Below, one piece after another: positions 1 through 64,000 of a stretch of DNA of 64,000 nucleotides (position 1 is its first letter; each line of letters opens with the position of its first letter). Made by a program: the position numbers and the translations under genes. Origin of the DNA: an uncultured Poribacteria bacterium (GTDB taxonomy: Bacteria; Poribacteria; WGA-4E; WGA-3G); assembly GCA_958296135.2 (NCBI GenBank), contig CATQHZ020000001.1, positions 4,947,779 through 5,011,778 of the forward strand, in the 5' to 3' direction. The notes beneath the pieces were generated by a model. That model did not search any database and was not told the origin of the DNA. It saw only the letters and a program-made list of their open reading frames with translations.

Positions 1-1796
1 AAGGGAGCGAGGACTGTCAGCGTCGCTGTCTCTGTGCCGTTGCTCGTGATGTTTACCGGCACCTCCGTGTCGTTGTGCATGAGCCCGAAGGTGCTCTGGA
101 CGAAGTCAATGCCGCTGGTGCTTTCCTGGAGGTTCACCTGCACCTGCGTGAGGGACGACACCGTCTCGTTTGAGTCCGGAACGGTGGAGACAAGCGTCGG
201 AATCTGTGTATCGTAGATAAATTGGAAACTTTCAGTCTCCGTGTTACCGAGTCTATCTGCAACGGTGACATCAAGCGTGTAGATTCCATCTTGGCTTCCG
301 TCTCTGCTGACAAGCGGCTGGGCTAACAAGAGAGCGACGCGGTTGTTATCCCGGTCTGGAATGATTTGGGGCTCGGGAGCAGGGGTTCCTCCTACTGGAT
401 GAAAAGTGATAGTTGCGCCTGTTTCCACATCTACCCCTGTCCCTGCACTTCCATCAGGATTGGCATCGCTAAACGTGGCGGCGATTTGGTAAAGGGGTGC
501 CGAGTGATAGAGCCTCTTCTGAATTCCGCTAAACGCCTCTCCCTCTTCACTTGCGCTTAAGGTGACAAGCTGCGGGGCGCGGTTGTCGTAGATGAAAGGC
601 ACCTGCGTCTCTGTCCGATTGCCGGCTTTGTCAACGGCATCGATGACTATCGTGTATTCGCCATCCTGTTCACCGTTCGTTGGAACTAACGGCGTGAGGA
701 ACTCCAAGCGGATTTTGTCTTCCGAAGGAGACACTTGCTGTCCCAAGACGGGCCTTTCGTCCGGCGCAGTCAAACGGATAGTTGAGGAACCGCGGCTGAG
801 TCCATCCTCAAGGTTATCAGCAAGCGTTGCCTCAACGAATGTCACCTCCCCGTTTACGCCTCGGCTCGGCGGAATGTCCCCTTGACTAGTGGCTACGCTG
901 ATTAACGTGGGCGCGGCGGTATCGTAGGTGAAAGTTGTCGTGCCTTCGGCGGGGTTTCCCGCTTGATCAACGATGGTATAAGATAAGGTGTAGGTGCCGT
1001 TTTCGCCCAGTGTATCCAGCTGATTTCCTAAGGTCAGCGTGAGGGCTGTGCCTGTAAGCGTCGTCGCGCCGCTCAGCACCGTGCCATCTTCGGCAGTAAG
1101 ACTGATTGCTGTCTGATTATCGGTGAAATCAATCTCGGTTCCGGATCCTTTGTCGGCTGTCACGGTGATGGAGCTGAGGGTTGCGGCGATGTAGCCGCCA
1201 TCGACGAGGGTAACGTTTCCATTTCCCTGCACGCGCGTAATGTTGGGTGGCTCCCGATCGATGATGATTGCAGCAGTTGCGCCCACCAGGTACTTGTTTG
1301 AATGCTCTGGCCCAACGGGGTTGAGAGCATTCCCCTGTTCCTCCATAGGCACGTGGGCAATGGTGAAACGAAGCTGCAACGTATAGGAACCGTCGGGTAG
1401 TTCTCTCCCGTTGCCATCTTCACCATCCCAACGGTAGATATAACTCCCGCTGCTAGTTCGGAGGTTAGAATTGGGAACTTGAAACTCGGTGCCGTTTCGG
1501 AGGAATACGAGCTCCGTTTCGTGGACATCTTCGGAGATGCTATAGGAAACGTTGATGGTATCTTGGACACCGTCGTTGTTGGGCGAAAATTGGTGTGCAT
1601 CAACACTGATGGAGGCCCGAACATCCCAGGCTTCTCCAAAAGCGTCATGCGGTTGAGTTTGCCCCACATGTGCTTCTGACGGAACAGCAAGCATGATAAA
1701 AAAGGTTAGACAGATGACTCCCTGAATTAGGGCTGTTAATAGCACGTGGTAGTTTTTCATGGATGTATTATTGTTTCTTGGCACTGGTTTCTCCAT
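1..1796 (-). CDS. Large secreted/surface protein with FlgD-like Ig domain and repeated bacterial Ig-like domains (3' end outside window)
   Basis: Open minus-strand frame from ATG 1796 (or 1760) to the window edge, absent from the ORF track because it has no stop. Hydrophobic N-terminus, 'FSPNNDGVQD', 'YRWDGEDGNGRELPDGSYTL', repeated 'GxYTxxxxxxDxAGN...FxYD' units. Confidence 0.8.
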   Translation of the reverse strand, partial: MEKPVPRNNNTSMKNYHVLLTALIQGVICLTFFIMLAVPSEAHVGQTQPHDAFGEAWDVRASISVDAHQFSPNNDGVQDTINVSYSISEDVHETELVFLRNGTEFQVPNSNLRTSSGSYIYRWDGEDGNGRELPDGSYTLQLRFTIAHVPMEEQGNALNPVGPEHSNKYLVGATAAIIIDREPPNITRVQGNGNVTLVDGGYIAATLSSITVTADKGSGTEIDFTDNQTAISLTAEDGTVLSGATTLTGTALTLTLGNQLDTLGENGTYTLSYTIVDQAGNPAEGTTTFTYDTAAPTLISVATSQGDIPPSRGVNGEVTFVEATLADNLEDGLSRGSSTIRLTAPDERPVLGQQVSPSEDKIRLEFLTPLVPTNGEQDGEYTIVIDAVDKAGNRTETQVPFIYDNRAPQLVTLSASEEGEAFSGIQKRLYHSAPLYQIAATFSDANPDGSAGTGVDVETGATITFHPVGGTPAPEPQIIPDRDNNRVALLLAQPLVSRDGSQDGIYTLDVTVADRLGNTETESFQFIYDTQIPTLVSTVPDSNETVSSLTQVQVNLQESTSGIDFVQSTFGLMHNDTEVPVNITSNGTETATLTVLAP

Positions 1797-2254
1797 GGCA
1801 TTCTGTTCATTGAAACATGGGGAGCCGAATTGTCCCCTGGAGACTGCGAGGGACAGACCCCCGCGCTACGGTATGAAAACGGGTTTAAAAATGGGACGAA
1901 ATTCGCCCCCGAATTCGCGGTTTAACAGATTAGACGCAGAACTCTGAAAAAGGTTGAAAAAAAGTATCAATTCTCTATCGGGCTGCTCAAACTTTTTTCA
2001 CGATGCGTGCATAACCTTTTAAAATGTTGCCGGAGCGGTGTGACGCTCGGGTCTTCGCAAGGTCAGGAGGTTATGCACATTTTATTGTGCGCGTTGGTTA
2101 GGCACGCGGTTGGTAAACGTTATCTCTATCTCTCTGTCGGCGCGAGGGGTTCGCGCGGGGTTGCGTCAAAACGTTTGTTTTCACAGATTGGTGTTTATGC
2201 GCGGGAGAGGGTTTCTCTCTCCCACGCGCGAGGGTCAGAGCCGGGGTGGCGGCC

Positions 2255-3064
2255 CTATCTTTTGAGCCGGGCGATGGCCTCCTCCAAGTTCCGTATTCGA
2301 ATCTCTGTAGGGAATGGATCTGTAAGTGCCAGACCCAATTGTTTCTCCAATTTTGGCAGGATGATGTGTTTGACGATACCGTCTAACTCCACCCGGTGCC
2401 GGGCCCCGATATGGCCCAAGACATGAGGGGCAACATACACGCCCATGGCCTCATCGTCCTCTTCGTCCAGATAGGGGAGGAGGTAGGGGACAACGGGCGG
2501 GCCCATGGCGATGAGGGCTTCGCGGACAGGGGCAGTTCCTATCTTACCCCCACACTGATAAGCGACGAGGGTTTCGATGGACCGCGGGTCGCGGAGATAG
2601 GCGAGTTCGTTTAGCAAGTCGCCGATTTCTTCTGCATGGGCCTCGCTCTCAAGAGAGTCGACTATCGGTGTCAATTGTTGGACGAGCCCTGGGGTTCGGG
2701 GGTCTGCGTTGCCGCCCCAGGCGAAGGGGTTGTCGGCGATTTCGTCAAGTTGTGCCCAGGCTTTGGCAACCGGGTCTTCGGTGTCTGCCTCGGCGAGGTT
2801 TTCGGGTTTGCTTGCCTCGTGCGGGCTGCCGGTGCTGGGTTTCCAGTCAACGCTGGGTATCAGGTCACCGGTGTCGTTATCGTGTGCATCGTCGGGTTTC
2901 CAGTCACCGTCGGGTTTCCCGTGGCCGCCGGTTTCGGTGTCATCGGCGGGTGGTGGCACGGGGAGTGCTGCGTCGAATTGCTGCTGCCAGTCGGCGTAGA
3001 AGTAGAGGGCGAGGCAGAGCGCGAGCAGGAGGCAGATTGCGCTGATGAGGGTTTTGCCGTTCAT
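2255..3064 (-). CDS. Membrane-anchored hypothetical protein with HEAT-like helical C-terminus, paralog 1 of 3
   Basis: ATG 3064 with AGGAG RBS; N-terminal TM helix, Pro/Asp-rich linker, 'LRDPRSIETLV...ALIAMGPPVVPYLL' HEAT-like motifs. Confidence 0.8.
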   Translation of the reverse strand: MNGKTLISAICLLLALCLALYFYADWQQQFDAALPVPPPADDTETGGHGKPDGDWKPDDAHDNDTGDLIPSVDWKPSTGSPHEASKPENLAEADTEDPVAKAWAQLDEIADNPFAWGGNADPRTPGLVQQLTPIVDSLESEAHAEEIGDLLNELAYLRDPRSIETLVAYQCGGKIGTAPVREALIAMGPPVVPYLLPYLDEEDDEAMGVYVAPHVLGHIGARHRVELDGIVKHIILPKLEKQLGLALTDPFPTEIRIRNLEEAIARLKR

Positions 3065-3180
3065 GAGGGTTCTCCTTTGGAAACGTTTTTGTGTCAAAAC
3101 GTTTGTTTTGACGGATTGGTATTTATGCGTGGGAGAGGGTTTCTCTCCCGCGCGCGACGGTAACTGTCGGAGTTATGTCC

Positions 3181-3975
3181 CTATTGTTTGAGGGCGACGA
3201 TGGCCTCCTTCACGCGCCCCTGCTTATAAGAGCTTATAAATCCCTCTGCGAGCAGCTGCTCGAATCTTGGGAGGATAATGTGTTCGACGATACCGTCTAG
3301 GTCTGCCCGGTGCTGGGTCCCGATTGCGCTTAAGATCCTGGCGGCTTTCAGTACGCCCTTAGAACCTTTTTTCTCCTTAAGTGCCTCGTCCAGATAGGGG
3401 ACGAGGTGTGGGACCACGGGGGGGCCCAGGGCGATGAGGGTTTGGGTAGCAAGGCCGGAGCTCATGCCGCTGTCGCATTGATAGGCGACGAGTGCCTCAA
3501 TGGCGTTGGGATCTCGGAGTTTGGCGAGATCCGTCAGCACGAAGCTGAGGTCCATTGCGTGTGCTTCGCTCCTCATTCCCCTGGGTGGCGGCCATTCGAG
3601 TTGCGCGATGAGTTCGTCGGTTTGGGGGTGTGCGGTTCCTCCCCATGCGAATCGGTTCTCGGCGATTTCGTCGAGTTTTGCCCAGGCTTTAGCGATGGGG
3701 TCGTCTGGGTCGAGTTCGCCGAGGTTTTCGGGTCTGACGAGTTCTCGCGGTTCGATATGTTGTTGCCAGTCGTCGCTGGGTATCAGGTCACCGGTGTCGT
3801 TATCGTGTGCATCGTCGCCGGGTTTCCCGTGGCCGCCGGGTTGTTCGTCGGCGGCGGGGGGTGGCACGGGGAGTGCTGCGTCGAATCGCTGCTGCTGCCA
3901 GTCGGCGTAGAAGTAGAGGGCGAGGCAGAACGCGAGTAGGAGGCAGATTGCGCTGATGAGGGTTTTGCCGTTCAT
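3181..3975 (-). CDS. Membrane-anchored hypothetical HEAT-like protein, paralog 2 of 3 (divergent C-terminal part)
   Basis: Same start context and N-terminus as its neighbours (ATG 3975); C-terminal two thirds diverged but alignable. Confidence 0.8.
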   Translation of the reverse strand: MNGKTLISAICLLLAFCLALYFYADWQQQRFDAALPVPPPAADEQPGGHGKPGDDAHDNDTGDLIPSDDWQQHIEPRELVRPENLGELDPDDPIAKAWAKLDEIAENRFAWGGTAHPQTDELIAQLEWPPPRGMRSEAHAMDLSFVLTDLAKLRDPNAIEALVAYQCDSGMSSGLATQTLIALGPPVVPHLVPYLDEALKEKKGSKGVLKAARILSAIGTQHRADLDGIVEHIILPRFEQLLAEGFISSYKQGRVKEAIVALKQ

Positions 3976-4150
3976 GAGGGTTCTCCTTTGGAAACGTTTT
4001 TGTGTCAAAACGTTTGTTTTGACGGGTTTGTGTTTATGTGTGGGAGAGGGTTTCTCTCCCGCGCGCGACGGTAATGGTACCGCAGGCATCGAGACCGGGA
4101 GGGCTCTCCTACCGGGCCCGCGCGCGATGGTGAGGGCCGGGGTGGTGGCC

Positions 4151-4969
4151 CTATCTTTTGAGCCGGGCGATGGCCTCCTCCAAGTCCCGTATTCGAATCT
4201 CTGTAGGGAATGGATCTGTAAGTGCCAGCCCCAATTGTTTCTCCAATTTTGGCAGGATGATGTGTTTGACGATACCGTCTAACTCCACCCGGTGCTGGGC
4301 CCCGATATGGCCCAAGACATGAGAGGCAACATACACGCCCATGGCCTCATCGTCCTCTTCGTCTAGATAGGGGAGGAGGTAGGGGACAACGGGCGGCCCC
4401 ATGGCGATGAGGGCTTCGCGGACAGGGGCAGTTCCTATCTTACCCCCACACTGATAAGCGACGAGGGTTTCGATGGACCGCGGGTCGCGGAGATAGGCGA
4501 GTTCGTTTAGCAGTCCCAAGATTTCTTCTGCATGGGCCTCGCTCTCAAGATAGTCAACTATCGGTGTCAATTGTTGGACGAGCCCTGGGGTTCGGGGGTC
4601 TGCGGTGCCGCCCCAGGCGAAGGGATTTTCGGCGAGTTCGTCAAGTTTTGCCCAGGCTTTGGCAACCGGGTCCTCGGTGTCTGCCTCGGCGAGGTTTTCG
4701 GGTTTGCTTGCCTCGTGCGGGCTGCCGGTGCTGGGTTGCCAGTCGTCGCTGGGGATGAGTTCAGTTTCACCGGTGTCGTCATGTGCATCGTCGGCGGGTT
4801 TCCATTCGCCATCAGGTTTCCCGTGGCCGCCGGTTTCGGTGTCATCAGCGGGTGGTGGCACGGGGAGTGCTGCGTCGAATCGCTGCTGCTGCCAGTCGGC
4901 GTAGAAGTAGAGGGCGAGGCAGAGCGCGAGGAGGAGGCAGATTGCGCTGATGAGGGTTTTGCCGTTCAT
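4151..4969 (-). CDS. Membrane-anchored hypothetical HEAT-like protein, paralog 3 of 3
   Basis: Nearly identical to 2255..3064; RBS AGGAG upstream. Confidence 0.8.
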   Translation of the reverse strand: MNGKTLISAICLLLALCLALYFYADWQQQRFDAALPVPPPADDTETGGHGKPDGEWKPADDAHDDTGETELIPSDDWQPSTGSPHEASKPENLAEADTEDPVAKAWAKLDELAENPFAWGGTADPRTPGLVQQLTPIVDYLESEAHAEEILGLLNELAYLRDPRSIETLVAYQCGGKIGTAPVREALIAMGPPVVPYLLPYLDEEDDEAMGVYVASHVLGHIGAQHRVELDGIVKHIILPKLEKQLGLALTDPFPTEIRIRDLEEAIARLKR

Positions 4970-5007
4970 GAGGGTTCTCCTATTGGAAACGTTTTATAGC
5001 AATCAAG

Positions 5008-5116
5008 TCGAGACCAGGAGGTCTCTCCTACCGAAGGGAAGTCGAGACCGGGAGGTCTTTCCTACAAGCGAGGTCTCTCCTACAAGAGGGCATCGAGACC
5101 GGGAGGGCTCTCCTAC
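5008..5116 (-). repeat. Cluster of REP-like palindromes, family GTAGGAGAGACCTCCYGGTCTCGA
   Basis: About four full or partial copies of GTAG followed by a GAGACC..GGTCTC hairpin on the minus strand. Confidence 0.8.
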
Positions 5117-5119
5117 GGG

Positions 5120-5340
5120 ACTCCGCTTCATCTCGGTTGCCAGGAGATGAAGAGGTGTTGTTCGTTGAGCACTAACGTGATGCGCCGGTTGTCCTTTTCA
5201 AGGACGACCTGTTTGGGTGCAATCATAACCAAACGCCAGCCGTTTTGGGACACATCATCGAGCGTGACGAAGTGAATCTGTTGCGTGTCGACAGATTTCA
5301 AGACGGCTTGATAGTGATTGCGTTCGTCTTTGCGGTTTGA
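5120..5340 (-). pseudogene. Gene fragment, possibly a GspC/PilP-like beta domain
   Basis: Open frame 'HYQAVLKSVDTQQIHFVTLDDVSQNGWRLVMIAPKQVVLEKDNRRITLVL' with an in-frame TAA just upstream and no N-terminal start codon; runs into the REP cluster. Confidence 0.35.
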
Positions 5341-5758
5341 TTTCTCCTGGTGCGTGGGTTAGGTGCGCGGTTGGTAAACGTTATCTACGGGCCGCGTGAT
5401 CGATTTCGCGCGGGTGCTGTGAAAAATTGCAATCATGTTTAAATGATACCACATTTTTGCTCGTTTGCCAAGTCATCATTTCGCGCGACAGTCGCGCGAT
5501 TGTTTTTTATTTTCATTAAAACCGCGTGTTATGTCAAAAAATGCAAGGGCGTTTTTTTCATATAACGGGCGCAATTGAATAATAGCGTTGCCAACCTTGA
5601 TGATGCGCAATCGTTTATTTCTCATCGAAAACGGGCGGATATAGAAATCCGACCTTACTAACGTTTTCAGGTTTTCGCTGCGGTTTTGCGCGAGTGACGT
5701 AATAATTCTATCATTTTTGCGATTTTTGTCAAAAACGTGAAAAAAGTAAAGTTGAGGG

Positions 5759-5855
5759 AGCGCGAGGGACAGGTTTTCCCTCGCGCTACGGTTTAATGAG
5801 CCGGCCGGGAGCGCGCGGGGGACAGGTCTTCCCTCGCGCTACGGCTTAATGAGCC
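5759..5855 (-). repeat. Two tandem REP-like palindromes downstream of the oxidoreductase
   Basis: GCGCGAGGGACAGGTTTTCCCTCGCGCTACGG(T/C)TTAATGAGCC-like unit twice. Confidence 0.75.
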
Positions 5856-6863
5856 CTACCCAATCTCCCCATTCGCGACCATCGTCAATAAGGCAGAATC
5901 GTCCGTCGTGAGCGGTAAATGAATCTTCGCGCGCCGGCGGCTGGACTCATACGTCGCGAAGATGAGCTCTGTCGCTTGCAGTGCCTTGCGGCCGCTTAAC
6001 TCTGGCTCACGGCCCGTCTTGATGCAGTGGACAAGATCGAGGACGGAGAGCGTCGTCGCATCGCGTTCGGGAACCAAACCGCTGAGATTGGGCTGTTCCC
6101 AGTCGGCACCCTCGCGGAGGATGCGAATCGGCGCGCCACCGCCGCCGACATCAATGATACCCTTCGTGCCGATAAGCCGATTGGCAAAGCCGGATAAGCC
6201 GGTCCCGCCAGTAGCCAGTAACCCTTCCACGCCGTTTTTCCAGCGCAGCCACGATATGCCGCTTGTCTCTACCTGCGTTCCGAAAACGGTTCGTTCTTCG
6301 GCTACATCTATTTGACCGGTAACCCAGTCAATGGGTTCGTCATTATTGTAAAAAAAGAACATGTCAAACCAATGCGTTCCCCAGTCAAGCAAATTTGGGC
6401 AGGCGGCTTCAAGCCGCCGCAATTCGCCGATTGCGCCTTCATTCGCGAGCCGTTTCGCCTTGATGAACTGCGCGCCGAACCGGCGTTGATGGCAGAACGT
6501 GATGACGACATCGTTGTCAACGCACGCCTGATAAAGTGCCTTCGCCTCGCCCCAGGTCGGTGCCATCGGTTTCTCGCAGTGGATCGCCTTGATTCCGCTG
6601 TTGGCGGCAGCGATAACCATGTCCTTATGGAGGGCAATCCACGTGCAGACGCTGACGAAATCAAGCGATTCGTTGTCTAGCATTTCCTGATAGTTTTCGT
6701 AGGTATTCGGCACGTCAAACTGCTCGGCGAAAGCGTTGCGTGCGTCTTCAACCGGGTCAGAACACGCGACGATGTCGACATCTGGGGATGCCTCATAGCC
6801 GCGTGCGTGCGAGCGTCCGCGCCCGCCGCATCCGATGATACCTGCTTTGAAGGTGGTTTCCAT
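5856..6863 (-). CDS. Gfo/Idh/MocA family oxidoreductase
   Basis: 'GIIGCGGRG' Rossmann motif, 'CEKPMA', 'DWGTHWFD'; ATG 6863 with AAGGAG RBS (the ORF-track extension translates a REP). Confidence 0.92.
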   Translation of the reverse strand: METTFKAGIIGCGGRGRSHARGYEASPDVDIVACSDPVEDARNAFAEQFDVPNTYENYQEMLDNESLDFVSVCTWIALHKDMVIAAANSGIKAIHCEKPMAPTWGEAKALYQACVDNDVVITFCHQRRFGAQFIKAKRLANEGAIGELRRLEAACPNLLDWGTHWFDMFFFYNNDEPIDWVTGQIDVAEERTVFGTQVETSGISWLRWKNGVEGLLATGGTGLSGFANRLIGTKGIIDVGGGGAPIRILREGADWEQPNLSGLVPERDATTLSVLDLVHCIKTGREPELSGRKALQATELIFATYESSRRRAKIHLPLTTDDSALLTMVANGEIG

Positions 6864-7132
6864 GCACATTCTCCTTTTCGCCCCTGTAACCGTAGGCGAG
6901 GGACAGGCCCTCGCAGTGTGCTTTGATCGGGAGATTGCGAGAGACAGGTTTTCCCTCGCGCTACGACTTAAGGGAGCTGTATCACAAGTTAGGTTAAAAC
7001 GCAAGTAACGTTTTTCACGGCCCAGGACCCTTTAGTTTTCGATTTCTGTGGGATATTGCGAAAATCCACAATGCTCCCTCTCAGTAGGTAAGACTCGCTC
7101 GAACAACAGAATGAGAGAACAAAGACAGGCCG

Positions 7133-7266
7133 TTCTCCCCGGTAGGAGAGACCGCCCGCGTCTCGATGCACCCCTGCACCGTCCACACAAGGCGGGCGCG
7201 CCTCCCGCTCCCAGACACAGGCCGCGTTCTCCCCGGTAGGAGAGACCTCCCGCGTCTCGATGCACC
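7133..7266 (+). repeat. Two direct copies of a REP-like palindrome with flank
   Basis: 'gttctccccggtaggagagacc(g/t)cccgcgtctcgatgcacc' twice, about 95 bp apart. Confidence 0.75.
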
Positions 7267-8181
7267 TCACGCGCCAACATTGACAACCTTCAAGGAGAAG
7301 TGCGTCCATACCTCATCAAACCCCTTGTCGCCGAGATACGTGCCGCCGTATGCCGCGACGCGATACGCCTTGCCGGTCGCCGCGCTTAATTGCTCGGCTA
7401 TCTCAAACAACTCGCTTTCGTGCCGCGGACGTTCCGGGGCAGTGACGCGACATTTGAGAAAGTTCGGGGGCTGCGAGTGGCGTTCGTCATACGCGAGATG
7501 AGCGTAGTCCTTCAAAATCGTTTGCAGCATCTTCGGCGTTTCACTGCGTCTGCGGATGAGGGCTGCTACGGCTTTCTGGGAGGCTTCTGCCAGCACCTTT
7601 GGCGGCGTTGCTGCGGGTGTCCCGTTGCAGTGCCTGAAAGCAAATTCCTGCCACTCTTCCTCAGCATTGTCGCCGTTTGAATAAGTTGCGCCGTAGGATG
7701 CCACCTGATAGGGCTCCCGGGTCAGAGTGCTAAACCGGCGGGTTATCTCAAAGAGAGCCCGAGGATCCGCCGGGAAGTTCGATGCTAGCACACGACATCT
7801 TAAGAGCGTCGGCGGTTCCGAGCCGCCTTCATCGTATTCAAGGTAGTCGTCATCCGCCAAGAGAGTTTGGAGAGTTCTCGGTATATTGTCTCGTCGAACG
7901 AGTTGAACAATCTCCGCTGCTGCCTCCCGCAGATTTTCGTTTAACTCCTGCCGAGAGATGCCATTGAGTTCATCATCTTCAAGCGTCGCGATGAAGATGC
8001 CTTTGCTTAGATCCATGGGGAACCCGCTTTTTTGCGCAACGCCATCGCGGGCATACCGGACACGCCCGCCAAAAGTCGGGCCGTACTTCCGGATGTCAAG
8101 AAATTCCATCCGAAGAAACGCGATGGAATTCCTTTCTTTGACCTCTTTCAGGTCAACGAGACGCATTTCAAATCGGCTCAT
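7267..8181 (-). CDS. Hypothetical protein: N-terminal domain shared with 24161..24562 plus two tandem repeat domains; candidate partner/immunity protein of the upstream ART-like gene
   Basis: RBS AGGAG; repeats 'YDEGGSEPPTLLRCRV...LFEI...YQVASYGATY...EEWQEF' and 'YDERHSQPPNFLKCRV...LFEI...YRVAAYGGTY...EVWTHF'. Confidence 0.75.
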   Translation of the reverse strand: MSRFEMRLVDLKEVKERNSIAFLRMEFLDIRKYGPTFGGRVRYARDGVAQKSGFPMDLSKGIFIATLEDDELNGISRQELNENLREAAAEIVQLVRRDNIPRTLQTLLADDDYLEYDEGGSEPPTLLRCRVLASNFPADPRALFEITRRFSTLTREPYQVASYGATYSNGDNAEEEWQEFAFRHCNGTPAATPPKVLAEASQKAVAALIRRRSETPKMLQTILKDYAHLAYDERHSQPPNFLKCRVTAPERPRHESELFEIAEQLSAATGKAYRVAAYGGTYLGDKGFDEVWTHFSLKVVNVGA

Positions 8182-8201
8182 CGTTATTTCTCCTAGGATA
8201 G

Positions 8202-8807
8202 TTAGAAACCTGATTCAGCGAACACCTCAAAACGCCGCTCGACCCAGTCCGGAGGAACATGACTGCGGATAAGCATTTCTGCATCCCGTAGCGAATGCAC
8301 AAGTGTCTTGAACTGCAGTGTGAGATTGGGCTCGCAAGGTGCACCTGGTCCCGGTGGTTGAGGGTGCCGGCCCACCAGAAAATCCGACATCAATCCGGGG
8401 TTAGCAACCCCTAGCAAAAAATCGGGAAGCCCGTTGTGCTGGTAAAATGGAACGGCTCCTTGCGAATCGGCGTGGATCGGATGCTGTAAGGTCTGCACTA
8501 CTTCCTCAACAGGATCCCAGAATTGCAGGTCCCGGGACAAATCTTCTTCAATCCTTATTTCGTAAACGTAGGCTGGATTATCGGGGCTCGGATTCTCCTT
8601 ACCAAAAAACACGGCATAGGTCCACGCCACTGCATACGAACGAGTCAACGAAATGTAAGGGCTCTCTTCAGTCCCTATCGCGACATGCGTTATCAATGCC
8701 TCGGGTGTCAGACCTACTTCCGGCAAATGCGCCGCAAAACCCACCCGGCGGGAATCGTTTTTATGCCAATGTGTCCCAATCCCCGCGCCTTTATAGAATG
8801 TGGGCAT
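8202..8807 (-). CDS. Putative ADP-ribosyltransferase-fold protein (cholera/pertussis toxin-like R-S-E class)
   Basis: ATG 8807 with AAGGAGG RBS; ordered motifs 'TFYKG', 'SPYISLTRSYAVAWTYA', 'AYVYEI', 'RDAEMLI'. Confidence 0.6.
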   Translation of the reverse strand: MPTFYKGAGIGTHWHKNDSRRVGFAAHLPEVGLTPEALITHVAIGTEESPYISLTRSYAVAWTYAVFFGKENPSPDNPAYVYEIRIEEDLSRDLQFWDPVEEVVQTLQHPIHADSQGAVPFYQHNGLPDFLLGVANPGLMSDFLVGRHPQPPGPGAPCEPNLTLQFKTLVHSLRDAEMLIRSHVPPDWVERRFEVFAESGF

Positions 8808-8837
8808 AAACCCTCCTTGAGAAATCTTTTTTCGCGA

Positions 8838-8866
8838 TTGACACCGATGTCCAATTCTGATATAAT
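8838..8866 (+). promoter_or_regulatory. Consensus sigma70 promoter with extended -10
   Basis: TTGACA (8838-8843), 17-bp spacer ending TGA, TATAAT (8861-8866). Confidence 0.75.
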
Positions 8867-9096
8867 TTACCGCAAATTGAGTCAAAATGTCAAGTTTTTT
8901 TGCCGCTATTTTTTCGTATTGGCGCAAAGCGTTAGGCAGTTGCTTCTGGGGCAATGACCGGATATTACCAGGTCTGCATGCACCGTTGTTGCCTGCTGCG
9001 TTCTTGATGCTATTTCAACGAAGGAATCGCGGTTAGAAAATCGCTCCTGCCTGAACAGCTGGTAACTAGTACCAGACCTAAAGGAGGTAGAGAAAA

Positions 9097-9504
9097 ATGG
9101 CAAACGTAAAACACGCCCTAGTCGAATATCCGATTCAGGATAACGTGCGGCTTGAGGCGTATTGGCGAGACGATGCCGGCGGGCGCGGCCCCGCAGCATC
9201 GCTGTATGTGCATGACGACGAGATTATGCGCTTCGACTGCTTCGGCGACGATAACGGACACTGCCACTTCAATCTGCGGCAGACGCGCGGCAGAAGATGG
9301 ATGTACCCCGCTGGTTCGTTCCGGGACCACATTCAGCAGAGCCTGTTCGATCTCCGAAACAACCTCGGGTTCTGCCTCCAGACGCACCAAGACGAACGGG
9401 TGCAGAAGATGCAGATAGACGCGGCAAGCCTTGAACAAGCATCGCGCGCAATGGCGGCGCAACTGCTGACATTCGCCGATGAGTTGACAGAGGAACCGGC
9501 ATGA
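9097..9504 (+). CDS. Hypothetical protein
   Basis: AAGGAGG RBS; ATGA overlap with nnr; 'MRFDCF...GHCH' conserved-looking motif. Confidence 0.75.
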   Translation: MANVKHALVEYPIQDNVRLEAYWRDDAGGRGPAASLYVHDDEIMRFDCFGDDNGHCHFNLRQTRGRRWMYPAGSFRDHIQQSLFDLRNNLGFCLQTHQDERVQKMQIDAASLEQASRAMAAQLLTFADELTEEPA

Positions 9505-11117
9505 AGGTTGTCACGGCGGCGGAAATGCGCCAGATCGACAGCGATACGATAGAACGCATCGGCATTCCCGGCATCGTCCTGATGGAAACCGCCGGGAATG
9601 CCATCGTCCGCTCCATCCAACGTCACTATCCTGACTGCCGGCGCATCAGCATCTTTGTCGGCAAAGGGAATAATGGCGGTGATGGGCTCGTCATCGCGCG
9701 GCAGTTGGCGCATGCCGGTTGCGATGTGCATATTTTCCTCGTCTCTCCCGCGGAAAGTTTTACCGGCGACGCAGCAACGAACCTCCAAATTGCCCAGAAT
9801 TTAGGGCTGCCGATGGAGGAAATCACAGCACCGGTAGAAACCATCTCCCGCGCACAGACAACCGCACCGCATACCGTAGCGCAATGGACTCTGTTTGTCG
9901 ATGCAATTTTCGGCACGGGACTCCGCCGACCGGTTGTCGGGAAGATTGCCACGGTGATTGACTGGATGAATCGTCTCCCCGTGCCTACCGTCGCGGTTGA
10001 CTTGCCTTCTGGGTTGGATGCCGATACCGGGAAGCCACTCGGCGCGTGTGTTCGCGCAGATAGGACGGTGACTATCGGGCTGCCGAAGCGCGGGCTGTTG
10101 TTGCACCCCGGTGCCGAGTTCGCCGGAAAACTGGAAATTGCAGACATCGGTTTTCCCAAATCGGTTATTGACGCGCAAAATATCGGCGTGAATTGGACAA
10201 CAGCGCAGGCAGCGACACAGTGGCTGCCGCCTCGGCCGGATGCCTCTCATAAAGGCAGTTATGGACGCGTCCTCGTCGTCGCCGGCTCAACAGGAATGAC
10301 AGGCGCGGCGGCTTTGGCCAGTGAGGCAGCATTGCGCATCGGCGCAGGCATCGTCACCCTCGCAATCCCGAAAAGTCTGAACCCGATTTTGGAGATGAAG
10401 CTGTCTGAGGTGATGACGTTGCCTTTACCAGAAACGGCGGCAGGCAGTTTGGCGGCAGCCGCCGCCGAACCTATCCTCGAATTTGCAGACAAGACAAAAT
10501 CGGTGATGGCTATCGGGCCGGGGTTGTCGCAACACCCGGAAACTGTGGCACTTGTCCACCGCTTGGTTCACGCGAAATCGGGATTTAGCATGATAATTGA
10601 CGCAGATGGGTTAAACGCACTGAACCAAACCATCACACCTTCTACCGGAGCGCGAGGGCCTGTTCCTCGCGCTCGCTCGAATACTGACATCGTCCTTACG
10701 CCGCACCCCGGTGAGATGGCACGTTTAATAGGAACAACTATCCCACAAATAGAGGCAGACCGGCTCGGCACAGCACAGAAATTTTCACAGGAATGGGGTG
10801 TCACCCTTTTGCTCAAGGGCGCGCCTACCGTCACCGCGTGTACGGACAGGAGTCTCTGGATAAATTCAACCGGCAACCCCGGCATGGCGACAGCCGGCAT
10901 GGGAGATGTCCTCACCGGCATCATCGCCGGTTTGATGGCGCAAGGGTTGTCAGGCGAAAGGGCGGCTGGGCTTGGCTGTTATCTCCACGGCTTAGCGGGG
11001 GACATCGCAGCGGAATCGTTCGGCATGCATGGATTGACAGCAGGCGATGTGCTAAACGCTGTGCCTCAGGCGATTAAGGCTCAAGACACCCCTGCGAAAA
11101 CCTCCCGGAGAACGTAG
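9501..11117 (+). CDS. nnr: Bifunctional NAD(P)H-hydrate epimerase/dehydratase
   Basis: YjeF_N 'GKGNNGGDG', 'VDAIFGTG', 'DLPSG'; kinase-like 'HKGSYG', 'LTPHPGEM', 'MATAGMGDVL'. Confidence 0.95.
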   Translation: MKVVTAAEMRQIDSDTIERIGIPGIVLMETAGNAIVRSIQRHYPDCRRISIFVGKGNNGGDGLVIARQLAHAGCDVHIFLVSPAESFTGDAATNLQIAQNLGLPMEEITAPVETISRAQTTAPHTVAQWTLFVDAIFGTGLRRPVVGKIATVIDWMNRLPVPTVAVDLPSGLDADTGKPLGACVRADRTVTIGLPKRGLLLHPGAEFAGKLEIADIGFPKSVIDAQNIGVNWTTAQAATQWLPPRPDASHKGSYGRVLVVAGSTGMTGAAALASEAALRIGAGIVTLAIPKSLNPILEMKLSEVMTLPLPETAAGSLAAAAAEPILEFADKTKSVMAIGPGLSQHPETVALVHRLVHAKSGFSMIIDADGLNALNQTITPSTGARGPVPRARSNTDIVLTPHPGEMARLIGTTIPQIEADRLGTAQKFSQEWGVTLLLKGAPTVTACTDRSLWINSTGNPGMATAGMGDVLTGIIAGLMAQGLSGERAAGLGCYLHGLAGDIAAESFGMHGLTAGDVLNAVPQAIKAQDTPAKTSRRT

Positions 11118-11225
11118 GGCGGGGGCCTGTCCCCCGCCGTGCCAGCTCATCTCCCGTGGCCCGTAGGGCGGGGGCCTGTCCCCCGCCAAGCATCAAGCGC
11201 AAGGGACAGACCTTCGCCCTACGGA
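11112..11225. repeat. REP-like cluster, family GTAGGGCGGGGGCCTGTCCCCCGCC
   Basis: Two direct copies and one inverted copy; the first supplies the TAG stop of nnr. Confidence 0.8.
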
Positions 11226-11295
11226 CAGCCGGACAGGCCGAGGGGAATTTGGAACGATACATTCGCGAAAATCTTAATTTTTCAAGGAGACATCA

Positions 11296-12078
11296 ATGGA
11301 ACTCGGATTGACAGGAAAAGTCGCCGTCATTACCGGCGGTAGCGAAGGAATTGGCAAAGGTATCGCGACGCGCCTCTCCGCTGAAGGCGCGAACGTCGCT
11401 ATCTGTGCGCGACGCGAGGAAGTTTTAACGGATGCAGCAGCGGAAATTCGCGCGCAAACAAGCAGCGAAGTCCTCGCAATTCCCGCAGACGTGACAGCTC
11501 CAGAAACGCTGCAGAATTTTATCGGACAAACCGCATCCCACTTTGGCAAGATCGACATTTTAATCAACAACGCCGGACGTTCGGCGGCAGACGCGTTTGA
11601 AGCGACGAGCGACGCAGAATGGTACGCCGATCTGGATTTGAAGTTGATGGGCGCGGTGCGTTGCGCGCGTTTGGTGATTCCACACATGAAAGCCAACGGT
11701 AGCGGTAGAATCATCAACATTACGCATCCGGGTGGCAAACAGCCGGGCGCAGGTTCGGTTCCCACTTCTGTCAGTCGAGCGGCAGGCATCGCGTTGACGA
11801 AGGCACTCTCCAAAGAACTTTTACCCCATAACATCTTGGTAAACACCGTGTGTCTCACCTCTATTAAGAGCGCGCAGGGAGAACGCGCATGGCAGGCGGC
11901 GGGTTCACCGGGAACGCTTGAGGCATATTGGGACGCGCGCGGCGCGGAGCATCCCCTCGGCCGTTTAGGCGAACCGGAGGAAGTAGGCAATTTAGTCGCC
12001 TTCCTCGCTTCAGACTGCGCGGCGTTTATCACCGGCACCGCGATTAACATTGACGGTGGACTCTCCGCAGTGGTATAA
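11296..12078 (+). CDS. Short-chain dehydrogenase/reductase (SDR)
   Basis: 'ITGGSEGIG', 'LINNAG', 'FITGTAINIDGG'. Confidence 0.93.
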   Translation: MELGLTGKVAVITGGSEGIGKGIATRLSAEGANVAICARREEVLTDAAAEIRAQTSSEVLAIPADVTAPETLQNFIGQTASHFGKIDILINNAGRSAADAFEATSDAEWYADLDLKLMGAVRCARLVIPHMKANGSGRIINITHPGGKQPGAGSVPTSVSRAAGIALTKALSKELLPHNILVNTVCLTSIKSAQGERAWQAAGSPGTLEAYWDARGAEHPLGRLGEPEEVGNLVAFLASDCAAFITGTAINIDGGLSAVV

Positions 12079-12082
12079 GCAT

Positions 12083-12273
12083 CGCGGTTGCAAACCGCAC
12101 CTCCCAGCCCCTATCGGAACCGTAGCACGAGGGAAAACCTGTCCCTCGCAAACCCCATCGGCGCGGTTTCAAACCGCGCCTACCATCCCCGTAGGAGAGA
12201 CCTCCCGGTCTCGATGCCCGGTAGGAGAGACCTCCCGGTCTCGATGCCCGGTAGGAGAAACCTCCTAGTCTCG
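12083..12273. repeat. Mixed REP-like cluster (three palindrome families)
   Basis: GCGCGGTTTCAAACCGCGCCTAC-type, GTAGCACGAGGG-type and three 30-bp tandem GTAGGAGAGACC copies. Confidence 0.8.
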
Positions 12274-12289
12274 AAAACAGAGGAACAAA

Positions 12290-12697
12290 ATGAGCACCTA
12301 CAAAATTTATCCCATCGCGGCCGCAGATGCCGCCACCGCCTTCCAGATAGAATTAGATGCACGCGCGCTCGCCGCGGCGGAAGCGATAGAAACCAGCAGC
12401 GCAGATGGCGCGCAACGCGAGGCAATCGCGAAGCAACACCTCGGCGCGGATTATGAGAAAGGCTACCGCGGCACCGCGTGGGACCTGCACGGCATCTCTG
12501 CCGGTCTGACACCGGCCCGCTTGGCACGCATGCTGGAAGCACACGGCGAATTTTTTGACGCGTGCGAAGAACGTGAAACGTTCGATCACAGCCTCATGGT
12601 AAATGTTGAGGAAGAATTAGCCGCGCAGCTAGAAGAGATTCCGGATTCGGTTTTGGATGCGATTGTTGCGGCATACAAGGCTGAACTTTTGGGATGA
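12290..12697 (+). CDS. Hypothetical acidic helical protein
   Basis: GAGGA RBS, coding-like composition, no recognisable motif. Confidence 0.7.
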   Translation: MSTYKIYPIAAADAATAFQIELDARALAAAEAIETSSADGAQREAIAKQHLGADYEKGYRGTAWDLHGISAGLTPARLARMLEAHGEFFDACEERETFDHSLMVNVEEELAAQLEEIPDSVLDAIVAAYKAELLG

Positions 12698-12705
12698 TAC
12701 CGCCC

Positions 12706-13257
12706 CCTCGCGCTACGATGGAAGAAGAAAGAGGCCTCATCAAACGTAAGGCGGGGGCCTGTCTCCTGCCTGGCATCAACAGGCCTTTTACCGTAGGGCG
12801 GGGGCCTGTCCCCCGCCATGCATCGATCACGAGGAACAGGCCCTCGCGCTACGATGGAAGAAGAAAGAGGCCTTAGTGAACGTAGGGCGGGGGCCTGTCC
12901 CCCGCCAATGCATCAACCGGCCTTTTACCGTAGGGCGGGGGCCTGTCCCCCGCCATGCATCGATCACGAGGAACAGGCCCTCGCACTACGATGGAAGAAG
13001 AAAGAGGCCTCGGCGCATCAGCATCGCGAGGGACAGTGGACATCTCTGCAGCGAGGCTGCAGAGATGACAACGTTTCGGCGTGACGGCCCTCGCGCTACG
13101 GTAAAAGGAGCAGTTGCCGCCGCGAGGAACAGGCACTCGCGCTACGGGGAAGAGGAAAGGTCTCGCGGCGCATCAGCATCGCGAGGGACAGTGGACATCT
13201 CTGCAGCGAGGCTGCAGAGATGACAACGTTTCGGCGTGACGGCCCTCGCGCTACGGT
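12706..13257. repeat. BIME/REPIN-like array of alternating inverted REP palindromes
   Basis: Units of about 137 bp and about 155 bp each duplicated; includes the expanded-loop variant with CATCTCTGCAGC..GCTGCAGAGATG. Confidence 0.85.
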
Positions 13258-13407
13258 GAAGAGGAAAGATGCCTCTCGGAACAACAAGCGTCCTAAACCC
13301 AATCATGTTTTCACTATCCTTTCTCGGTTCAACTGGCTCTATACAGATAACCCAAACATTCAGGATGCCTTTTCACAACGCGAATTCCCAAAAAGGAGGA
13401 AAACGTC

Positions 13408-14889
13408 ATGCTACGCACCCTGATCCGCCAAGAATTGCTCGTGCATTTGATGAGCGCGCGGTTTTTCGCCGCCGTCGTGATTACCGTGCTGCTCGTCGTC
13501 GCCAATACGTTTGTGTTGCTGGGCGCGTATGAAGAGCGGCTCGCAAACCATAGCCAGCGAGAAGCGGTGATGCGCGGGAAAATCGCCGACGCACCCACCT
13601 ACTCGTCTTTAAGGCTAGCAGTGGCACGGCCCCCAAACCCACTGAGTCTCTTCAGTGCCGGGTTGGACACGCGGTTTGGGAGTGCCGTTGACATCTTTCA
13701 TACGCAAGTGCCATCCCTTTTAAGGGTGGGGGCACCGCTGAGCTCAAAGAACCCGTATCTAAACCTCTTTTCGCACATCGATCTGGTGTTTCTCTTCCAA
13801 GTCGTGTTGAGTCTGCTGGCACTGCTGTTCGCTTATGATACGATTGCCGGCGATTCGGAAGCCGGCACCTTGCGGCTGGTGCTCTCGCATCCTGTCGGGC
13901 GCGGGGCCGTCTTATTTGCGAAATATCTGGCCGCCATGGTCTGCCTGCTGCTGCCGCTGCTGATGAGTCTGCTGCTCGTGCTGATTCAATGCACGCTTGC
14001 CCCCTCGCTGCAACTCGGCCCGGCGGAGTTTCTACGTATCGGCGGCATCGTGGTGACAACGGTGGTTTACCTGTCGGCGTTCTACCTGATCGGGTTGCTG
14101 ATTTCCACGACGACGCGCCGCGCGGCGACATCGCTCATCCTTTGCATGTTCGTGTGGGTGGTTTTGGTGCTAGTCTATCCGAACTGGAGCCGGTTTGCTA
14201 TCGATCCGATTGGCGATACGAATGCCCGCCGCACCTCCGCCTATCAACAGATTGATCAAATTCGGGAAGAGGCAGAACGAGAGGAACGCCGGTTCCTCGC
14301 CAACAGCCCTCTGACAGGCAAGCCGCCGTGGTTTAACATTGACTTTCCCGAATCTCGGCGGATGTTCTGGCGGGGCGGAGCAGACCAGCTCATCGGCAAA
14401 TTGAGAAACACCGCCGACCCGCTTGTGCCGCACCTCCAACAGTATCACGCATTCATGAACCAGATGCACATCCGACTGGCAGAAAAGGAGGGGTTAGTGA
14501 GACAACAAATGGTGGCGGAAACCGAGCTGCGGCGAGCGAGATGGGATGAACGCCTCATGAAACTGAGTCCTGCAAGTCTCTACTCTTTTGCCACCGCCGC
14601 CTGGGCCGGCACCGATGTGGACGGGATAGTGGATTATCTCCGTGCGACGCGGCGATACCGGCGCACCTACATCACCTATCTTCAGGATAAAGAGGCGTTC
14701 GCCAGTCGACAATGGTTTGCTACCAACGACGGGCCAGTCGCCTGGTCAGATCTGCCACCCTTCCGCTTTCGGCCGGCCGCAGTCGGTGTCTACGCGCAGC
14801 GCGCCCTGCCAGAACTGTTGGTGCTGTGCTTAATCAATCTCGGCGTGTTCATGGGCACATTTCTTATCTTTGTCAAAATGGAAGTTTAG
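13408..14889 (+). CDS. ABC-2 type transporter permease (type A)
   Basis: 'FAYDTIAGDSEAGTLRLVLSHPVGRGAVLFAK' signature, multiple TM helices, two large soluble loops. Confidence 0.9.
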   Translation: MLRTLIRQELLVHLMSARFFAAVVITVLLVVANTFVLLGAYEERLANHSQREAVMRGKIADAPTYSSLRLAVARPPNPLSLFSAGLDTRFGSAVDIFHTQVPSLLRVGAPLSSKNPYLNLFSHIDLVFLFQVVLSLLALLFAYDTIAGDSEAGTLRLVLSHPVGRGAVLFAKYLAAMVCLLLPLLMSLLLVLIQCTLAPSLQLGPAEFLRIGGIVVTTVVYLSAFYLIGLLISTTTRRAATSLILCMFVWVVLVLVYPNWSRFAIDPIGDTNARRTSAYQQIDQIREEAEREERRFLANSPLTGKPPWFNIDFPESRRMFWRGGADQLIGKLRNTADPLVPHLQQYHAFMNQMHIRLAEKEGLVRQQMVAETELRRARWDERLMKLSPASLYSFATAAWAGTDVDGIVDYLRATRRYRRTYITYLQDKEAFASRQWFATNDGPVAWSDLPPFRFRPAAVGVYAQRALPELLVLCLINLGVFMGTFLIFVKMEV

Positions 14890-15073
14890 TGTTTCGTCAT
14901 CCGCAAGGTGTCCGGCGAGAGTTTTTTGAGCGATACCGGTTCACTTACCCGGCAGGGCTGACATTGGGAAGTCTCGCATTCCTAACATGCAAGAAAAGAC
15001 AACGTCTTTTCGGCCTGACAAGGAGCATCCCTTTCCAAGACAACGTCAACCCACCTAAAGGAAATACGAAAAA

Positions 15074-16585
15074 ATGATTTGGCACATTGTCACTCGCGAA
15101 TTCTTTGACCATCTCAACAGCCTCCGGTTCGCCTTAGCCACGCTCATCCTCGCGGCGTTAATGGTAACCAACGCCGTGGTGCATCTGCGGCGGCATCCGG
15201 AGCAGGTCCGGAAGTACTCCGAAAGAGTCAACACCGTGCGCAACGCGGTGAAGTCACGGACGCAGCTCTATCTCCTGCTGCAAAAGGGACCGGGCGATTT
15301 TCGCAAACGGCCCCCTTCTCTCGCCTTCATCGCCGATGGCGGCGAGGCATTGCTGCCGGGCCAGATCGGGAGCGGCGGTTCTTGGACAAAGACAACGGGC
15401 CCGGGCAACTCGCTAAAAAGCGTTTGGTGGATGGGATATCCTTACCTCAACCTGAGGGCAATGAGCAGCCTGCGCCCGACAGCAACGAAGATAGATTGGG
15501 TGTTTATCATCACCTATCTGCTTTCGTTCCTCCCGATACTGTTTACCTTTGACGCGCTGTCGGGTGAGCGCGAGCAGGGGACGCTGCGCCTCTGTCTCGC
15601 AAACCCGATCTCACGCCACGCGCTCTTGCTCGGCAAATTCATCGGGGCCCTCCTCGCGGTGCTGATTCCGTTCTATTTCGCCGTGTTGCTCAACCTCGCC
15701 ATTATCTCCACAGATACTTGGACGCAGCTGGACACTGCCGCGTGGGGTCGGTTGGGACTCATTGTGCTCATTGCATCGTGCTATGCCGGCATCTTTATTG
15801 CCGTTGGGCTCATCGTGTCCGCCGCCACCCGAGAGAGCCGGTTAACGCTCATCCTGCTGTTGTTAATTTGGGTTACCATGGTAGTGTTTATGCCCTCTAC
15901 GCTCGGCACGCTCGCGGCCAAATGGATGGCACCTGTCCAAACGCAAAACCAATTCAACAAGGCAAAAGAGGCAGCACTTGATCAGGTCAACGAACCCCTC
16001 AAGCAGATGCGGGAACGGCTTGAAAAACAGTTGCTATCAAGGTACTCCCTCAGCAACCTGCCCAAAATGCCGCGGGCAGCAGCGCAAGCCTTGGTGGAAG
16101 CCGAGTCGGCAAAGGTTGTTGATGCAGATTTACCGATGCTAGCGGCGCTTGTGAGGAAAGATGTAGAAGTCCGCGAGCGGTCCAACCGCGAGCATCTCGC
16201 CGCACAAAGTGCCCAAGTCCAGCGCGCCAGAGCCATCACTCGGTTCTCGCCCGCCGCCACCGTCCAATACGCCTTGGAGTCTATGGCGGGCACCGGATTT
16301 AACCGCCACTTGCACTTTCTTGATAGCGTGCGGCTCCATATCCGCCAATTCCGAGACTTCATCGAGGAACGAGAGCGTGCCGATGCAGCCAGTCTTCACC
16401 TCATCGGCATTCCGCAAGGCATGTCCGAGAAGCCGGTCCCGCCGCAGGCCATCCCGATTTTTGAGGATAAGGTGACGTTCCGAGACACGTTGAACACGGC
16501 GATGGGGGATATCCTGTTGCTCGTGTTATTACTGGGAGGGTGTCTGTTAGGTGCATTCCTCGTCTTTGTCCGCTCGGAGGTTTAA
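15074..16585 (+). CDS. ABC-2 type transporter permease (type B)
   Basis: 'FTFDALSGEREQGTLRLCLANPISR..LLLGK'. Confidence 0.9.
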   Translation: MIWHIVTREFFDHLNSLRFALATLILAALMVTNAVVHLRRHPEQVRKYSERVNTVRNAVKSRTQLYLLLQKGPGDFRKRPPSLAFIADGGEALLPGQIGSGGSWTKTTGPGNSLKSVWWMGYPYLNLRAMSSLRPTATKIDWVFIITYLLSFLPILFTFDALSGEREQGTLRLCLANPISRHALLLGKFIGALLAVLIPFYFAVLLNLAIISTDTWTQLDTAAWGRLGLIVLIASCYAGIFIAVGLIVSAATRESRLTLILLLLIWVTMVVFMPSTLGTLAAKWMAPVQTQNQFNKAKEAALDQVNEPLKQMRERLEKQLLSRYSLSNLPKMPRAAAQALVEAESAKVVDADLPMLAALVRKDVEVRERSNREHLAAQSAQVQRARAITRFSPAATVQYALESMAGTGFNRHLHFLDSVRLHIRQFRDFIEERERADAASLHLIGIPQGMSEKPVPPQAIPIFEDKVTFRDTLNTAMGDILLLVLLLGGCLLGAFLVFVRSEV

Positions 16586-16624
16586 GACCAGGGTGGTTCG
16601 TCTCGTATCCGAAACTTCATGGCA

Positions 16625-17216
16625 CGGAGGGCGGGGGCCTGTCTCCCGCCATGCATCAACCGGCCTTTTACCGTAGGGCGAGGGCCTGTCCCCCGCCATG
16701 CATCAATCGCGAGGGACAGCCCCTCGCACTACGGGGAAGAGGAAAGTCTCGCGGCGTATCAGCATCGCGAGGGACAGGCCCTCGCGCTACGGTGGCAGAA
16801 GAAAGAGGCCTTATCGAACGTAGGGCGGGGGCCTGTCCCCCGTCAGGCAGCAACCGGCCTTTTACCGTAGGGCGGGGGCCTGTCCCCCGCCATGTCTCGA
16901 TCGCGAGGGACAGCCCCTCGCACTACGGGGAAGAGGAAAGGTCTCGCGGCGTATCAGCATCGCGAGGGACAGGCCCTCGCGCTACGGTGGCAGAAGAAAG
17001 AGGCCTTATCGAACGTAGGGCGGGGGCCTGTCCCCCGTCAGGCAGCAACCGGCCTTTTACCGTAGGGCGGGGGCCTGTCCCCCGCCATGTCTCGATCGCG
17101 AGGGACAGGCCCTCGCACTACGGGGAAGAAGAGCGCGAGAATAAGCCCTCGCGCTACGGGGAAGAGGAAATATACCGCGGCGTATCAGCATCGCGAGGGA
17201 CAGGCCCTCGCACTAC
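16625..17216. repeat. BIME/REPIN-like tandem array, about 195-bp unit
   Basis: Near-exact duplication of a block containing several GTAG palindromes. Confidence 0.85.
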
Positions 17217-17260
17217 GTTATATAAGAGTCATCGACTTAGCAACTGAAAGGAGAAATACC

Positions 17261-18931
17261 ATGTTGAACAAAACACATCGCCATCACGGAGGGCTCCTAT
17301 TCGGACTCATCGTCCTTTTGACCTTCGCGATGATAGTCACTTCTCATGCCAAAACGATAGAGGAGGTCATCCCCGCGGATAGCTTCCTTTATCTCAAACT
17401 CCAAAACTTGGCCGCGTGCCGCGAGGCAATCGAAACCTCCGACAATTGGAAGGCAGCCGCCGAGTTTATCACTGCGAGCCCCAACTGGGCACTGATGAAC
17501 CAAATGCTGCAAATAGTGCCGATAGTCACCGGGACAGACATTCCCAAGCTCATTGACACGTTTCTGGAAGACCAGGTCGCGCTCACCGTTTCCGCCGGAG
17601 AAGAAGGACTCCTCGTCGGGCTCGTGGTCCAGAATGCGGGTAAGACAGCCGCCGCCGAGCAGACCTTTACTACGCTCACCGAAAGGCTCGCCAGCATGAT
17701 GGGGCACGAAGTCAACGTGACAGAAGATACCTATCGGGACATCACGTATCACGCCGTCGCTGTGAGTGGACAGCAGTTCACTTACGGGAGCCTGGACGCA
17801 GACCTTTTCCTCGTGGGACTCACCCCAGCCAGTTTCAAGAAGGTGGTGGATGTTTACCGCGCCGAGCAGGAATCGATTGCGACAAACGCGACGTATCGTT
17901 CCGTGGTGGAGATGACAGGTGAGCGCGAAGTGTTCGCCTTCGTGGATGTCACCGTGGGAGGGCCCTATTTGCAACTCCTGTTACCGCCGGTTGTCAGCCG
18001 CGAACTCGCAGGTTTCCGCACGTTGGGATATACCTTGGCCCTGTTACGTCCGGGCGACGGCCATCGGCTATACGGACACCTCAACGCCGAGCAGAAGGAG
18101 ACGCTGATTGCTCGGTTTCAAGGGGCCACCGCGATGCAAACCACGCGGGGACTCGCCGGCACAGAGGAATTTTTCCTTGCACTTCCGCCTCAGACAGCAC
18201 CCCTATTCTGGCAAACCGTGCTAGGTGGGCAGGCCCCCTCCGAGGTTCGCAACTTTCTGTTCCCACCAACCGCGGAGTTGCAAGCCGCCCTCGCCGGCGA
18301 ACTGACTTACACTATCGACCTTATCAACTTCGGGGCGCACTCAGGCTCATTATATACGGTACGCTCTAACACAACAGATGACGTGCTAGACTCAGTCGGC
18401 ATTGACTTTGAAGAACTCAACGTTGGTGTCCTCTTCATCCCCGATGCACCGGAAAAATGGCACGCGGTGTTCCAAGGAATGTTGGATAAGTGTGCTGTCC
18501 AGCCGCGCCGAGAAGTGGACTATCGCGGCATTACTTGCAACATCGTAGAGATTCCCGGTTCCCTCTACTACGGCACTATTGACGACATCTTTTTGTTAGC
18601 ATTTTCGGAGAAACAGTTCCAGACGCTAGTGGACGGGCTGTTAGCCGAACCGGCCTCGGGTGGTTTGCAGCAGCGGCTCGCGGCGTTCGCCGCACCGCCC
18701 GCAGCGTGTCTCCAATTTGACTTCGGGGCTTTTATCAGAGGCAGAGCACCGAGTAACTCAAGGATGCCCGCAGAGGTAGTCGCATCCACGGGGCAGATGG
18801 AGCCGCTCTTCGCGTCCCTCGTTGTCCAAGAGGGGACCGCATCGCTAGACATCGGCCACGCGCCAGAGGAAACAGGGAGTGAGGCACTCGCGAAACTGGC
18901 ACCGTTTCTGCTCTTGCCGCTTCTTTTTTAG
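17261..18931 (+). CDS. Exported hypothetical protein, possibly DUF3352-like
   Basis: ATG 17261 with AAGGAG RBS; signal peptide ending 'SHA', 'VIPADSFLYL', internally duplicated beta-rich halves ('DTYRDITY' / 'VDYRGITC'). Confidence 0.65.
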   Translation: MLNKTHRHHGGLLFGLIVLLTFAMIVTSHAKTIEEVIPADSFLYLKLQNLAACREAIETSDNWKAAAEFITASPNWALMNQMLQIVPIVTGTDIPKLIDTFLEDQVALTVSAGEEGLLVGLVVQNAGKTAAAEQTFTTLTERLASMMGHEVNVTEDTYRDITYHAVAVSGQQFTYGSLDADLFLVGLTPASFKKVVDVYRAEQESIATNATYRSVVEMTGEREVFAFVDVTVGGPYLQLLLPPVVSRELAGFRTLGYTLALLRPGDGHRLYGHLNAEQKETLIARFQGATAMQTTRGLAGTEEFFLALPPQTAPLFWQTVLGGQAPSEVRNFLFPPTAELQAALAGELTYTIDLINFGAHSGSLYTVRSNTTDDVLDSVGIDFEELNVGVLFIPDAPEKWHAVFQGMLDKCAVQPRREVDYRGITCNIVEIPGSLYYGTIDDIFLLAFSEKQFQTLVDGLLAEPASGGLQQRLAAFAAPPAACLQFDFGAFIRGRAPSNSRMPAEVVASTGQMEPLFASLVVQEGTASLDIGHAPEETGSEALAKLAPFLLLPLLF

Positions 18932-19015
18932 GACAGCACTGTAGGAGAGACCTCGGGGCTCAATACCACACTTTTGGAAAAATCTGAAACTTTTTTGGAT
19001 TTTTCCAAAAGAGAC

Positions 19016-19044
19016 TTGACAAAAAATCGAAATTTGTATAAAAT
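19016..19044 (+). promoter_or_regulatory. Sigma70 promoter for the leader/permease operon
   Basis: TTGACA (19016-19021), 17 bp, TAAAAT (19039-19044). Confidence 0.7.
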
Positions 19045-19108
19045 AGGGACAGTTTTAAGTTTCAAGAGAAGCAACATCCGTAAACCTTGCTTAACGGGGA
19101 ACAACACA

Positions 19109-19252
19109 GTGAATCAGCGAATTCTTAATCCCATTGTGAAACAGGGCACCCATCGCGGGACGCGGCACCTCTCGTGCGCGTCCGCTCCCTTTGTCGCCCC
19201 ATCACGAGTTCCCGAGCGACTTAAGACCCCCCCCTTCCTTATCTTCTGTTAA
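19109..19252 (+). CDS. Putative 47-aa leader peptide (uORF)
   Basis: GTG start with GGGG SD; homologous to 38621..38797 with synonymous changes and frame-preserving indels. Confidence 0.6.
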   Translation: MNQRILNPIVKQGTHRGTRHLSCASAPFVAPSRVPERLKTPPFLIFC

Positions 19253-19408
19253 GTTTTTATCCCCGGCGGCATCGGTATGCGTCGGTATTCTGCCTTAACT
19301 TCCGCACGCGCCCGGCGCGTTGCGGGCCATCTCCGTTGCAAAACAAAAGACTTGCAACTTTTCAACTAGAACCCCTTTAGGGGTGCAACGTTTATAGGAG
19401 GTCTGTTT

Positions 19409-20956
19409 ATGCAAATGCTTTGGCTCATTATCCGACGCGAAGTTGTCTCCAATGTGCTCACCTCTCGCTTCATCATCGGGTTTCTCGTCTGCCTGCTCGC
19501 AACCGGTGTCGCCGTGTTGGTGCAAGTCAACGATTATGAAAAGCGGTTGACGGCTTACCACACCGCCGTGCGGGAATCGCAGGATGAAGCGCGGACGTGG
19601 GATGTCTATTCCAAAATCAATCCGAAGGCGCACCGAAAGCCGAATCCCCTCGGCATCTTTCACGCCGGGATGGAAACATTCGGCGGGAATACTGTGAGTG
19701 TTGAACCCGCCCGCCCGATTTGGAGCGGGCTGCATATCAGCTTCTTCGCCCCCATTCAGAAGATGGGAACGGACAACCCGTTCCTTTCGATTTTTCTGTC
19801 GGTGGATGTAACGTTCATCTTCAAAATCGTGCTCAGTGCGCTAGCGATTCTGTTCGCTTACAACGCGATTTCGGGGGAAAGGGAAGATGGCACCCTCAAA
19901 CTAGTTTTATCAAACGCTGTGCCGAGGGACACGATAGTGCTCGGGAAATACTTGGGCGGGATGTTCTCGCTGCTGCCCATTGTTGGCGTGAGTCTCCTAT
20001 TCGCCCTCCTTTTTGCCTACGCCTCACCGGCGACGGCCTTTGATGGCAAAGACCTGGCGCACATCGGGCTCATCTTTGCTATCTCGCTGGTGTATGTCTC
20101 AACGTGGTATCTGCTCGGGCTGCTGTTTTCTGTCTGGACGAAGGAAGCTGCCACCACGCTCATCCTGTCCATGTTTGTCTGGGTGATTGTGACAACCGTC
20201 CATTCAAATGTCGCGACATTTGCCGTGGAGCGACTTTTGCCCTCGCAGCCGACAGCGGAATCTTTCCGGCCGATTTTTCAAGAGGCATTGCAAATCTGGG
20301 ACGCTTTCAGGAAAGAACGGAACGCCTACGTGAAACAGAGAGGCCGTGAACAGGCGGCAGACTGGGAGAATCCGCAAGATGCAATTTCCTGGCCATCCAA
20401 AGAACTTGCAAGTGAAATAAGTCACGGTTCTGGAACAGCCCCGTGGTACTCCAAAGAGACCTATGGCGTGAACAATATTGAGCACGCCGACTTGTCCATC
20501 TTTCTGGAGATATTAGGCTATCAGGAACCACTTCGCATTCGCTATGCGGATAAAGTTGAGGAAGTGCTCAACCGACCGAGTCGAGCCGCCGCAAAGAACG
20601 CCCAATTGGCAGCGGATATCTCGCGTCTCTCCTTCGCCGATGTCTATAGTTTTGCGGTGGGCACGCTCGCCGGCACCGACCGGCAGAGCTACACCGATTT
20701 TCTGTCCGCCACGCGAACCTATAAGCGGCAGCTGGTTGATTATCTCGCCGATAAAGAGGCGTTTTCCTCGCCGACGTGGTTTTCCAGTGACAGGGGCGCG
20801 GTGGTGCTCACAGATATGCCGGTGTTCCGGCACCGGCGGCTGTCGCTATCAGAGAGCCTCTCTCGCGCCGCCGGCGACATTTTGATTTTAGTCGCATGGA
20901 ATATCATCCTGTTCATGGCGGCGTATGTCTCGTTCCTCCGCTATGACCTGGGTTGA
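19409..20956 (+). CDS. ABC-2 type transporter permease (type C)
   Basis: AGGAGG RBS; 'FAYNAISGEREDGTLKLVLSNAVPRDTIVLGK'. Confidence 0.9.
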   Translation: MQMLWLIIRREVVSNVLTSRFIIGFLVCLLATGVAVLVQVNDYEKRLTAYHTAVRESQDEARTWDVYSKINPKAHRKPNPLGIFHAGMETFGGNTVSVEPARPIWSGLHISFFAPIQKMGTDNPFLSIFLSVDVTFIFKIVLSALAILFAYNAISGEREDGTLKLVLSNAVPRDTIVLGKYLGGMFSLLPIVGVSLLFALLFAYASPATAFDGKDLAHIGLIFAISLVYVSTWYLLGLLFSVWTKEAATTLILSMFVWVIVTTVHSNVATFAVERLLPSQPTAESFRPIFQEALQIWDAFRKERNAYVKQRGREQAADWENPQDAISWPSKELASEISHGSGTAPWYSKETYGVNNIEHADLSIFLEILGYQEPLRIRYADKVEEVLNRPSRAAAKNAQLAADISRLSFADVYSFAVGTLAGTDRQSYTDFLSATRTYKRQLVDYLADKEAFSSPTWFSSDRGAVVLTDMPVFRHRRLSLSESLSRAAGDILILVAWNIILFMAAYVSFLRYDLG

Positions 20957-21145
20957 GGTCTTTCGTATTGGCGCAAAGCGTTCAATAACAGGGGATGGTG
21001 CAATGGCATCTTTCGCCGTATATCTGTCATCGTCGTTGACGATGACTACGTTCTTGCAGCGATTTTTCAACACCGATCCAGCGCAAGGATTTCACGAACG
21101 AAGTCCTTACTCGCTGAACAGAACCTGCATGCAAAGGAGTGACGA

Positions 21146-22591
21146 ATGATTTGGCATATTGTAAAGAAAGAAATCTATCACAACCTCACGACGTTGAGGT
21201 TCGCGTTGATGATCCTGCTGCTGCCGCTCCTGATGATAGCGAACGCCCTCATCTATGGCTTAGCCGGCGGCGGCTGGATGGCGGAAAATAACACGCATCA
21301 CCAATTGGCAGCCAGATCTTTCAACGAACTCAAAGCGTCAGCGGCTCAGAGTCTGGCGGAGTTAGCCCTCGTCGGGCCTGGGCGCATTTCCAAGCGGCCC
21401 AGCCCGCTGATATTCTGCGCCGATGGAGCGGACGAAGTCATACCGAAATTCGTCATGATGAAGAGCGACATTCACAGTAGTCGCAGCGGCGGTAACGATG
21501 CGGAACCTTACGCATGGCGTTTTCCGTGGACATTAGAATATCCGCTGCCGAGTGAGAGCGGTAATTCGATGCAACGCATCAAATTGGACTGGGTGTTCAT
21601 TGGGATTCTCATGAGCTTCTTCACCATCTTGTTCACGTTTGATGCCATCGCCGGGGAGCGCGCCCGCGGCACACTCAGTCTCATCATGTCCAACCAGATC
21701 TCCCGCGGGCAGGTGCTGTTGGCCAAATACCTCGGGGCATTTATCACGCTCATGGTGCCGCTGGCTATCGGTATCCTGATGAACTTGTTGGTTATCCTCC
21801 TTAGCGGCAGTATCCCGCTCGCCGGCGGCGAGTGGCTGCGCATTCTCGGCATGGTGGGGCTGCTGGCACTGCTGGTTTCAAGTTTCATCTTCCTCGGACT
21901 GTTTTTCTCCAGTCGTGTCTCAAATGCTATCACCGGGTTAGTGTGGCTCTTATTAACCTGGGTCTGCCTCGCGTTCGCCTTTCCGAGTCTGCTCGGCACC
22001 TTCGTCGGGAACCTTAACCCGATTCCATCCGTTGATGAAGTCTCGTTACGGAAAGAGGCACAACTAGCGCAAATCGAAGAAGAATTTCGGGAGCCCCACT
22101 CCACACGGCTAAAAAAAGCGCCGTCTGCCGAAGACCCCGAGACGACGCGCCGCTGGGCCACCTACTTTCTCGCGCGGATAGAGACGCAGACGCAGCTCGC
22201 CGATGCACAGATCGACTGGCAGTTCCGACAGGTGCAACTCGCCCGAGACCTGACGCAGTTCTCGCCGATAGCGTGCTTCCAATATGCGATGGAGGGACTC
22301 GCAAACACAGGTGTTGTGAGCTACATGAATTTCGTCAAACACGCGCGCCGCTATCGCCAAACGTTTACCGATTTCATCAAGACGGAGGATAGGACAGACT
22401 CGGCGAGTCTGCATATCTATCCGGTGAAAGAGGGATTATCTCAAAAACCGGTTGATGTGGCAGCGGTGCCGCAGTTTCAAGAGGCACTCTCGCATGAAAG
22501 TGTGCTGCTGCCGGTGGGATTGCTAATCCTATTTAACGCGCTGTTCTTCATCATCGCGCAGATTTCGTTTCTGAAGAGCGAGGTGAAGTAA
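21146..22591 (+). CDS. ABC-2 type transporter permease (type D)
   Basis: 'FTFDAIAGERARGTLSLIMSNQISRGQVLLAK'. Confidence 0.9.
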   Translation: MIWHIVKKEIYHNLTTLRFALMILLLPLLMIANALIYGLAGGGWMAENNTHHQLAARSFNELKASAAQSLAELALVGPGRISKRPSPLIFCADGADEVIPKFVMMKSDIHSSRSGGNDAEPYAWRFPWTLEYPLPSESGNSMQRIKLDWVFIGILMSFFTILFTFDAIAGERARGTLSLIMSNQISRGQVLLAKYLGAFITLMVPLAIGILMNLLVILLSGSIPLAGGEWLRILGMVGLLALLVSSFIFLGLFFSSRVSNAITGLVWLLLTWVCLAFAFPSLLGTFVGNLNPIPSVDEVSLRKEAQLAQIEEEFREPHSTRLKKAPSAEDPETTRRWATYFLARIETQTQLADAQIDWQFRQVQLARDLTQFSPIACFQYAMEGLANTGVVSYMNFVKHARRYRQTFTDFIKTEDRTDSASLHIYPVKEGLSQKPVDVAAVPQFQEALSHESVLLPVGLLILFNALFFIIAQISFLKSEVK

Positions 22592-22844
22592 ATATCCCTT
22601 TCACCGTCGCGCGAGGGAAAACCCGGCGAGCGCGAATCGCCGAGGGTTCACCTCGCAAAATCAAACTGAGCGAAAAAAAATGCAACCTTTTCGCATCACG
22701 GGTGTGTAACATTTCAGTCAGGCAACTTTTTTGCAACTCGTTTGTAGTTTGGATAAGTAGACAACCTTTGTTTCCGAATTTTTCAGGAAATAGGGTATAA
22801 TAGCATAGAGACCGGAACCAACAACGATGATGGAGGTTTTGAAA

Positions 22845-23987
22845 ATGAGACATCAAAACGGTTGGCTCACGCTTACCTTTCTCAGCGTTTTCGCCATCGT
22901 CCTCTCTCTCAGCGGACAGGCGAACGCGGAAACTTGGAGTTACTCTGCTCGTTACTCTCACAACGGGGTAACTCTCAGCGAAGTCGTGGAATTTGAGAGC
23001 CCGGATGCAATCACCACGGGACAATATGAGGGAACGCAGACTGCGGCGGCACTCATGGCGGCGTTTGATGCGGCTTACACTAAGGCACGCCCGAAAACCA
23101 CTGTGACGGTGTCGCGTCAAGGGAAGCGTGCTGAAATCAAAAGCGAGTGGACCGAGGCAGAAATCGATGCCCGGTATCCACGCGCCGAGTGGCTGCAGCT
23201 GCTTTTGGATAAAGACATCACAATAACGCACTTCGGAGACTACGCCATGTCTCTGTCGAAACGGCATACGCTGGCACTCTTGAAGGATAACCCGAAACTG
23301 TGGCAGTGGCGGCTCCTGGGCATTCCACCGACGAAAGATTGGCATACCTACAAAGCGGCGTATCTCAATAAGGGCGTAGACTTCCATGCGCAGTCCCGGA
23401 AAGTGGCGGCATCTGTCGAAGCGGTGAAGGAACAAGTTGAACGCGCGAAGGAACTTATTCCTGCCGTGCCAGCTCCGCCGCACATTCCTGCGATGCCGAT
23501 TCCTGCCGTGCCAGCTCCGCCGCACATTCCTGCGATGCCGAACCTCTGGCAAGAAGTTGATGAAATCGAGCAACTGGTCGAAGAGTTCAAAGCGGCAATT
23601 GAGGAAGTCTCCAAGGCCAGGGATGACATCGGTGATGAAATCCCGCAACTAGTCGAAGAGTTCAAAGCGGCAATTGGGGAAGTCTCCAAGGCCAGGGATG
23701 ACATCGGTGATGAAATCGAGCAACTGGTCGAAGAGTTCAAAGCGGCAATTGGGGAAGTCTCCAAGGCCAGGGGTGACATCGGTGAGGGCATCAACGGACA
23801 ACTGAAGCACACGAAAGCGCAAGTGGCGCACGCGAAGCAGCAGTTAAAACGTGCTGAGGCACAAGTTGAACGCGCGAGGCAACAGTTGAGACGTGCCCAA
23901 GAGGCTTTGGAACGTGAGAGAAAGCGGACCTCGCCGCCAGCTCACAAGCGCGAACCGAAGCAGGATAGCAAGGAGGGGACGCTTTAG
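22845..23987 (+). CDS. Exported hypothetical protein with Pro-rich and coiled-coil tandem repeats
   Basis: ATG 22845 with GGAGG RBS; signal peptide ending 'ANA'; two 14-aa and three 25-aa repeats; C-terminal coiled coil. Confidence 0.8.
   Translation: MRHQNGWLTLTFLSVFAIVLSLSGQANAETWSYSARYSHNGVTLSEVVEFESPDAITTGQYEGTQTAAALMAAFDAAYTKARPKTTVTVSRQGKRAEIKSEWTEAEIDARYPRAEWLQLLLDKDITITHFGDYAMSLSKRHTLALLKDNPKLWQWRLLGIPPTKDWHTYKAAYLNKGVDFHAQSRKVAASVEAVKEQVERAKELIPAVPAPPHIPAMPIPAVPAPPHIPAMPNLWQEVDEIEQLVEEFKAAIEEVSKARDDIGDEIPQLVEEFKAAIGEVSKARDDIGDEIEQLVEEFKAAIGEVSKARGDIGEGINGQLKHTKAQVAHAKQQLKRAEAQVERARQQLRRAQEALERERKRTSPPAHKREPKQDSKEGTL
23457..23785 (+). repeat. Intragenic tandem repeats (42 bp x2, 75 bp x3)
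   Basis: Near-perfect direct repeats encoding IPAVPAPPHIPAMP and DEIEQLVEEFKAAIGEVSKARDDIG. Confidence 0.9.
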
Positions 23988-24160
23988 GGGCTCATCCTTT
24001 TATCGGTAGGGCGAGGGCCGTCACGGTCACGCCGTCTTTTTACCGTAGGGCGAGGGCCGTCACGCCGAAACTTTGTCATCTCTGCAGCCTCGCTGCAGAG
24101 ATGTCCACTGTCCCTCGCCATGCCCGATCTTCCCCAGATCGCATTTTATGAGGCGTTACC

Positions 24161-24562
24161 ATGAAAATGCGCAAAATTGACCTGGATCACGTCACATCCA
24201 GCTGCGATGCCATCGCCTTTCTCCGCATGGAAGTTCCTGATGAGCGGTATTATGGCCCCCTGCCATTCGGACACGTTCGGTACGCTTACAAGGGCATTGA
24301 ACAAGAGGCAGGCTTCCCCATGGATCTGGATAAGGAAATCTTCCTGACACGGTTCGACGAGGTTCCGGTTAAGAATGCACTCGGAGAAGATGAACCCTTG
24401 GATGCAGCAGCATGGCAAGCCTTAGAGGCGGCTTTTCGCAAGGCCGCACCCGATTTTATTGCAGCAGTGCAAGAAGACTACGCAGCGCGCTGGCAAAGGT
24501 TTTTTGGCAGCGACGAGGAAATTGAAACCCCACAGGAGGCATATCATGTTACAAACGCGTGA
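24161..24562 (+). CDS. Hypothetical protein homologous to the N-terminal domain of 7267..8181
   Basis: Shared 'IAFLRME...YGP...GxVRYAxxG..QxxGFPMDLxKxIF'; overlaps the ATPase start. Confidence 0.8.
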   Translation: MKMRKIDLDHVTSSCDAIAFLRMEVPDERYYGPLPFGHVRYAYKGIEQEAGFPMDLDKEIFLTRFDEVPVKNALGEDEPLDAAAWQALEAAFRKAAPDFIAAVQEDYAARWQRFFGSDEEIETPQEAYHVTNA

Positions 24563-25280
24563 CTTAACGAAAGTCTACAACGAGACTGTCATGGCGGTGA
24601 ATGCACTCAACCTCACCGTCAACGATGGCGAAATCTATGTCGTACTCGGCGCGAACGGTGCCGGCAAAAGCACGACGATATCGATGCTGCTCAACTTCAT
24701 TGAACCGACGAGCGGCACAGCACTCATCGGTGACATCGAGATTCCGAAGTTTCCGCTGGAGGCGAAGCGGCACCTCGCCTATGTCTCCGAGAACGTGGAA
24801 CTCTATCGCAACTTCACCGCCCGACAAAACCTCGCCTTTTTCGCCAAACTCGGCGGCCGGAAAAAGGTATCCAACGCGGATTTGGATGCCACCCTTGGGC
24901 GCGTCGGATTACCCGAAGCAGCGTTCACGCGGCGGGTGAAGACGTTCTCCAAAGGGATGCGGCAACGCTTGGGCATCGCGATTGCTATGATGAAGAATGC
25001 GCAGGCGGTGCTGCTGGACGAACCGACTTCGGGGTTAGACCCGAAGGGCGGTGCCGATTTTCTAAACCTGCTGCGTGACTTGCGGGAGGAAGGGAAAGCT
25101 ATCTTCATGTCGACACACGACATTTTCCGCGCGAAGGAGATAGCTGACAAGATTGGCATTCTCGTCGCCGGCAATTTGGAGCGCGAGTTAACGCGCGAAG
25201 ATATAGCGCAGGAAAATCTGGAGGCGTTGTATCTCCGCTACGTCGCGGGGTATGAACCGGCAGAGGAGGACAGCGAGTGA
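24546..25280 (+). CDS. ABC transporter ATP-binding protein
   Basis: ATG 24546 with AGGAGG RBS; Walker A 'GANGAGKS', 'FSKGMRQR', 'LLDEPTSGLD'. Confidence 0.95.
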   Translation: MLQTRDLTKVYNETVMAVNALNLTVNDGEIYVVLGANGAGKSTTISMLLNFIEPTSGTALIGDIEIPKFPLEAKRHLAYVSENVELYRNFTARQNLAFFAKLGGRKKVSNADLDATLGRVGLPEAAFTRRVKTFSKGMRQRLGIAIAMMKNAQAVLLDEPTSGLDPKGGADFLNLLRDLREEGKAIFMSTHDIFRAKEIADKIGILVAGNLERELTREDIAQENLEALYLRYVAGYEPAEEDSE

Positions 25281-27622
25281 TGTATTTCGTCGTTTCTCGC
25301 GGGGGTTTGGCTGCGTCTGGCCGGGTCCCGTTTCCTTCTCCGGCAGACGTGCCGCTTTCAAGTCTAGCCGGTAGGCATCCGTTTGGCGCGCCGGTTCTCA
25401 GGCTGTTCCTCTGCCTGCTGTTCCTGCTGGCCCCCGTGTCTCTGTCCCCTTTGTTCGCGCAAGATGCGGCGAAGACGAAGGATGAGCAGAGCCGTGAAAT
25501 CGCCACCAAACGCGCCCGCTTGGAGATGGAACTCGCCGAGAACCTGATGAAGGAGAAGCAGATTGAACTCGAAAATCTGCAGGCGATGATGCGCGAAGAG
25601 AACAACATCGTTACCGTCTCCGAGGTGAATCAGGCCGAGGAAGAACACAAACGCGCCATCGCCGAGTATGAAAAGGCGAAGTTGAACCTGCAGCAGGTGG
25701 AACTCGATTCGTTGAAGGATGCATGGCACATCACCGTCGAAAGCACGCGGCTCTATGAATCGCGCGACGGCAGGGAACTGTTCGCCATTACGCTGCGCAA
25801 CAGGTCCCTGCCTGTCACTCTCACCGAGAGCTCCAAAGTGCTTGGACGCGAGGTTGTCGTGAGCGCGCAAGTGGACGACATCTTCGTCTCCATTAAAGAG
25901 AAAGAGGACTTTGGCCGGGGCGGTGCCATCATCGCCGAACCTTACGAACGCCGAATTGAGACGTTGAAAGAAGGCGAAGCGGTGACCCTGGAGTTTGAGC
26001 TCATCAAGGAGGATGTCCGGAATGTCGTCGTGGCATTGGACTACCTCGATGTTGAGGAGGAACGCAACATCCACCTGAAGCAGGAAGAACCCTACATCTC
26101 CGTCGTCTCGGCGCGCCGTTACAAACAGGGAGACCGGCGGCGGTTGGAGGTTATCCTTACCTACGGTGCAGTAACAAGCGATGACGACGCATCGGTGGAC
26201 ACCGTCCAAAACACGGCGCAGGAAATCAACAACGTCTACATCTCGATTCAAGACGATTCGGCGGCCATCATCGGCTACCCTTACGAGCAAAAGATTCGGA
26301 CGCTGCGCGACGGCGAGGAGAAACTGCTGGACTTTGAACTCCGCCGGAATGTGGATAGTCTCACCGTCAATTTGCGCTATCTGGACAAGGATTACCCCTA
26401 TAAAATCCACTTGGAGGAAGACACGCGCCACCTCTCGATTTTGAGTGCCAAGAAGTTCCGGGTAGAGAACCAGATGATGGTAACGCTGCAACTGAAGAAT
26501 ACCTCCACAACAGAGGCGATGCCGATGAATGCCACCCCAGAGGAAATCGCCGCCGCTAATGAAATCCGCTCGCTTTATGTCTCCTTGCTTGATGTCACCG
26601 ATGACACGAACATCGTCAAACCTTACGAAGCAAACGTCCCAGTGCTCGGCTACAATGAGACAGTAGCACTGACATTTCAACTCCAAAAAGATGTGGAAAG
26701 CCTGAAGGTGTCGCTCAAGTACCCAGAACTGCCCGAACCGGACATACGGCTGATTTATCTGCAGAAGGAATCGGCGTTGGATGTCGTCAATGTCAGTTCG
26801 TTGCGGTTTTCACAGGAGGGAAACCTCGGCAGCAATGTTACCTATGATTTGACGTTGGATCGGTTAGCGGAGACAGAGAACACGTTTCAGTTGCGCGTCA
26901 TTAACCTGTTGGACCGGCTCACGTTTGAATTTCAGGACCCCGAGACGAAATCGCGGCAGTCACAGGTGAAGTTTACACAAGAACAATCCAAGCGCGCCCT
27001 GCAGTTGATTGTGTACCTGCCGGAAGAGTTGGATGCCGCCTATCTTGATAGCACACTGGAATTTTACGTGGCGGTGCTCGATGAATCGGAGGCAAACGCA
27101 CTCGGCGGTGCCAATAACCGGCTGGACTTGCCTGCGGAGCGGCTGGCCGGTATCCAAGGCGGAATTGAGCGGTTTGAGTTGATTCCGAAAGGGGTGCCAG
27201 AGATTGAACTTTTCGTGCCGAATGCGTTCCAAACGATTCAGGTAGGCGAGCCGGTGCAGATGACAGCAACGCTCGAGAACATCGGCACGCGAGATCTGGT
27301 GGACATCCGCATGGTGGTGGAAGTGAACACCGAGTGGAACTACACCGTGTCGCCGGAAGTCATTCGTTCGCTAAAGCGCAACGAAAATACAGAGATTCAG
27401 GTGACGTTGAACCCACCCTCAGACATCGGCGTCGGAGAATATGAGGCGAAGGTGAATGCGGAAGTCACCGTGGATAACCGCAAGGTGGAAGCACGCGACC
27501 GGTCGATTACGGTGAAGGTGGAGTCGCAGACGCAGGTGTCAATCACGACGCTGCTGTTTGTGCTGCTGATTCTCCTGGTCATCGGCATCGCCATCGTCAC
27601 GATACGGATTAGCCGCCGGTAG
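25277..27622 (+). CDS. Signal peptide + coiled coil + three repeated beta domains + NEW3/COG1470-like domain + C-terminal TM anchor
   Basis: Overlaps the ATPase stop; repeats 'xxxxYVSIxD...II..PYE..I..L...E...L.FEL...V..L.V.L.Y'; 'LENIGTRDL...WNYTVSPEVI...PPSDIGVGEY'. Confidence 0.75.
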   Translation: MMYFVVSRGGLAASGRVPFPSPADVPLSSLAGRHPFGAPVLRLFLCLLFLLAPVSLSPLFAQDAAKTKDEQSREIATKRARLEMELAENLMKEKQIELENLQAMMREENNIVTVSEVNQAEEEHKRAIAEYEKAKLNLQQVELDSLKDAWHITVESTRLYESRDGRELFAITLRNRSLPVTLTESSKVLGREVVVSAQVDDIFVSIKEKEDFGRGGAIIAEPYERRIETLKEGEAVTLEFELIKEDVRNVVVALDYLDVEEERNIHLKQEEPYISVVSARRYKQGDRRRLEVILTYGAVTSDDDASVDTVQNTAQEINNVYISIQDDSAAIIGYPYEQKIRTLRDGEEKLLDFELRRNVDSLTVNLRYLDKDYPYKIHLEEDTRHLSILSAKKFRVENQMMVTLQLKNTSTTEAMPMNATPEEIAAANEIRSLYVSLLDVTDDTNIVKPYEANVPVLGYNETVALTFQLQKDVESLKVSLKYPELPEPDIRLIYLQKESALDVVNVSSLRFSQEGNLGSNVTYDLTLDRLAETENTFQLRVINLLDRLTFEFQDPETKSRQSQVKFTQEQSKRALQLIVYLPEELDAAYLDSTLEFYVAVLDESEANALGGANNRLDLPAERLAGIQGGIERFELIPKGVPEIELFVPNAFQTIQVGEPVQMTATLENIGTRDLVDIRMVVEVNTEWNYTVSPEVIRSLKRNENTEIQVTLNPPSDIGVGEYEAKVNAEVTVDNRKVEARDRSITVKVESQTQVSITTLLFVLLILLVIGIAIVTIRISRR

Positions 27623-27639
27623 GGAGGACTGAAAACGAC

Positions 27640-29013
27640 ATGAACATACGACTGACAGCACTGTCACTGTGCTTGCTGTTGCTAGTGGCGCGTGCTGTCC
27701 CCGCGCAACGGCTCGTTTCCCTGACACCGACGCGCGCCATCGCATTGGCATTGAAAAACAACGAGGCCGTCAGGCAGGCAGAAAAGGTTGTTGAACGCAC
27801 CCAGGCGAATCTTCGCCTCTCCAAAGCCATCTATCTGCCGCAGGTGGGACTTACCGGTGAATATAAACGCCAAAAGGCGGGCGATACCGATGAACGGGAC
27901 TACCTCTCCCGCGGGCAGCTCAGCCTCTTGCTGGCACAATTCGGCGAAGTACCGGAAGGACTTGACACCACGCAGGAAGCCGTACGGAAAGCAGAGATTG
28001 CCGCCGAACGCGTCAAAAAAGACATTGTCTCCGAACTCCGCAACCTCTGGCACGATATTATCTTGACGCAGGAGGAAATTACGCAACGCCGCGCGATTGA
28101 GGTAGAACTCGTCAAAAAACTGAAAGGCACGCAAATCAAACACGAGAAAAAGCGGATTCTCTTCTTGAGCCGCCTCAATACGGAATTGGAACTGTCGGAA
28201 CAGCAGCTCGCACTGAACGAACTCCAGCGGCGGCTGGATGTGGACACGGCGGAACTCATCCGCCTCACCGGGCTGGACCCGCTCGCAAACGTCGTCCTCT
28301 CGCAACCCCTGCCAGACGACGACATCACACTGGAAGCCGCTGTGGAATTCGCGCTCGGCAACAGCCTCGCGCTGCAGGACTTGAAAGGCGACATCGCCCG
28401 CCAAGAACGACTCGTCGGCGAGACGCTCTGGAACCGGTTCCCCGAAGTCTCTGCCGAGGCGCGCTATCGCGACTTGCGCGTCTTGTTGGAACAGCATCCA
28501 GGCCAGCGGACATGGGATGCAACGGCGCGCTACTCGCCAGTGCTGCTGGACAGAGAACGCGATGTGCCGAGCATCTTTGAACGCACCCCGCGTGCCGAAC
28601 AGGGATGGGAGCTGCGGTTTAATCTCAACATTCCGCTGTTCGATGGACACGAAACAAAAAACTTGCGTTCCGCTGAACTCGCAGAATTGGAGCGACTGCA
28701 TCTAGAACACACCGACAAACGGAAACGCCTCCGCGTCGCCGTCCGGCGCGATTACCGCGCTGTCGCCAACGCTCAAGAACGAATTGAGATTGAGCAGCGA
28801 CGCGTAGAAATCTATGAGCAACGCCTCCGTGCAATTGAACGCGTGCTGGATGAAGTCACGGTGGAATTGCCCAATTATCGCGGGTTGACGTTTGACGATG
28901 CGTTCCAGGCACAGGCGCAGTTCACTGAGGCGCAACGCGTCTTCTATCAAGCACGCCGAGATGGTGCCCGGGCTAAAGAGAAACTGCGGCAAACGATGGA
29001 GTGGATTGATTAA
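27640..29013 (+). CDS. TolC family outer-membrane efflux protein
   Basis: Signal peptide, 'AIALALKNN', 'YLPQVGL', second half 'LEAAVEFALGNS', 'LNIPLFDG'. Confidence 0.85.
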   Translation: MNIRLTALSLCLLLLVARAVPAQRLVSLTPTRAIALALKNNEAVRQAEKVVERTQANLRLSKAIYLPQVGLTGEYKRQKAGDTDERDYLSRGQLSLLLAQFGEVPEGLDTTQEAVRKAEIAAERVKKDIVSELRNLWHDIILTQEEITQRRAIEVELVKKLKGTQIKHEKKRILFLSRLNTELELSEQQLALNELQRRLDVDTAELIRLTGLDPLANVVLSQPLPDDDITLEAAVEFALGNSLALQDLKGDIARQERLVGETLWNRFPEVSAEARYRDLRVLLEQHPGQRTWDATARYSPVLLDRERDVPSIFERTPRAEQGWELRFNLNIPLFDGHETKNLRSAELAELERLHLEHTDKRKRLRVAVRRDYRAVANAQERIEIEQRRVEIYEQRLRAIERVLDEVTVELPNYRGLTFDDAFQAQAQFTEAQRVFYQARRDGARAKEKLRQTMEWID

Positions 29014-29026
29014 TAAGGAGAAGAGC

Positions 29027-29617
29027 ATGAGCACACAACAAATTCACCACGCGGAAGTGGGCATCCAACCCACACCAACCGCGCAGGAACCCCTCTCCCT
29101 GCCAACGATGACCTTGGAAGAATTCCTTGAAAGCGATTTAGAGGGATACGAATATGTTAAAGGAGAATTAATACCGATGCCCCCTACCTCAGGCGAACAC
29201 GGCGATATTAGCGTCAACCTTATTGTGCCATTAGGTGCGTATGTCCGAGAAAATCAGTTAGGGCGTGTTTACATCCCGGACACGGGATTCCGTATAGGCG
29301 AGCGCGTGCTGATACCCGACATCGCGTTTCTCTCAAACGCGCGGCTGCCAGAAGAACGGCGCAAGGCGTTTGAAATCCCGCCGGATTTGGCGGTAGAAGT
29401 GGTCTCCCCATCGGACGCGCAGTTTCGGATTGTCCAAAAGGTGCTGAATTACTTGGATGCCGGCACGCAACTCGTCTGGGTAATCGAACCAGTGGCGAAA
29501 ACGGTGACAGTCTATCGTTCCGAAACCGACATCACGCTGCTCACGCGCGAAGACACGCTAACCGGTGAAGAGGTAGTACCGGGATTTTCGTGTGAAGTCG
29601 GGGAACTTTTCGAGTGA
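29027..29617 (+). CDS. Uma2 family PD-(D/E)XK endonuclease-like protein, copy 1
   Basis: ATG 29027 with AAGGAG RBS; 'YEYVKGEL', 'PDIAF', 'PDLAVEVVSPS'. Confidence 0.92.
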   Translation: MSTQQIHHAEVGIQPTPTAQEPLSLPTMTLEEFLESDLEGYEYVKGELIPMPPTSGEHGDISVNLIVPLGAYVRENQLGRVYIPDTGFRIGERVLIPDIAFLSNARLPEERRKAFEIPPDLAVEVVSPSDAQFRIVQKVLNYLDAGTQLVWVIEPVAKTVTVYRSETDITLLTREDTLTGEEVVPGFSCEVGELFE

Positions 29618-29793
29618 TTTTGTATGGGCGCAAAGCGTCCCATCAGAACTGTTGGGGCAATCGCGTGGCACGGCGGGAGACAGGCACCGCCCTACGAGTT
29701 AATATCAACAGCCACCAGATTTGTAAGGGCAGATGTCTATGGTTTCCGCCCGCGTCAACCGCACAAAACAACTTGACTTAACAGGAGCCAAAC

Positions 29794-30384
29794 ATGAGCA
29801 CACAACAAATTCACCACGCGGCAGTGGGCATCCAACCCACACCAACCGCGCAGGAACCCCTCTCCCTGCCTGCGATGACCTTGGAAGAATTCCTTGAAAG
29901 CGATTTAGAGGGATACGAATATGTTAAAGGAGAATTAATACCGATGCCCCCTACCTCAGGCGAACACGGCGATATTAGCACTAACATTGATTGGTATTTG
30001 CAGGTGCATGTCCGAGAGAATCAATTGGGCCGGGTCTATCTACCCGACACAGGGTTTCGTATAGGCGAGCGCGTGCTGATACCCGACATCGCGTTTCTCT
30101 CAAACGCGCGGCTGCCAGAAGAACGGCGCAAGGCGTTTGAAATCCCGCCGGATTTGGCGGTAGAGGTAGTCTCCCCATCGGACGCGCAGTTTCGGATTGT
30201 CCAAAAGGTGCTGAACTACTTGGATGCCGGCACGCAACTCGTCTGGGTAATTGAACCAGTGGCGAAAACGGTGACAGTCTATCGTTCCGAAACCGACATC
30301 ACGCTGCTCACGCGCGAAGACACGCTAACCGGTGAAGAGGTAGTACCGGGATTTTCGTGTGAAGTCGGGGAACTTTTCGAGTGA
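29794..30384 (+). CDS. Uma2 family endonuclease-like protein, copy 2
   Basis: Tandem near-identical duplicate at a 767-bp offset. Confidence 0.92.
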   Translation: MSTQQIHHAAVGIQPTPTAQEPLSLPAMTLEEFLESDLEGYEYVKGELIPMPPTSGEHGDISTNIDWYLQVHVRENQLGRVYLPDTGFRIGERVLIPDIAFLSNARLPEERRKAFEIPPDLAVEVVSPSDAQFRIVQKVLNYLDAGTQLVWVIEPVAKTVTVYRSETDITLLTREDTLTGEEVVPGFSCEVGELFE

Positions 30385-30437
30385 TTTTGTATGGGCGCAA
30401 AGCGTCCCATCAGAACTGTTGGGGCAATCGCGTGGCA

Positions 30438-30606
30438 CGGCGGGGGCCAGTGGACATCTCTGCTGGAAAACCCGCTGCGGTCGACGGCGTAGGCGGGTTT
30501 GCGAAAGCCAAACCCGCCGAAGATGCGTCATTCGGCTTTGCGAATGACGCTGCGCCGTCGACCGAAGAGATGACAGACTGAAGGCGTAACGGCCCCCGCC
30601 CTACGG
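30438..30606 (-). repeat. Nested multi-branch REP-derived palindrome between convergent genes
   Basis: Outer GGCGGGGGCC..GGCCCCCGCCCTAC stem enclosing CATCTCT/AGAGATG, CGGTCGACGGCG/CGCCGTCGACCG and two inner hairpins. Confidence 0.8.
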
Positions 30607-30625
30607 TGAAAGGGGGCGGTTGACA

Positions 30626-32050
30626 TCACACCTCCGCACGAACAAAGACAAGATAGGCACCCGACAGCAACACCACTAGAAACAGAAGCAACAGCAAAAA
30701 ATCCATCGCCGCGGCATTGAAATCACGGCTGAGGCTGAGTGTATCTGCAAATTTCGGAATCGCCTCCGGCGGGACGCTTCGTTCCGACATCCCCTCGCTG
30801 ATGCCCAAGATATGTAGACTCCCCGGGTCGGCTCTATCCATATCCGCGACGAATTGGCGGTAATGGCGCGCATACCGCCGCACATTTTCTAGGAACTGCT
30901 GATGCCGTTCAAACCCCGTGCCCGCGAAGGCTTCAAACAGCTGCGACACAATCGCGGCGGGAGAAAGGCGAGTCATCGCGCGCGCACGTCTGCCCTGCGC
31001 CAACTGCTGGCTGAGATAGTCATCGTTGAAGCGTTCAAACCGTACCGCATCCGTCTGCACATATTCTCCCCACAGCTGCAATTCTCTATAGGCGCGCGTG
31101 CCCGGGCGCGCGTTCTTTTCAGGCGGACGCAACTGGTATCGTTCCACGTATGCCTTCTTGTTCTCCTTCGGGATGTGCAGCCTGCGCCGCCAGAATTCGT
31201 TGTAGTCCACCGGCGCATTCGTGGCACCGCGGAGTGCCGCCAATGTGCTAGGCATAAAGACAACGAAGCAGACCCAGGTGAACAACAAGATGACAAGACT
31301 CACGCCGCTCTCTCGCACGCGGGCGGAAATGAGGAGCCCAAGCGCAATAAAAAGCGACGTATAGAGGACAGCGATGCCGCATAAGAGAGCCAAACGGCCC
31401 CACTCTTCCGCGCCGAGTTGCACGGCACTTGAGGTAGAAATCACCAGCAAATTCATCACAACAGCGAGCGCGAATGGAATGAGAATGCTGAGAAAAACAC
31501 CGAAGAACTTGCCCATTAAAACGGTGTGCCGCGGTATAGCATTCGCAAGCATTAAGCGCAAAGTGCCGCGTTCACGTTCGCCGGCGATAGCATCAAAGGT
31601 AAACAGAATCGCAATGAAACTGAGCACATAGCCGACGATGAACGCCCAATCTATCTGCGTGAAATCGGGGCGGATATTGAGCAGATTCGGGTTCTCTTGA
31701 GGATACGTGAGCCGCCATATAGGCATTTCTCCATCAACCCAATTGTGTCCTTCAGCGAGTTTTGGCAAAAAATTCTCGCTACCGTCAGCACAGAACTGGA
31801 GAAGTGACGGTTTCTTGTAAAGATGCCGCGGGCCCTCTGAAGCGAGGCGATAGAGGCTGCTGCCGCGCGCGTTCAGTTCCTTCGTAGCGCGCGCGACGTT
31901 GTCATGGTATGCCTGCGTCCGCTTCGGATGTTCATGCAGATGCACCGCGGCGTTAGTGAGCATCAGCGCGATGAGCAGCACCGTCGTTAAAGCAAAGCGG
32001 AGGCTATTCAGATTATCGTAAAGGTCGCGTCTCGCAATGTGCCAAACCAT
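30626..32050 (-). CDS. ABC-2 type transporter permease (type B, paralog of 15074..16585)
   Basis: 'MVWHIARRDLYDNLNSLRFAL', 'FDAIAGERERGTLRLMLAN'; start may be 32050 or 32062. Confidence 0.9.
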   Translation of the reverse strand: MVWHIARRDLYDNLNSLRFALTTVLLIALMLTNAAVHLHEHPKRTQAYHDNVARATKELNARGSSLYRLASEGPRHLYKKPSLLQFCADGSENFLPKLAEGHNWVDGEMPIWRLTYPQENPNLLNIRPDFTQIDWAFIVGYVLSFIAILFTFDAIAGERERGTLRLMLANAIPRHTVLMGKFFGVFLSILIPFALAVVMNLLVISTSSAVQLGAEEWGRLALLCGIAVLYTSLFIALGLLISARVRESGVSLVILLFTWVCFVVFMPSTLAALRGATNAPVDYNEFWRRRLHIPKENKKAYVERYQLRPPEKNARPGTRAYRELQLWGEYVQTDAVRFERFNDDYLSQQLAQGRRARAMTRLSPAAIVSQLFEAFAGTGFERHQQFLENVRRYARHYRQFVADMDRADPGSLHILGISEGMSERSVPPEAIPKFADTLSLSRDFNAAAMDFLLLLLFLVVLLSGAYLVFVRAEV

Positions 32051-32199
32051 GATGATACCCAATTCCTCTCTGCAGTTCGGGATTCGTCGCGGACGAAAAA
32101 CTTAACGCCAGAAACGCAGCATGCAACAACGGCGCATGCGGTGCTACGTCAAGAAACGTGATGACACGGAATCCCTCATCGAACGCTTTGCGCCAATAC

Positions 32200-33711
32200 T
32201 TAAACCTCGCGCCGAATGAAAACCAACAGGATACCCATAAACAGCGCGACGTTCACCAAAAACAGGAGCAACATATCGGGCAACGCGCGCTTTGCATGCA
32301 TTAGGACATCGCTACGCTCAAAGGAGAAACGCGGCAAGGCGCGCCAGTCAACCTTCCTTTCTTCCACGAAAAACCATTGTTGTGAGGCGAACATATCCCG
32401 CGCATAGAAATAGTCAATCACTTGCAGACGATAACGTCTCACGGCGGCAAAAAACGCTTGCATGCCGCCCAAGTCTGTGCCAGCCCACGCCTGCGCCGCC
32501 GAGTCGAACATGCCCACCGGTGAGAGTTTGAGCCACAATCTATCCATCACCGCTTGCCGGACGAAAACATCGTCAAGCACCGGCTTTCGGATACGCCACG
32601 TCCTCTCCGCCGCACGGATAGTCAGCGGTTCCATAAAAACGTAATAGCGTTTGACGAGTGGAATGTGCTTCTCAAAGGCCGGCGGCACATCCGAAAGCAC
32701 GGTGGTGTGCTCTGTATCATAGTAGGCAAGGAGCATTGCATCGACATCGGCATGAAACCAAAGTTCCCAAACACCTTCAAAATTCGGCGCATCCGGATCG
32801 ACACCTTCGCGCTTCAGGAACTGCTCCCGCTCCCGCTTCAATTCGTCCCAGATCTGTTGGATTTGATTTTTGGCGGATTGCACGCGCGCCTGCACGCGCG
32901 CCGGTGTCACGAACGGAGCATGGGCAGCACGGATGAGGTTTGGATAGACAAGCACGAGAAAGCCCCACACGAACATCGCGAGCATCAAGGCGGTGTTCGC
33001 ACGGCGCGTCACGGTGGAAATGAACAACCCGAGCAGGTAAAACAGCGACAGATACGCAAACGCAGCAAGCACAATCCCGCCAATGCGCACAAAATCGTTT
33101 GCCTTAACAGAAATCGAGGCAGATGTCGTGAGCAAAAGCGTCGCGAGCAGTAGACTGATGAGCAGCGGAACGAGCAGACACGTCATCGCACTGAACCACT
33201 TGGCGAGCAGGATATGGCCGCGCCGGACCGGCTGCGCGAGGACGAGACGTAAGGTGCCGCGTTCACGTTCGCCGGCAATCGCATCGTAAGCGAAGATGAG
33301 CCCCAGCAGGCTGAGCACGACTTCAAAAATGAAGACAATGTCAATCGACGAAAAGAACGCCAAGAACGGGTTATCTGTGCCGTGCATTTCGGCATCCCAC
33401 AGCGACGGCACAAACCCGTGATACACACCGATGAGGTTGCCAACCCGTTTGTCTAAACCGACGTTGAAAATGCTGAGCGGATTCGGGGCCCTATCCACAA
33501 ACAGCATGTAGTCAGAATAGGCTTTCGCCTCGCGCAACTGGTTTTGGTGCCGTTTGACAGAGGCGTGGTAACTTCCTAACCGGTGCTCGTAGTCCTGAAT
33601 CAGCACCGCCGTATTTGCGACAACAAGAAGCAACGTGATGAAAAGTGCCGCCGAGAACCGGAACGTCATGAGGTTGTTGAGCAGTTCTCTGCGGATGAGG
33701 ATGGGTAACAT
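32200..33711 (-). CDS. ABC-2 type transporter permease (type A, paralog of 13408..14889)
   Basis: 'FAYDAIAGERERGTLRLVLAQPVRRG', 'LKLSP...AWAGTD'. Confidence 0.9.
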   Translation of the reverse strand: MLPILIRRELLNNLMTFRFSAALFITLLLVVANTAVLIQDYEHRLGSYHASVKRHQNQLREAKAYSDYMLFVDRAPNPLSIFNVGLDKRVGNLIGVYHGFVPSLWDAEMHGTDNPFLAFFSSIDIVFIFEVVLSLLGLIFAYDAIAGERERGTLRLVLAQPVRRGHILLAKWFSAMTCLLVPLLISLLLATLLLTTSASISVKANDFVRIGGIVLAAFAYLSLFYLLGLFISTVTRRANTALMLAMFVWGFLVLVYPNLIRAAHAPFVTPARVQARVQSAKNQIQQIWDELKREREQFLKREGVDPDAPNFEGVWELWFHADVDAMLLAYYDTEHTTVLSDVPPAFEKHIPLVKRYYVFMEPLTIRAAERTWRIRKPVLDDVFVRQAVMDRLWLKLSPVGMFDSAAQAWAGTDLGGMQAFFAAVRRYRLQVIDYFYARDMFASQQWFFVEERKVDWRALPRFSFERSDVLMHAKRALPDMLLLFLVNVALFMGILLVFIRREV

Positions 33712-33730
33712 GTTTTTATTGACGGTGCTT

Positions 33731-34172
33731 TCATCCGGCCTTCACGCCGTAGGGCGGGGGCCCGGCGATCGCGAATCGCCGAGGGTTTCCCCCGCCATGC
33801 TCAACATCGCGAACAACCCCGCGCCCTACGGGGAAGAGGAAAAAGGCCTCGGTAGATCAGCAACGCGAGGGACAGGCCCTCGCGCTACGGGGCAATGAAC
33901 CGGCGCTTTCATCCGGCCTTCACGCCGTAGGGCGGGGGCCCGGCGATCGCGAATCGCCGAGGGTTTCCCCCGCCATGCCCAACATCGCGAACAACCCCGC
34001 GCCCTACGGGCAAATGAACCAGCACTTTACTCCCAACATCGCGAACAACCCCGCGCCCTACGGGCAAAAAACCCGGTGCTTCACGCCGTAGGGCGGGGGC
34101 CCGGCGATCGCGAATCGCCGAGGGTTTCCCCCGCCATGCCCAACATCGCGAACAACAGACTCTCGCGCTACG
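33731..34172. repeat. BIME/REPIN-like array, three units with expanded-loop REP
   Basis: GTAGGGCGGGGGCCCGGCGATCGCGAATCGCCGAGGGTTTCCCCCGCC three times with inverted partners. Confidence 0.85.
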
Positions 34173-34192
34173 GTTCAACGCATCAGGAGCAT

Positions 34193-35641
34193 TTACTTCA
34201 CATCGCTTTTCAAAAACGAAACCAGCGCGACAATAAAGAACAGCGCACTAAACAGAACCAACAACCCAACGGGCAGCAGCACGCTTTCATACGAGAGTGC
34301 CTCCTGAAACTGCGGCACAGCGGCCGGATTCACCGGTTTTTGTGACAACCCCTCTTTCACGGGATAGATATGCAGACTCGCCGAGTCGCTCCTATCCTCT
34401 GTCTTGACGAAATCGGTGAACGTCTGCCGATAGCGGCGCGCTTGTCGGACGAAATTCATGTAACTCACAACACCTGTGTTTGCGAGTCCCTCCATCGCAT
34501 ATTGAAAGCACGCTATCGGCGAGAGCTGCGTCAAGTCACCAGCCAATTGCACTTGTCGAAACTGCCGGTCGAGGTGCTCATCGGCAAACCGAGTTTTCGT
34601 TGCAACTTCTTTGGTGAAGAATTCTGCCCATTGGCGAGTCGCTTCCGGATCTTCGGTAGAGGCGGCTTTTGCTAATTTGCCTTTGTTATCAAACGGCTCA
34701 TAGTCGTCCCGAATCTGCTTCAACTGCTTCTCTTTTTGCAGGGAGACTTCGTCCACGGAGGGAATCGGGTTCAGATTGCCGACAAAGGTACCGAGCAGAC
34801 TTGGAAACACAAACGCTAAGCACACCCAAGTTAACAGCAGCCAGACCAGGCTCGTCACCGCGTTGGTGACGCGACTGGAGACAAACAGCCCGAGGAAGAT
34901 AAAGTTGGAGACATGCAGCGCAAAGAGCCCTACCATGCCGAGCAGGCGCAGCCAGTCACTGCCATCAAGCGGTATACTCCCGGTGAGGAGGATAACAATC
35001 AGGTTCATCAGAATGCCGATGGCGAGCGGCACCATGAGCGTCACAAACGCGCCGAGGTATTTTCCCAACAGCACTTGGGCGCGGGAGACTTGATTGGACA
35101 TGATCAGGCTCAGCGTGCCGCGCGCCCGTTCCCCGGCGATAGCATCAAACGTGAACAAGATGGTAAAGAAACTCAGCAGCACCCCGATGAACACCCAGTC
35201 GATTTTGATGCGTTGTGTTGAACTGCTGTCACTGTCCAACGAATATTCCAACACCCACGGGCCGCTCCACTTGTAGTTATACTCCTTCCGGCTATCACCG
35301 CTTCGGCTGGAGCTACCGGAAACCTGCATGCGGACCCTGCCCGGTATCAGTTCATCCGTGCCATCAGCGCAGAATGTCAGGCGACTCGGCCGTTTCGGCA
35401 TAGTACCGGGGCCTTCCATCGCTAACTTCGCGAGACTCTCCCCGGCGATGGTTTGAAGCCGCGTCTGCCGCTTCTTGAGTTCATTGTGATAGGTATCGTT
35501 TCGCGCCGGATACCCATTTTCGCCTAACCCGTAGATAAGCGCGTTCGCTACCATAAGCAGCGGCAGCAGGATGAGGGTCAGCGCGAACCGCAGCGTCGTC
35601 AGGTTATGATAAATCTCTTTCTTCGCAATATGCCAAATCAT
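34193..35641 (-). CDS. ABC-2 type transporter permease (type D, paralog of 21146..22591)
   Basis: 'MIWHIAKKEIYHNLTTLRFAL'; C-terminal third almost identical to its paralog. Confidence 0.9.
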   Translation of the reverse strand: MIWHIAKKEIYHNLTTLRFALTLILLPLLMVANALIYGLGENGYPARNDTYHNELKKRQTRLQTIAGESLAKLAMEGPGTMPKRPSRLTFCADGTDELIPGRVRMQVSGSSSRSGDSRKEYNYKWSGPWVLEYSLDSDSSSTQRIKIDWVFIGVLLSFFTILFTFDAIAGERARGTLSLIMSNQVSRAQVLLGKYLGAFVTLMVPLAIGILMNLIVILLTGSIPLDGSDWLRLLGMVGLFALHVSNFIFLGLFVSSRVTNAVTSLVWLLLTWVCLAFVFPSLLGTFVGNLNPIPSVDEVSLQKEKQLKQIRDDYEPFDNKGKLAKAASTEDPEATRQWAEFFTKEVATKTRFADEHLDRQFRQVQLAGDLTQLSPIACFQYAMEGLANTGVVSYMNFVRQARRYRQTFTDFVKTEDRSDSASLHIYPVKEGLSQKPVNPAAVPQFQEALSYESVLLPVGLLVLFSALFFIVALVSFLKSDVK

Positions 35642-35814
35642 CCTTTCCTCCTTCGCAATGCATTTGATTCGCGTTGTTGGTGCAATAACGTTCGCTTACG
35701 TTAGCCATCATACTGACTACGTTCCTGGCACTAATGCTTTTCGGGACATCGCGCCTACAATTCATAGCGAAGGAACGAGAGATATGCCGCCATGAACAGG
35801 ATAAGGTTCCATGC

Positions 35815-37254
35815 CTATAAGATAAACATATCGCCTTGCGCGCGAGCGAGACTCTCCGTGAGGGAGAGACGGCGGTGTTTAAAAACAGGCATACCCGTAA
35901 AATCCGCCTTGCCCTGGTCATCGGAGAACCACTGGCGCGAGGAAAACGCCTCTTTATCGGTGAGGTAGTCGACAATCTGCCGCTTATAGGTTCGCGTGCC
36001 TTTGATGAAATCGTTCGCGCCCGCCCGGTCGGTGCCGGCTATCGCGCCGATGGCGAAGGTGTACGCGTCGGCGAATGAAATGCGGGCGATGGCATCAGCG
36101 AGTTGCGCGTTGCGCTCCCGGTCTTCGCTTGGTTTCTTGAGTAGCGCCTCCACTCTGTCGGCATAGCGAATGCGAAGCGGTTCTTGCCAGCCCAGAAATT
36201 CCTGATATCTGGACGTATCCGCAACGTCAAGACTGTTCGGCACCCATTTCTCTTTCAAGAATACGGGGCTAGAGCCGGAGGAAGAGCTGCCCCCAGTGCG
36301 CTTTGTATCCGGCGGATAGGAAACGGTATCCAGCGGGTCCTCGTGGCCGAGTCTTTTGAGATACCGGTCGCGCTCTTGCTTGAAATCTTCCCACAACTGC
36401 CTGGCTTCGGAAATCGCCAGCGGCTCCACCGGATGCGGCGGAAACTTCTCCACAGCAAACGTCGCAAGGTTGGAATGCACAATCGTCAGCAGCACCCAAA
36501 GAAACATGGAGAGGATCAGTGTCGTCGCGGCTTCTTTCGTCCAGATGGACAGGAGGAGCCCGACGAGATACCACGTCGAGACATACAACAGCGAGACGAC
36601 AAGCATCACACCCATGCGCCCCATATCGGCACCGTCAAAATCGGTTGCAGGAGAGGCTTGCGCGAGAAGCAGCGCAACCAGAAAACTAATAACAACGATG
36701 GGAATAAGCGAAAGCATGCCGCCAAGGTATTTCCCGAGCACCAGCGTATCCCTCGGAATCGCATTGGACAGCACCAGTTTTAACGTGCCATCTTCCCTTT
36801 CTCCAGAAATGGTGTTGTAAGCGAACAGAATCGCCAACGCGCTCAGCACGATTTTGAACACGAAAATAACATCGACGGTGAGGAACCGCGCCAGAAAGGG
36901 GTTATCCGAACCCAGTTTCCGCGCATCTGAGCTATCGCGCCATACCGGTACGGGAAGCGCGATGCTGATGGCATTGGCACCGACGTTCTCCATCCCGACG
37001 TGAAAGATGCCGAGGGAATTCGGCTTTCGGTGCGCCTTCGGATTGATGTCAAAGTAGAGGTTCCACCCTTCCTCTTCTCCCTGTGCCTCCCGCACGGCGG
37101 TGTGATATGCCGTGAACCGTTTTTCGTAATCGTCCACTTGCACCAACACGGCGACACCGGTCGCGAGCAAGCAGACCAGAAATCCGATGATGAAGCGGGC
37201 CGTCAACACATTGGAGACGCACTCTCGGCGGATAATGAGCCAAAGCATTTGCAT
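35815..37254 (-). CDS. ABC-2 type transporter permease (type C, paralog of 19409..20956) with premature TAG in the last TM helix
   Basis: ATG 37254 with AAGGAGG RBS; homology continues in frame past the TAG to a second stop at 35755. Confidence 0.85.
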   Translation of the reverse strand: MQMLWLIIRRECVSNVLTARFIIGFLVCLLATGVAVLVQVDDYEKRFTAYHTAVREAQGEEEGWNLYFDINPKAHRKPNSLGIFHVGMENVGANAISIALPVPVWRDSSDARKLGSDNPFLARFLTVDVIFVFKIVLSALAILFAYNTISGEREDGTLKLVLSNAIPRDTLVLGKYLGGMLSLIPIVVISFLVALLLAQASPATDFDGADMGRMGVMLVVSLLYVSTWYLVGLLLSIWTKEAATTLILSMFLWVLLTIVHSNLATFAVEKFPPHPVEPLAISEARQLWEDFKQERDRYLKRLGHEDPLDTVSYPPDTKRTGGSSSSGSSPVFLKEKWVPNSLDVADTSRYQEFLGWQEPLRIRYADRVEALLKKPSEDRERNAQLADAIARISFADAYTFAIGAIAGTDRAGANDFIKGTRTYKRQIVDYLTDKEAFSSRQWFSDDQGKADFTGMPVFKHRRLSLTESLARAQGDMFIL

Positions 37255-37610
37255 AAACAGACCTCCTTTCACTTGTCCTCAAACAGTATGTCTGATTCGT
37301 CTTGCGAGCAGGGAGCAACTCACCCGTGGATTCCCACCGACGCAGCGTCTCCCTGGTAGTGCCAAGTCACTCAGCAACCTCACCCATCTTGACCTTTATG
37401 TTTTGCATATACCTATATTATACGACATTTTTATAGATACTGCGCATTAAAATTGCACTTGATGCAGCGCCTCACCGATATCCTGCGATGTGCCTAGGCT
37501 ATTCCGACCGGCACCGAGCCCCGCGACATACCGCAAGCACGCCATTACCTGGTCTCGTAGGCACATGAGGCATCGAGACCAGGAGGTCTCTCCTACAAGC
37601 AAGCACGCCA

Positions 37611-38456
37611 TTACCTAGTCTCGTAGGTGGCTCTCCTGCGTTTCATATCGCCCCAAGTGGTGGCGGCCTTGTCTCTCGGCGAAACCGAGAGAAGGTGGCC
37701 CTTCAGGACTGTGCGGATTTCTGCTTGGGTGAGCACGCGGTGCCAGATGGCAACTTCGTCAATCGCACCTTTGTCAAAGGCAAACTGCAGGCGGTCCTTG
37801 GCACATCCAATCCGCAGGGCTTGGTTATTGCCATCAGCGGGAACCTCGGTGGGAGGAAAACCAAACTCTTGACCGTCGAAGAAGACTTCGCCATCAAGAT
37901 ACATTTTCATAAACGCACCATCATAGGTGCCGACAACGTGATGCCACGTTTTGTTTTCCATCTTTGGAAGGACCCCGCTGGAGCTCGTTCGACCGCCGGG
38001 GGTGCCCAAAATCATCACGAGAACGGTGCCCTTTAAGTGCCCAAGGTCCCAGTCTGCGTCCTCCACTTGGAAGACGGCCATGCCGTAGGCCTGCAAGCCC
38101 ACCTTCGCGGCATAGACGCCTTTTTCAAACCAGTAGCCCGAGCCCTCCGTCCAATTGTCCCGAGAAATCCATGCGCTCAGGGTTATCTCACCGTTGATGT
38201 TCAGCGCGTCCGCAGCAGGAAGCGTGACGCAGTCCTCCGTCACGGCGGCACTCTGAATTGCATCCCCATATTTGCCTCGGACAAACTGGGGGTTGCCGAC
38301 AATCTCCGCATCCAACCCGTTGCCGGATGCATCAAGAATCATCTCGCGTTTCACGTTGTCAAAGGTGAGATAAACGTCGAGGGCTTCATCCAGTCCCGCT
38401 GTGGCAGAGAGAACCGTGAAGAGTCCAACGATAAAAATAAATGCGATGCGTATCAT
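37611..38456 (-). CDS. LamG-like jellyroll domain secreted protein
   Basis: Signal peptide, 'ITLSAWI', 'WHHVVGTYDG', 'GAIDEVAIWHRVLT', C-terminal 'SVSPRDKAATTWGDMK'. Confidence 0.9.
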   Translation of the reverse strand: MIRIAFIFIVGLFTVLSATAGLDEALDVYLTFDNVKREMILDASGNGLDAEIVGNPQFVRGKYGDAIQSAAVTEDCVTLPAADALNINGEITLSAWISRDNWTEGSGYWFEKGVYAAKVGLQAYGMAVFQVEDADWDLGHLKGTVLVMILGTPGGRTSSSGVLPKMENKTWHHVVGTYDGAFMKMYLDGEVFFDGQEFGFPPTEVPADGNNQALRIGCAKDRLQFAFDKGAIDEVAIWHRVLTQAEIRTVLKGHLLSVSPRDKAATTWGDMKRRRATYETR

Positions 38457-38620
38457 TGAGATTTCCTCCTAAACTTACGGCTGCACCTGAAAATAGCGCA
38501 GGGAAAATATGCACCGGGACAGTCCCAATGCAACAGAAATAGCCCGCCACGCGAAGTGCGCGCGCGGGGGTGAAGGCATGACGACGACAAACCCCGCCGC
38601 TGCCCTATTTGGTATAAAAC

Positions 38621-38797
38621 TTAACAAAACATAAGTAAGGGGGGGGTCGAGCCTACTTTTCTGTCGTCAAGGTGAACGGAAACGCGTGACAGCGCGACGA
38701 AGGGACCGGACGCACACTGGGGGTGCTGCGTCCCGCGAGGCCCAAGCCGGTCTGCGGTAACCTGTTTAGCAATGGAGTTAAGCATTCGCTGGTTCAC
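38621..38797 (-). CDS. Putative 58-aa leader peptide (uORF), homolog of 19109..19252
   Basis: GTG start with GAGGA SD; 'VNQRMLNSIAKQ...RGTQHPQCASGPFVALSRV...TPPLLMFC'. Confidence 0.6.
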   Translation of the reverse strand: MNQRMLNSIAKQVTADRLGPRGTQHPQCASGPFVALSRVSVHLDDRKVGSTPPLLMFC

Positions 38798-38872
38798 TTG
38801 TGTCGTTCCTCGTTCTGTCTGTTTCTCTGGCGGCGGCGCGATTTTTCGCGCGCACCGTCGTGTTTGCAACTT

Positions 38873-38901
38873 ATAATACACGAAATTGCAAAGAATGTCA
38901 A
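38873..38901 (-). promoter_or_regulatory. Sigma70 promoter for the minus-strand leader/LamG/permease arm
   Basis: TTGACA (38901-38896), 17 bp, TATTAT (38878-38873). Confidence 0.7.
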
Positions 38902-39099
38902 CTTATTCTACGGAAAATCTGAAAACAGTGGTTTTCCGCGACATGTCTATGAATTTTAGCAGCAATCGCGAGAAATGTCAAACATTTTTTCATTGTTCTG
39001 CAAGTTGATACGGGCGGATATGGCAATCCTCCCTGACACGCACCGCGCGTGCCCGCTTGCCGAAAATGCCCCCTTAATTACTGAAACTTCAGATGTGGA

Positions 39100-40200
39100 T
39101 TAGTAATCAGCAATCGCACCGTCCCTCAACCGGCTATCGGGCCAGGTGAAACGCCTGTCAGACTCCTTTCCGACTTCAATGACGCGTGCTTCGTCAACCT
39201 CAACGCCTAAGCCGGGGCCTTCAGGTAAGGAAACGTATCCCTCTGCGTCCATCTCCCACGTTTTGTGTGCAACGCCGTCTGGCAGCACGTTCTCGTAGCC
39301 TTCATGGATGAGGAAGAACGGCACGGAAGCGGCGAGCTGGAAACTGGCGGTGAGTCCGAGATAAGACATCGTGCAGTGGGGGGCTATCGGCACGTGATGC
39401 GCTTCGGCGAGGGCGGCTACCTTTTTCACCTGCGTGATGCCGCCGCCGTGCCCGCAATCGGGTTGCAAGATGTCAATCACCTGTGCCTCCAAAATTTCGC
39501 GCACCTCCCAGATAGTCCGGTCGCGTTCGCCAGTAGCCAGGGGAACAGGGACAGATTCGCGGATTTTGCGCATTACCTCAATGTTGCCGGGCACCCACGC
39601 TTCCTCTAAAAAGAGCAAATCATCGGACTTGAGGTAACTGGCGAATTGCTTGACGATAGGCGGCGGGAGGCAGCTGTGTGCATCAAACATGACAGCACCG
39701 TCGGTGCCAACTTTCTCTCTCGCATCCTGAACGCGCTGCAGGAGTTCGGCTATCTCGTCAGGTGTGCCGGCGAAGGGTTTGGAACCCCCGGGGCCTGTCT
39801 TAATCGCCTTTGGGCTCGGATATTTCCAAATCTTGTCGCGGCACGGGCCTCCGAGGAGGCGATACACTGGCACTCCCCACAACTTACCGGCGATATCCCA
39901 GAGTGCCATATCAATAGCGGAGAGGGTATGCACCATGATTCCGCCGCCGCGGATGTTGCGATGCGCGCGAAACATGCGTTGCCAGAGATGCTCAATGCGC
40001 GTCGGGTTCTCGCCGATGATGAGTTCGGACAAGGAACGTGCCAGCGCACAGGAGACAGTGGGCTCCATGTTGTTAATTTCACCCCACCCGATGACATCCA
40101 TGTTGGTATCAATCTTGACATAAGACTTGACACCCATGGGAAACGCGGTGAGGTTTGTCACGCGTATGTGTGACGCGGTGTCTTGGTAGTGGGCTTCCAT
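39100..40200 (-). CDS. Mandelate racemase/galactonate dehydratase-like enolase superfamily enzyme
   Basis: 'SAIDMALWDIAGK', 'FDAH', 'FLEE', 'ATGER', 'ILQPD', 'APH'. Confidence 0.9.
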   Translation of the reverse strand: MEAHYQDTASHIRVTNLTAFPMGVKSYVKIDTNMDVIGWGEINNMEPTVSCALARSLSELIIGENPTRIEHLWQRMFRAHRNIRGGGIMVHTLSAIDMALWDIAGKLWGVPVYRLLGGPCRDKIWKYPSPKAIKTGPGGSKPFAGTPDEIAELLQRVQDAREKVGTDGAVMFDAHSCLPPPIVKQFASYLKSDDLLFLEEAWVPGNIEVMRKIRESVPVPLATGERDRTIWEVREILEAQVIDILQPDCGHGGGITQVKKVAALAEAHHVPIAPHCTMSYLGLTASFQLAASVPFFLIHEGYENVLPDGVAHKTWEMDAEGYVSLPEGPGLGVEVDEARVIEVGKESDRRFTWPDSRLRDGAIADY

Positions 40201-40293
40201 TTGATGAGTTCCTCCTTAGTGAGTATGCCATTACGCTTGAGGCAAGGCTATGGGTTAGGGGCCGTCTGGGAGCACCGTCGGCACGCCTTTGAT

Positions 40294-40737
40294 TCAAAAG
40301 CGGGAGTTTTCCGCCGCAACAGTCTCGGTAGTCATAGGATGCCTGCCCTCCGCCGCCGGTGCTTTTAACCCTGGGGCGGCAGCCTCTGTCGCTGTTCCAA
40401 GCCTGAGATGCTCTTGCACTAACGGCTCAATGGAAAGCCTACATCCGAGTGTGTTCAGCAGCGTCTGAAGCGTGCCGAGGCACTTTTCACAGTGTTCGCG
40501 CGCTTCGTCGCTGAATAACACGTTCAAGAAGGTTTCCGGTGCCACACCGGTCTGCTTAGCAAGTGCCGAAATGCCGCCCTGTGCCTCAACGACGGTTTCA
40601 ATTGCAGACATCACCGCGGCAGTATTCCCAAAGCGCTCATACTCTTCCATTACCGCGTGGAGAAAGCTGATTGCTTCCTCCCCATCGGCAAGGCGTTTCA
40701 CCCGGTATTCGTGCCAATCTAGCGTTGAGTCGTTCAT
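40294..40737 (-). CDS. Addiction-module antidote (HTH antitoxin-like) protein
   Basis: ATG 40737 with AAGGAG RBS; 'LADGEEAISFL...VVEAQGGISALAKQTG...TLQTLLNTLGCRLSI'. Confidence 0.75.
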   Translation of the reverse strand: MNDSTLDWHEYRVKRLADGEEAISFLHAVMEEYERFGNTAAVMSAIETVVEAQGGISALAKQTGVAPETFLNVLFSDEAREHCEKCLGTLQTLLNTLGCRLSIEPLVQEHLRLGTATEAAAPGLKAPAAEGRHPMTTETVAAENSRF

Positions 40738-40854
40738 CGGTATTTCTCCTTTTCGGACGTTGCTAGCTCGAAGGGATTCAAACCATTCGGTGAATGGCAC
40801 GCGTCCAGCTTGTGTTCGGAAGGCGCGCAGTTTGCGCGGAAGAACATTACGCAT
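40738..40854 (-). pseudogene. N-terminal remnant of a RelE/ParE (HigB-like) addiction-module toxin
   Basis: 'MRNVLPRKLRAFRTQAGRVPFTEWFESLR' resembles killer-protein N-termini; the rest is missing and the frame runs into the antitoxin. Confidence 0.65.
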
Positions 40855-40996
40855 TGATAACTTCTCGTCCATCTGTTTCAATTGTTGTGCAGCACATCGC
40901 CAATATGTATAGTCTAACACATTTTCCTTTTTTTCTTGACAAAAATGACGAAAGTTGCTAAAGTCACCCACAAGATGGACACAGGAGGCAGAACTT

Positions 40997-42064
40997 ATGG
41001 AAACCAACCAGACATACCGAATCGGCATCATCGGATGCGGCGGGATGGGACGCTCCCACTCCAGAGCCTGGACAAAACAGCCGAACGCCACGCTTGTCGC
41101 CGCCATGGATATTTACGAAGAATCCGCGAAACGCGTCGCAGACGAATATGATGTCCCCGCGATTTACACGGACGTTAACGAAATGTTAGCGAAAGAAGCA
41201 TTGGACATCGTCTCTATCACGACGTGGCAGGGGCCCCGCGCTGAAGCGACAGTTGCCGCCGCGAACGCCGGCGTGAAAGGCATCATCGGGGAGAAACCGA
41301 TGTCCGCTTCCCTCGGACAAGCAGACGCTATGCTTGCCGCTTGCGAGGCGAACGGCGTAAACCTGGTCATCGGGCATCAGGGGAGATACGCACCCGCGAA
41401 TATAGAGGCGCGCCGACTCGTCGCAGCTGGCGCAATCGGAGAACCGACGACGGTGCATCACCGCGCCAAACAGCACGCCGGGCTGCTCAACACCGGCACA
41501 CACGCGATTGACGGCTGGCGGTTCCTCTTGTCCGACCCGGAAACGTTATGGGTTATCGGCCAGACCGCCCGTACCACCGACCGGTGGGAACGCCGCACCA
41601 TCTGCGAAGACCTCTGTATGGGCCTCGTCTGTTTTGAAGGCGGCGCACGCGGCATCTACGAGGGCGACCTGCCGGAACCCAACGTCCCCATGCCAAAAAT
41701 CGCTGGCACAGAAGGCATGATTCGGAACGGCCCTGATGGCACCCTGCTCCTCCAAAACGGAGACGCGAAGGGATGGCAGCAGATTACGCCACCGCCGGAA
41801 CCGAAAAATCAATTCCAAGAACTCATTGAGTGGATAGAAGGCGACATCGATGCCCACCGTGGCAGCGGCGTTCAGGCGCGATACACTATTGAAATTATGA
41901 TGGCGATTTACGAATCGCTGCGCATCAAAAACGTCGTCACTATGCCGTTAGAGACGAAGGAGTTGCCGCTAGAATTGATGGTGAACGATGGCACACTGCC
42001 GGTCTTGGAAGAAGGCAGATACGATCTGCGCGCACCGTTTGAGGGTCAAACGCGGAAACGTTAG
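40997..42064 (+). CDS. Gfo/Idh/MocA family oxidoreductase
   Basis: ATG 40997 with AGGAGG RBS; 'GIIGCGGMG', 'GEKPMS', 'NTGTHAID'. Confidence 0.92.
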   Translation: METNQTYRIGIIGCGGMGRSHSRAWTKQPNATLVAAMDIYEESAKRVADEYDVPAIYTDVNEMLAKEALDIVSITTWQGPRAEATVAAANAGVKGIIGEKPMSASLGQADAMLAACEANGVNLVIGHQGRYAPANIEARRLVAAGAIGEPTTVHHRAKQHAGLLNTGTHAIDGWRFLLSDPETLWVIGQTARTTDRWERRTICEDLCMGLVCFEGGARGIYEGDLPEPNVPMPKIAGTEGMIRNGPDGTLLLQNGDAKGWQQITPPPEPKNQFQELIEWIEGDIDAHRGSGVQARYTIEIMMAIYESLRIKNVVTMPLETKELPLELMVNDGTLPVLEEGRYDLRAPFEGQTRKR

Positions 42065-42087
42065 TTGCAGAAAACCGTACGACCGAG

Positions 42088-42775
42088 GCATGGCGGGGGA
42101 AACCCTCGGCGATTCGCGATCGCCGGGCCCGCGCCCTACGGACTAAGGGGCTTTTAACCGTCGCGCGAAAGAGGCCCCTTTTAACCGTAGCGCGAGGGCC
42201 GTCACGCCGAAACTTTGTCATCTCTGCCGCCTCGCTGCAGAGATGTCCACTGTCCCTCGCGAACGTGGGTCAAAAGGAGCCGCCCCGCAACCCATAGCGC
42301 GAGGGAAAACCTGTCCCTCGCGAACCCTCTTGATAGACCGAAGCATGGCGAGGCACAGGACCGCGCCCTACGGACTAAGGGGCTTTTAACCGTCGCGCGA
42401 AAGAGGCTCCTTTTAACCGTAGCGCGAGGGCCGTTACGCCGAAACTTTGTCATCTCTGCCGCCTCGCTGCAGAGATGTCCACTGTCCCTCGCGAACGTGG
42501 GTCAAAAGGAGCCGCCCCGCAGCCCATAGCGCGAGGGAAAACCTGTTCCTCGCGAACCCTCTTGATAGACCGAAGCATGGCGAGGCACAGGACCGCGCCC
42601 TACGGACTAAGGGGCTTTTAACCGTCGCGCGAAAGAGGCCCCTTTTAACCGTCGCGCGAGGGCCGTCACGGTCACGCCTACAGAAAAAGTGCGTGTGTCG
42701 CCACGCGTAAGCACGCTACCTTTAACGTTGTCATCTCTGCCGCCTCGCTGCAGAGATGTCCACTGTCCCTCGCGA
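42088..42775. repeat. BIME/REPIN-like tandem array, 232-bp unit
   Basis: 'cgcgccctacggactaaggggcttttaaccgtcgcgcgaaagagg' at 42130, 42362 and 42594. Confidence 0.88.
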
Positions 42776-42817
42776 ACGGCCTTTCACCAGAAACACGCAT
42801 AGGAACAACAAAAAACC

Positions 42818-43291
42818 ATGAAACAGGAACACCCAACGCGCCGCTCATTTTTAGAAACCCTGACTGCATGCATCGGCGGAATAATCAGCCTAGCCGGCGG
42901 CATCCCGCTCATCGGCTTCGCAATCGCGCCCGCCTTCAAAAAAGGCGAATCGAAATGGGTTGACTTGGGCCTGGTCGAGCGGCTCAAAGGCAGCCGCTTC
43001 AAGAAGGTTGACTATACCTTCACCGCGAAGGACGGCTGGGTGAAGGCGACGAAAAAAAGGTCTGTCTATGTGACAGATGCTGGCAACGGCGAGTGGGCTG
43101 TCTTCTCTCGAACCTGCTCGCACCTCGGCTGTCTCGTCCGTTGGAATGAGGGACGCGGCGAGTTCCTCTGTCCCTGTCACGGAGCGGTTTTTGACAAAAA
43201 CGGGACGGTCATCGCAGGGCCGCCGCCGCGTCCCTTGCAAAAACTCGAGGTCAAAGTGGAAGCTGGCGTTTTGTATGTCCATGAAACCTAG
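42818..43291 (+). CDS. qcrA: Rieske 2Fe-2S subunit of a quinol:cytochrome oxidoreductase
   Basis: Tat motif 'TRRSFL', 'CSHLGC' and 'CPCHG', 'GPPPRPL'. Confidence 0.92.
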   Translation: MKQEHPTRRSFLETLTACIGGIISLAGGIPLIGFAIAPAFKKGESKWVDLGLVERLKGSRFKKVDYTFTAKDGWVKATKKRSVYVTDAGNGEWAVFSRTCSHLGCLVRWNEGRGEFLCPCHGAVFDKNGTVIAGPPPRPLQKLEVKVEAGVLYVHET

Positions 43292-43425
43292 CCAATACCA
43301 GAACGATCCAGTTCTCCCAGTCTGTTTTTTCCGCGGGAGACAAGCGGATATAGAAATCCGCCCTTAACAAGCACACGGCGTGCGTTCCGATAAAGCGGCA
43401 GAAAACCCGCTAGGAACTAGAAAAA

Positions 43426-44898
43426 ATGAAACAATTTCTTGCGGACCGGCTCCCGTTAGCAGAAATCAGCGCGCATCTGCGCAAACCGTTGCCGAAACAT
43501 ATCAATCTGCTCTTTTCGTTGGGCAGTTTGGCGATGTTTCTCTTGTTGCTACAAGCAGCGACAGGCGCATTTCTGGCACTCTACTACTCGCCATCGCCAG
43601 ACCACGCGCACAACGCTGTCACCTATATCAGCGAAGAAGTGCCGTTCGGTGCGTTCGTGCGCGGCTTGCATCACTGGGGCGCGAGCGCGATGGTAGTCAT
43701 CGTCTTCCTGCATCTGCTCCGCGTCGTGATTTATAGCTCCTACAAAGCCCCGCGTGAATTGACATGGCTAGTCGGCGTGCTGCTGTTCCTCGTCGTGCTC
43801 GGCTTTGGGTTCACCGGCTATCTCCTGCCGTGGGATGAGAAGGCGTATTGGGCAACCGTCGTCGGCGTGGAAATCGCGAGCACTGCACCGGTATTAGGCG
43901 AATTCGTCGCGAAAGTGCTGCGCGGCGGTTCAGAAATCGGCGCGGTGACACTCTCCCGCTTTTATGCACTGCACACAATCTGGCTGCCATGGATAGCGTT
44001 CGGGCTCGTCGCCGCGCATCTCGCCTTCGTGCGGTTTTACGGCTCATCCGGGGAACCGCGAAATACCCCGGAAGAGATGAAGAGCGGCAAACCGTTCTAT
44101 CCGCATCAGGTGTTTGAAGACGTTGTCGGGATGCTGATTCTGTTTGTGATTCTGGCATCCGTCGCGCTGTTCGTCCCAGTGCCACTAGAAGATATCGCAG
44201 ACCCGACGAATGCCGACTATGACCCGAGGCCAGAGTGGTATTTCCTCTTTCTGTTCCAGCTGTTGAAATATTTCCAAGGCCCGCTAGAAATCGTCGGCAC
44301 GTTTGTGATTCCCACCGGCGGCATCCTGCTCTTGCTATTTTTGCCGTTTTTGGATAGAAGCGAACGCGAGGTGCTGTGGAAACGGCCGGTGGCTCTGACG
44401 GTGACGAGCGTCTGCGTTGCTGCTGTTGTCGGGTTAACGATTCTTGGCGCGAGCGCGCCGAAATTGGAGGTAACAGATGCGCCCTTGCAAAGCGCGCCTA
44501 CGGAAACCCCGGCCGGAGAAACCCCCGGGCCCGATGCCCCGATGCCCGATATCGATGACCTGAAGGCACTCATGGCTCTCATGATAGAAGACTATTACGC
44601 TGTCATCGACTATTTTGACAGCGGCGAAGGGAAGGAGGAAGCCGTCGCGGCGGCAAAGCAGTTGGCGGCTCATGCCAAACTCATCTCAAACTTTGAACCG
44701 CCGAAAAACGCGGCTCAGACAGAGGAATACGTCTTCCTGCAAAATAGGTTTGTTGAAGACGTGACGCAATTTGCAGCGGCACTGGAACGCGAGGGAATCT
44801 CGGATGCAACGCAGGCGCAGTGGGATGCCATTGTGGAACTTGTCAATCAGTCACACCTCCGCTTTAGCGAGGAAGAGATTGATTTGGATGCGTATTAA
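43426..44898 (+). CDS. qcrB: Cytochrome b (fused b6 + subunit IV) with C-terminal cytochrome b562-like helical domain
   Basis: 'RGLHHWGAS', 'GFTGYLLPWD', 'PEWYF'; C-terminal soluble domain after a Pro-rich linker. Confidence 0.9.
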   Translation: MKQFLADRLPLAEISAHLRKPLPKHINLLFSLGSLAMFLLLLQAATGAFLALYYSPSPDHAHNAVTYISEEVPFGAFVRGLHHWGASAMVVIVFLHLLRVVIYSSYKAPRELTWLVGVLLFLVVLGFGFTGYLLPWDEKAYWATVVGVEIASTAPVLGEFVAKVLRGGSEIGAVTLSRFYALHTIWLPWIAFGLVAAHLAFVRFYGSSGEPRNTPEEMKSGKPFYPHQVFEDVVGMLILFVILASVALFVPVPLEDIADPTNADYDPRPEWYFLFLFQLLKYFQGPLEIVGTFVIPTGGILLLLFLPFLDRSEREVLWKRPVALTVTSVCVAAVVGLTILGASAPKLEVTDAPLQSAPTETPAGETPGPDAPMPDIDDLKALMALMIEDYYAVIDYFDSGEGKEEAVAAAKQLAAHAKLISNFEPPKNAAQTEEYVFLQNRFVEDVTQFAAALEREGISDATQAQWDAIVELVNQSHLRFSEEEIDLDAY

Positions 44899-44966
44899 GC
44901 ACGCGCCGCAGGCGCGCCACGGGCCACGGCGCGCTTTGCAATTTAGCAAAACCCGGAGAGAAACGG

Positions 44967-47900
44967 ATGCTCAGCATCAAACCCACGCACAAAGCGATAA
45001 AAACCTATTACGCTGAACTCGGACAGTACACAAACCTCGGCGCACAACACGAGGGAGCCGTCCGCGTCGCCTTCCAAAACCTGCTGCAACACTATGCAAC
45101 ACAGCGCGGCCTCACGCTTATCTGCGAGCAGACGCGCACCACCCCTAACGGAAACCACATCCGCATTGATGGCGAAATCGTCACCGACTTCGGCTTAGTC
45201 TTCGGACACTGGGAAGCGAAGGACCTGGGGGATGAGCTCCCCGCCGAAGCGCAACAGAAGTTGACAACCGGCTATCCCGCCAAAAATATCATCTTCCAAA
45301 CCCCGCACCGTGCGATACTCTACCAAAACGGTTCGCTCGTGCTGGACTTGGACATCACTGAACCGCGTAATCTCGTCCAGCTGCTCGAGGTTTTCTTCGC
45401 CTACACCGAAGAAAACCTCGCCGACTGGGATACAGCCGTGGACACTTTCCAAGATACCATCCCCGAGCTCGGCGCGAAACTCGAAGCACTCATCCAAACC
45501 GAACGCCAAAATACGCCCGACTTCCGCGAGGCGTTCGCGAACTTCCATCGCCAATGCAGAAACGCAATTAACCCCACTCTCGCCGAGGCAGAGGTGGAGC
45601 GGATGCTCACACAGCATCTCATGACAGAACGCATCTTCGCCACCGTGTTCAATAACCGCGACTTCACCCGCCGCAATATTATCGCCCGCGAGATAGAGAA
45701 CGTCATTGACGTGCTCACTCGGCACGCCTTTGATAGAACGCACTTTTTCAACGAACTGAATCCCTTTTACTCGGCCATTGAGAAAACCGCCAGCACCTTG
45801 ACAGAGTTCTCCCAGAAACAGGACTTCCTCAACACGCTGTATCAACGCTTTTTTCAAGGCTTCTCTGTCAAAACCGCCGATACACACGGCATCGTCTACA
45901 CCCCGCAGCCCATCGTCGATTTCATGGTGAACAGCGTGCAGCACCTCTTGAAAACCCACTTCGGCAAATCGTTGTCCGACACGGGTGTCCATATCATCGA
46001 TCCGTTTGTCGGCACCGGCAACTTCATCGTCCGCCTGATGCAGGAAATCCCCGGCATCGCCCTGGACAAAAAGTATCGCGGCGAATTGCATTGCAACGAG
46101 GTGATGCTGCTCCCCTACTACATCGCCACGATGAACATCGAACACGCCTATTTTGAAAAGATGGGGCGATACGAACCTTTTAAGCATATCTGTTTCGTTG
46201 ACACGTTTGATACCTTTGAACTCATGGACACGCCGCATCAGACAGGGCAGTTTGCCTTTCTCACGCAGGAAAACACGCTGCGCGTCAAAGAGCAGAAAGA
46301 TACCCCGATGTTCGTTGTCATCGGCAATCCGCCATATAACGCGAGTCAGGCGAACGAGAACGATAACAACAAGAACCGGCCCCACGAAGCAGTCGATGCG
46401 CGCGTCCGCGCTACCTATGCCGCCGCCTCCACGGCGCAACTGAAAAACAAACTCTACGATCCGTATGTGAAATCTCTCCGCTGGGCATCCGATAAAATCG
46501 GGGAAGAGGGCATCATCGCGTTCATTACGAATAACAGTTTTCTGGACGCGGCGATGTTCGATGGGATGCGGCAGTGCCTCGCCGAGGAATTCGACCGGCT
46601 TCATATCGTCGATCTGGGTGGGAACATCCGCAAGGGGCAAAAGGGAGATTCCAACGTGTTCGGCATTCAAGTCGGCGTGAGCATCAATTTCTTTGTGAAA
46701 ACGAAGCAGCGAGCGGGTTCGGCGCGCCTTCTCTACAACGACACAGCCGCCGCACTCTCAAAGGCACGCACCTTCCAGTTTCTGGAAACGTGCCAACATG
46801 TCGGTAATGTGACGTGGCGCGAACTGCAGCCCAACGCGCGGCAGCTGTGGCTCACGGAGGGGCTCGAACCCGACTTTGACACGTTCCTCCCGATGGGCAC
46901 CAAGAAAACAAAGGCGGCAAAAGGCGATGTTGAAGGCACGATTTTTAAGAACTACGTCCTCGGTGTTTCAACCAACCGCGATGCGTGGGTTTACAACTTT
47001 CAGCCGAAATCGCTTGAGGAAAACATTCAACGAACCATCCGTGCCTATAACCTCTGCGTGCTTGAATGGCAAGAAACCACAAAGCAGTCTGGCATCACCG
47101 TGGACACATTTGCGGCGCAGCATACCCGTGACATCAAATGGAGTCGCGACTTAAAGGCGAAGTTGAAGCGCGGCCGACGCGCCGAATTCGCGGCAAGCAA
47201 ACTGCGCACGTCGCTTTACCGTCCATTCACGAAAGCGCATCTGTTCTTTGATGAGGTTATCAGTGATAGAGTATCGGGGTTTCGTCCGATTTTCCCCACA
47301 CCTGAGGCCGAACAGGAAAATCGCGTGTTATGTGTCAATCTGACACCGGAAAAACCTTTTACTTGTCTCATGGCGAATTGCATCCCCAATCTTGTCATGA
47401 CAGGTGGATTCGGTTCCCCGACGCAATGCTTCCCCTTCTACACCTACGACGAAGATGGCACCAACCGCCGAGAGAACATCACCGACTGGGCTCTCGCACA
47501 GTTCCGCGCATACTACGCCGACGAGACTCTTTCCAAGGGGGATATTTTCCACTACAACTACGCGGTGCTGCATCATCCTGACTATCGCGAACGGTATCAG
47601 GCGAACTTGAAGCACGATTTACCGCATCTCCCGTTCGCCCCAGAGTTCTGGGGGTTCGTGAACATCGGGCGCGCCTTGGCAGACTTGCATGTCAATTATG
47701 AAGCACTTGACGTGCTACCGAAACTCATTGAGAACCCACCCCTCAATTGGCGCGTCGAGAAGATGGAATTATCTGCCGACAAGACGCAACTCCGCTACAA
47801 CGAATCCCTGACGGTAGTAGACATCCCGTCCGCCGTATTTGAGTACCAACTCGGCACCCGTTCGGCGTTAGAGTGGCTAATCGATCGGTATCGCGTCAAA

Positions 47901-48041
47901 CCCGATCCGACTGGGAGTGGGATTGTGACGGATCCGAATGGTGCGGATGCGCAATATATCGTTCGGTTGCTTGGGCAGGTGATGCGTGTGAGTGTCGAGA
48001 CGGTGCGGTTGGTTGGGGAATTGCCGTCGCTGTTTCCGTAG
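44967..48041 (+). CDS. Single-chain restriction-modification enzyme (nuclease + N6-adenine methyltransferase + type ISP-like specificity domain)
   Basis: 'RIDG...WEAK' PD-(D/E)XK-like motif, 'GIVYTP', 'IDPFVGTGNF', 'GNPPY', 'YRPF', 'YQLGTRSALEWLIDRY'. Confidence 0.88.
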   Translation: MLSIKPTHKAIKTYYAELGQYTNLGAQHEGAVRVAFQNLLQHYATQRGLTLICEQTRTTPNGNHIRIDGEIVTDFGLVFGHWEAKDLGDELPAEAQQKLTTGYPAKNIIFQTPHRAILYQNGSLVLDLDITEPRNLVQLLEVFFAYTEENLADWDTAVDTFQDTIPELGAKLEALIQTERQNTPDFREAFANFHRQCRNAINPTLAEAEVERMLTQHLMTERIFATVFNNRDFTRRNIIAREIENVIDVLTRHAFDRTHFFNELNPFYSAIEKTASTLTEFSQKQDFLNTLYQRFFQGFSVKTADTHGIVYTPQPIVDFMVNSVQHLLKTHFGKSLSDTGVHIIDPFVGTGNFIVRLMQEIPGIALDKKYRGELHCNEVMLLPYYIATMNIEHAYFEKMGRYEPFKHICFVDTFDTFELMDTPHQTGQFAFLTQENTLRVKEQKDTPMFVVIGNPPYNASQANENDNNKNRPHEAVDARVRATYAAASTAQLKNKLYDPYVKSLRWASDKIGEEGIIAFITNNSFLDAAMFDGMRQCLAEEFDRLHIVDLGGNIRKGQKGDSNVFGIQVGVSINFFVKTKQRAGSARLLYNDTAAALSKARTFQFLETCQHVGNVTWRELQPNARQLWLTEGLEPDFDTFLPMGTKKTKAAKGDVEGTIFKNYVLGVSTNRDAWVYNFQPKSLEENIQRTIRAYNLCVLEWQETTKQSGITVDTFAAQHTRDIKWSRDLKAKLKRGRRAEFAASKLRTSLYRPFTKAHLFFDEVISDRVSGFRPIFPTPEAEQENRVLCVNLTPEKPFTCLMANCIPNLVMTGGFGSPTQCFPFYTYDEDGTNRRENITDWALAQFRAYYADETLSKGDIFHYNYAVLHHPDYRERYQANLKHDLPHLPFAPEFWGFVNIGRALADLHVNYEALDVLPKLIENPPLNWRVEKMELSADKTQLRYNESLTVVDIPSAVFEYQLGTRSALEWLIDRYRVKPDPTGSGIVTDPNGADAQYIVRLLGQVMRVSVETVRLVGELPSLFP

Positions 48042-48060
48042 ATCGAAGAACGTCCTTTTT

Positions 48061-48476
48061 CACCGTAGGGCGAGGTCCTGTGCCTCGCCAGGCATCAGTC
48101 CTGCGAGAAGCGTTCGCGGCGGACAAGAACACCCCACTTCACCGTAGGGCGAGGTCCTGTGCCTCGCCAGGCATCGGGCCATCGGGAAGTGATCGCGGGG
48201 GACAGGCCACTACGGGACGAAGGACGATCGCGGGGGACAGGCCCCCGCGCTACGGGCACCGGGGGGTTGTCTGATACCGTAGGGCGAGGTCCTGTGCCTC
48301 GCCAGGCATCGAACTATCGAGAAGTGATCGCGGGGGACAGGCCCCCGCGCTACGGGCCAAGAAGGGGGCCTGATACCGTAGGGCGAGGGCCCGGCGATCG
48401 CGAATCGCCGAGGGTTCCCCCTCGCCAGGCATCGGTCCTGCGAGAAGCGTTCGCGGGGGACAGGTGCTCGCCCTAG
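48061..48476. repeat. BIME/REPIN-like array between convergent genes
   Basis: GTAGGGCGAGGTCCTGTGCCTCGCC copies alternating with GCGGGGGACAGGCCCCCGCGCTAC. Confidence 0.85.
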
Positions 48477-49279
48477 GGGCTTACCGCGGTCTGCATCTGC
48501 TGTGCCGCCTTGAATTGCTCGGCAAAGCGCGGCAGTCCTTCGGCGCGTTTGAGGAAATCGTCCAAATAGCGGCGCATCATCAGCGCATCCCCTTTTTGCT
48601 GATAGACCTGGGCGAGGCGGTAGTAAGCCTCTACCTCTGTTTCGTCAAGAAAGAGCCCTTTTTCGTAGGTTTGAATCGCGCGCAACCAGTCACGACTCTC
48701 CTCATAAGCAAGACCGAGGTTGAAATAGACGGTAGCATCGCTAGCATCTAATGTGAGTGCCTGCTCATAAGCCTGAATTGCGTCCGCATACATTTCGCGG
48801 TTCAGATACGCATCGCCGATGTTGGAATGGGCATCGACAAAGGTTGCGTCTGCTTCAATGGCGCGGCGGTAGGCATCAAGTGCCTCGTCAAACCGGTCTG
48901 CACTGTCATACGCGTAGCCGAGGTTGTTGAGGAAGGCGGCGTTCTCCGGACTGATTTCAAGCGCGGCTCGGAACATGGAAATCGCCTCCGAATACAGCCG
49001 CAGATCAAGGTAGACAAGCCCCATGTTGTTATAGGCGTGCTGATGCTGTGCTTCCAGCGCGAGAGCCTCCTGAAAAGCGTTTAAGGCGTTCTCGTATTCG
49101 CCAAGTTGATGGTAAACCTGCCCAAGTTGGATATGCCCTGCCGGATCCATCGGGTTCAGGGCGCGTCCCATTCGGAGTTGAACGGCATCGCGTTGGAGTT
49201 CTCGCCGTTGCTGTTGCGCGCTATCCGGCGCATTGCACGCAGCGAGGAGAATTAAAAAAACCAGAGCGAAAATAGTCAC
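48473..49279 (-). CDS. TPR repeat lipoprotein
   Basis: Lipobox 'LAAC' and about six TPR motifs; the start (GTG 49279) is uncertain, and the ORF-track extension overlaps the divergent gene. Confidence 0.85.
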   Translation of the reverse strand: MTIFALVFLILLAACNAPDSAQQQRRELQRDAVQLRMGRALNPMDPAGHIQLGQVYHQLGEYENALNAFQEALALEAQHQHAYNNMGLVYLDLRLYSEAISMFRAALEISPENAAFLNNLGYAYDSADRFDEALDAYRRAIEADATFVDAHSNIGDAYLNREMYADAIQAYEQALTLDASDATVYFNLGLAYEESRDWLRAIQTYEKGLFLDETEVEAYYRLAQVYQQKGDALMMRRYLDDFLKRAEGLPRFAEQFKAAQQMQTAVSP

Positions 49280-49296
49280 TCTTTTGGAACACCTAT

Positions 49297-49403
49297 AAGC
49301 AAACGCTAGCCACCCCGGAGCGCGAGGGCCTGGCCCTTGCAAACCTTGGAAAGCAAACGCTAGCACCCCCGGCGCGCGAGGGCCTGGCCCTTGCAAACCT
49401 TTG
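49297..49403 (+). repeat. Direct duplication of about 54 bp containing a REP-like palindrome
   Basis: 'aagcaaacgctagc..ccccgg(a/c)gcgcgagggcctggcccttgcaaacctt' twice. Confidence 0.8.
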
Positions 49404-49417
49404 GAGGCAACAAAAAT

Positions 49418-50299
49418 ATGATTATTGATACACACACGCATTTCTACAATCCCTCCCGGCCAGAGGGTGTGCCGTGGCCGAATCCGAATGATGAGGTGCT
49501 TTACCGCACCGTGATGCCTGACGACTACAAAGCACTCGCCGTGCCCGAAGGCGTAACCGGCACCGTCGTCGTTGAAGCAAGCAAGTGGGTTGAAGATAAC
49601 CAGTGGATTCTCGATGTGGCGGCGGAAGAACCTTTCATCGTCGGGTTCGTTGGACATCTTGAGCCCGACGATGCAAATTTCACCCACGATTTGGAACGGT
49701 TCTCCGCGAACCCGCTCTTTCGGGGGATACGCCTCGGCAGCGGACACCTGCAAGCAATCGGTGACAAAACGGTTTTAGGCAACATTGAGAAACTCGCAGA
49801 GAAAAATCTCACCCTCGATTTGCTAATCGGGCCGGACATGCTGGCAGCCATACCGGCTTTAGTTGAACACACGCCCGCGATGCGGATAGTGATTAACCAC
49901 ATTGCAGGCGTGCGGGTTGATAGCAACCCGCCGGATGCAGCATGGATGGATGCTATCCACGAAGTGGCGCGCTACCCGAACATCTACTGCAAAGTCTCCG
50001 GCTTAGCAGAGCATACGGGACAAATCCCCGCACCGTCAGACCCGGGTTATTACGCGCCGACGATAGACGTTTTGTGGGACGCGTTCGGCGAAGACCGGCT
50101 CATCTACGGCAGTAACTGGCCGGTTTCCGAACGTTTTGCGTCGTACGCGACAGTGCAACAGATTGTCAATGCCTATTTCAGCGAAAAGGAAGCGCGGTTA
50201 CAAACCGCGGCCACCGGGGCCGCGGGCACCTCAGTCACGGCGAAGTTTTTCTGGCAGAACGCGAAGGCAGCGTACAGGCTATCGGAACGAACCCCATAG
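49418..50299 (+). CDS. Amidohydrolase_2 family protein (L-fuconolactonase-like)
   Basis: 'IIDTHTHF', 'VINHIA', 'CKVSGL', 'YGSNWPV'. Confidence 0.88.
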   Translation: MIIDTHTHFYNPSRPEGVPWPNPNDEVLYRTVMPDDYKALAVPEGVTGTVVVEASKWVEDNQWILDVAAEEPFIVGFVGHLEPDDANFTHDLERFSANPLFRGIRLGSGHLQAIGDKTVLGNIEKLAEKNLTLDLLIGPDMLAAIPALVEHTPAMRIVINHIAGVRVDSNPPDAAWMDAIHEVARYPNIYCKVSGLAEHTGQIPAPSDPGYYAPTIDVLWDAFGEDRLIYGSNWPVSERFASYATVQQIVNAYFSEKEARLQTAATGAAGTSVTAKFFWQNAKAAYRLSERTP

Positions 50300-50333
50300 G
50301 CGCGCTTTGAAAACGCGCCTACCGAACGGGGAA

Positions 50334-50903
50334 TTAGGCCACCCACCGCATAAATTCACCCGCGGGCTGCCGTTTCGGCGCCTTAACCTCGGCGGGGTAG
50401 CCGGTGTAGAAGAAGCCGATGATGTATTCCCGCTCGGCATCAATGCCAAGCAACTCGTAGGTATGCGCCTCCAGCGTGATTCTGCCGGTGCTCCACTGCA
50501 TGCCGACACCTGCATCCCAGGCGGCGAGTTGGACATTCTGCATCGCACAGCAGGCGGCGGCGTAATCTTCGCGCCGCCGCTGTTCGTCACCCTCTTGCAC
50601 ACAAGAAACGGCGATGACGGTAGGCTTAGACATGAACTTCTCGTAAGCCAACTCGCCGATCTTCGCGAGGTTCTCGGCATCAACGTGGTCTGGCGTATCC
50701 TCGATTTTAATCTCGCGATAGCGTTCGGCGAGAATCAGCTTCATCTCCGCGCCGATGACAGTAAACCGCCACGGCTCGGTGATGTGGTGGTTCGGTGCCC
50801 AGATGCCGTAGCTGAAAACCTGCTCGATGACATCGTTCGGCACGGGTTCCGGTTTGAATTTAAAAATGGTGCGGCGTGAAAGAATAGCGTCTTTAACGTC
50901 CAT
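50334..50903 (-). CDS. Nitroreductase family protein
   Basis: 'ILSRRTIFKF', 'WAPNHHITEPWRF', 'QNVQLAAW..GVG'. Confidence 0.9.
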   Translation of the reverse strand: MDVKDAILSRRTIFKFKPEPVPNDVIEQVFSYGIWAPNHHITEPWRFTVIGAEMKLILAERYREIKIEDTPDHVDAENLAKIGELAYEKFMSKPTVIAVSCVQEGDEQRRREDYAAACCAMQNVQLAAWDAGVGMQWSTGRITLEAHTYELLGIDAEREYIIGFFYTGYPAEVKAPKRQPAGEFMRWVA

Positions 50904-50986
50904 GAAAAAATCCTCCAATGTTTTATAGCAGATGCATCAAAGTCTTTGGGCTCAGGCGAGCCCGAACTCTAGCGGTGAATTTGGTA

Positions 50987-51781
50987 TTAGTGCCATCCCA
51001 CCCATTGCAAATATCTTCCCCAGAACAGCTCGCCCCAGAGCAGCACAATAACAGCAGCGACGGCGAGAAAGGGCCCGTAAGGAATCGGGCTCTGGCGGCT
51101 CTTTCGCCCGGAAAGCACCAGCAGGCTCCCGATGACTGCGCCGCCTATTGCAGAAAAAGCAAGCACCAGGGCGAGTTCGGGCCATGCGCCCAGAAACAGG
51201 CCGTTGAGTGCCATCAACTTCACATCGCCGCCGCCCATCGCCGTTTTCCGTAAAATCGCGCCGCCGAGGATGGCGACAAGCCACAGCAGCGTGCCGCCCG
51301 CGACAGCACCGATGAGGCGCGTCAGCAGATACCCAACATCGCCGCGCTGATATGCGATGAGCGACACGATGAATACCCCCAGAAGCATCCCGGTGCCGAT
51401 GATGACATTCGGGATAATGTAGTGCCGCGCGTCAATCACCGTAATAGGAATGAGCAGCGTGACGAAGATGAGCGCGTGCACAAAATTGAGGGTAGACCCG
51501 AGGTGCAAAAACAGCCCGAGGTATAGCAACGCCGTTGCGAGTTCCACAGCGGGATACATCACTGAAATCTTCGCTTGGCACTGCCTGCACTTCCCTCGCA
51601 ACAGCAGATAACTCACAAGCGGAATGTTATCTACAAGTTTTATCGGTTCGCGACATGCCGGGCATTCGGAGCGGCGCGGCGAATGAATGGACATCCCGGC
51701 GCGCGGAATGCGATAGATGCACACATTCAGAAAACTGCCCATGGCTAGCCCGAGGCTAACCACGAAAAGTTGCATGTCCAT
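50987..51781 (-). CDS. pilD: Prepilin peptidase (A24)
   Basis: 'GSFLNVCIYRIP', two CxxC pairs, 'MGGGDVKL', 'IPYGPFL'. Confidence 0.93.
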   Translation of the reverse strand: MDMQLFVVSLGLAMGSFLNVCIYRIPRAGMSIHSPRRSECPACREPIKLVDNIPLVSYLLLRGKCRQCQAKISVMYPAVELATALLYLGLFLHLGSTLNFVHALIFVTLLIPITVIDARHYIIPNVIIGTGMLLGVFIVSLIAYQRGDVGYLLTRLIGAVAGGTLLWLVAILGGAILRKTAMGGGDVKLMALNGLFLGAWPELALVLAFSAIGGAVIGSLLVLSGRKSRQSPIPYGPFLAVAAVIVLLWGELFWGRYLQWVGWH

Positions 51782-51789
51782 ACCAAAAA

Positions 51790-52227
51790 CTACCACCAAT
51801 ACTTCTCGCCGAGGCGTGCGTCAACGTGATAGACGCGGCTGATTTCGGCGATGCCGCCTAACTGATACTTTGCCGGCACGCGGGGATGCTCGCTCGCGAT
51901 GCCAACCTTATAGGCATTCGGGCGAAGCACGTAGGTGCCGCCCCACGGCGTTTTCGGAATAGATGCCAGATACGTGCCGCGCCAGCCTTTCACGCCCGGG
52001 TCGGTGACGAGTGCCTTCAACGTCTCCGGATACCGCTGTGTGTGTCGGTAGTATTTTTTGATAGCGATAGCGATGGTTTCCACATCTGCATCGGCCTGGC
52101 TGACGTTCCGATACTCGCGCCACGGCGGAAAGGCGAGCGCAAAAATAACGATGGCCACGGCAAGCAGGATTAGCAGCTGAACGCGCGTCATGCCATTTTC
52201 TGTATTTTCTGTCTGGGTGCCAAGCAT
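51790..52227 (-). CDS. GspG-like pseudopilin
   Basis: 'GMTRVQLLILL' prepilin-like N-terminus, 'YPETLKALV..P...GWRGTYL...PKTPWG'. Confidence 0.75.
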   Translation of the reverse strand: MLGTQTENTENGMTRVQLLILLAVAIVIFALAFPPWREYRNVSQADADVETIAIAIKKYYRHTQRYPETLKALVTDPGVKGWRGTYLASIPKTPWGGTYVLRPNAYKVGIASEHPRVPAKYQLGGIAEISRVYHVDARLGEKYWW

Positions 52228-52280
52228 TCGTGTACACTCCTAAGGCGGCGCGGGGACAGGCCCCCGCGCTCCGTTATCAG

Positions 52281-53717
52281 TTAATCAACGCCTTGCGACT
52301 GACGAAAAACCTCGTCTGCATTCGGACGTTCAATATTATATTTTTTCATCTTTTTATACAAATTGCTGCGCTCCACCTCCAAGACTTCCGCCGTTTTCCG
52401 GATGTTCCAATCATTCTCGGCGAGCGCCGTCTGAATGCACTGGGCCTCGGCTTCGTCCACCATAGTGCTGAGCGGCGTATCCGGTCGATATGTTTCTGCC
52501 TGAACCGCTGTCTCCTCCCGCTGTAACTGACTGTGGCGGTGCTGCGTCGGGGAGAGCGCGAGGACTTCAGCCACGTCTGCTGGTAGCACGATGTCCCGGT
52601 TCACCATAATCATCAGGCGTTCGACGATGTTTTTGAGCTCGCGGATGTTGCCGGGCCAGTCGTAATCTTGGAGCACGGCGTATGCAGCCGGGTCGATGAC
52701 TTTTGCAGCGGCGGTTCCCATGTTCAGTTGGAGGCGCGCAGCGAAGTATTTCACGAGCAACGGGATGTCCTCCAACCGTTCGCGGAGCGGCGGCACGACA
52801 ATAGGCACGACGTTGAGCCGATAGTAGAGATCCAACCGGAAGCGTTTTTCCTCAATTTCTTGGAGCAATTCCTTGTTCGTGGCGGCGAGGAGCCGCACGT
52901 CTACCTTCCGAATCTGATGGCTGCCGAGGCGTTCAACTTCGCCGGATTCAAGGACGCGGAGGACTTTCGCCTGCGCCCGGAGACTCATATCCCCGATTTC
53001 ATCAAGGAAGAGCGTTCCGCCGTTGGCGAGTTCAAAGCGGCCGTGCCGCCGGTCCTCCGCGCCGGTATACGCGCCGCGTTCATGTCCGAAGAGCTCGTTT
53101 TCAATCAGTTCATCGGGCATCGCGGCGCAGTTAAGGGGAATGTAGGGTTTCTTCGCGCGGGGGCTCTGCCGGTGGATGGCATCCGCTACCAGTTGTTTGC
53201 CGCTCCCATTTTCCCCTGTAATCAGCACGGTGAGCCCACTTTTGGCGACGCGGCGAATCTGTGAACGGAGGTTGAGAATGGCGGGGCTCTGTCCTACCAT
53301 CTCATCCTCGGGTCCGATTTTCGATTTAAGCACCTCGTTTTCTTGGGATAAGCGCGATATCGCCAGAAAGGGTTCAACGCTAGCGAGGATTTTATCAATG
53401 CTAATCGGTTTAGAGATATATCGCCTCGCGCCGAGCTCCATCGTTTTTACGGCGATTTCAATATCGCGATGCGCGGACATCATGACAACGTTGAGTGCCG
53501 GGTGCTGTTGCCGCAGTTTAACCAAGGTCTGGACACCGTCCATCCCGTTTTCCATGCGGATGTCCAGTAACACCAGATCGACATTGGTTTTGGCGCACTG
53601 TGCCAACGCTGTCTCGCCGCTGGCGGCGGTTAACGCGTTGTAACCGCGCAGTTGCAGGCCTTGCGACAGCATTTTGAGCGTATTTCGTTCGTCATCAACA
53701 ATTAGAATCGTTTCCAT
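52281..53717 (-). CDS. Sigma54-dependent response regulator (NtrC/NtrX family)
   Basis: Receiver domain, 'GENGSGK', 'ELFGHERGAYTGA', Fis-type HTH. Confidence 0.93.
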   Translation of the reverse strand: METILIVDDERNTLKMLSQGLQLRGYNALTAASGETALAQCAKTNVDLVLLDIRMENGMDGVQTLVKLRQQHPALNVVMMSAHRDIEIAVKTMELGARRYISKPISIDKILASVEPFLAISRLSQENEVLKSKIGPEDEMVGQSPAILNLRSQIRRVAKSGLTVLITGENGSGKQLVADAIHRQSPRAKKPYIPLNCAAMPDELIENELFGHERGAYTGAEDRRHGRFELANGGTLFLDEIGDMSLRAQAKVLRVLESGEVERLGSHQIRKVDVRLLAATNKELLQEIEEKRFRLDLYYRLNVVPIVVPPLRERLEDIPLLVKYFAARLQLNMGTAAAKVIDPAAYAVLQDYDWPGNIRELKNIVERLMIMVNRDIVLPADVAEVLALSPTQHRHSQLQREETAVQAETYRPDTPLSTMVDEAEAQCIQTALAENDWNIRKTAEVLEVERSNLYKKMKKYNIERPNADEVFRQSQGVD

Positions 53718-53776
53718 TTTTTTCGCCTTGAAAACCCTTATACCAGACCGTTTGCGCCCTGCCGAAAAACCCGCAG

Positions 53777-55858
53777 CTATGCCCGAAGAAACCCAATTCG
53801 GACGGTGGTGCCGATGCGTTCGTCGCTTTTCACGTCGATTTCGCCGCCGTGTTCTGCGACAATCCGTCGGATAATCGCCATGCCGAGTCCGGTGCCATCG
53901 GTTTTCGTCGTGTAGTAGGGCGTGAAGAGGTTCTCCAGCGTCTCGGCGGACATGCCGGAGCCAGTATCCGTGACGACGAGGGCGACGTGCTGCGTTTCTT
54001 CACCGGTTCCGTTAGGGGTGATATGCGTTTGCACGCGCAGGGTGCCGCCGGCCGGCATCGCCTCCATCGCGTTTTTGAAGAGATTGCCTAACACCTGTGA
54101 GATTTGCGCCGGGTCCAGTGAGAGTTTCGGTAATGGATTGAGTTCCATCTCAATGTTCACCTTTGAATGGCTGCATTTTTCGTCGTGGAGCCAGGCGTTC
54201 GATTGACGTTGTTGACAGAATCCATCATCAACATCGTCAATGCCTACGTCCCTGGTGTCTCCATAGACGTTTTTGCGTTGCGATTGGAAAATCGTTTCAA
54301 CCGAATCGTTTTGCGTCGGCGATGCATCCGTGTTGCCGCCACGGTAAAGCGTTAACACCGATGTGACAATCTCGTTGAGATCTACCCATTCTTTTTTCGG
54401 CTTGGGCATCCGTGCAAATTGCTGGAATTCATCAATGAGTCTGCCAATCCGGTCCACCTCCTCAATGATGGTATCGGTGCATTCATGAAAAATGTTCTCA
54501 AAAATCTCCGGTGAGTCCTTCGCCTGTTGCAGGTTCTCCACAGAGAGCCGGATGGGGAAAAGCGGGTTTTTGACTTCGTGTGCCACGCGCTGTGCGACAT
54601 CCTGCCAAGCCGCTGCCCGTTCCGCCGTCATACGTTCTTCAAGCGTTCGCTTCAAGTCCCGCGCCATCTGGTTAAACCCCTCGGCGAGTTGTCCAATCTC
54701 GCTCTTGGAACGGACTGCCACCCGGTAGTCTAGATTGCCAGAGGAGAGCTCGCTGACACCTGCACGGAGAGTTGCAATCGGGCGTGTCATGCGCCGGCTT
54801 ATCACATAACTGATGAAGTAGACGAAGCCGAGCCCTCCCGCGCCGCTCAAAAGCATGATGATAGTGAGTTGCTGCTGCCACTCAATCTGACGCTGATGCG
54901 AGTAAGCTACCACCAATTCGACGTGCCGTTCGGGCTCCGGCGAGCCCGAACCCCCAAAAAGCGAACCCAGCGGTTCTATCAGGAAGCCTGTCCAGATGCG
55001 TTTGGTAGGTGCCGCCGCTAATTGCAAATCCACTTTGCGATGTGTTGCACGTGGGCGTTCTTGTCGTTCGGGCCCACCAGAACCCGAGGATTCCATCTTC
55101 CGCGCCCACTCTTCGCGAAGCGCGAGCGCGTGACGCGAGGCATTGTTTAACGGCATCCACGTCTCCTCTGACGGTGATGCGGTGGCGTGCGTTCGCGCTT
55201 CCATCAGGCTCTCCTGCACCAGAAAAATTGGGTGTTCGTCCGAGCGGATAGCGGTTTCTGTCTCCAACCATGTTGACAAAAGCCTGCCGCCCGTGAGAAA
55301 TCCCCAGTCTCCCGCCTGTGTCACTTCAACGACAAGCCTGGGTTCAATGCCGCCGTTCTGTTCAACTCTCCTGAGCCGAATGTTTCCTTTCTCGGTGTCT
55401 GTTTTAGGAAACAGGCTTTCGCCTTTCCGCTGCGCGCGGTTGCGCATGACATTCGTCCCGATTCTCGGGTCTGCCCGCCACGTGCTAGCGAGCAGTGTGC
55501 CATACGCGGTGCCATATTCCACAATATCCAAATCTGTCTCGCCGAGGTACCTGCTGTCCGATTGCCCTTTCAAAATCGCGCGGTGCAGCCCGGGGGCCTT
55601 CGCCTTCGCTGCTACCTCTTTCCGCACCTTGTCAACCAGAACGGTGTAGTTGTTGGATACCTCGCTCTCTAGTTCCGCGACGTATGCTTCAATGCGCCGG
55701 TCAAAAGCGACACGGATGAGGAAATTCGTGGTGCCGAAGACTACACCGAACATGAGGAGAAAGACGATGCCATAAGCCAAAAAGATTTTGTCTCTGAGCG
55801 GTAACGCGGCGATTGTTTTTCTATGTTGCAAGGCGTTCGCCAGATATTTCTTGTTCAT
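53777..55858 (-). CDS. HAMP-domain sensor histidine kinase (NtrY-like)
   Basis: Two TM helices, HAMP, 'AHEVKNPL', 'DTGSGM', 'GTGLGM'. Confidence 0.92.
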   Translation of the reverse strand: MNKKYLANALQHRKTIAALPLRDKIFLAYGIVFLLMFGVVFGTTNFLIRVAFDRRIEAYVAELESEVSNNYTVLVDKVRKEVAAKAKAPGLHRAILKGQSDSRYLGETDLDIVEYGTAYGTLLASTWRADPRIGTNVMRNRAQRKGESLFPKTDTEKGNIRLRRVEQNGGIEPRLVVEVTQAGDWGFLTGGRLLSTWLETETAIRSDEHPIFLVQESLMEARTHATASPSEETWMPLNNASRHALALREEWARKMESSGSGGPERQERPRATHRKVDLQLAAAPTKRIWTGFLIEPLGSLFGGSGSPEPERHVELVVAYSHQRQIEWQQQLTIIMLLSGAGGLGFVYFISYVISRRMTRPIATLRAGVSELSSGNLDYRVAVRSKSEIGQLAEGFNQMARDLKRTLEERMTAERAAAWQDVAQRVAHEVKNPLFPIRLSVENLQQAKDSPEIFENIFHECTDTIIEEVDRIGRLIDEFQQFARMPKPKKEWVDLNEIVTSVLTLYRGGNTDASPTQNDSVETIFQSQRKNVYGDTRDVGIDDVDDGFCQQRQSNAWLHDEKCSHSKVNIEMELNPLPKLSLDPAQISQVLGNLFKNAMEAMPAGGTLRVQTHITPNGTGEETQHVALVVTDTGSGMSAETLENLFTPYYTTKTDGTGLGMAIIRRIVAEHGGEIDVKSDERIGTTVRIGFLRA

Positions 55859-55972
55859 AGCCCGTTCTCCCCCGGCAGTCCTGACGTTGTCAAGACAGGA
55901 AAAATGATATCGCGTCAGAGGTGCCTGAATGCAGCAGTGGGCCCCGTTGCTTTGACCAGGTCCAACTCACAG

Positions 55973-57415
55973 TCAATCGGACGAAACCATTTGCATCGCA
56001 ATCTCTTTTGTGCGCAACTTATAGCCTTCAACGGCATCTTGGCGATAAGTGAGCGCGCTCTCTACCGCGACTTGCGTGCCATCGAGATGTAACCCCTGCA
56101 ACCGCCCTTTGACAGCCACGGTGTCCATGAGGGTGCGCATCAAGTGACACACGTTGCCGATATCCCGTTTTGGGAGCGTTAACGTTGCGTTCGGCACACC
56201 GTTTTCGGTGAAATTCATCGCCGTGCCGCGATAGGAGGCAGTCTGAACTTGCGACATCGATAGCCCCTCAAAGACGGCCAAATCCCCACCGATGCCGGTA
56301 TCCTTCGGGATGCTCACATCGTCACCGAGGGCTTCCCAATAGAGAAACAGGACGACTTTATCCCTGGGGCCCTCGAGGATACCGTTGAGGAGGGAGTGGT
56401 TGCTCGTTGGGCCTTTTGCCGGAATGACGTTCGCACCACCGCCTCGCTCCTGAATCGATTCGGTATAGAGTTGGACAAACCACTCGCCGAGGCAGCTATT
56501 GTCTGCGTAGTTGTAGAAGACAATCGTGCCTATCCTCTTGCGTTCTTCTGCAAGCTGCAGCCACCGTGCGAGTTGATACGCCGCCGCCGCAGGCTGGTGA
56601 AAGTCCGCATCGGCGCGCTGCACGCCTTGCACGGCTTCACGGATACGCGTCGCCGGTGTCTCGTTTCTCCCGGCCGTCATCGCTAAAAAGAAGAGCCCGA
56701 CAGGCGAAAAGGCGGAGAACCGGCCACCGACACCGTCCGGCACAGGAAGCAGCTCGCCGCTGTAAAAAGGCGACTCCTGATGCATTTGGAACAGCGAGCT
56801 TTCGCGAGTTAACCCAGTCGTTGCGACAATGTGGTTTTGCCACGGGAGCCCGTGCCGTTGGAGCATCTCCCGGATAATCATCAACGTCGCTACCGTCTCG
56901 CCTGTCCTGCCAGATTTGCTGATGACGTTGAACAAGGTTTTCTGTAGCCGGTTCTGGCTGTTGAGTATCTCCAGGAGTCCAATGAGTCGCCTCGGGTCGA
57001 AGGTATCGCCGGTGAAATAGACTTCGGGGGCACCACCGCGTGCTGCAACCGACAACCGATTGTGGTATGGATGGTTGAAGGTATCGTGAAAAACGCGCGC
57101 GCTTAAGTCAGAGCCGCCGATGCCAATCGTAACAAGCACGGAAAAGTCCTGCCGGGCGCGTTCAGCAACGGCGAGGCACTGCGCGATATGTTCCGTTTGC
57201 AGATGGCTGCGCGTCCATGCGCGGAGGTGCCGCTCAAGCACCTCAATCGGTGCATCGGTTTCCTCTTCAAACAAGGCGCGAATCTCCGCCATCCGCGCGT
57301 CCATCTCACCCGCTGCTGAAGCCGAGGATGCGCCAATGTTAAGGGTGAGCCCTACAGACGAAAAGCCTGCATTCCGATTAAGCCCGGTTAGGGGCTCAAT
57401 GTCTCTAGCAGCCAT
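55973..57415 (-). CDS. pgi: Glucose-6-phosphate isomerase
   Basis: 'IGIGGS', 'ISKSGRTGET', 'VGGRFSAFSPVG', 'QLYTES', 'QDAVEGYK'. Confidence 0.85.
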   Translation of the reverse strand: MAARDIEPLTGLNRNAGFSSVGLTLNIGASSASAAGEMDARMAEIRALFEEETDAPIEVLERHLRAWTRSHLQTEHIAQCLAVAERARQDFSVLVTIGIGGSDLSARVFHDTFNHPYHNRLSVAARGGAPEVYFTGDTFDPRRLIGLLEILNSQNRLQKTLFNVISKSGRTGETVATLMIIREMLQRHGLPWQNHIVATTGLTRESSLFQMHQESPFYSGELLPVPDGVGGRFSAFSPVGLFFLAMTAGRNETPATRIREAVQGVQRADADFHQPAAAAYQLARWLQLAEERKRIGTIVFYNYADNSCLGEWFVQLYTESIQERGGGANVIPAKGPTSNHSLLNGILEGPRDKVVLFLYWEALGDDVSIPKDTGIGGDLAVFEGLSMSQVQTASYRGTAMNFTENGVPNATLTLPKRDIGNVCHLMRTLMDTVAVKGRLQGLHLDGTQVAVESALTYRQDAVEGYKLRTKEIAMQMVSSD

Positions 57416-57420
57416 AGTTC

Positions 57421-57795
57421 TTAACTTCTCCCGTATTTATCTGTGAGCCGGACGATGTCTTCCTCATCAAAATGCCCGAATGCAATTTCGAGTATCCGGT
57501 AATCGTTTGCCTCACCGATGAGTTGGTGTTTCGCGCCTTGCGGGATGAAAACAGGTTCCATGGGTGCCGGGCGCTGCACCTCGCCTTCAATGTTGACGCA
57601 CGCGCCGGCATCAAGCGGTATCCACAGTTCGCTCCGATGGTGATGATACTGATAACTCACCTGCTCGCCGGCCCGGATGTCCAAAATCTTGACGGTGACG
57701 GGCTGGTTGAGGACATATTGGATGAAGCCGCCCCACGGTTTCTCGGTTCTCGCTATTTCGGTGAGGGCTTTTGGAATTTCAGTTGATTTCGCCAT
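57421..57795 (-). CDS. Mannose-6-phosphate isomerase type II C-terminal cupin protein
   Basis: 'EKPWG', 'SYQYHHHRSELW', 'EEDIVRLTDKYGR'; start ambiguous (57795/57813/57831) because of an 18-bp tandem repeat. Confidence 0.88.
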   Translation of the reverse strand: MAKSTEIPKALTEIARTEKPWGGFIQYVLNQPVTVKILDIRAGEQVSYQYHHHRSELWIPLDAGACVNIEGEVQRPAPMEPVFIPQGAKHQLIGEANDYRILEIAFGHFDEEDIVRLTDKYGRS

Positions 57796-58122
57796 TTTTT
57801 GTCGTTTCGCCATTTTTTGTCGTTTCGCCAAGCGTTCGGTTAGGTGTGTCTCGGCAAGGCAGTCCCATCTGCGTATCTGCTCACGCGGGGTGTGCCTTGG
57901 CTCAGTTTCTGTCGTTTCGCCAAGCGTTCGGTTAGGTGTGTCTTGACTCAGTTTTTTCCGCAGAACTACCGGTTGGGAATTCTGGCACTTGCGTCCATCC
58001 TGTTAATAATTTACCATATCAACGTTTGTAAATCAAGAAAAATAATGTTTTCGTCTGGCGACAAGACGAAAAAAAATTCTGTTGACATCTAGACAGAAAT
58101 TGTGTTAAACTACAAAGCAGTT

Positions 58123-59217
58123 ATGGAAAGATTCATTTCAACCCTCATTGAAAATAGCATTGCTGAAAAGGTGTGCCCCGGTGCGGTTGTCTATGTCTTC
58201 ACGTCCGATGTCGTGCATGTCCATAAAGCCTTTGGCAATCGCGCCGTTGTGCCGAAACGCCTCCCGATGCACCGCAACACACTCTTCGATCTTGCCTCTT
58301 TGACGAAGCCTATCGTCACCGCGACGCTCTGCATGCAGCTCGTGGAGAGCGGGACAGTGGCTTTGGATACGCCCGCGTGCGCGTATCTGCCCGCCTTTCA
58401 GCATCCACGCGTCACCCTTCGGCACCTGCTCACGCATACCTCCGGATTGCCCGACTGGAGCCCCGTCTACCTCGGCACAGATTCACCCGAGCAGGCAGTC
58501 GCCTATCTAGGCACACTCCCGCTTGTCTCGCCGCCGGGCGAGAAGGCACTTTACAGCTGCCTCGGCTACATTGCCCTCGGCGCGCTCATCACGAAAGTGA
58601 CAGGTGAACCGCTTGATAGCCTCGCGCAATCCCGCATCTTCGCGCCGCTGCACATGACACGGACATGCTTCACACCGCCGCCTGCATGGCACGATAACTG
58701 CGCCGCCACCGAAAGCGGAAACAGTTTTGAACGCCGAAAAGTCAACTACGCCCGCTATGATTGGCGCGAAGGCATCATCGTCGGGCAGGTACACGATGAA
58801 AACGCGCATTTCCTAGGCGGTGTCTCCGGCAACGCTGGGCTCTTTTCCACAGCGGCAGATGTGGCGAAGTTTTGCAGAATGCTCATGGAAACCGTTACGC
58901 CTTTTGTAAAACGACACCGCCCCAGCGCAGCCCCTCGGCGTAACAGTACCGCTATGCTGTCACCCGAAAGCCTCACCGCCATGCGAACCCTTTATCCCGC
59001 GGCAGGCGAACCTCGCTCCATCGGCTGGCGCATCATGCAAACCGACGGCTCTTTATATCATACCGGGTTCACCGGCACCTCCCTCCGTATCTGCCTCAAA
59101 AGAAACCTGGCCGCCATTTTGTTAACGAATCGTGTGCACCCAGATGCCGACAGGGAGGGAATTCTCCCCTTACGCAAGGCGTTTTACGAACTTGTTTTTG
59201 GAGGCACCCATGGTTGA
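58123..59217 (+). CDS. Serine hydrolase, beta-lactamase family (possible muropeptide amidase/esterase)
   Basis: 'FDLASLTK' SxxK, 'LLTHTSG', 'YS', 'HTGFTG'; TTGACA at 58082 upstream. Confidence 0.88.
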   Translation: MERFISTLIENSIAEKVCPGAVVYVFTSDVVHVHKAFGNRAVVPKRLPMHRNTLFDLASLTKPIVTATLCMQLVESGTVALDTPACAYLPAFQHPRVTLRHLLTHTSGLPDWSPVYLGTDSPEQAVAYLGTLPLVSPPGEKALYSCLGYIALGALITKVTGEPLDSLAQSRIFAPLHMTRTCFTPPPAWHDNCAATESGNSFERRKVNYARYDWREGIIVGQVHDENAHFLGGVSGNAGLFSTAADVAKFCRMLMETVTPFVKRHRPSAAPRRNSTAMLSPESLTAMRTLYPAAGEPRSIGWRIMQTDGSLYHTGFTGTSLRICLKRNLAAILLTNRVHPDADREGILPLRKAFYELVFGGTHG

Positions 59218-60397
59218 ACTCGGCATCACCCGCTTGATGACAGACGCAGCACTTTGGAAGTCCATTGCATTCAAATCGCTTGGGCTGATTACCAACCACA
59301 CCGGTGTGAATGAACAGTTCCGGCCCACCTACGAACTTATCGCCGATGTTCTGTCGTGTCGCTTGGCCGCCATCTTTACGCCGGAGCATGGATTCGGTGG
59401 GGCCGCGCAAGACGGTGTCGCGCAAACCGAGGTGCAACATCTTGCACTTCGGAGAGGGGGCACTGCAAAGGATACCGTCTCCCTCCCCGTTTACAGCCTC
59501 TATGGCGAACACCTGCGGCCCACCGCTGAACAGTTAGAAGGCATCGATGTCCTTCTCTACGACATGCAGGATGTCGGCGCGCGGTGCTATACCTACATTT
59601 CCACGCTGCTGTATGCGATGGAAGCGGCATGCGAGGCAGAAATAGCAGTCATCGTCTGCGACCGGCCCAACCCACTCGGCTGCACCTGTGCCGAAGGACA
59701 AGTGCTTGACAAAACGTTTGCATCCTTCGTCGGCATGCATCCGCTCCCAATGCGCTACGGGCTTACCGTGGGCGAGCTCACGCTCCTGTTGAAAACCGAG
59801 CTAAATTACGAATTGCTGCCTATCCAAATTATTCCGATGCGCGGTTATACGCGGGAGATGCGGTATGAAGACACCGGTTTGCCCTGGGTGCCGCCTTCTC
59901 CCAATATGCCGACGCTGGATACTGTAGCTGTTTATCCGGGCCTATGCCTCTTTGAAGGCACGAACGTCAGTGAAGGGCGCGGCACGACGAAACCTTTTGA
60001 ATACATCGGCGCGCCGTGGTGCGATGGGGACGCGTGGGCGCGCGAACTCAACGCCCTTGCGCTGCCCGGCGTGCTGTTCCGCGCCGTCCACTTCACTCCT
60101 GCACCGATGACGAACAGCACAAAGTATGCAAACCAACGCTGTCAAGGCGTTGCCATCCACATCACGAACAAATCCCTTTTCCGCCCGATAGAGACAGCCA
60201 TTTTTATGTTAGCCAACTTAATTCGTGCCTATCCAGACACCTTCGCTTTCCATCAGGAACATTTCGATAGACTCGCCGGTAACAGCAGCCTCCGCCTCGC
60301 CTTGTCTGCCCAGGAACCCATCGAGGAAATTCAGCGGGGGTGGCGCGCAGGCGTGCAGGCGTGGCACGATGCAAGAAGGATATATCAACTTTATTAG
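59210..60397 (+). CDS. namZ: Exo-beta-N-acetylmuramidase (DUF1343)
   Basis: 'GLITNHTG', 'PEHG', 'DMQDVGARCYTY', 'DRPNP', 'SEGRGT'. Confidence 0.9.
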   Translation: MVELGITRLMTDAALWKSIAFKSLGLITNHTGVNEQFRPTYELIADVLSCRLAAIFTPEHGFGGAAQDGVAQTEVQHLALRRGGTAKDTVSLPVYSLYGEHLRPTAEQLEGIDVLLYDMQDVGARCYTYISTLLYAMEAACEAEIAVIVCDRPNPLGCTCAEGQVLDKTFASFVGMHPLPMRYGLTVGELTLLLKTELNYELLPIQIIPMRGYTREMRYEDTGLPWVPPSPNMPTLDTVAVYPGLCLFEGTNVSEGRGTTKPFEYIGAPWCDGDAWARELNALALPGVLFRAVHFTPAPMTNSTKYANQRCQGVAIHITNKSLFRPIETAIFMLANLIRAYPDTFAFHQEHFDRLAGNSSLRLALSAQEPIEEIQRGWRAGVQAWHDARRIYQLY

Positions 60398-60461
60398 TCT
60401 TTTCATAAAAATCGAAAACGTAGTCATCGCCAACGGCGATGAGAGATGGACGGAGACAGAC

Positions 60462-61790
60462 ATGATTGCCCAAACGCTGCGAATCGAAAGCAATGCAAAA
60501 GGACAGAAAAACAAAAAACGTGTCATCGGGCTCATGTCCGGCACCTCCGCAGACGGCATTGATGTCGCCGCAGTAGAAATCGAAGGACACGGCAGCGCCA
60601 CGCGCGTGCAGCTCATCGCCTTTGACACCGTGCCGTTCCCTCCCGGTGTGCAGGACAGTATCCTCGCGCTCTGTCAACCCGATACCGGGCGCGTCGATAA
60701 GATATGCGAGATGAACTTTAGACTCGGCCACCTGTTCGCCGATGCTGTCAAACATCTCTTGGATACCCACGGCATCCCTGCGCGCGACATCGCGCTCATC
60801 GGCTCGCACGGCCAGACGATTCACCACCTGCCGAAAGCTCCTTATCCATCAACCTTACAAATCGGCGAACCTGCCGTGATTGCACACCAGACCGGGATTC
60901 CGACGATTGCGGACTTTCGCGTTGCGGATATGGCAGCAGGGGGACAAGGCGCGCCCCTCGTCGCCTATCCCGATTACCTCCTCTACCGCGACGAACACGA
61001 AACGCGCGGGCTTCTGAATATCGGCGGCATCGCCAACATCACCGTGCTACCCGCCAATTGCACACTGGATGCTGTCGCCGCCTCTGATACCGGTCCCGGC
61101 AACATGGCCATCGATGCCGTCGTATCCGAGATAACCGATGGCGCAGAACGATTTGACACAGCAGGACAGCGCGCCGCGCGGGGCACGCCCTATCTCCCGC
61201 TCGTTGAGAAATGGTTAACGCACGCTTTCTTTGCGCAGGCTCCACCCAAAACAACCGGACGTGAAATGTTCGGCATCACCTTCGCGCAAGCCTGTCTCGC
61301 GCAATGCCGCGCGCAAGGATTAGATGACGATGCCTGCGTCGCAACGGTGACAGAATTGACGGTGCAGTCCATCGCGCAGTATGTCAAACAATTCGTCTCG
61401 GTAGGCGAGCCCTCCCGGTCTCGATGCCCCTCGGTAGGAGAAACTCCCCAGCCTCAACCTCCCTCGGTAGGCGAGCCCTCCCAGTCTCGACACCCCTCGG
61501 TAGGAGAAACCTCCCAGTCTCAACTCCCCGTAGGCGAGCCCTCCCAGTCTCGATGCAAAATAGACAGACTCTACATCAGCGGCGGCGGCACCCAAAACCA
61601 AACACTCATGCGCCGATTAGCCCAAATCTTCCCCGATAGCACTGTTCTCCCCGTAGAAAACAGCGATGCCAAAGAAGCGATAGCGTTTGCAATCCTCGCG
61701 AACGAGGCGTTACACGGACAGGCAGGCAACGTTCCCTCCGCTACCGGCGCGTCCGTGCGAAAGGTTTTGGGGAAGTTTGTTTATCCTTAA
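60462..61790 (+). CDS. anmK: Anhydro-N-acetylmuramic acid kinase with in-frame REP-derived insertion
   Basis: 'GLMSGTSADG', 'GSHGQT', 'GGQGAPL', 'NIGGIAN', 'DTGPGN', 'KEAIAFA'. Confidence 0.95.
   Translation: MIAQTLRIESNAKGQKNKKRVIGLMSGTSADGIDVAAVEIEGHGSATRVQLIAFDTVPFPPGVQDSILALCQPDTGRVDKICEMNFRLGHLFADAVKHLLDTHGIPARDIALIGSHGQTIHHLPKAPYPSTLQIGEPAVIAHQTGIPTIADFRVADMAAGGQGAPLVAYPDYLLYRDEHETRGLLNIGGIANITVLPANCTLDAVAASDTGPGNMAIDAVVSEITDGAERFDTAGQRAARGTPYLPLVEKWLTHAFFAQAPPKTTGREMFGITFAQACLAQCRAQGLDDDACVATVTELTVQSIAQYVKQFVSVGEPSRSRCPSVGETPQPQPPSVGEPSQSRHPSVGETSQSQLPVGEPSQSRCKIDRLYISGGGTQNQTLMRRLAQIFPDSTVLPVENSDAKEAIAFAILANEALHGQAGNVPSATGASVRKVLGKFVYP
61398..61556 (+). repeat. Five tandem REP-like units inside anmK
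   Basis: GTAGGCGAGCCCTCCCGGTCTCGA / GTAGGAGAAACCTCCCAGTCTC units of 30-33 bp. Confidence 0.9.
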
Positions 61791-61936
61791 GGACAGACTC
61801 GCACGAAGTTTGAGAATTAAATCGGACTATTCCGCAACTGTCCAGCATTTCCGTAGCGCGAGAGCCTGTCTCTCGCAATCCTCATTTGTTCTGAATCAGG
61901 ATGGACAAAAGGAGAATATGACAAAAGGAGAATATC

Positions 61937-62266
61937 ATGAACCGAACACTCATCGGCGCGATTGTCATCATTCTCGCTGCCTGCATCGACATTACCTTCT
62001 GGGCCGAATGGGAGAAACAAGAGTTCGATGCATCGCTACCTAAACCACCCGCCGAGCCCTGGAAACCCAGTGACGATGGGTTGCAGGAGCCACCCCCTCT
62101 ACTGAATCTATCTGGCGTGAAGAAAAAAAGATTTGACATTCCAACGATTTTAGGGTATACTCAATTTCTACATGTGCGGAAACGCGCCCCGAAAGATAAA
62201 TTTTCTATCGGAAACGAATCTCCCTATGCCTCGCTTGGAACGATTCAGTTCTCGCATACACGGTAA
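61937..62266 (+). pseudogene. Truncated relative of the 2.2-5.0 kb membrane-anchored family
   Basis: AAGGAG RBS; 'MNRTLIGAI...WAEWEKQEFDASLPKPPAEPWKPSDDG' aligns to the family N-terminus, then the frame runs through promoter sequence. Confidence 0.6.
62133..62161 (+). promoter_or_regulatory. Sigma70 promoter
   Basis: TTGACA, 17 bp, TATACT. Confidence 0.7.
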
Positions 62267-62271
62267 CGAAT

Positions 62272-62300
62272 TTGACAATTCTGACAATTTCTGATACACT
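62272..62300 (+). promoter_or_regulatory. Second sigma70 promoter (extended -10) upstream of the sulfatase
   Basis: TTGACA, 17-bp spacer ending TGA, TACACT. Confidence 0.6.
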
Positions 62301-62359
62301 CTCTCCAAATTCACAAAATGGACAGAATTGCCAAAGCGCATCACGAAAAGGAGGCTACA

Positions 62360-63769
62360 TTGAGCACCCCTAACATCCTATTCATCATGTCCGATGACCA
62401 TGCGGCTCATGCGATGAGCTGCTATGGAAGTCGCATCAACCAAACCCCACAGTTGGATCGCATCGCCGATGGCGGCATGATTCTCCACAACTGCTTCTGT
62501 GTCAACTCCATCTGCACGCCGAGCCGCGCAAACATTCTGACCGGGAAGCATAGCCACCTCAACGGTGTCAAAACGCTGTCAGACAAACTTGATGGCAGAA
62601 ACCCAAACGTCGCGAAGATGCTGCAAGCAGCCGGCTATCAAACGGCAATGATAGGCAAATGGCACCTCGGACACGGCGGCAACGCAGATCCGACTGGGTT
62701 TGACTATTGGAACGTTTTGCCGGGACAAGGGCTGTATCACGAACCGGTGATGCTTGAGCCGGACGGTGAAAAGACGCATAAAGGCTACGCCACCGACATC
62801 ATCACCGATTTCTCGTTGGAATGGCTGCAAAATCGGGATAGGGAGAGCCCTTTTTTCCTGATGTGTCACCACAAGGCCCCGCACCGTCCGTGGGATTCAG
62901 ACGAGAAGCACGCGCACCTGTTTGAAGACGAGGATGTGCCGCTTCCGGACACCTTCTTTGACGATTACGCCAATCGCTCAAACGCCGCCAAAGAGGCGAA
63001 AATGCGGGTAGCACGCGATATGAACGCCCGCGACCTGAAAATTGACACACTCGGGCCGCCTCCCGATGGGTTATCCGAGGAAGAACTGGCGAAGTGGCAG
63101 TATCAACGTTATATTAAGGAGTATCTCCGCTGCGTCGCCTCCATTGATGACAACGTCGGCCGGATGCTTGACTATCTCGATGCCGACGGTATCGCCGACG
63201 ACACGATAGTCATCTACACGTCCGACCAGGGCTTCTTCTTGGGAGACCACGGGTGGTATGATAAGCGGTTTATGTATGAAGAATCGCTGCGGATGCCGTT
63301 TATCGTCCGCTATCCGCGCGAAATTCAGCCGGGGAGCTCCTGCGACGCAATGGCGTTGAACATTGACTTCGCCGAGACATGGCTCGATTACGCCGGCCTC
63401 GCAATTCCTGACGATATGCAGGGACGCAGCCTGCGTCCGTTATTCATGGCACCTGGCAACGGCGAGCCCCCGGACGACTGGCGAACCTCGATGTATTACC
63501 GCTACTGGATGCATCTCTCGCACCACTACGTTGGCGCGCACTACGGCATCCGCACGCATCGGTATAAACTTATTTATTACTACGGACAGGCACTCGGCAC
63601 GACAGGCTCCGTTGATGAGGCAAAACCGCCGGAGTGGGAACTCTTCGATCTGGAGAAGGACCCGAGCGAAATGTGCAGCGTCTACGATGACCCGGGGTAC
63701 GCCGACATCGTCACCGAATTAACGGCAGAACTGTATCGGTTGAAGGCAGAAGCAAAGGATGAGGAGTAA
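62360..63769 (+). CDS. Sulfatase (formylglycine-dependent, N-acetylglucosamine-6-sulfatase-like)
   Basis: 'PNILFIMSDDH', 'CTPSRA', 'GKWHLG', 'TSDQG'; TTG 62360 follows AAGGAGG. Confidence 0.93.
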   Translation: MSTPNILFIMSDDHAAHAMSCYGSRINQTPQLDRIADGGMILHNCFCVNSICTPSRANILTGKHSHLNGVKTLSDKLDGRNPNVAKMLQAAGYQTAMIGKWHLGHGGNADPTGFDYWNVLPGQGLYHEPVMLEPDGEKTHKGYATDIITDFSLEWLQNRDRESPFFLMCHHKAPHRPWDSDEKHAHLFEDEDVPLPDTFFDDYANRSNAAKEAKMRVARDMNARDLKIDTLGPPPDGLSEEELAKWQYQRYIKEYLRCVASIDDNVGRMLDYLDADGIADDTIVIYTSDQGFFLGDHGWYDKRFMYEESLRMPFIVRYPREIQPGSSCDAMALNIDFAETWLDYAGLAIPDDMQGRSLRPLFMAPGNGEPPDDWRTSMYYRYWMHLSHHYVGAHYGIRTHRYKLIYYYGQALGTTGSVDEAKPPEWELFDLEKDPSEMCSVYDDPGYADIVTELTAELYRLKAEAKDEE

Positions 63770-63831
63770 GTTTCTGCACCCGTATGGCGAGGGTTCCCCT
63801 CGCCATATCCAATGGAATGAGGAACCGTAAA

Positions 63832-64000
63832 ATGGCAACACAAAATCCGTTACAAAACATTGAACCCGGCATCAAAGTCACGGCGCAGATGTCGCCGGAG
63901 CCCACCCCGGCAGACTTGCAATTTGTTAAGCAGATGGGTGTCGACTACGTGGTGCTGTGGACGAACGGCGCGAATGCAAATTACGATTATTTCATGAGCC
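63832..64000 (+). CDS. Probable mannonate dehydratase-like protein, N-terminal fragment (runs off window)
   Basis: GAGGA RBS; 'PGIKVTAQMSPEPTPADLQFVKQMGVDYV' resembles UxuA-family N-termini. Confidence 0.55.
   Translation, partial: MATQNPLQNIEPGIKVTAQMSPEPTPADLQFVKQMGVDYVVLWTNGANANYDYFMS

Follow-up and report, generated by a model that had tools for sequence, protein, structure and literature searches.

The DNA in front of an ABC-2 exporter operon in an uncultured Poribacteria bacterium carries its own promoter, a small reading frame and a series of hairpins, and the question is what this arrangement does for the genes behind it. The window, by which we mean the whole 64,000-nucleotide stretch analysed, holds such a cassette twice, as copy 1 (19016-19340, + strand) and copy 2 (38529-38901, - strand). 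From the sequence comparisons below we think it somewhat probable that the cassette before the exporter operon is a transcription attenuator, whose output would be set by the reading frame downstream of a poly-C run.

Two copies of a leader cassette

The two copies are homologous, with a mean column identity of 77% in the pairwise alignment and with gaps of 15 and 18 nt that lie in frame within the leader ORF. Copy 1 starts with a promoter (-35 TTGACA at 19016-19021, a 17-nt spacer and -10 TAAAAT at 19039-19044, + strand) that matches 11 of 12 consensus positions and is the sole promoter-like site within 18900-19500. A Shine-Dalgarno-like GGGGAA (19096-19101, +) lies 7 nt 5' of the GTG that opens the leader ORF (19109-19252, +), which comprises 47 codons plus a TAA stop (19250-19252) and encodes the peptide VNQRILNPIVKQGTHRGTRHLSCASAPFVAPSRVPERLKTPPFLIFC. 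This short frame is set by a run of eight C residues (C8; 19227-19234, +), read as ACC CCC CCC or TPP, which is the proposed slippery, frame-setting tract. Folding places a hairpin, H1 (19265-19294, +), between the leader stop and the terminator; the terminator T1 with its tail is also predicted by folding and spans 19302-19340 (+), of which 19302-19326 forms the hairpin and the tail ends in an invariant GTTGCA at 19340. T1 of copy 1 has a weak U tract and was not called by a simple terminator scan. A third predicted hairpin, T2 (19335-19363, +), pairs GTTGCAA with TTGCAAC across a 10-nt loop and is followed by TTTTC. The first gene 3' of the cassette encodes an ABC-2 family permease (19409-20956, +), beyond which further ABC-2 permeases, an ABC ATPase and an OEP/TolC-like protein extend to 29013.

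Copy 2, on the - strand throughout, repeats this layout. Its promoter (38873-38901; TTGACA, a 17-nt spacer and TATTAT) again matches 11 of 12 consensus positions, as does an additional promoter-like site at 38981-38953 (-). The 5'-UTR contains a hairpin at 38832-38857 (-), formed by GGTGCGCGCG and CGCGCCGCC, which is present in the copy-2 subtype and missing from the copy-1 subtype. The Shine-Dalgarno sequence GAGGAA (38811-38806, -) precedes a leader ORF (38621-38797, -) that begins with GTG at 38797 and has 58 codons plus TAA (38623-38621); its C8 run lies at 38639-38646 (-), appearing as G8 on the + strand. H1 is predicted by folding at 38575-38604 (-). T1 (38532-38569, -), with its stem at 38569-38543 and the tail CTATTTCTGTT, was called as terminator-like, and the terminator-like T2 (38501-38532, -) has 10 pairs at 38532-38510 and the tail TATTTTCCCT. 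T2 occupies an equal position in the two copies, and its sequences differ. The three-hairpin fold of copy 2 has an energy of -48.6 kcal/mol (z = -3.47), equalled by 1 of 200 shuffles, and the fold of copy 1 is no more stable than shuffled sequence (z = -1.27). The first gene 3' of copy 2 encodes a Laminin_G_3 (LamG-like) protein (37611-38456, -) and is followed by four ABC-2 permease genes, to 30626. The initial annotation had described a two-copy cassette of leader ORF and RNA hairpins, with its own promoter, ahead of an operon, and both sequence and alignment bear this out. No Rfam 15 covariance model matched anywhere in the window at its gathering score.

The cassette is more than a chance arrangement, because it recurs about 12 times in its own Candidatus Poribacteria genome, both window copies included, and gives 21, 12 and 3 matches in three relatives. 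Of 99 further genomes from its family, 84 contain the 3' module, and covariance-model matches across Poribacteria genomes number at least 517. Each copy has the same order of parts: a near-consensus sigma-70 promoter, a Shine-Dalgarno sequence and start codon, the leader ORF (41-65 codons across copies), the C run (C7 to C14, uninterrupted, encoding "TPP"), the stop 15 nt 3' of the run, H1, T1 and the gene. That gene is co-oriented and mostly encodes a secreted or surface protein or an ABC-2 exporter. The types found include dockerin, cohesin, FlgD_ig/Por_Secre_tail, LamG, TPR, peptidase and tyrosinase proteins as well as ABC-2 permeases, and in the congener G002, 11 of 16 downstream proteins among those listed have signal-peptide-like N-termini. 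The link with an ABC permease drawn in the initial annotation thus holds for the copy-1 subtype alone, which three species keep 5' of the orthologous permease; the family as a whole precedes many unrelated genes.

This range of neighbours also bears on whether the unit has any regulatory logic. It might be a selfish or mobile, promoter-bearing repeat of MITE-like character, or it might encode a precursor peptide exported by the adjoining ABC/TolC system, as had been suggested for the peptide at the outset. The cassette is indeed multi-copy and stands before varied genes, the upstream parts differ among near-identical alleles in a way that suggests recombination, and an exporter adjoins copy 1. 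However, orientation and distance to the gene are uniform in the copies examined, an unsystematic look noticed no terminal inverted repeats or target duplications, and the copy-1 subtype has stayed in front of its permease across three species. The export proposal is unsupported because the same cassette precedes many unrelated genes: one peptide family occurs before tyrosinase, peptidase, TPR and dockerin genes and so has no tie to an exporter, and the would-be core peptide, the stretch that follows the run, is variable and has 0-9 residues. We regard either form of this explanation as very improbable. The srp RiPP proteusins of sponge symbionts, considered as possible relatives of the peptide, are unrelated; they are NHLP precursors with an LCCCW core.

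The leader ORF and its peptide

Translation of the leader ORF is likely, because its indels preserve the frame and the Shine-Dalgarno sequence (GAGGAA or GGGGA-type, at the same spacing) and start codon are kept in the copies parsed. Among gap blocks inside the ORF, 9 of 11 have a length that is a multiple of 3, against 10 of 39 outside it, and the earlier argument from frame-keeping indels is upheld on this wider sample. The companion argument from synonymous changes proved weak: mean pairwise differences at the three codon positions are 0.241, 0.247 and 0.304, a faint signal. The sequence of the peptide is poorly conserved. The two Cys residues and the C-terminal TPPxLxFC noted in the initial annotation are present in both window copies but are not a family trait, since family members have anything from 0 to 9 residues following TPP. 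Pfam searches with both window peptides and one extended form returned no family at E <= 0.01.

One way to read a translated ORF of this kind is as a free-standing small gene, encoding a small protein or serving as a dual-function sRNA, whose position is incidental or which provides weak read-through. The unit does span promoter to terminator, and the ORF is conserved in frame. Against this, every copy examined lies directly 5' of a co-oriented gene, and neither copy in the window has a promoter-like site between the cassette and the next gene. The peptide is also too poorly conserved to fit comfortably, with two proteins resembling that of copy 2 among 5.8 billion, both of them from copies of the cassette in a relative, G004. 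We consider a free-standing gene quite improbable.

A second possibility is that the nascent peptide itself is the sensor. A pause at Pro-Pro, responsive to EF-P, tRNA-Pro or a small molecule, would shift RNA folding and termination with no change in the DNA. This would fit an ORF translated in a preserved frame that encodes PP or PPP at the run in every copy, often with D, Y or P next, and the excerpted reports cited below describe C-terminal Pro-Pro as arresting ribosomes in RAPP-type peptides. Yet the R-A/G-P-P motif is absent and PP is preceded by varying residues (S, F, K, L or M, plus T/P), and the peptide is weakly constrained and belongs to no Pfam family. Pausing at either the run or the stop codon would leave the ribosome at least 50 nt short of T1, and no conserved antiterminator pairing was found. 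Furthermore, a need at the peptide level leaves both the purity of the C run and its drift between 7 and 14 nt unexplained in a genome where CCG is the main Pro codon. We therefore hold a stalling attenuator to be rather unlikely.

The poly-C run and the frame behind it

CCC is a minor codon in this genome, accounting for 22% of Pro codons, and among the Pro-Pro pairs of its long ORFs 69 of 2140 (3.2%) are written CCCCCC. Because that spelling is so infrequent, the selected feature appears to be the C homopolymer, with Pro-Pro as its by-product; the run stays pure C even in strongly diverged copies. Across the genome, C/G runs show a non-monotonic excess, with 62 of length 7, 28 of length 8, 44 of length 9 and 10 of length 10. 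Among runs of at least 8 nt, 44 of 79 have a TTAA-type motif no more than 30 nt away, at +13 or +14 in most cases. A second leader family of unrelated sequence, with 14 copies, has the same layout, and whether its TAA is in frame tracks run length together with spacing.

The fixed spacing could point instead to a regulon element, in which A-C8-10, about 13 nt and GTTAA, as leader RNA or as DNA, are bound by a poly-C-binding protein or a G-rich small RNA, and termination or leader translation is thereby controlled at dozens of loci at once. The motif does recur, at constant spacing, in several otherwise unrelated leader families (the 44 of 79 runs above), and the GTTGCA after T1 is invariant and unexplained. 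However, no candidate factor was identified, GTTAA provides the in-frame TAA in the short-ORF copies, the TAA frame of the second family follows run length and spacing, and a length variation from 8 to 14 would be odd for a specific binding site. A regulon element seems to us unlikely.

The run is also an indel hot spot. Between paralogues with flanks at least 90% identical, run length is unequal in 18 of 33 pairs, and the indel rate of the C run is about 7 times the per-nucleotide rate of the flanks; one pair has flanks that are 100% identical and yet carries C8 against C9. Run lengths are 7-11 in this genus and 8-14 in other genera, where the survey covered 20 loci, 8 of which were left out of the ON/OFF count (7 without a parsed Shine-Dalgarno sequence and ORF, 1 with an interrupted run). 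Among nearly identical alleles from metagenomes there are differences at the tract: L125, with C8, ends at the TAA, and L126 and L127 read on past T1 and stop at a TGA overlapping the ATG start of a 624-aa gene. In L129 (C9), from an alignment read by eye and with the start off the contig, the frame at the tract is that of L126 and L127 and the same ATGA stands at a 908-aa gene. A similar ATGA at the end of the extended ORF of L044 was considered as coupling to the next gene and rejected, as no ORF of at least 40 aa starts there.

Some copies are constant in length. Exactly C8 is found in both window copies and in both copy-1 orthologues of two congeners, and most copies in G002 keep C8 despite 10-30% divergence; this constancy would be expected just as much if the short ORF itself were under selection. 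Among the matches listed, Logan contigs from four runs of one sample showed no indel at either C run over 19000-38950, although such contigs drop rare variants.

The frame that follows the run determines where a ribosome would leave the message. Of 36 C-run copies from four genomes, 32 in their current frame stop before H1 and 4 pass T1. The leader stop precedes the 3' end of T1 by 77-82 nt in both window copies and the majority of the others. With one additional C, the frame in copy 1 (19237-19380, +) has no stop through H1, T1 and T2 and ends at TAG (19378-19380), with 28 nt between it and the permease ATG (19409); in copy 2 the corresponding frame (38475-38636, -) likewise passes H1, T1 and T2 and ends at TAA (38477-38475), with 18 nt between it and the start codon ATG (38456). 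A frame open past T1 exists in 34 of the 36 copies, the exceptions being L082 and the own-genome copy at 520871. Shuffle controls show no excess of such frames, and we rejected open-frame statistics as support for the model: 42-97% of shuffles keep one frame or more open as far as the end of T1, 13 of 14 representatives have one where 11.1 are expected by shuffling, and the reach of the open frame towards the next gene gives per-copy values of p = 0.05-0.66 (p = 0.44 for copy 1 and 0.40 for copy 2, both within chance).

H1 covaries family-wide, its columns 89 and 127 being AU in 14 cases, GC in 12 and GU in 4, and the T1 stem is conserved across three family alignments. RNAalifold predicted H1 and T1 on two family alignments and no conserved competing antiterminator helix. 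Two other pairings were noted. One, which RNAalifold drew between the Shine-Dalgarno region and the 3' GTTGCA tail, was set aside because its pairs are nearly invariant and so lack covariation support. The other, a helix of the Shine-Dalgarno and start region with the segment GUCACGAGUUCCCGUUC, occurs in single-sequence folds without covariation.

The attenuator proposed in the initial annotation is the best reading of these observations when recast as a frame switch, and in that form has, on balance, the better claim to be right. The strong promoter would start a leader RNA carrying the Shine-Dalgarno sequence, the start codon and the leader ORF. At C8, the length in both window copies, the ribosome would leave the RNA some 50 nt or more short of T1; the terminator would form and most transcripts would end, giving a low state. 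One extra C would take ribosomes into the frame that stays open through all three hairpins to just before the next start codon, and the translating ribosome would then prevent the terminator from folding, so that transcription continues into the ABC-2 exporter operon behind copy 1 or the LamG/ABC-2 operon behind copy 2. The change of frame would most likely come about by a heritable, slipped-strand change in run length, that is, phase variation; slippage of RNA polymerase or the ribosome on the run would be a non-heritable version with the same logic. H1 may serve as a pause site, keeping ribosome and polymerase coupled.

More tentatively, it is quite possible that Poribacteria, widespread and uncultured symbionts of sponges, use stochastic switching on a genome-wide scale, with dozens of poly-C cassettes from several families in which one-base slippage would flip operons for secreted proteins, adhesin-like proteins and exporters. 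If so, the symbionts would vary their exported and surface proteins, here by way of two ABC-2/TolC-type exporter operons, through a heritable random switch, and each cell lineage would show host and phages another surface and secretome. This would bear on how a symbiont persists within a filter-feeding, phagocytic host and under phage pressure. The length of a C run in an assembly would then be a state to be read rather than an error, and present annotation overlooks small, probably translated ORFs and terminators by the dozen in each genome.

Relation to known leaders and contingency loci

The RAPP-type arrest peptides ApdA, ApdP and ApcA are encoded by small upstream ORFs and end in a C-terminal RAPP or RGPP, as excerpts of the reports describe them (PMC7897499, PMC10951233, PMC12992588). 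The leader ORFs described here share the upstream position and a Pro-Pro near the C-terminus. Unlike the arrest peptides of those excerpts, they end in K/S/F-T-P-P plus 0-9 residues with no RAPP or RGPP, they do not lie upstream of Sec/YidC, they have no hydrophobic, secretion-monitoring N-terminus, and their Pro-Pro follows from a nucleotide homopolymer. The arrest of RAPP or CutF type once suggested for the peptide is accordingly disfavoured, and a DUF2946/CutF-like identity found no Pfam match with either window peptide or one extended form (E <= 0.01).

In the trp and his leader peptides, and in pyrBI and pyrE, a short leader ORF precedes an intrinsic terminator and termination depends on where the ribosome stands with respect to the polymerase. 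The cassette differs from trp and his in having no run of regulatory amino-acid codons other than Pro, and folding of the family alignments found no conserved alternative antiterminator hairpin. Whereas those systems respond to charged tRNA or, for pyr, to nucleotides, the proposed input here is the reading frame.

Homopolymeric-tract contingency loci occur in host-adapted bacteria such as Neisseria and Haemophilus. The tract usually lies in a coding sequence or a promoter spacer, unlike the tract here, which would sit in a separate leader ORF gating a terminator. The poly-G genes of Campylobacter jejuni, in the excerpted account (PMC11955535), are in-gene switches and not leader attenuators; they resemble the present loci in having G/C runs of 8-10 nt, many loci per genome and, on the reading proposed here, slippage that switches surface and host-interaction genes. 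In the genome studied here, a pair near 2933748 and 3492933 resembles this classical in-gene type. Heritable random switching of surface proteins is known mostly from pathogens. We found no published account of phase variation, homopolymeric tracts or leader peptides in Poribacteria, or of contingency loci in sponge symbionts, and the cassettes, if they switch as proposed, would represent the first description of a contingency-locus system from any beneficial marine symbiont.

The closest known case is the switch of Streptococcus gallolyticus pil1 (and pil3), a phase-variable leader-peptide attenuator whose mechanism has been demonstrated (Danne et al. 2014, PMC3894217; the comparison draws on an excerpt of that paper). 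In both systems a promoter is followed by a leader ORF that holds a hypermutable repeat, translation being inferred in ours, and in the low state, a proposed one in the cassette, the stop lies upstream of a stem-loop terminator, by 39 bp in pil1 and by about 50 nt or more here. In pil1, as that excerpt has it, an out-of-frame repeat number yields a longer peptide, translation proceeds into or past the terminator and transcription rises; surface structures are the target there, and many targets of the cassette are surface or secreted proteins. The two differ in the repeat, which is a C homopolymer here and a GCAGA pentamer in pil1, and in the hairpins, since the cassette has one between stop and terminator and a second terminator-like hairpin after it. 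They differ also in their hosts, an uncultured Poribacteria symbiont known from sequence alone against a Firmicute, and in scale, with dozens of loci per genome here against one or two in the excerpted account. If our reading is correct, this would be by far the largest use of a leader-ORF attenuation switch, so far known from the single streptococcal case, and such switching would be a general design that is workable with plain homopolymers.

Architecture of the two cassettes and their family

Copy 1 lies on the forward strand behind a promoter (TTGACA at 19016-19021, TAAAAT at 19039-19044) that matches 11 of 12 consensus positions; no second promoter-like site was found within 18900-19500. 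Sequence inspection identified a Shine-Dalgarno-like GGGGAA, and translation gives a leader ORF of 47 codons running from GTG at 19109 to TAA at 19250-19252. Beyond the stop are hairpin H1 (19265-19294) and the terminator hairpin T1 (19302-19326), followed by a tail whose final GTTGCA ends at 19340, a third hairpin T2 (19335-19358, then TTTTC) and an ABC-2 permease with its ATG at 19409. The promoter, GTG-started ORF, two hairpins, tail and permease described in the initial annotation are thus all present, as is the homologous copy 2 on the reverse strand. Here a promoter scan placed the promoter at 38901-38873, ahead of a 58-codon leader ORF (38797-38621), a LamG-like gene starting at 38456 and then four ABC-2 permease genes. 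The three-hairpin fold of copy 2 has a predicted energy of -48.6 kcal/mol (z = -3.47). The two copies align with 77% mean column identity, and the alignment contains the frame-keeping 15-nt and 18-nt gaps inside the ORF that the annotation had reported. A second near-consensus promoter (38953-38981, reverse strand; TTGACA, 17-nt spacer, TAAAAT, extended TG) lies 80 nt upstream of that of copy 2. No Rfam families and no tRNAs were found in the window.

The two cassettes belong to a larger family. Copy 2, used as a DNA query, returned 10 matches in the source genome (an uncultured sponge-symbiont Poribacteria, 5.19 Mb, 53.9% G+C) and 12, 21 and 3 in three relatives, and at E <= 0.001 a profile search of the source genome found 16, seven of them near full length. 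A strict 24-letter terminator-tail pattern matched 25 stretches among 185,579 species genomes, every one titled Poribacteria, together with 6 metagenome contigs. A covariance model built on the 3' part of the cassette (run, stop, H1 and T1), with at most 21 candidates scored per genome, matched 88 of the phylum's 151 genomes: within the family to which the window belongs, 84 of the 99 other genomes were positive, a second family gave weak matches in 3 of 26, and the remaining families among the 151 gave none.

Among 38 near-full copies from four genomes, 37 carry an ORF preceded by a Shine-Dalgarno site. Its frame is preserved although start codons (GTG, ATG) and N-termini vary, and gap blocks are divisible by three in 9 of 11 cases inside the ORF but in 10 of 39 elsewhere. 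Constraint on the peptide is weak (pairwise differences average 0.241, 0.247 and 0.304 at codon positions 1-3), and part of the leader ORF also forms RNA hairpins. The C-terminal TPPxLxFC noted previously holds for copies 1 and 2, but across the family TPP is followed by 0-9 variable residues. H1 covaries (one pair is AU in 14 copies, GC in 12 and GU in 4) and the T1 stem is almost invariant. The GTTGCA after T1 (19335-19340 and 38534-38529) is invariant across subfamilies in all family copies and always opens the third hairpin, which varies in sequence; it may serve for protein binding or for processing. Copy-2-type transcripts are predicted to carry the related TGCAAAC at their 5' end, and palindromes of the TTGCAAC type are found at 22700-22740.

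The C run and its mutability

The TPP of the leader is encoded by ACC CCC CCC. Since CCG makes up 49% of proline codons and CCC 22%, and just 69 of the 2140 Pro-Pro pairs that long ORFs contain are written as CCCCCC, the pure C run does not reflect codon preference. It stays uninterrupted in copies otherwise too diverged for easy alignment, and in other genera it is 8-14 long with one interruption in 20 loci. What is under selection is the C run.

The run is also mutable. In paralogue pairs whose 100-nt flanks on each side are at least 90% identical, run length differs in 18 of 33, about seven times the per-nucleotide indel rate of the flanks; one pair has 100% identical flanks, yet C8 in one member and C9 in the other. 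Metagenome alleles likewise differ mainly at the tract. At locus L125 (C8) the ORF stops at TAA, whereas at L126 and L127 it is in frame through T1 and its TGA overlaps the ATG of a secreted-type 624-aa gene as ATGA; L129 (C9) shares this tract frame and has the ATGA overlap too, at a 908-aa gene, in an alignment read by eye in which the ORF start lies beyond the contig. The orthologous loci L126 (1-420) and L127 (780-1210) are 99.4% identical over the downstream 3.7 kb and differ in the tract ((CT)4 plus C9 versus C11), by an indel of 6 nt beyond the stop codon, and wholly upstream of the leader start, a pattern suggestive of recombination, or of swapped cassettes, at these sites.

Across the source genome, C/G runs of 6, 7, 8, 9 and 10 number 568, 62, 28, 44 and 10, a non-monotonic distribution with a peak at 9, whereas A/T runs decrease steadily. 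This census omitted a C17 then C88 run (contig C4, 7759-7864) and a C/CA-rich low-complexity stretch (contig C1, 3588012-3588121), both probably assembly or sequencing artefacts. For the 79 runs of at least 8, a TTAA-type motif lies within 30 nt in 44, mostly at +13 or +14, an A directly precedes the run in 48, and a crude parser found a promoter 200-300 nt upstream with a Shine-Dalgarno-preceded ORF in about 30. The census as a whole suggests that each genome has dozens of tract-bearing loci. Such runs cluster in families of 14, 9, 7, 6 and 5 members, and smaller. The largest has an unrelated GTG-started leader ORF (GTGAACACTC...; outside the window, for example at C1 853308, 1011799, 1154313, 1697146, 2576553, 3888131 and 4478316) and the same layout: promoter, Shine-Dalgarno site, GTG ORF, C8-C10 run, GTTAAC about 13 nt on, and hairpins. 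Its long frame is at present found in 5 of 14 members. A further C1 pair, near 2933748 and 3492933, has 96.8% identical flanks with C8 and C9; in the C9 member the short ORF continues without a stop for at least 1499 nt, into the gene that follows, an arrangement resembling a classical in-gene phase switch at the level of translation.

Reading frames around the terminator

Thirty-six copies have six or more Cs in the run. In 32 of these the leader ORF ends ahead of H1, at a distance of 60-124 nt from the 3' end of T1, and in four it now reads past T1: L044 (C9), L059 (C10), L090, by way of an upstream +1 insertion, and an own-genome copy at 3172786. In copies 1 and 2 and most copies of the congener G002, the frame in use meets its stop at +15 from the run, the frame opened by one C fewer stops at +31 to +61, and that opened by one C more is stop-free through H1, T1 and T2. 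When translated, the latter is open in copy 1 over 19237-19377, with TAG at 19378-19380, 28 nt from the permease ATG, and in copy 2 until TAA at 38477-38475, 18 nt from the next ATG. The one-C-fewer stop of copy 1 (TAA 19296-19298) falls 3 nt ahead of T1, so this state might also interfere with T1. In other genera, 4 of 12 parsed loci are in the read-through frame and 8 in a short frame, with 8 of 20 loci set aside (7 unparsed, 1 with the interrupted run).

The best explanation, to which we give slightly better than even odds from sequence comparison, is a poly-C frame-switch leader-ORF attenuator. Both window copies are in the short-ORF state, for which low expression is predicted.

Several controls count against this model. 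When the stretch from the run to T1 is dinucleotide-shuffled, 42-97% of trials yield one or more open frames, so that 11.1 of 14 representatives are expected to have one against 13 observed. For how far the open frame reaches toward the following gene, p values range from 0.05 to 0.66 across copies (0.44 for copy 1, 0.40 for copy 2). An open frame therefore carries no weight by itself; what supports the model is the homopolymer with its mutability, the adjacent fixed stop, the terminator and precedent. In addition, a terminator scan found a poor U tract at T1 of copy 1, whose fold is no better than shuffles (z = -1.27), and copy 1 and both orthologues, which precede the orthologous ABC-2 permease in two congeners, are all C8.

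Downstream genes and related systems

At the own-genome loci examined, the next co-oriented ORF begins about 50-460 nt from the cassette; one partial copy lies about 770 nt from the first Pfam-assigned gene. Targets comprise WD40/FlgD_ig, patatin, LamG, dockerin/cohesin/FlgD_ig, DNA methylase, DUF362 and ABC-2 proteins. In the congener G002 they include tyrosinase, dockerin, cohesin with a Por_Secre_tail-like domain, FGE-sulfatase, TPR, trypsin-like and C92 peptidase proteins and one ABC-2 permease, and a crude rule detected signal-peptide-like N-termini in 11 of 16 downstream proteins checked. Such varied, often signal-peptide-bearing targets link the cassette to exported or surface functions generally rather than to ABC permeases specifically. 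Between the ABC-2 genes of the window lie GC-rich REP-like repeats (22590-22660, 23985-24120, 30385-30630 and 33710-34195), including tandem units of about 120 nt; their cores GTAGGGCGAGG and GTAGGAGAGACCTC occur 432 and 237 times in the genome, and these stretches have very high k-mer depth in aligned contigs.

The initial annotation had also pointed to the Pro-Pro motifs of RAPP-class arrest peptides. Arrest of this type is not supported: the RAPP motif is absent, the genes downstream do not encode Sec or YidC components, and the peptides matched no Pfam family. The original interpretation was partly right. Literature searches on Poribacteria and sponge symbionts yielded no published description of a poly-C leader-ORF switch.

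The precedent is the pil1 locus of S. gallolyticus, where a leader peptide gene contains GCAGA repeats (PMC3894217). In-frame repeat numbers give a peptide ending 39 bp before a terminator and low expression; with out-of-frame numbers, translation of a longer peptide proceeds into or beyond the terminator and expression is high. The cassette layout matches this attenuation-like switch, but the repeat is a homopolymer instead of GCAGA units and the poly-C cassettes occur at dozens of loci.
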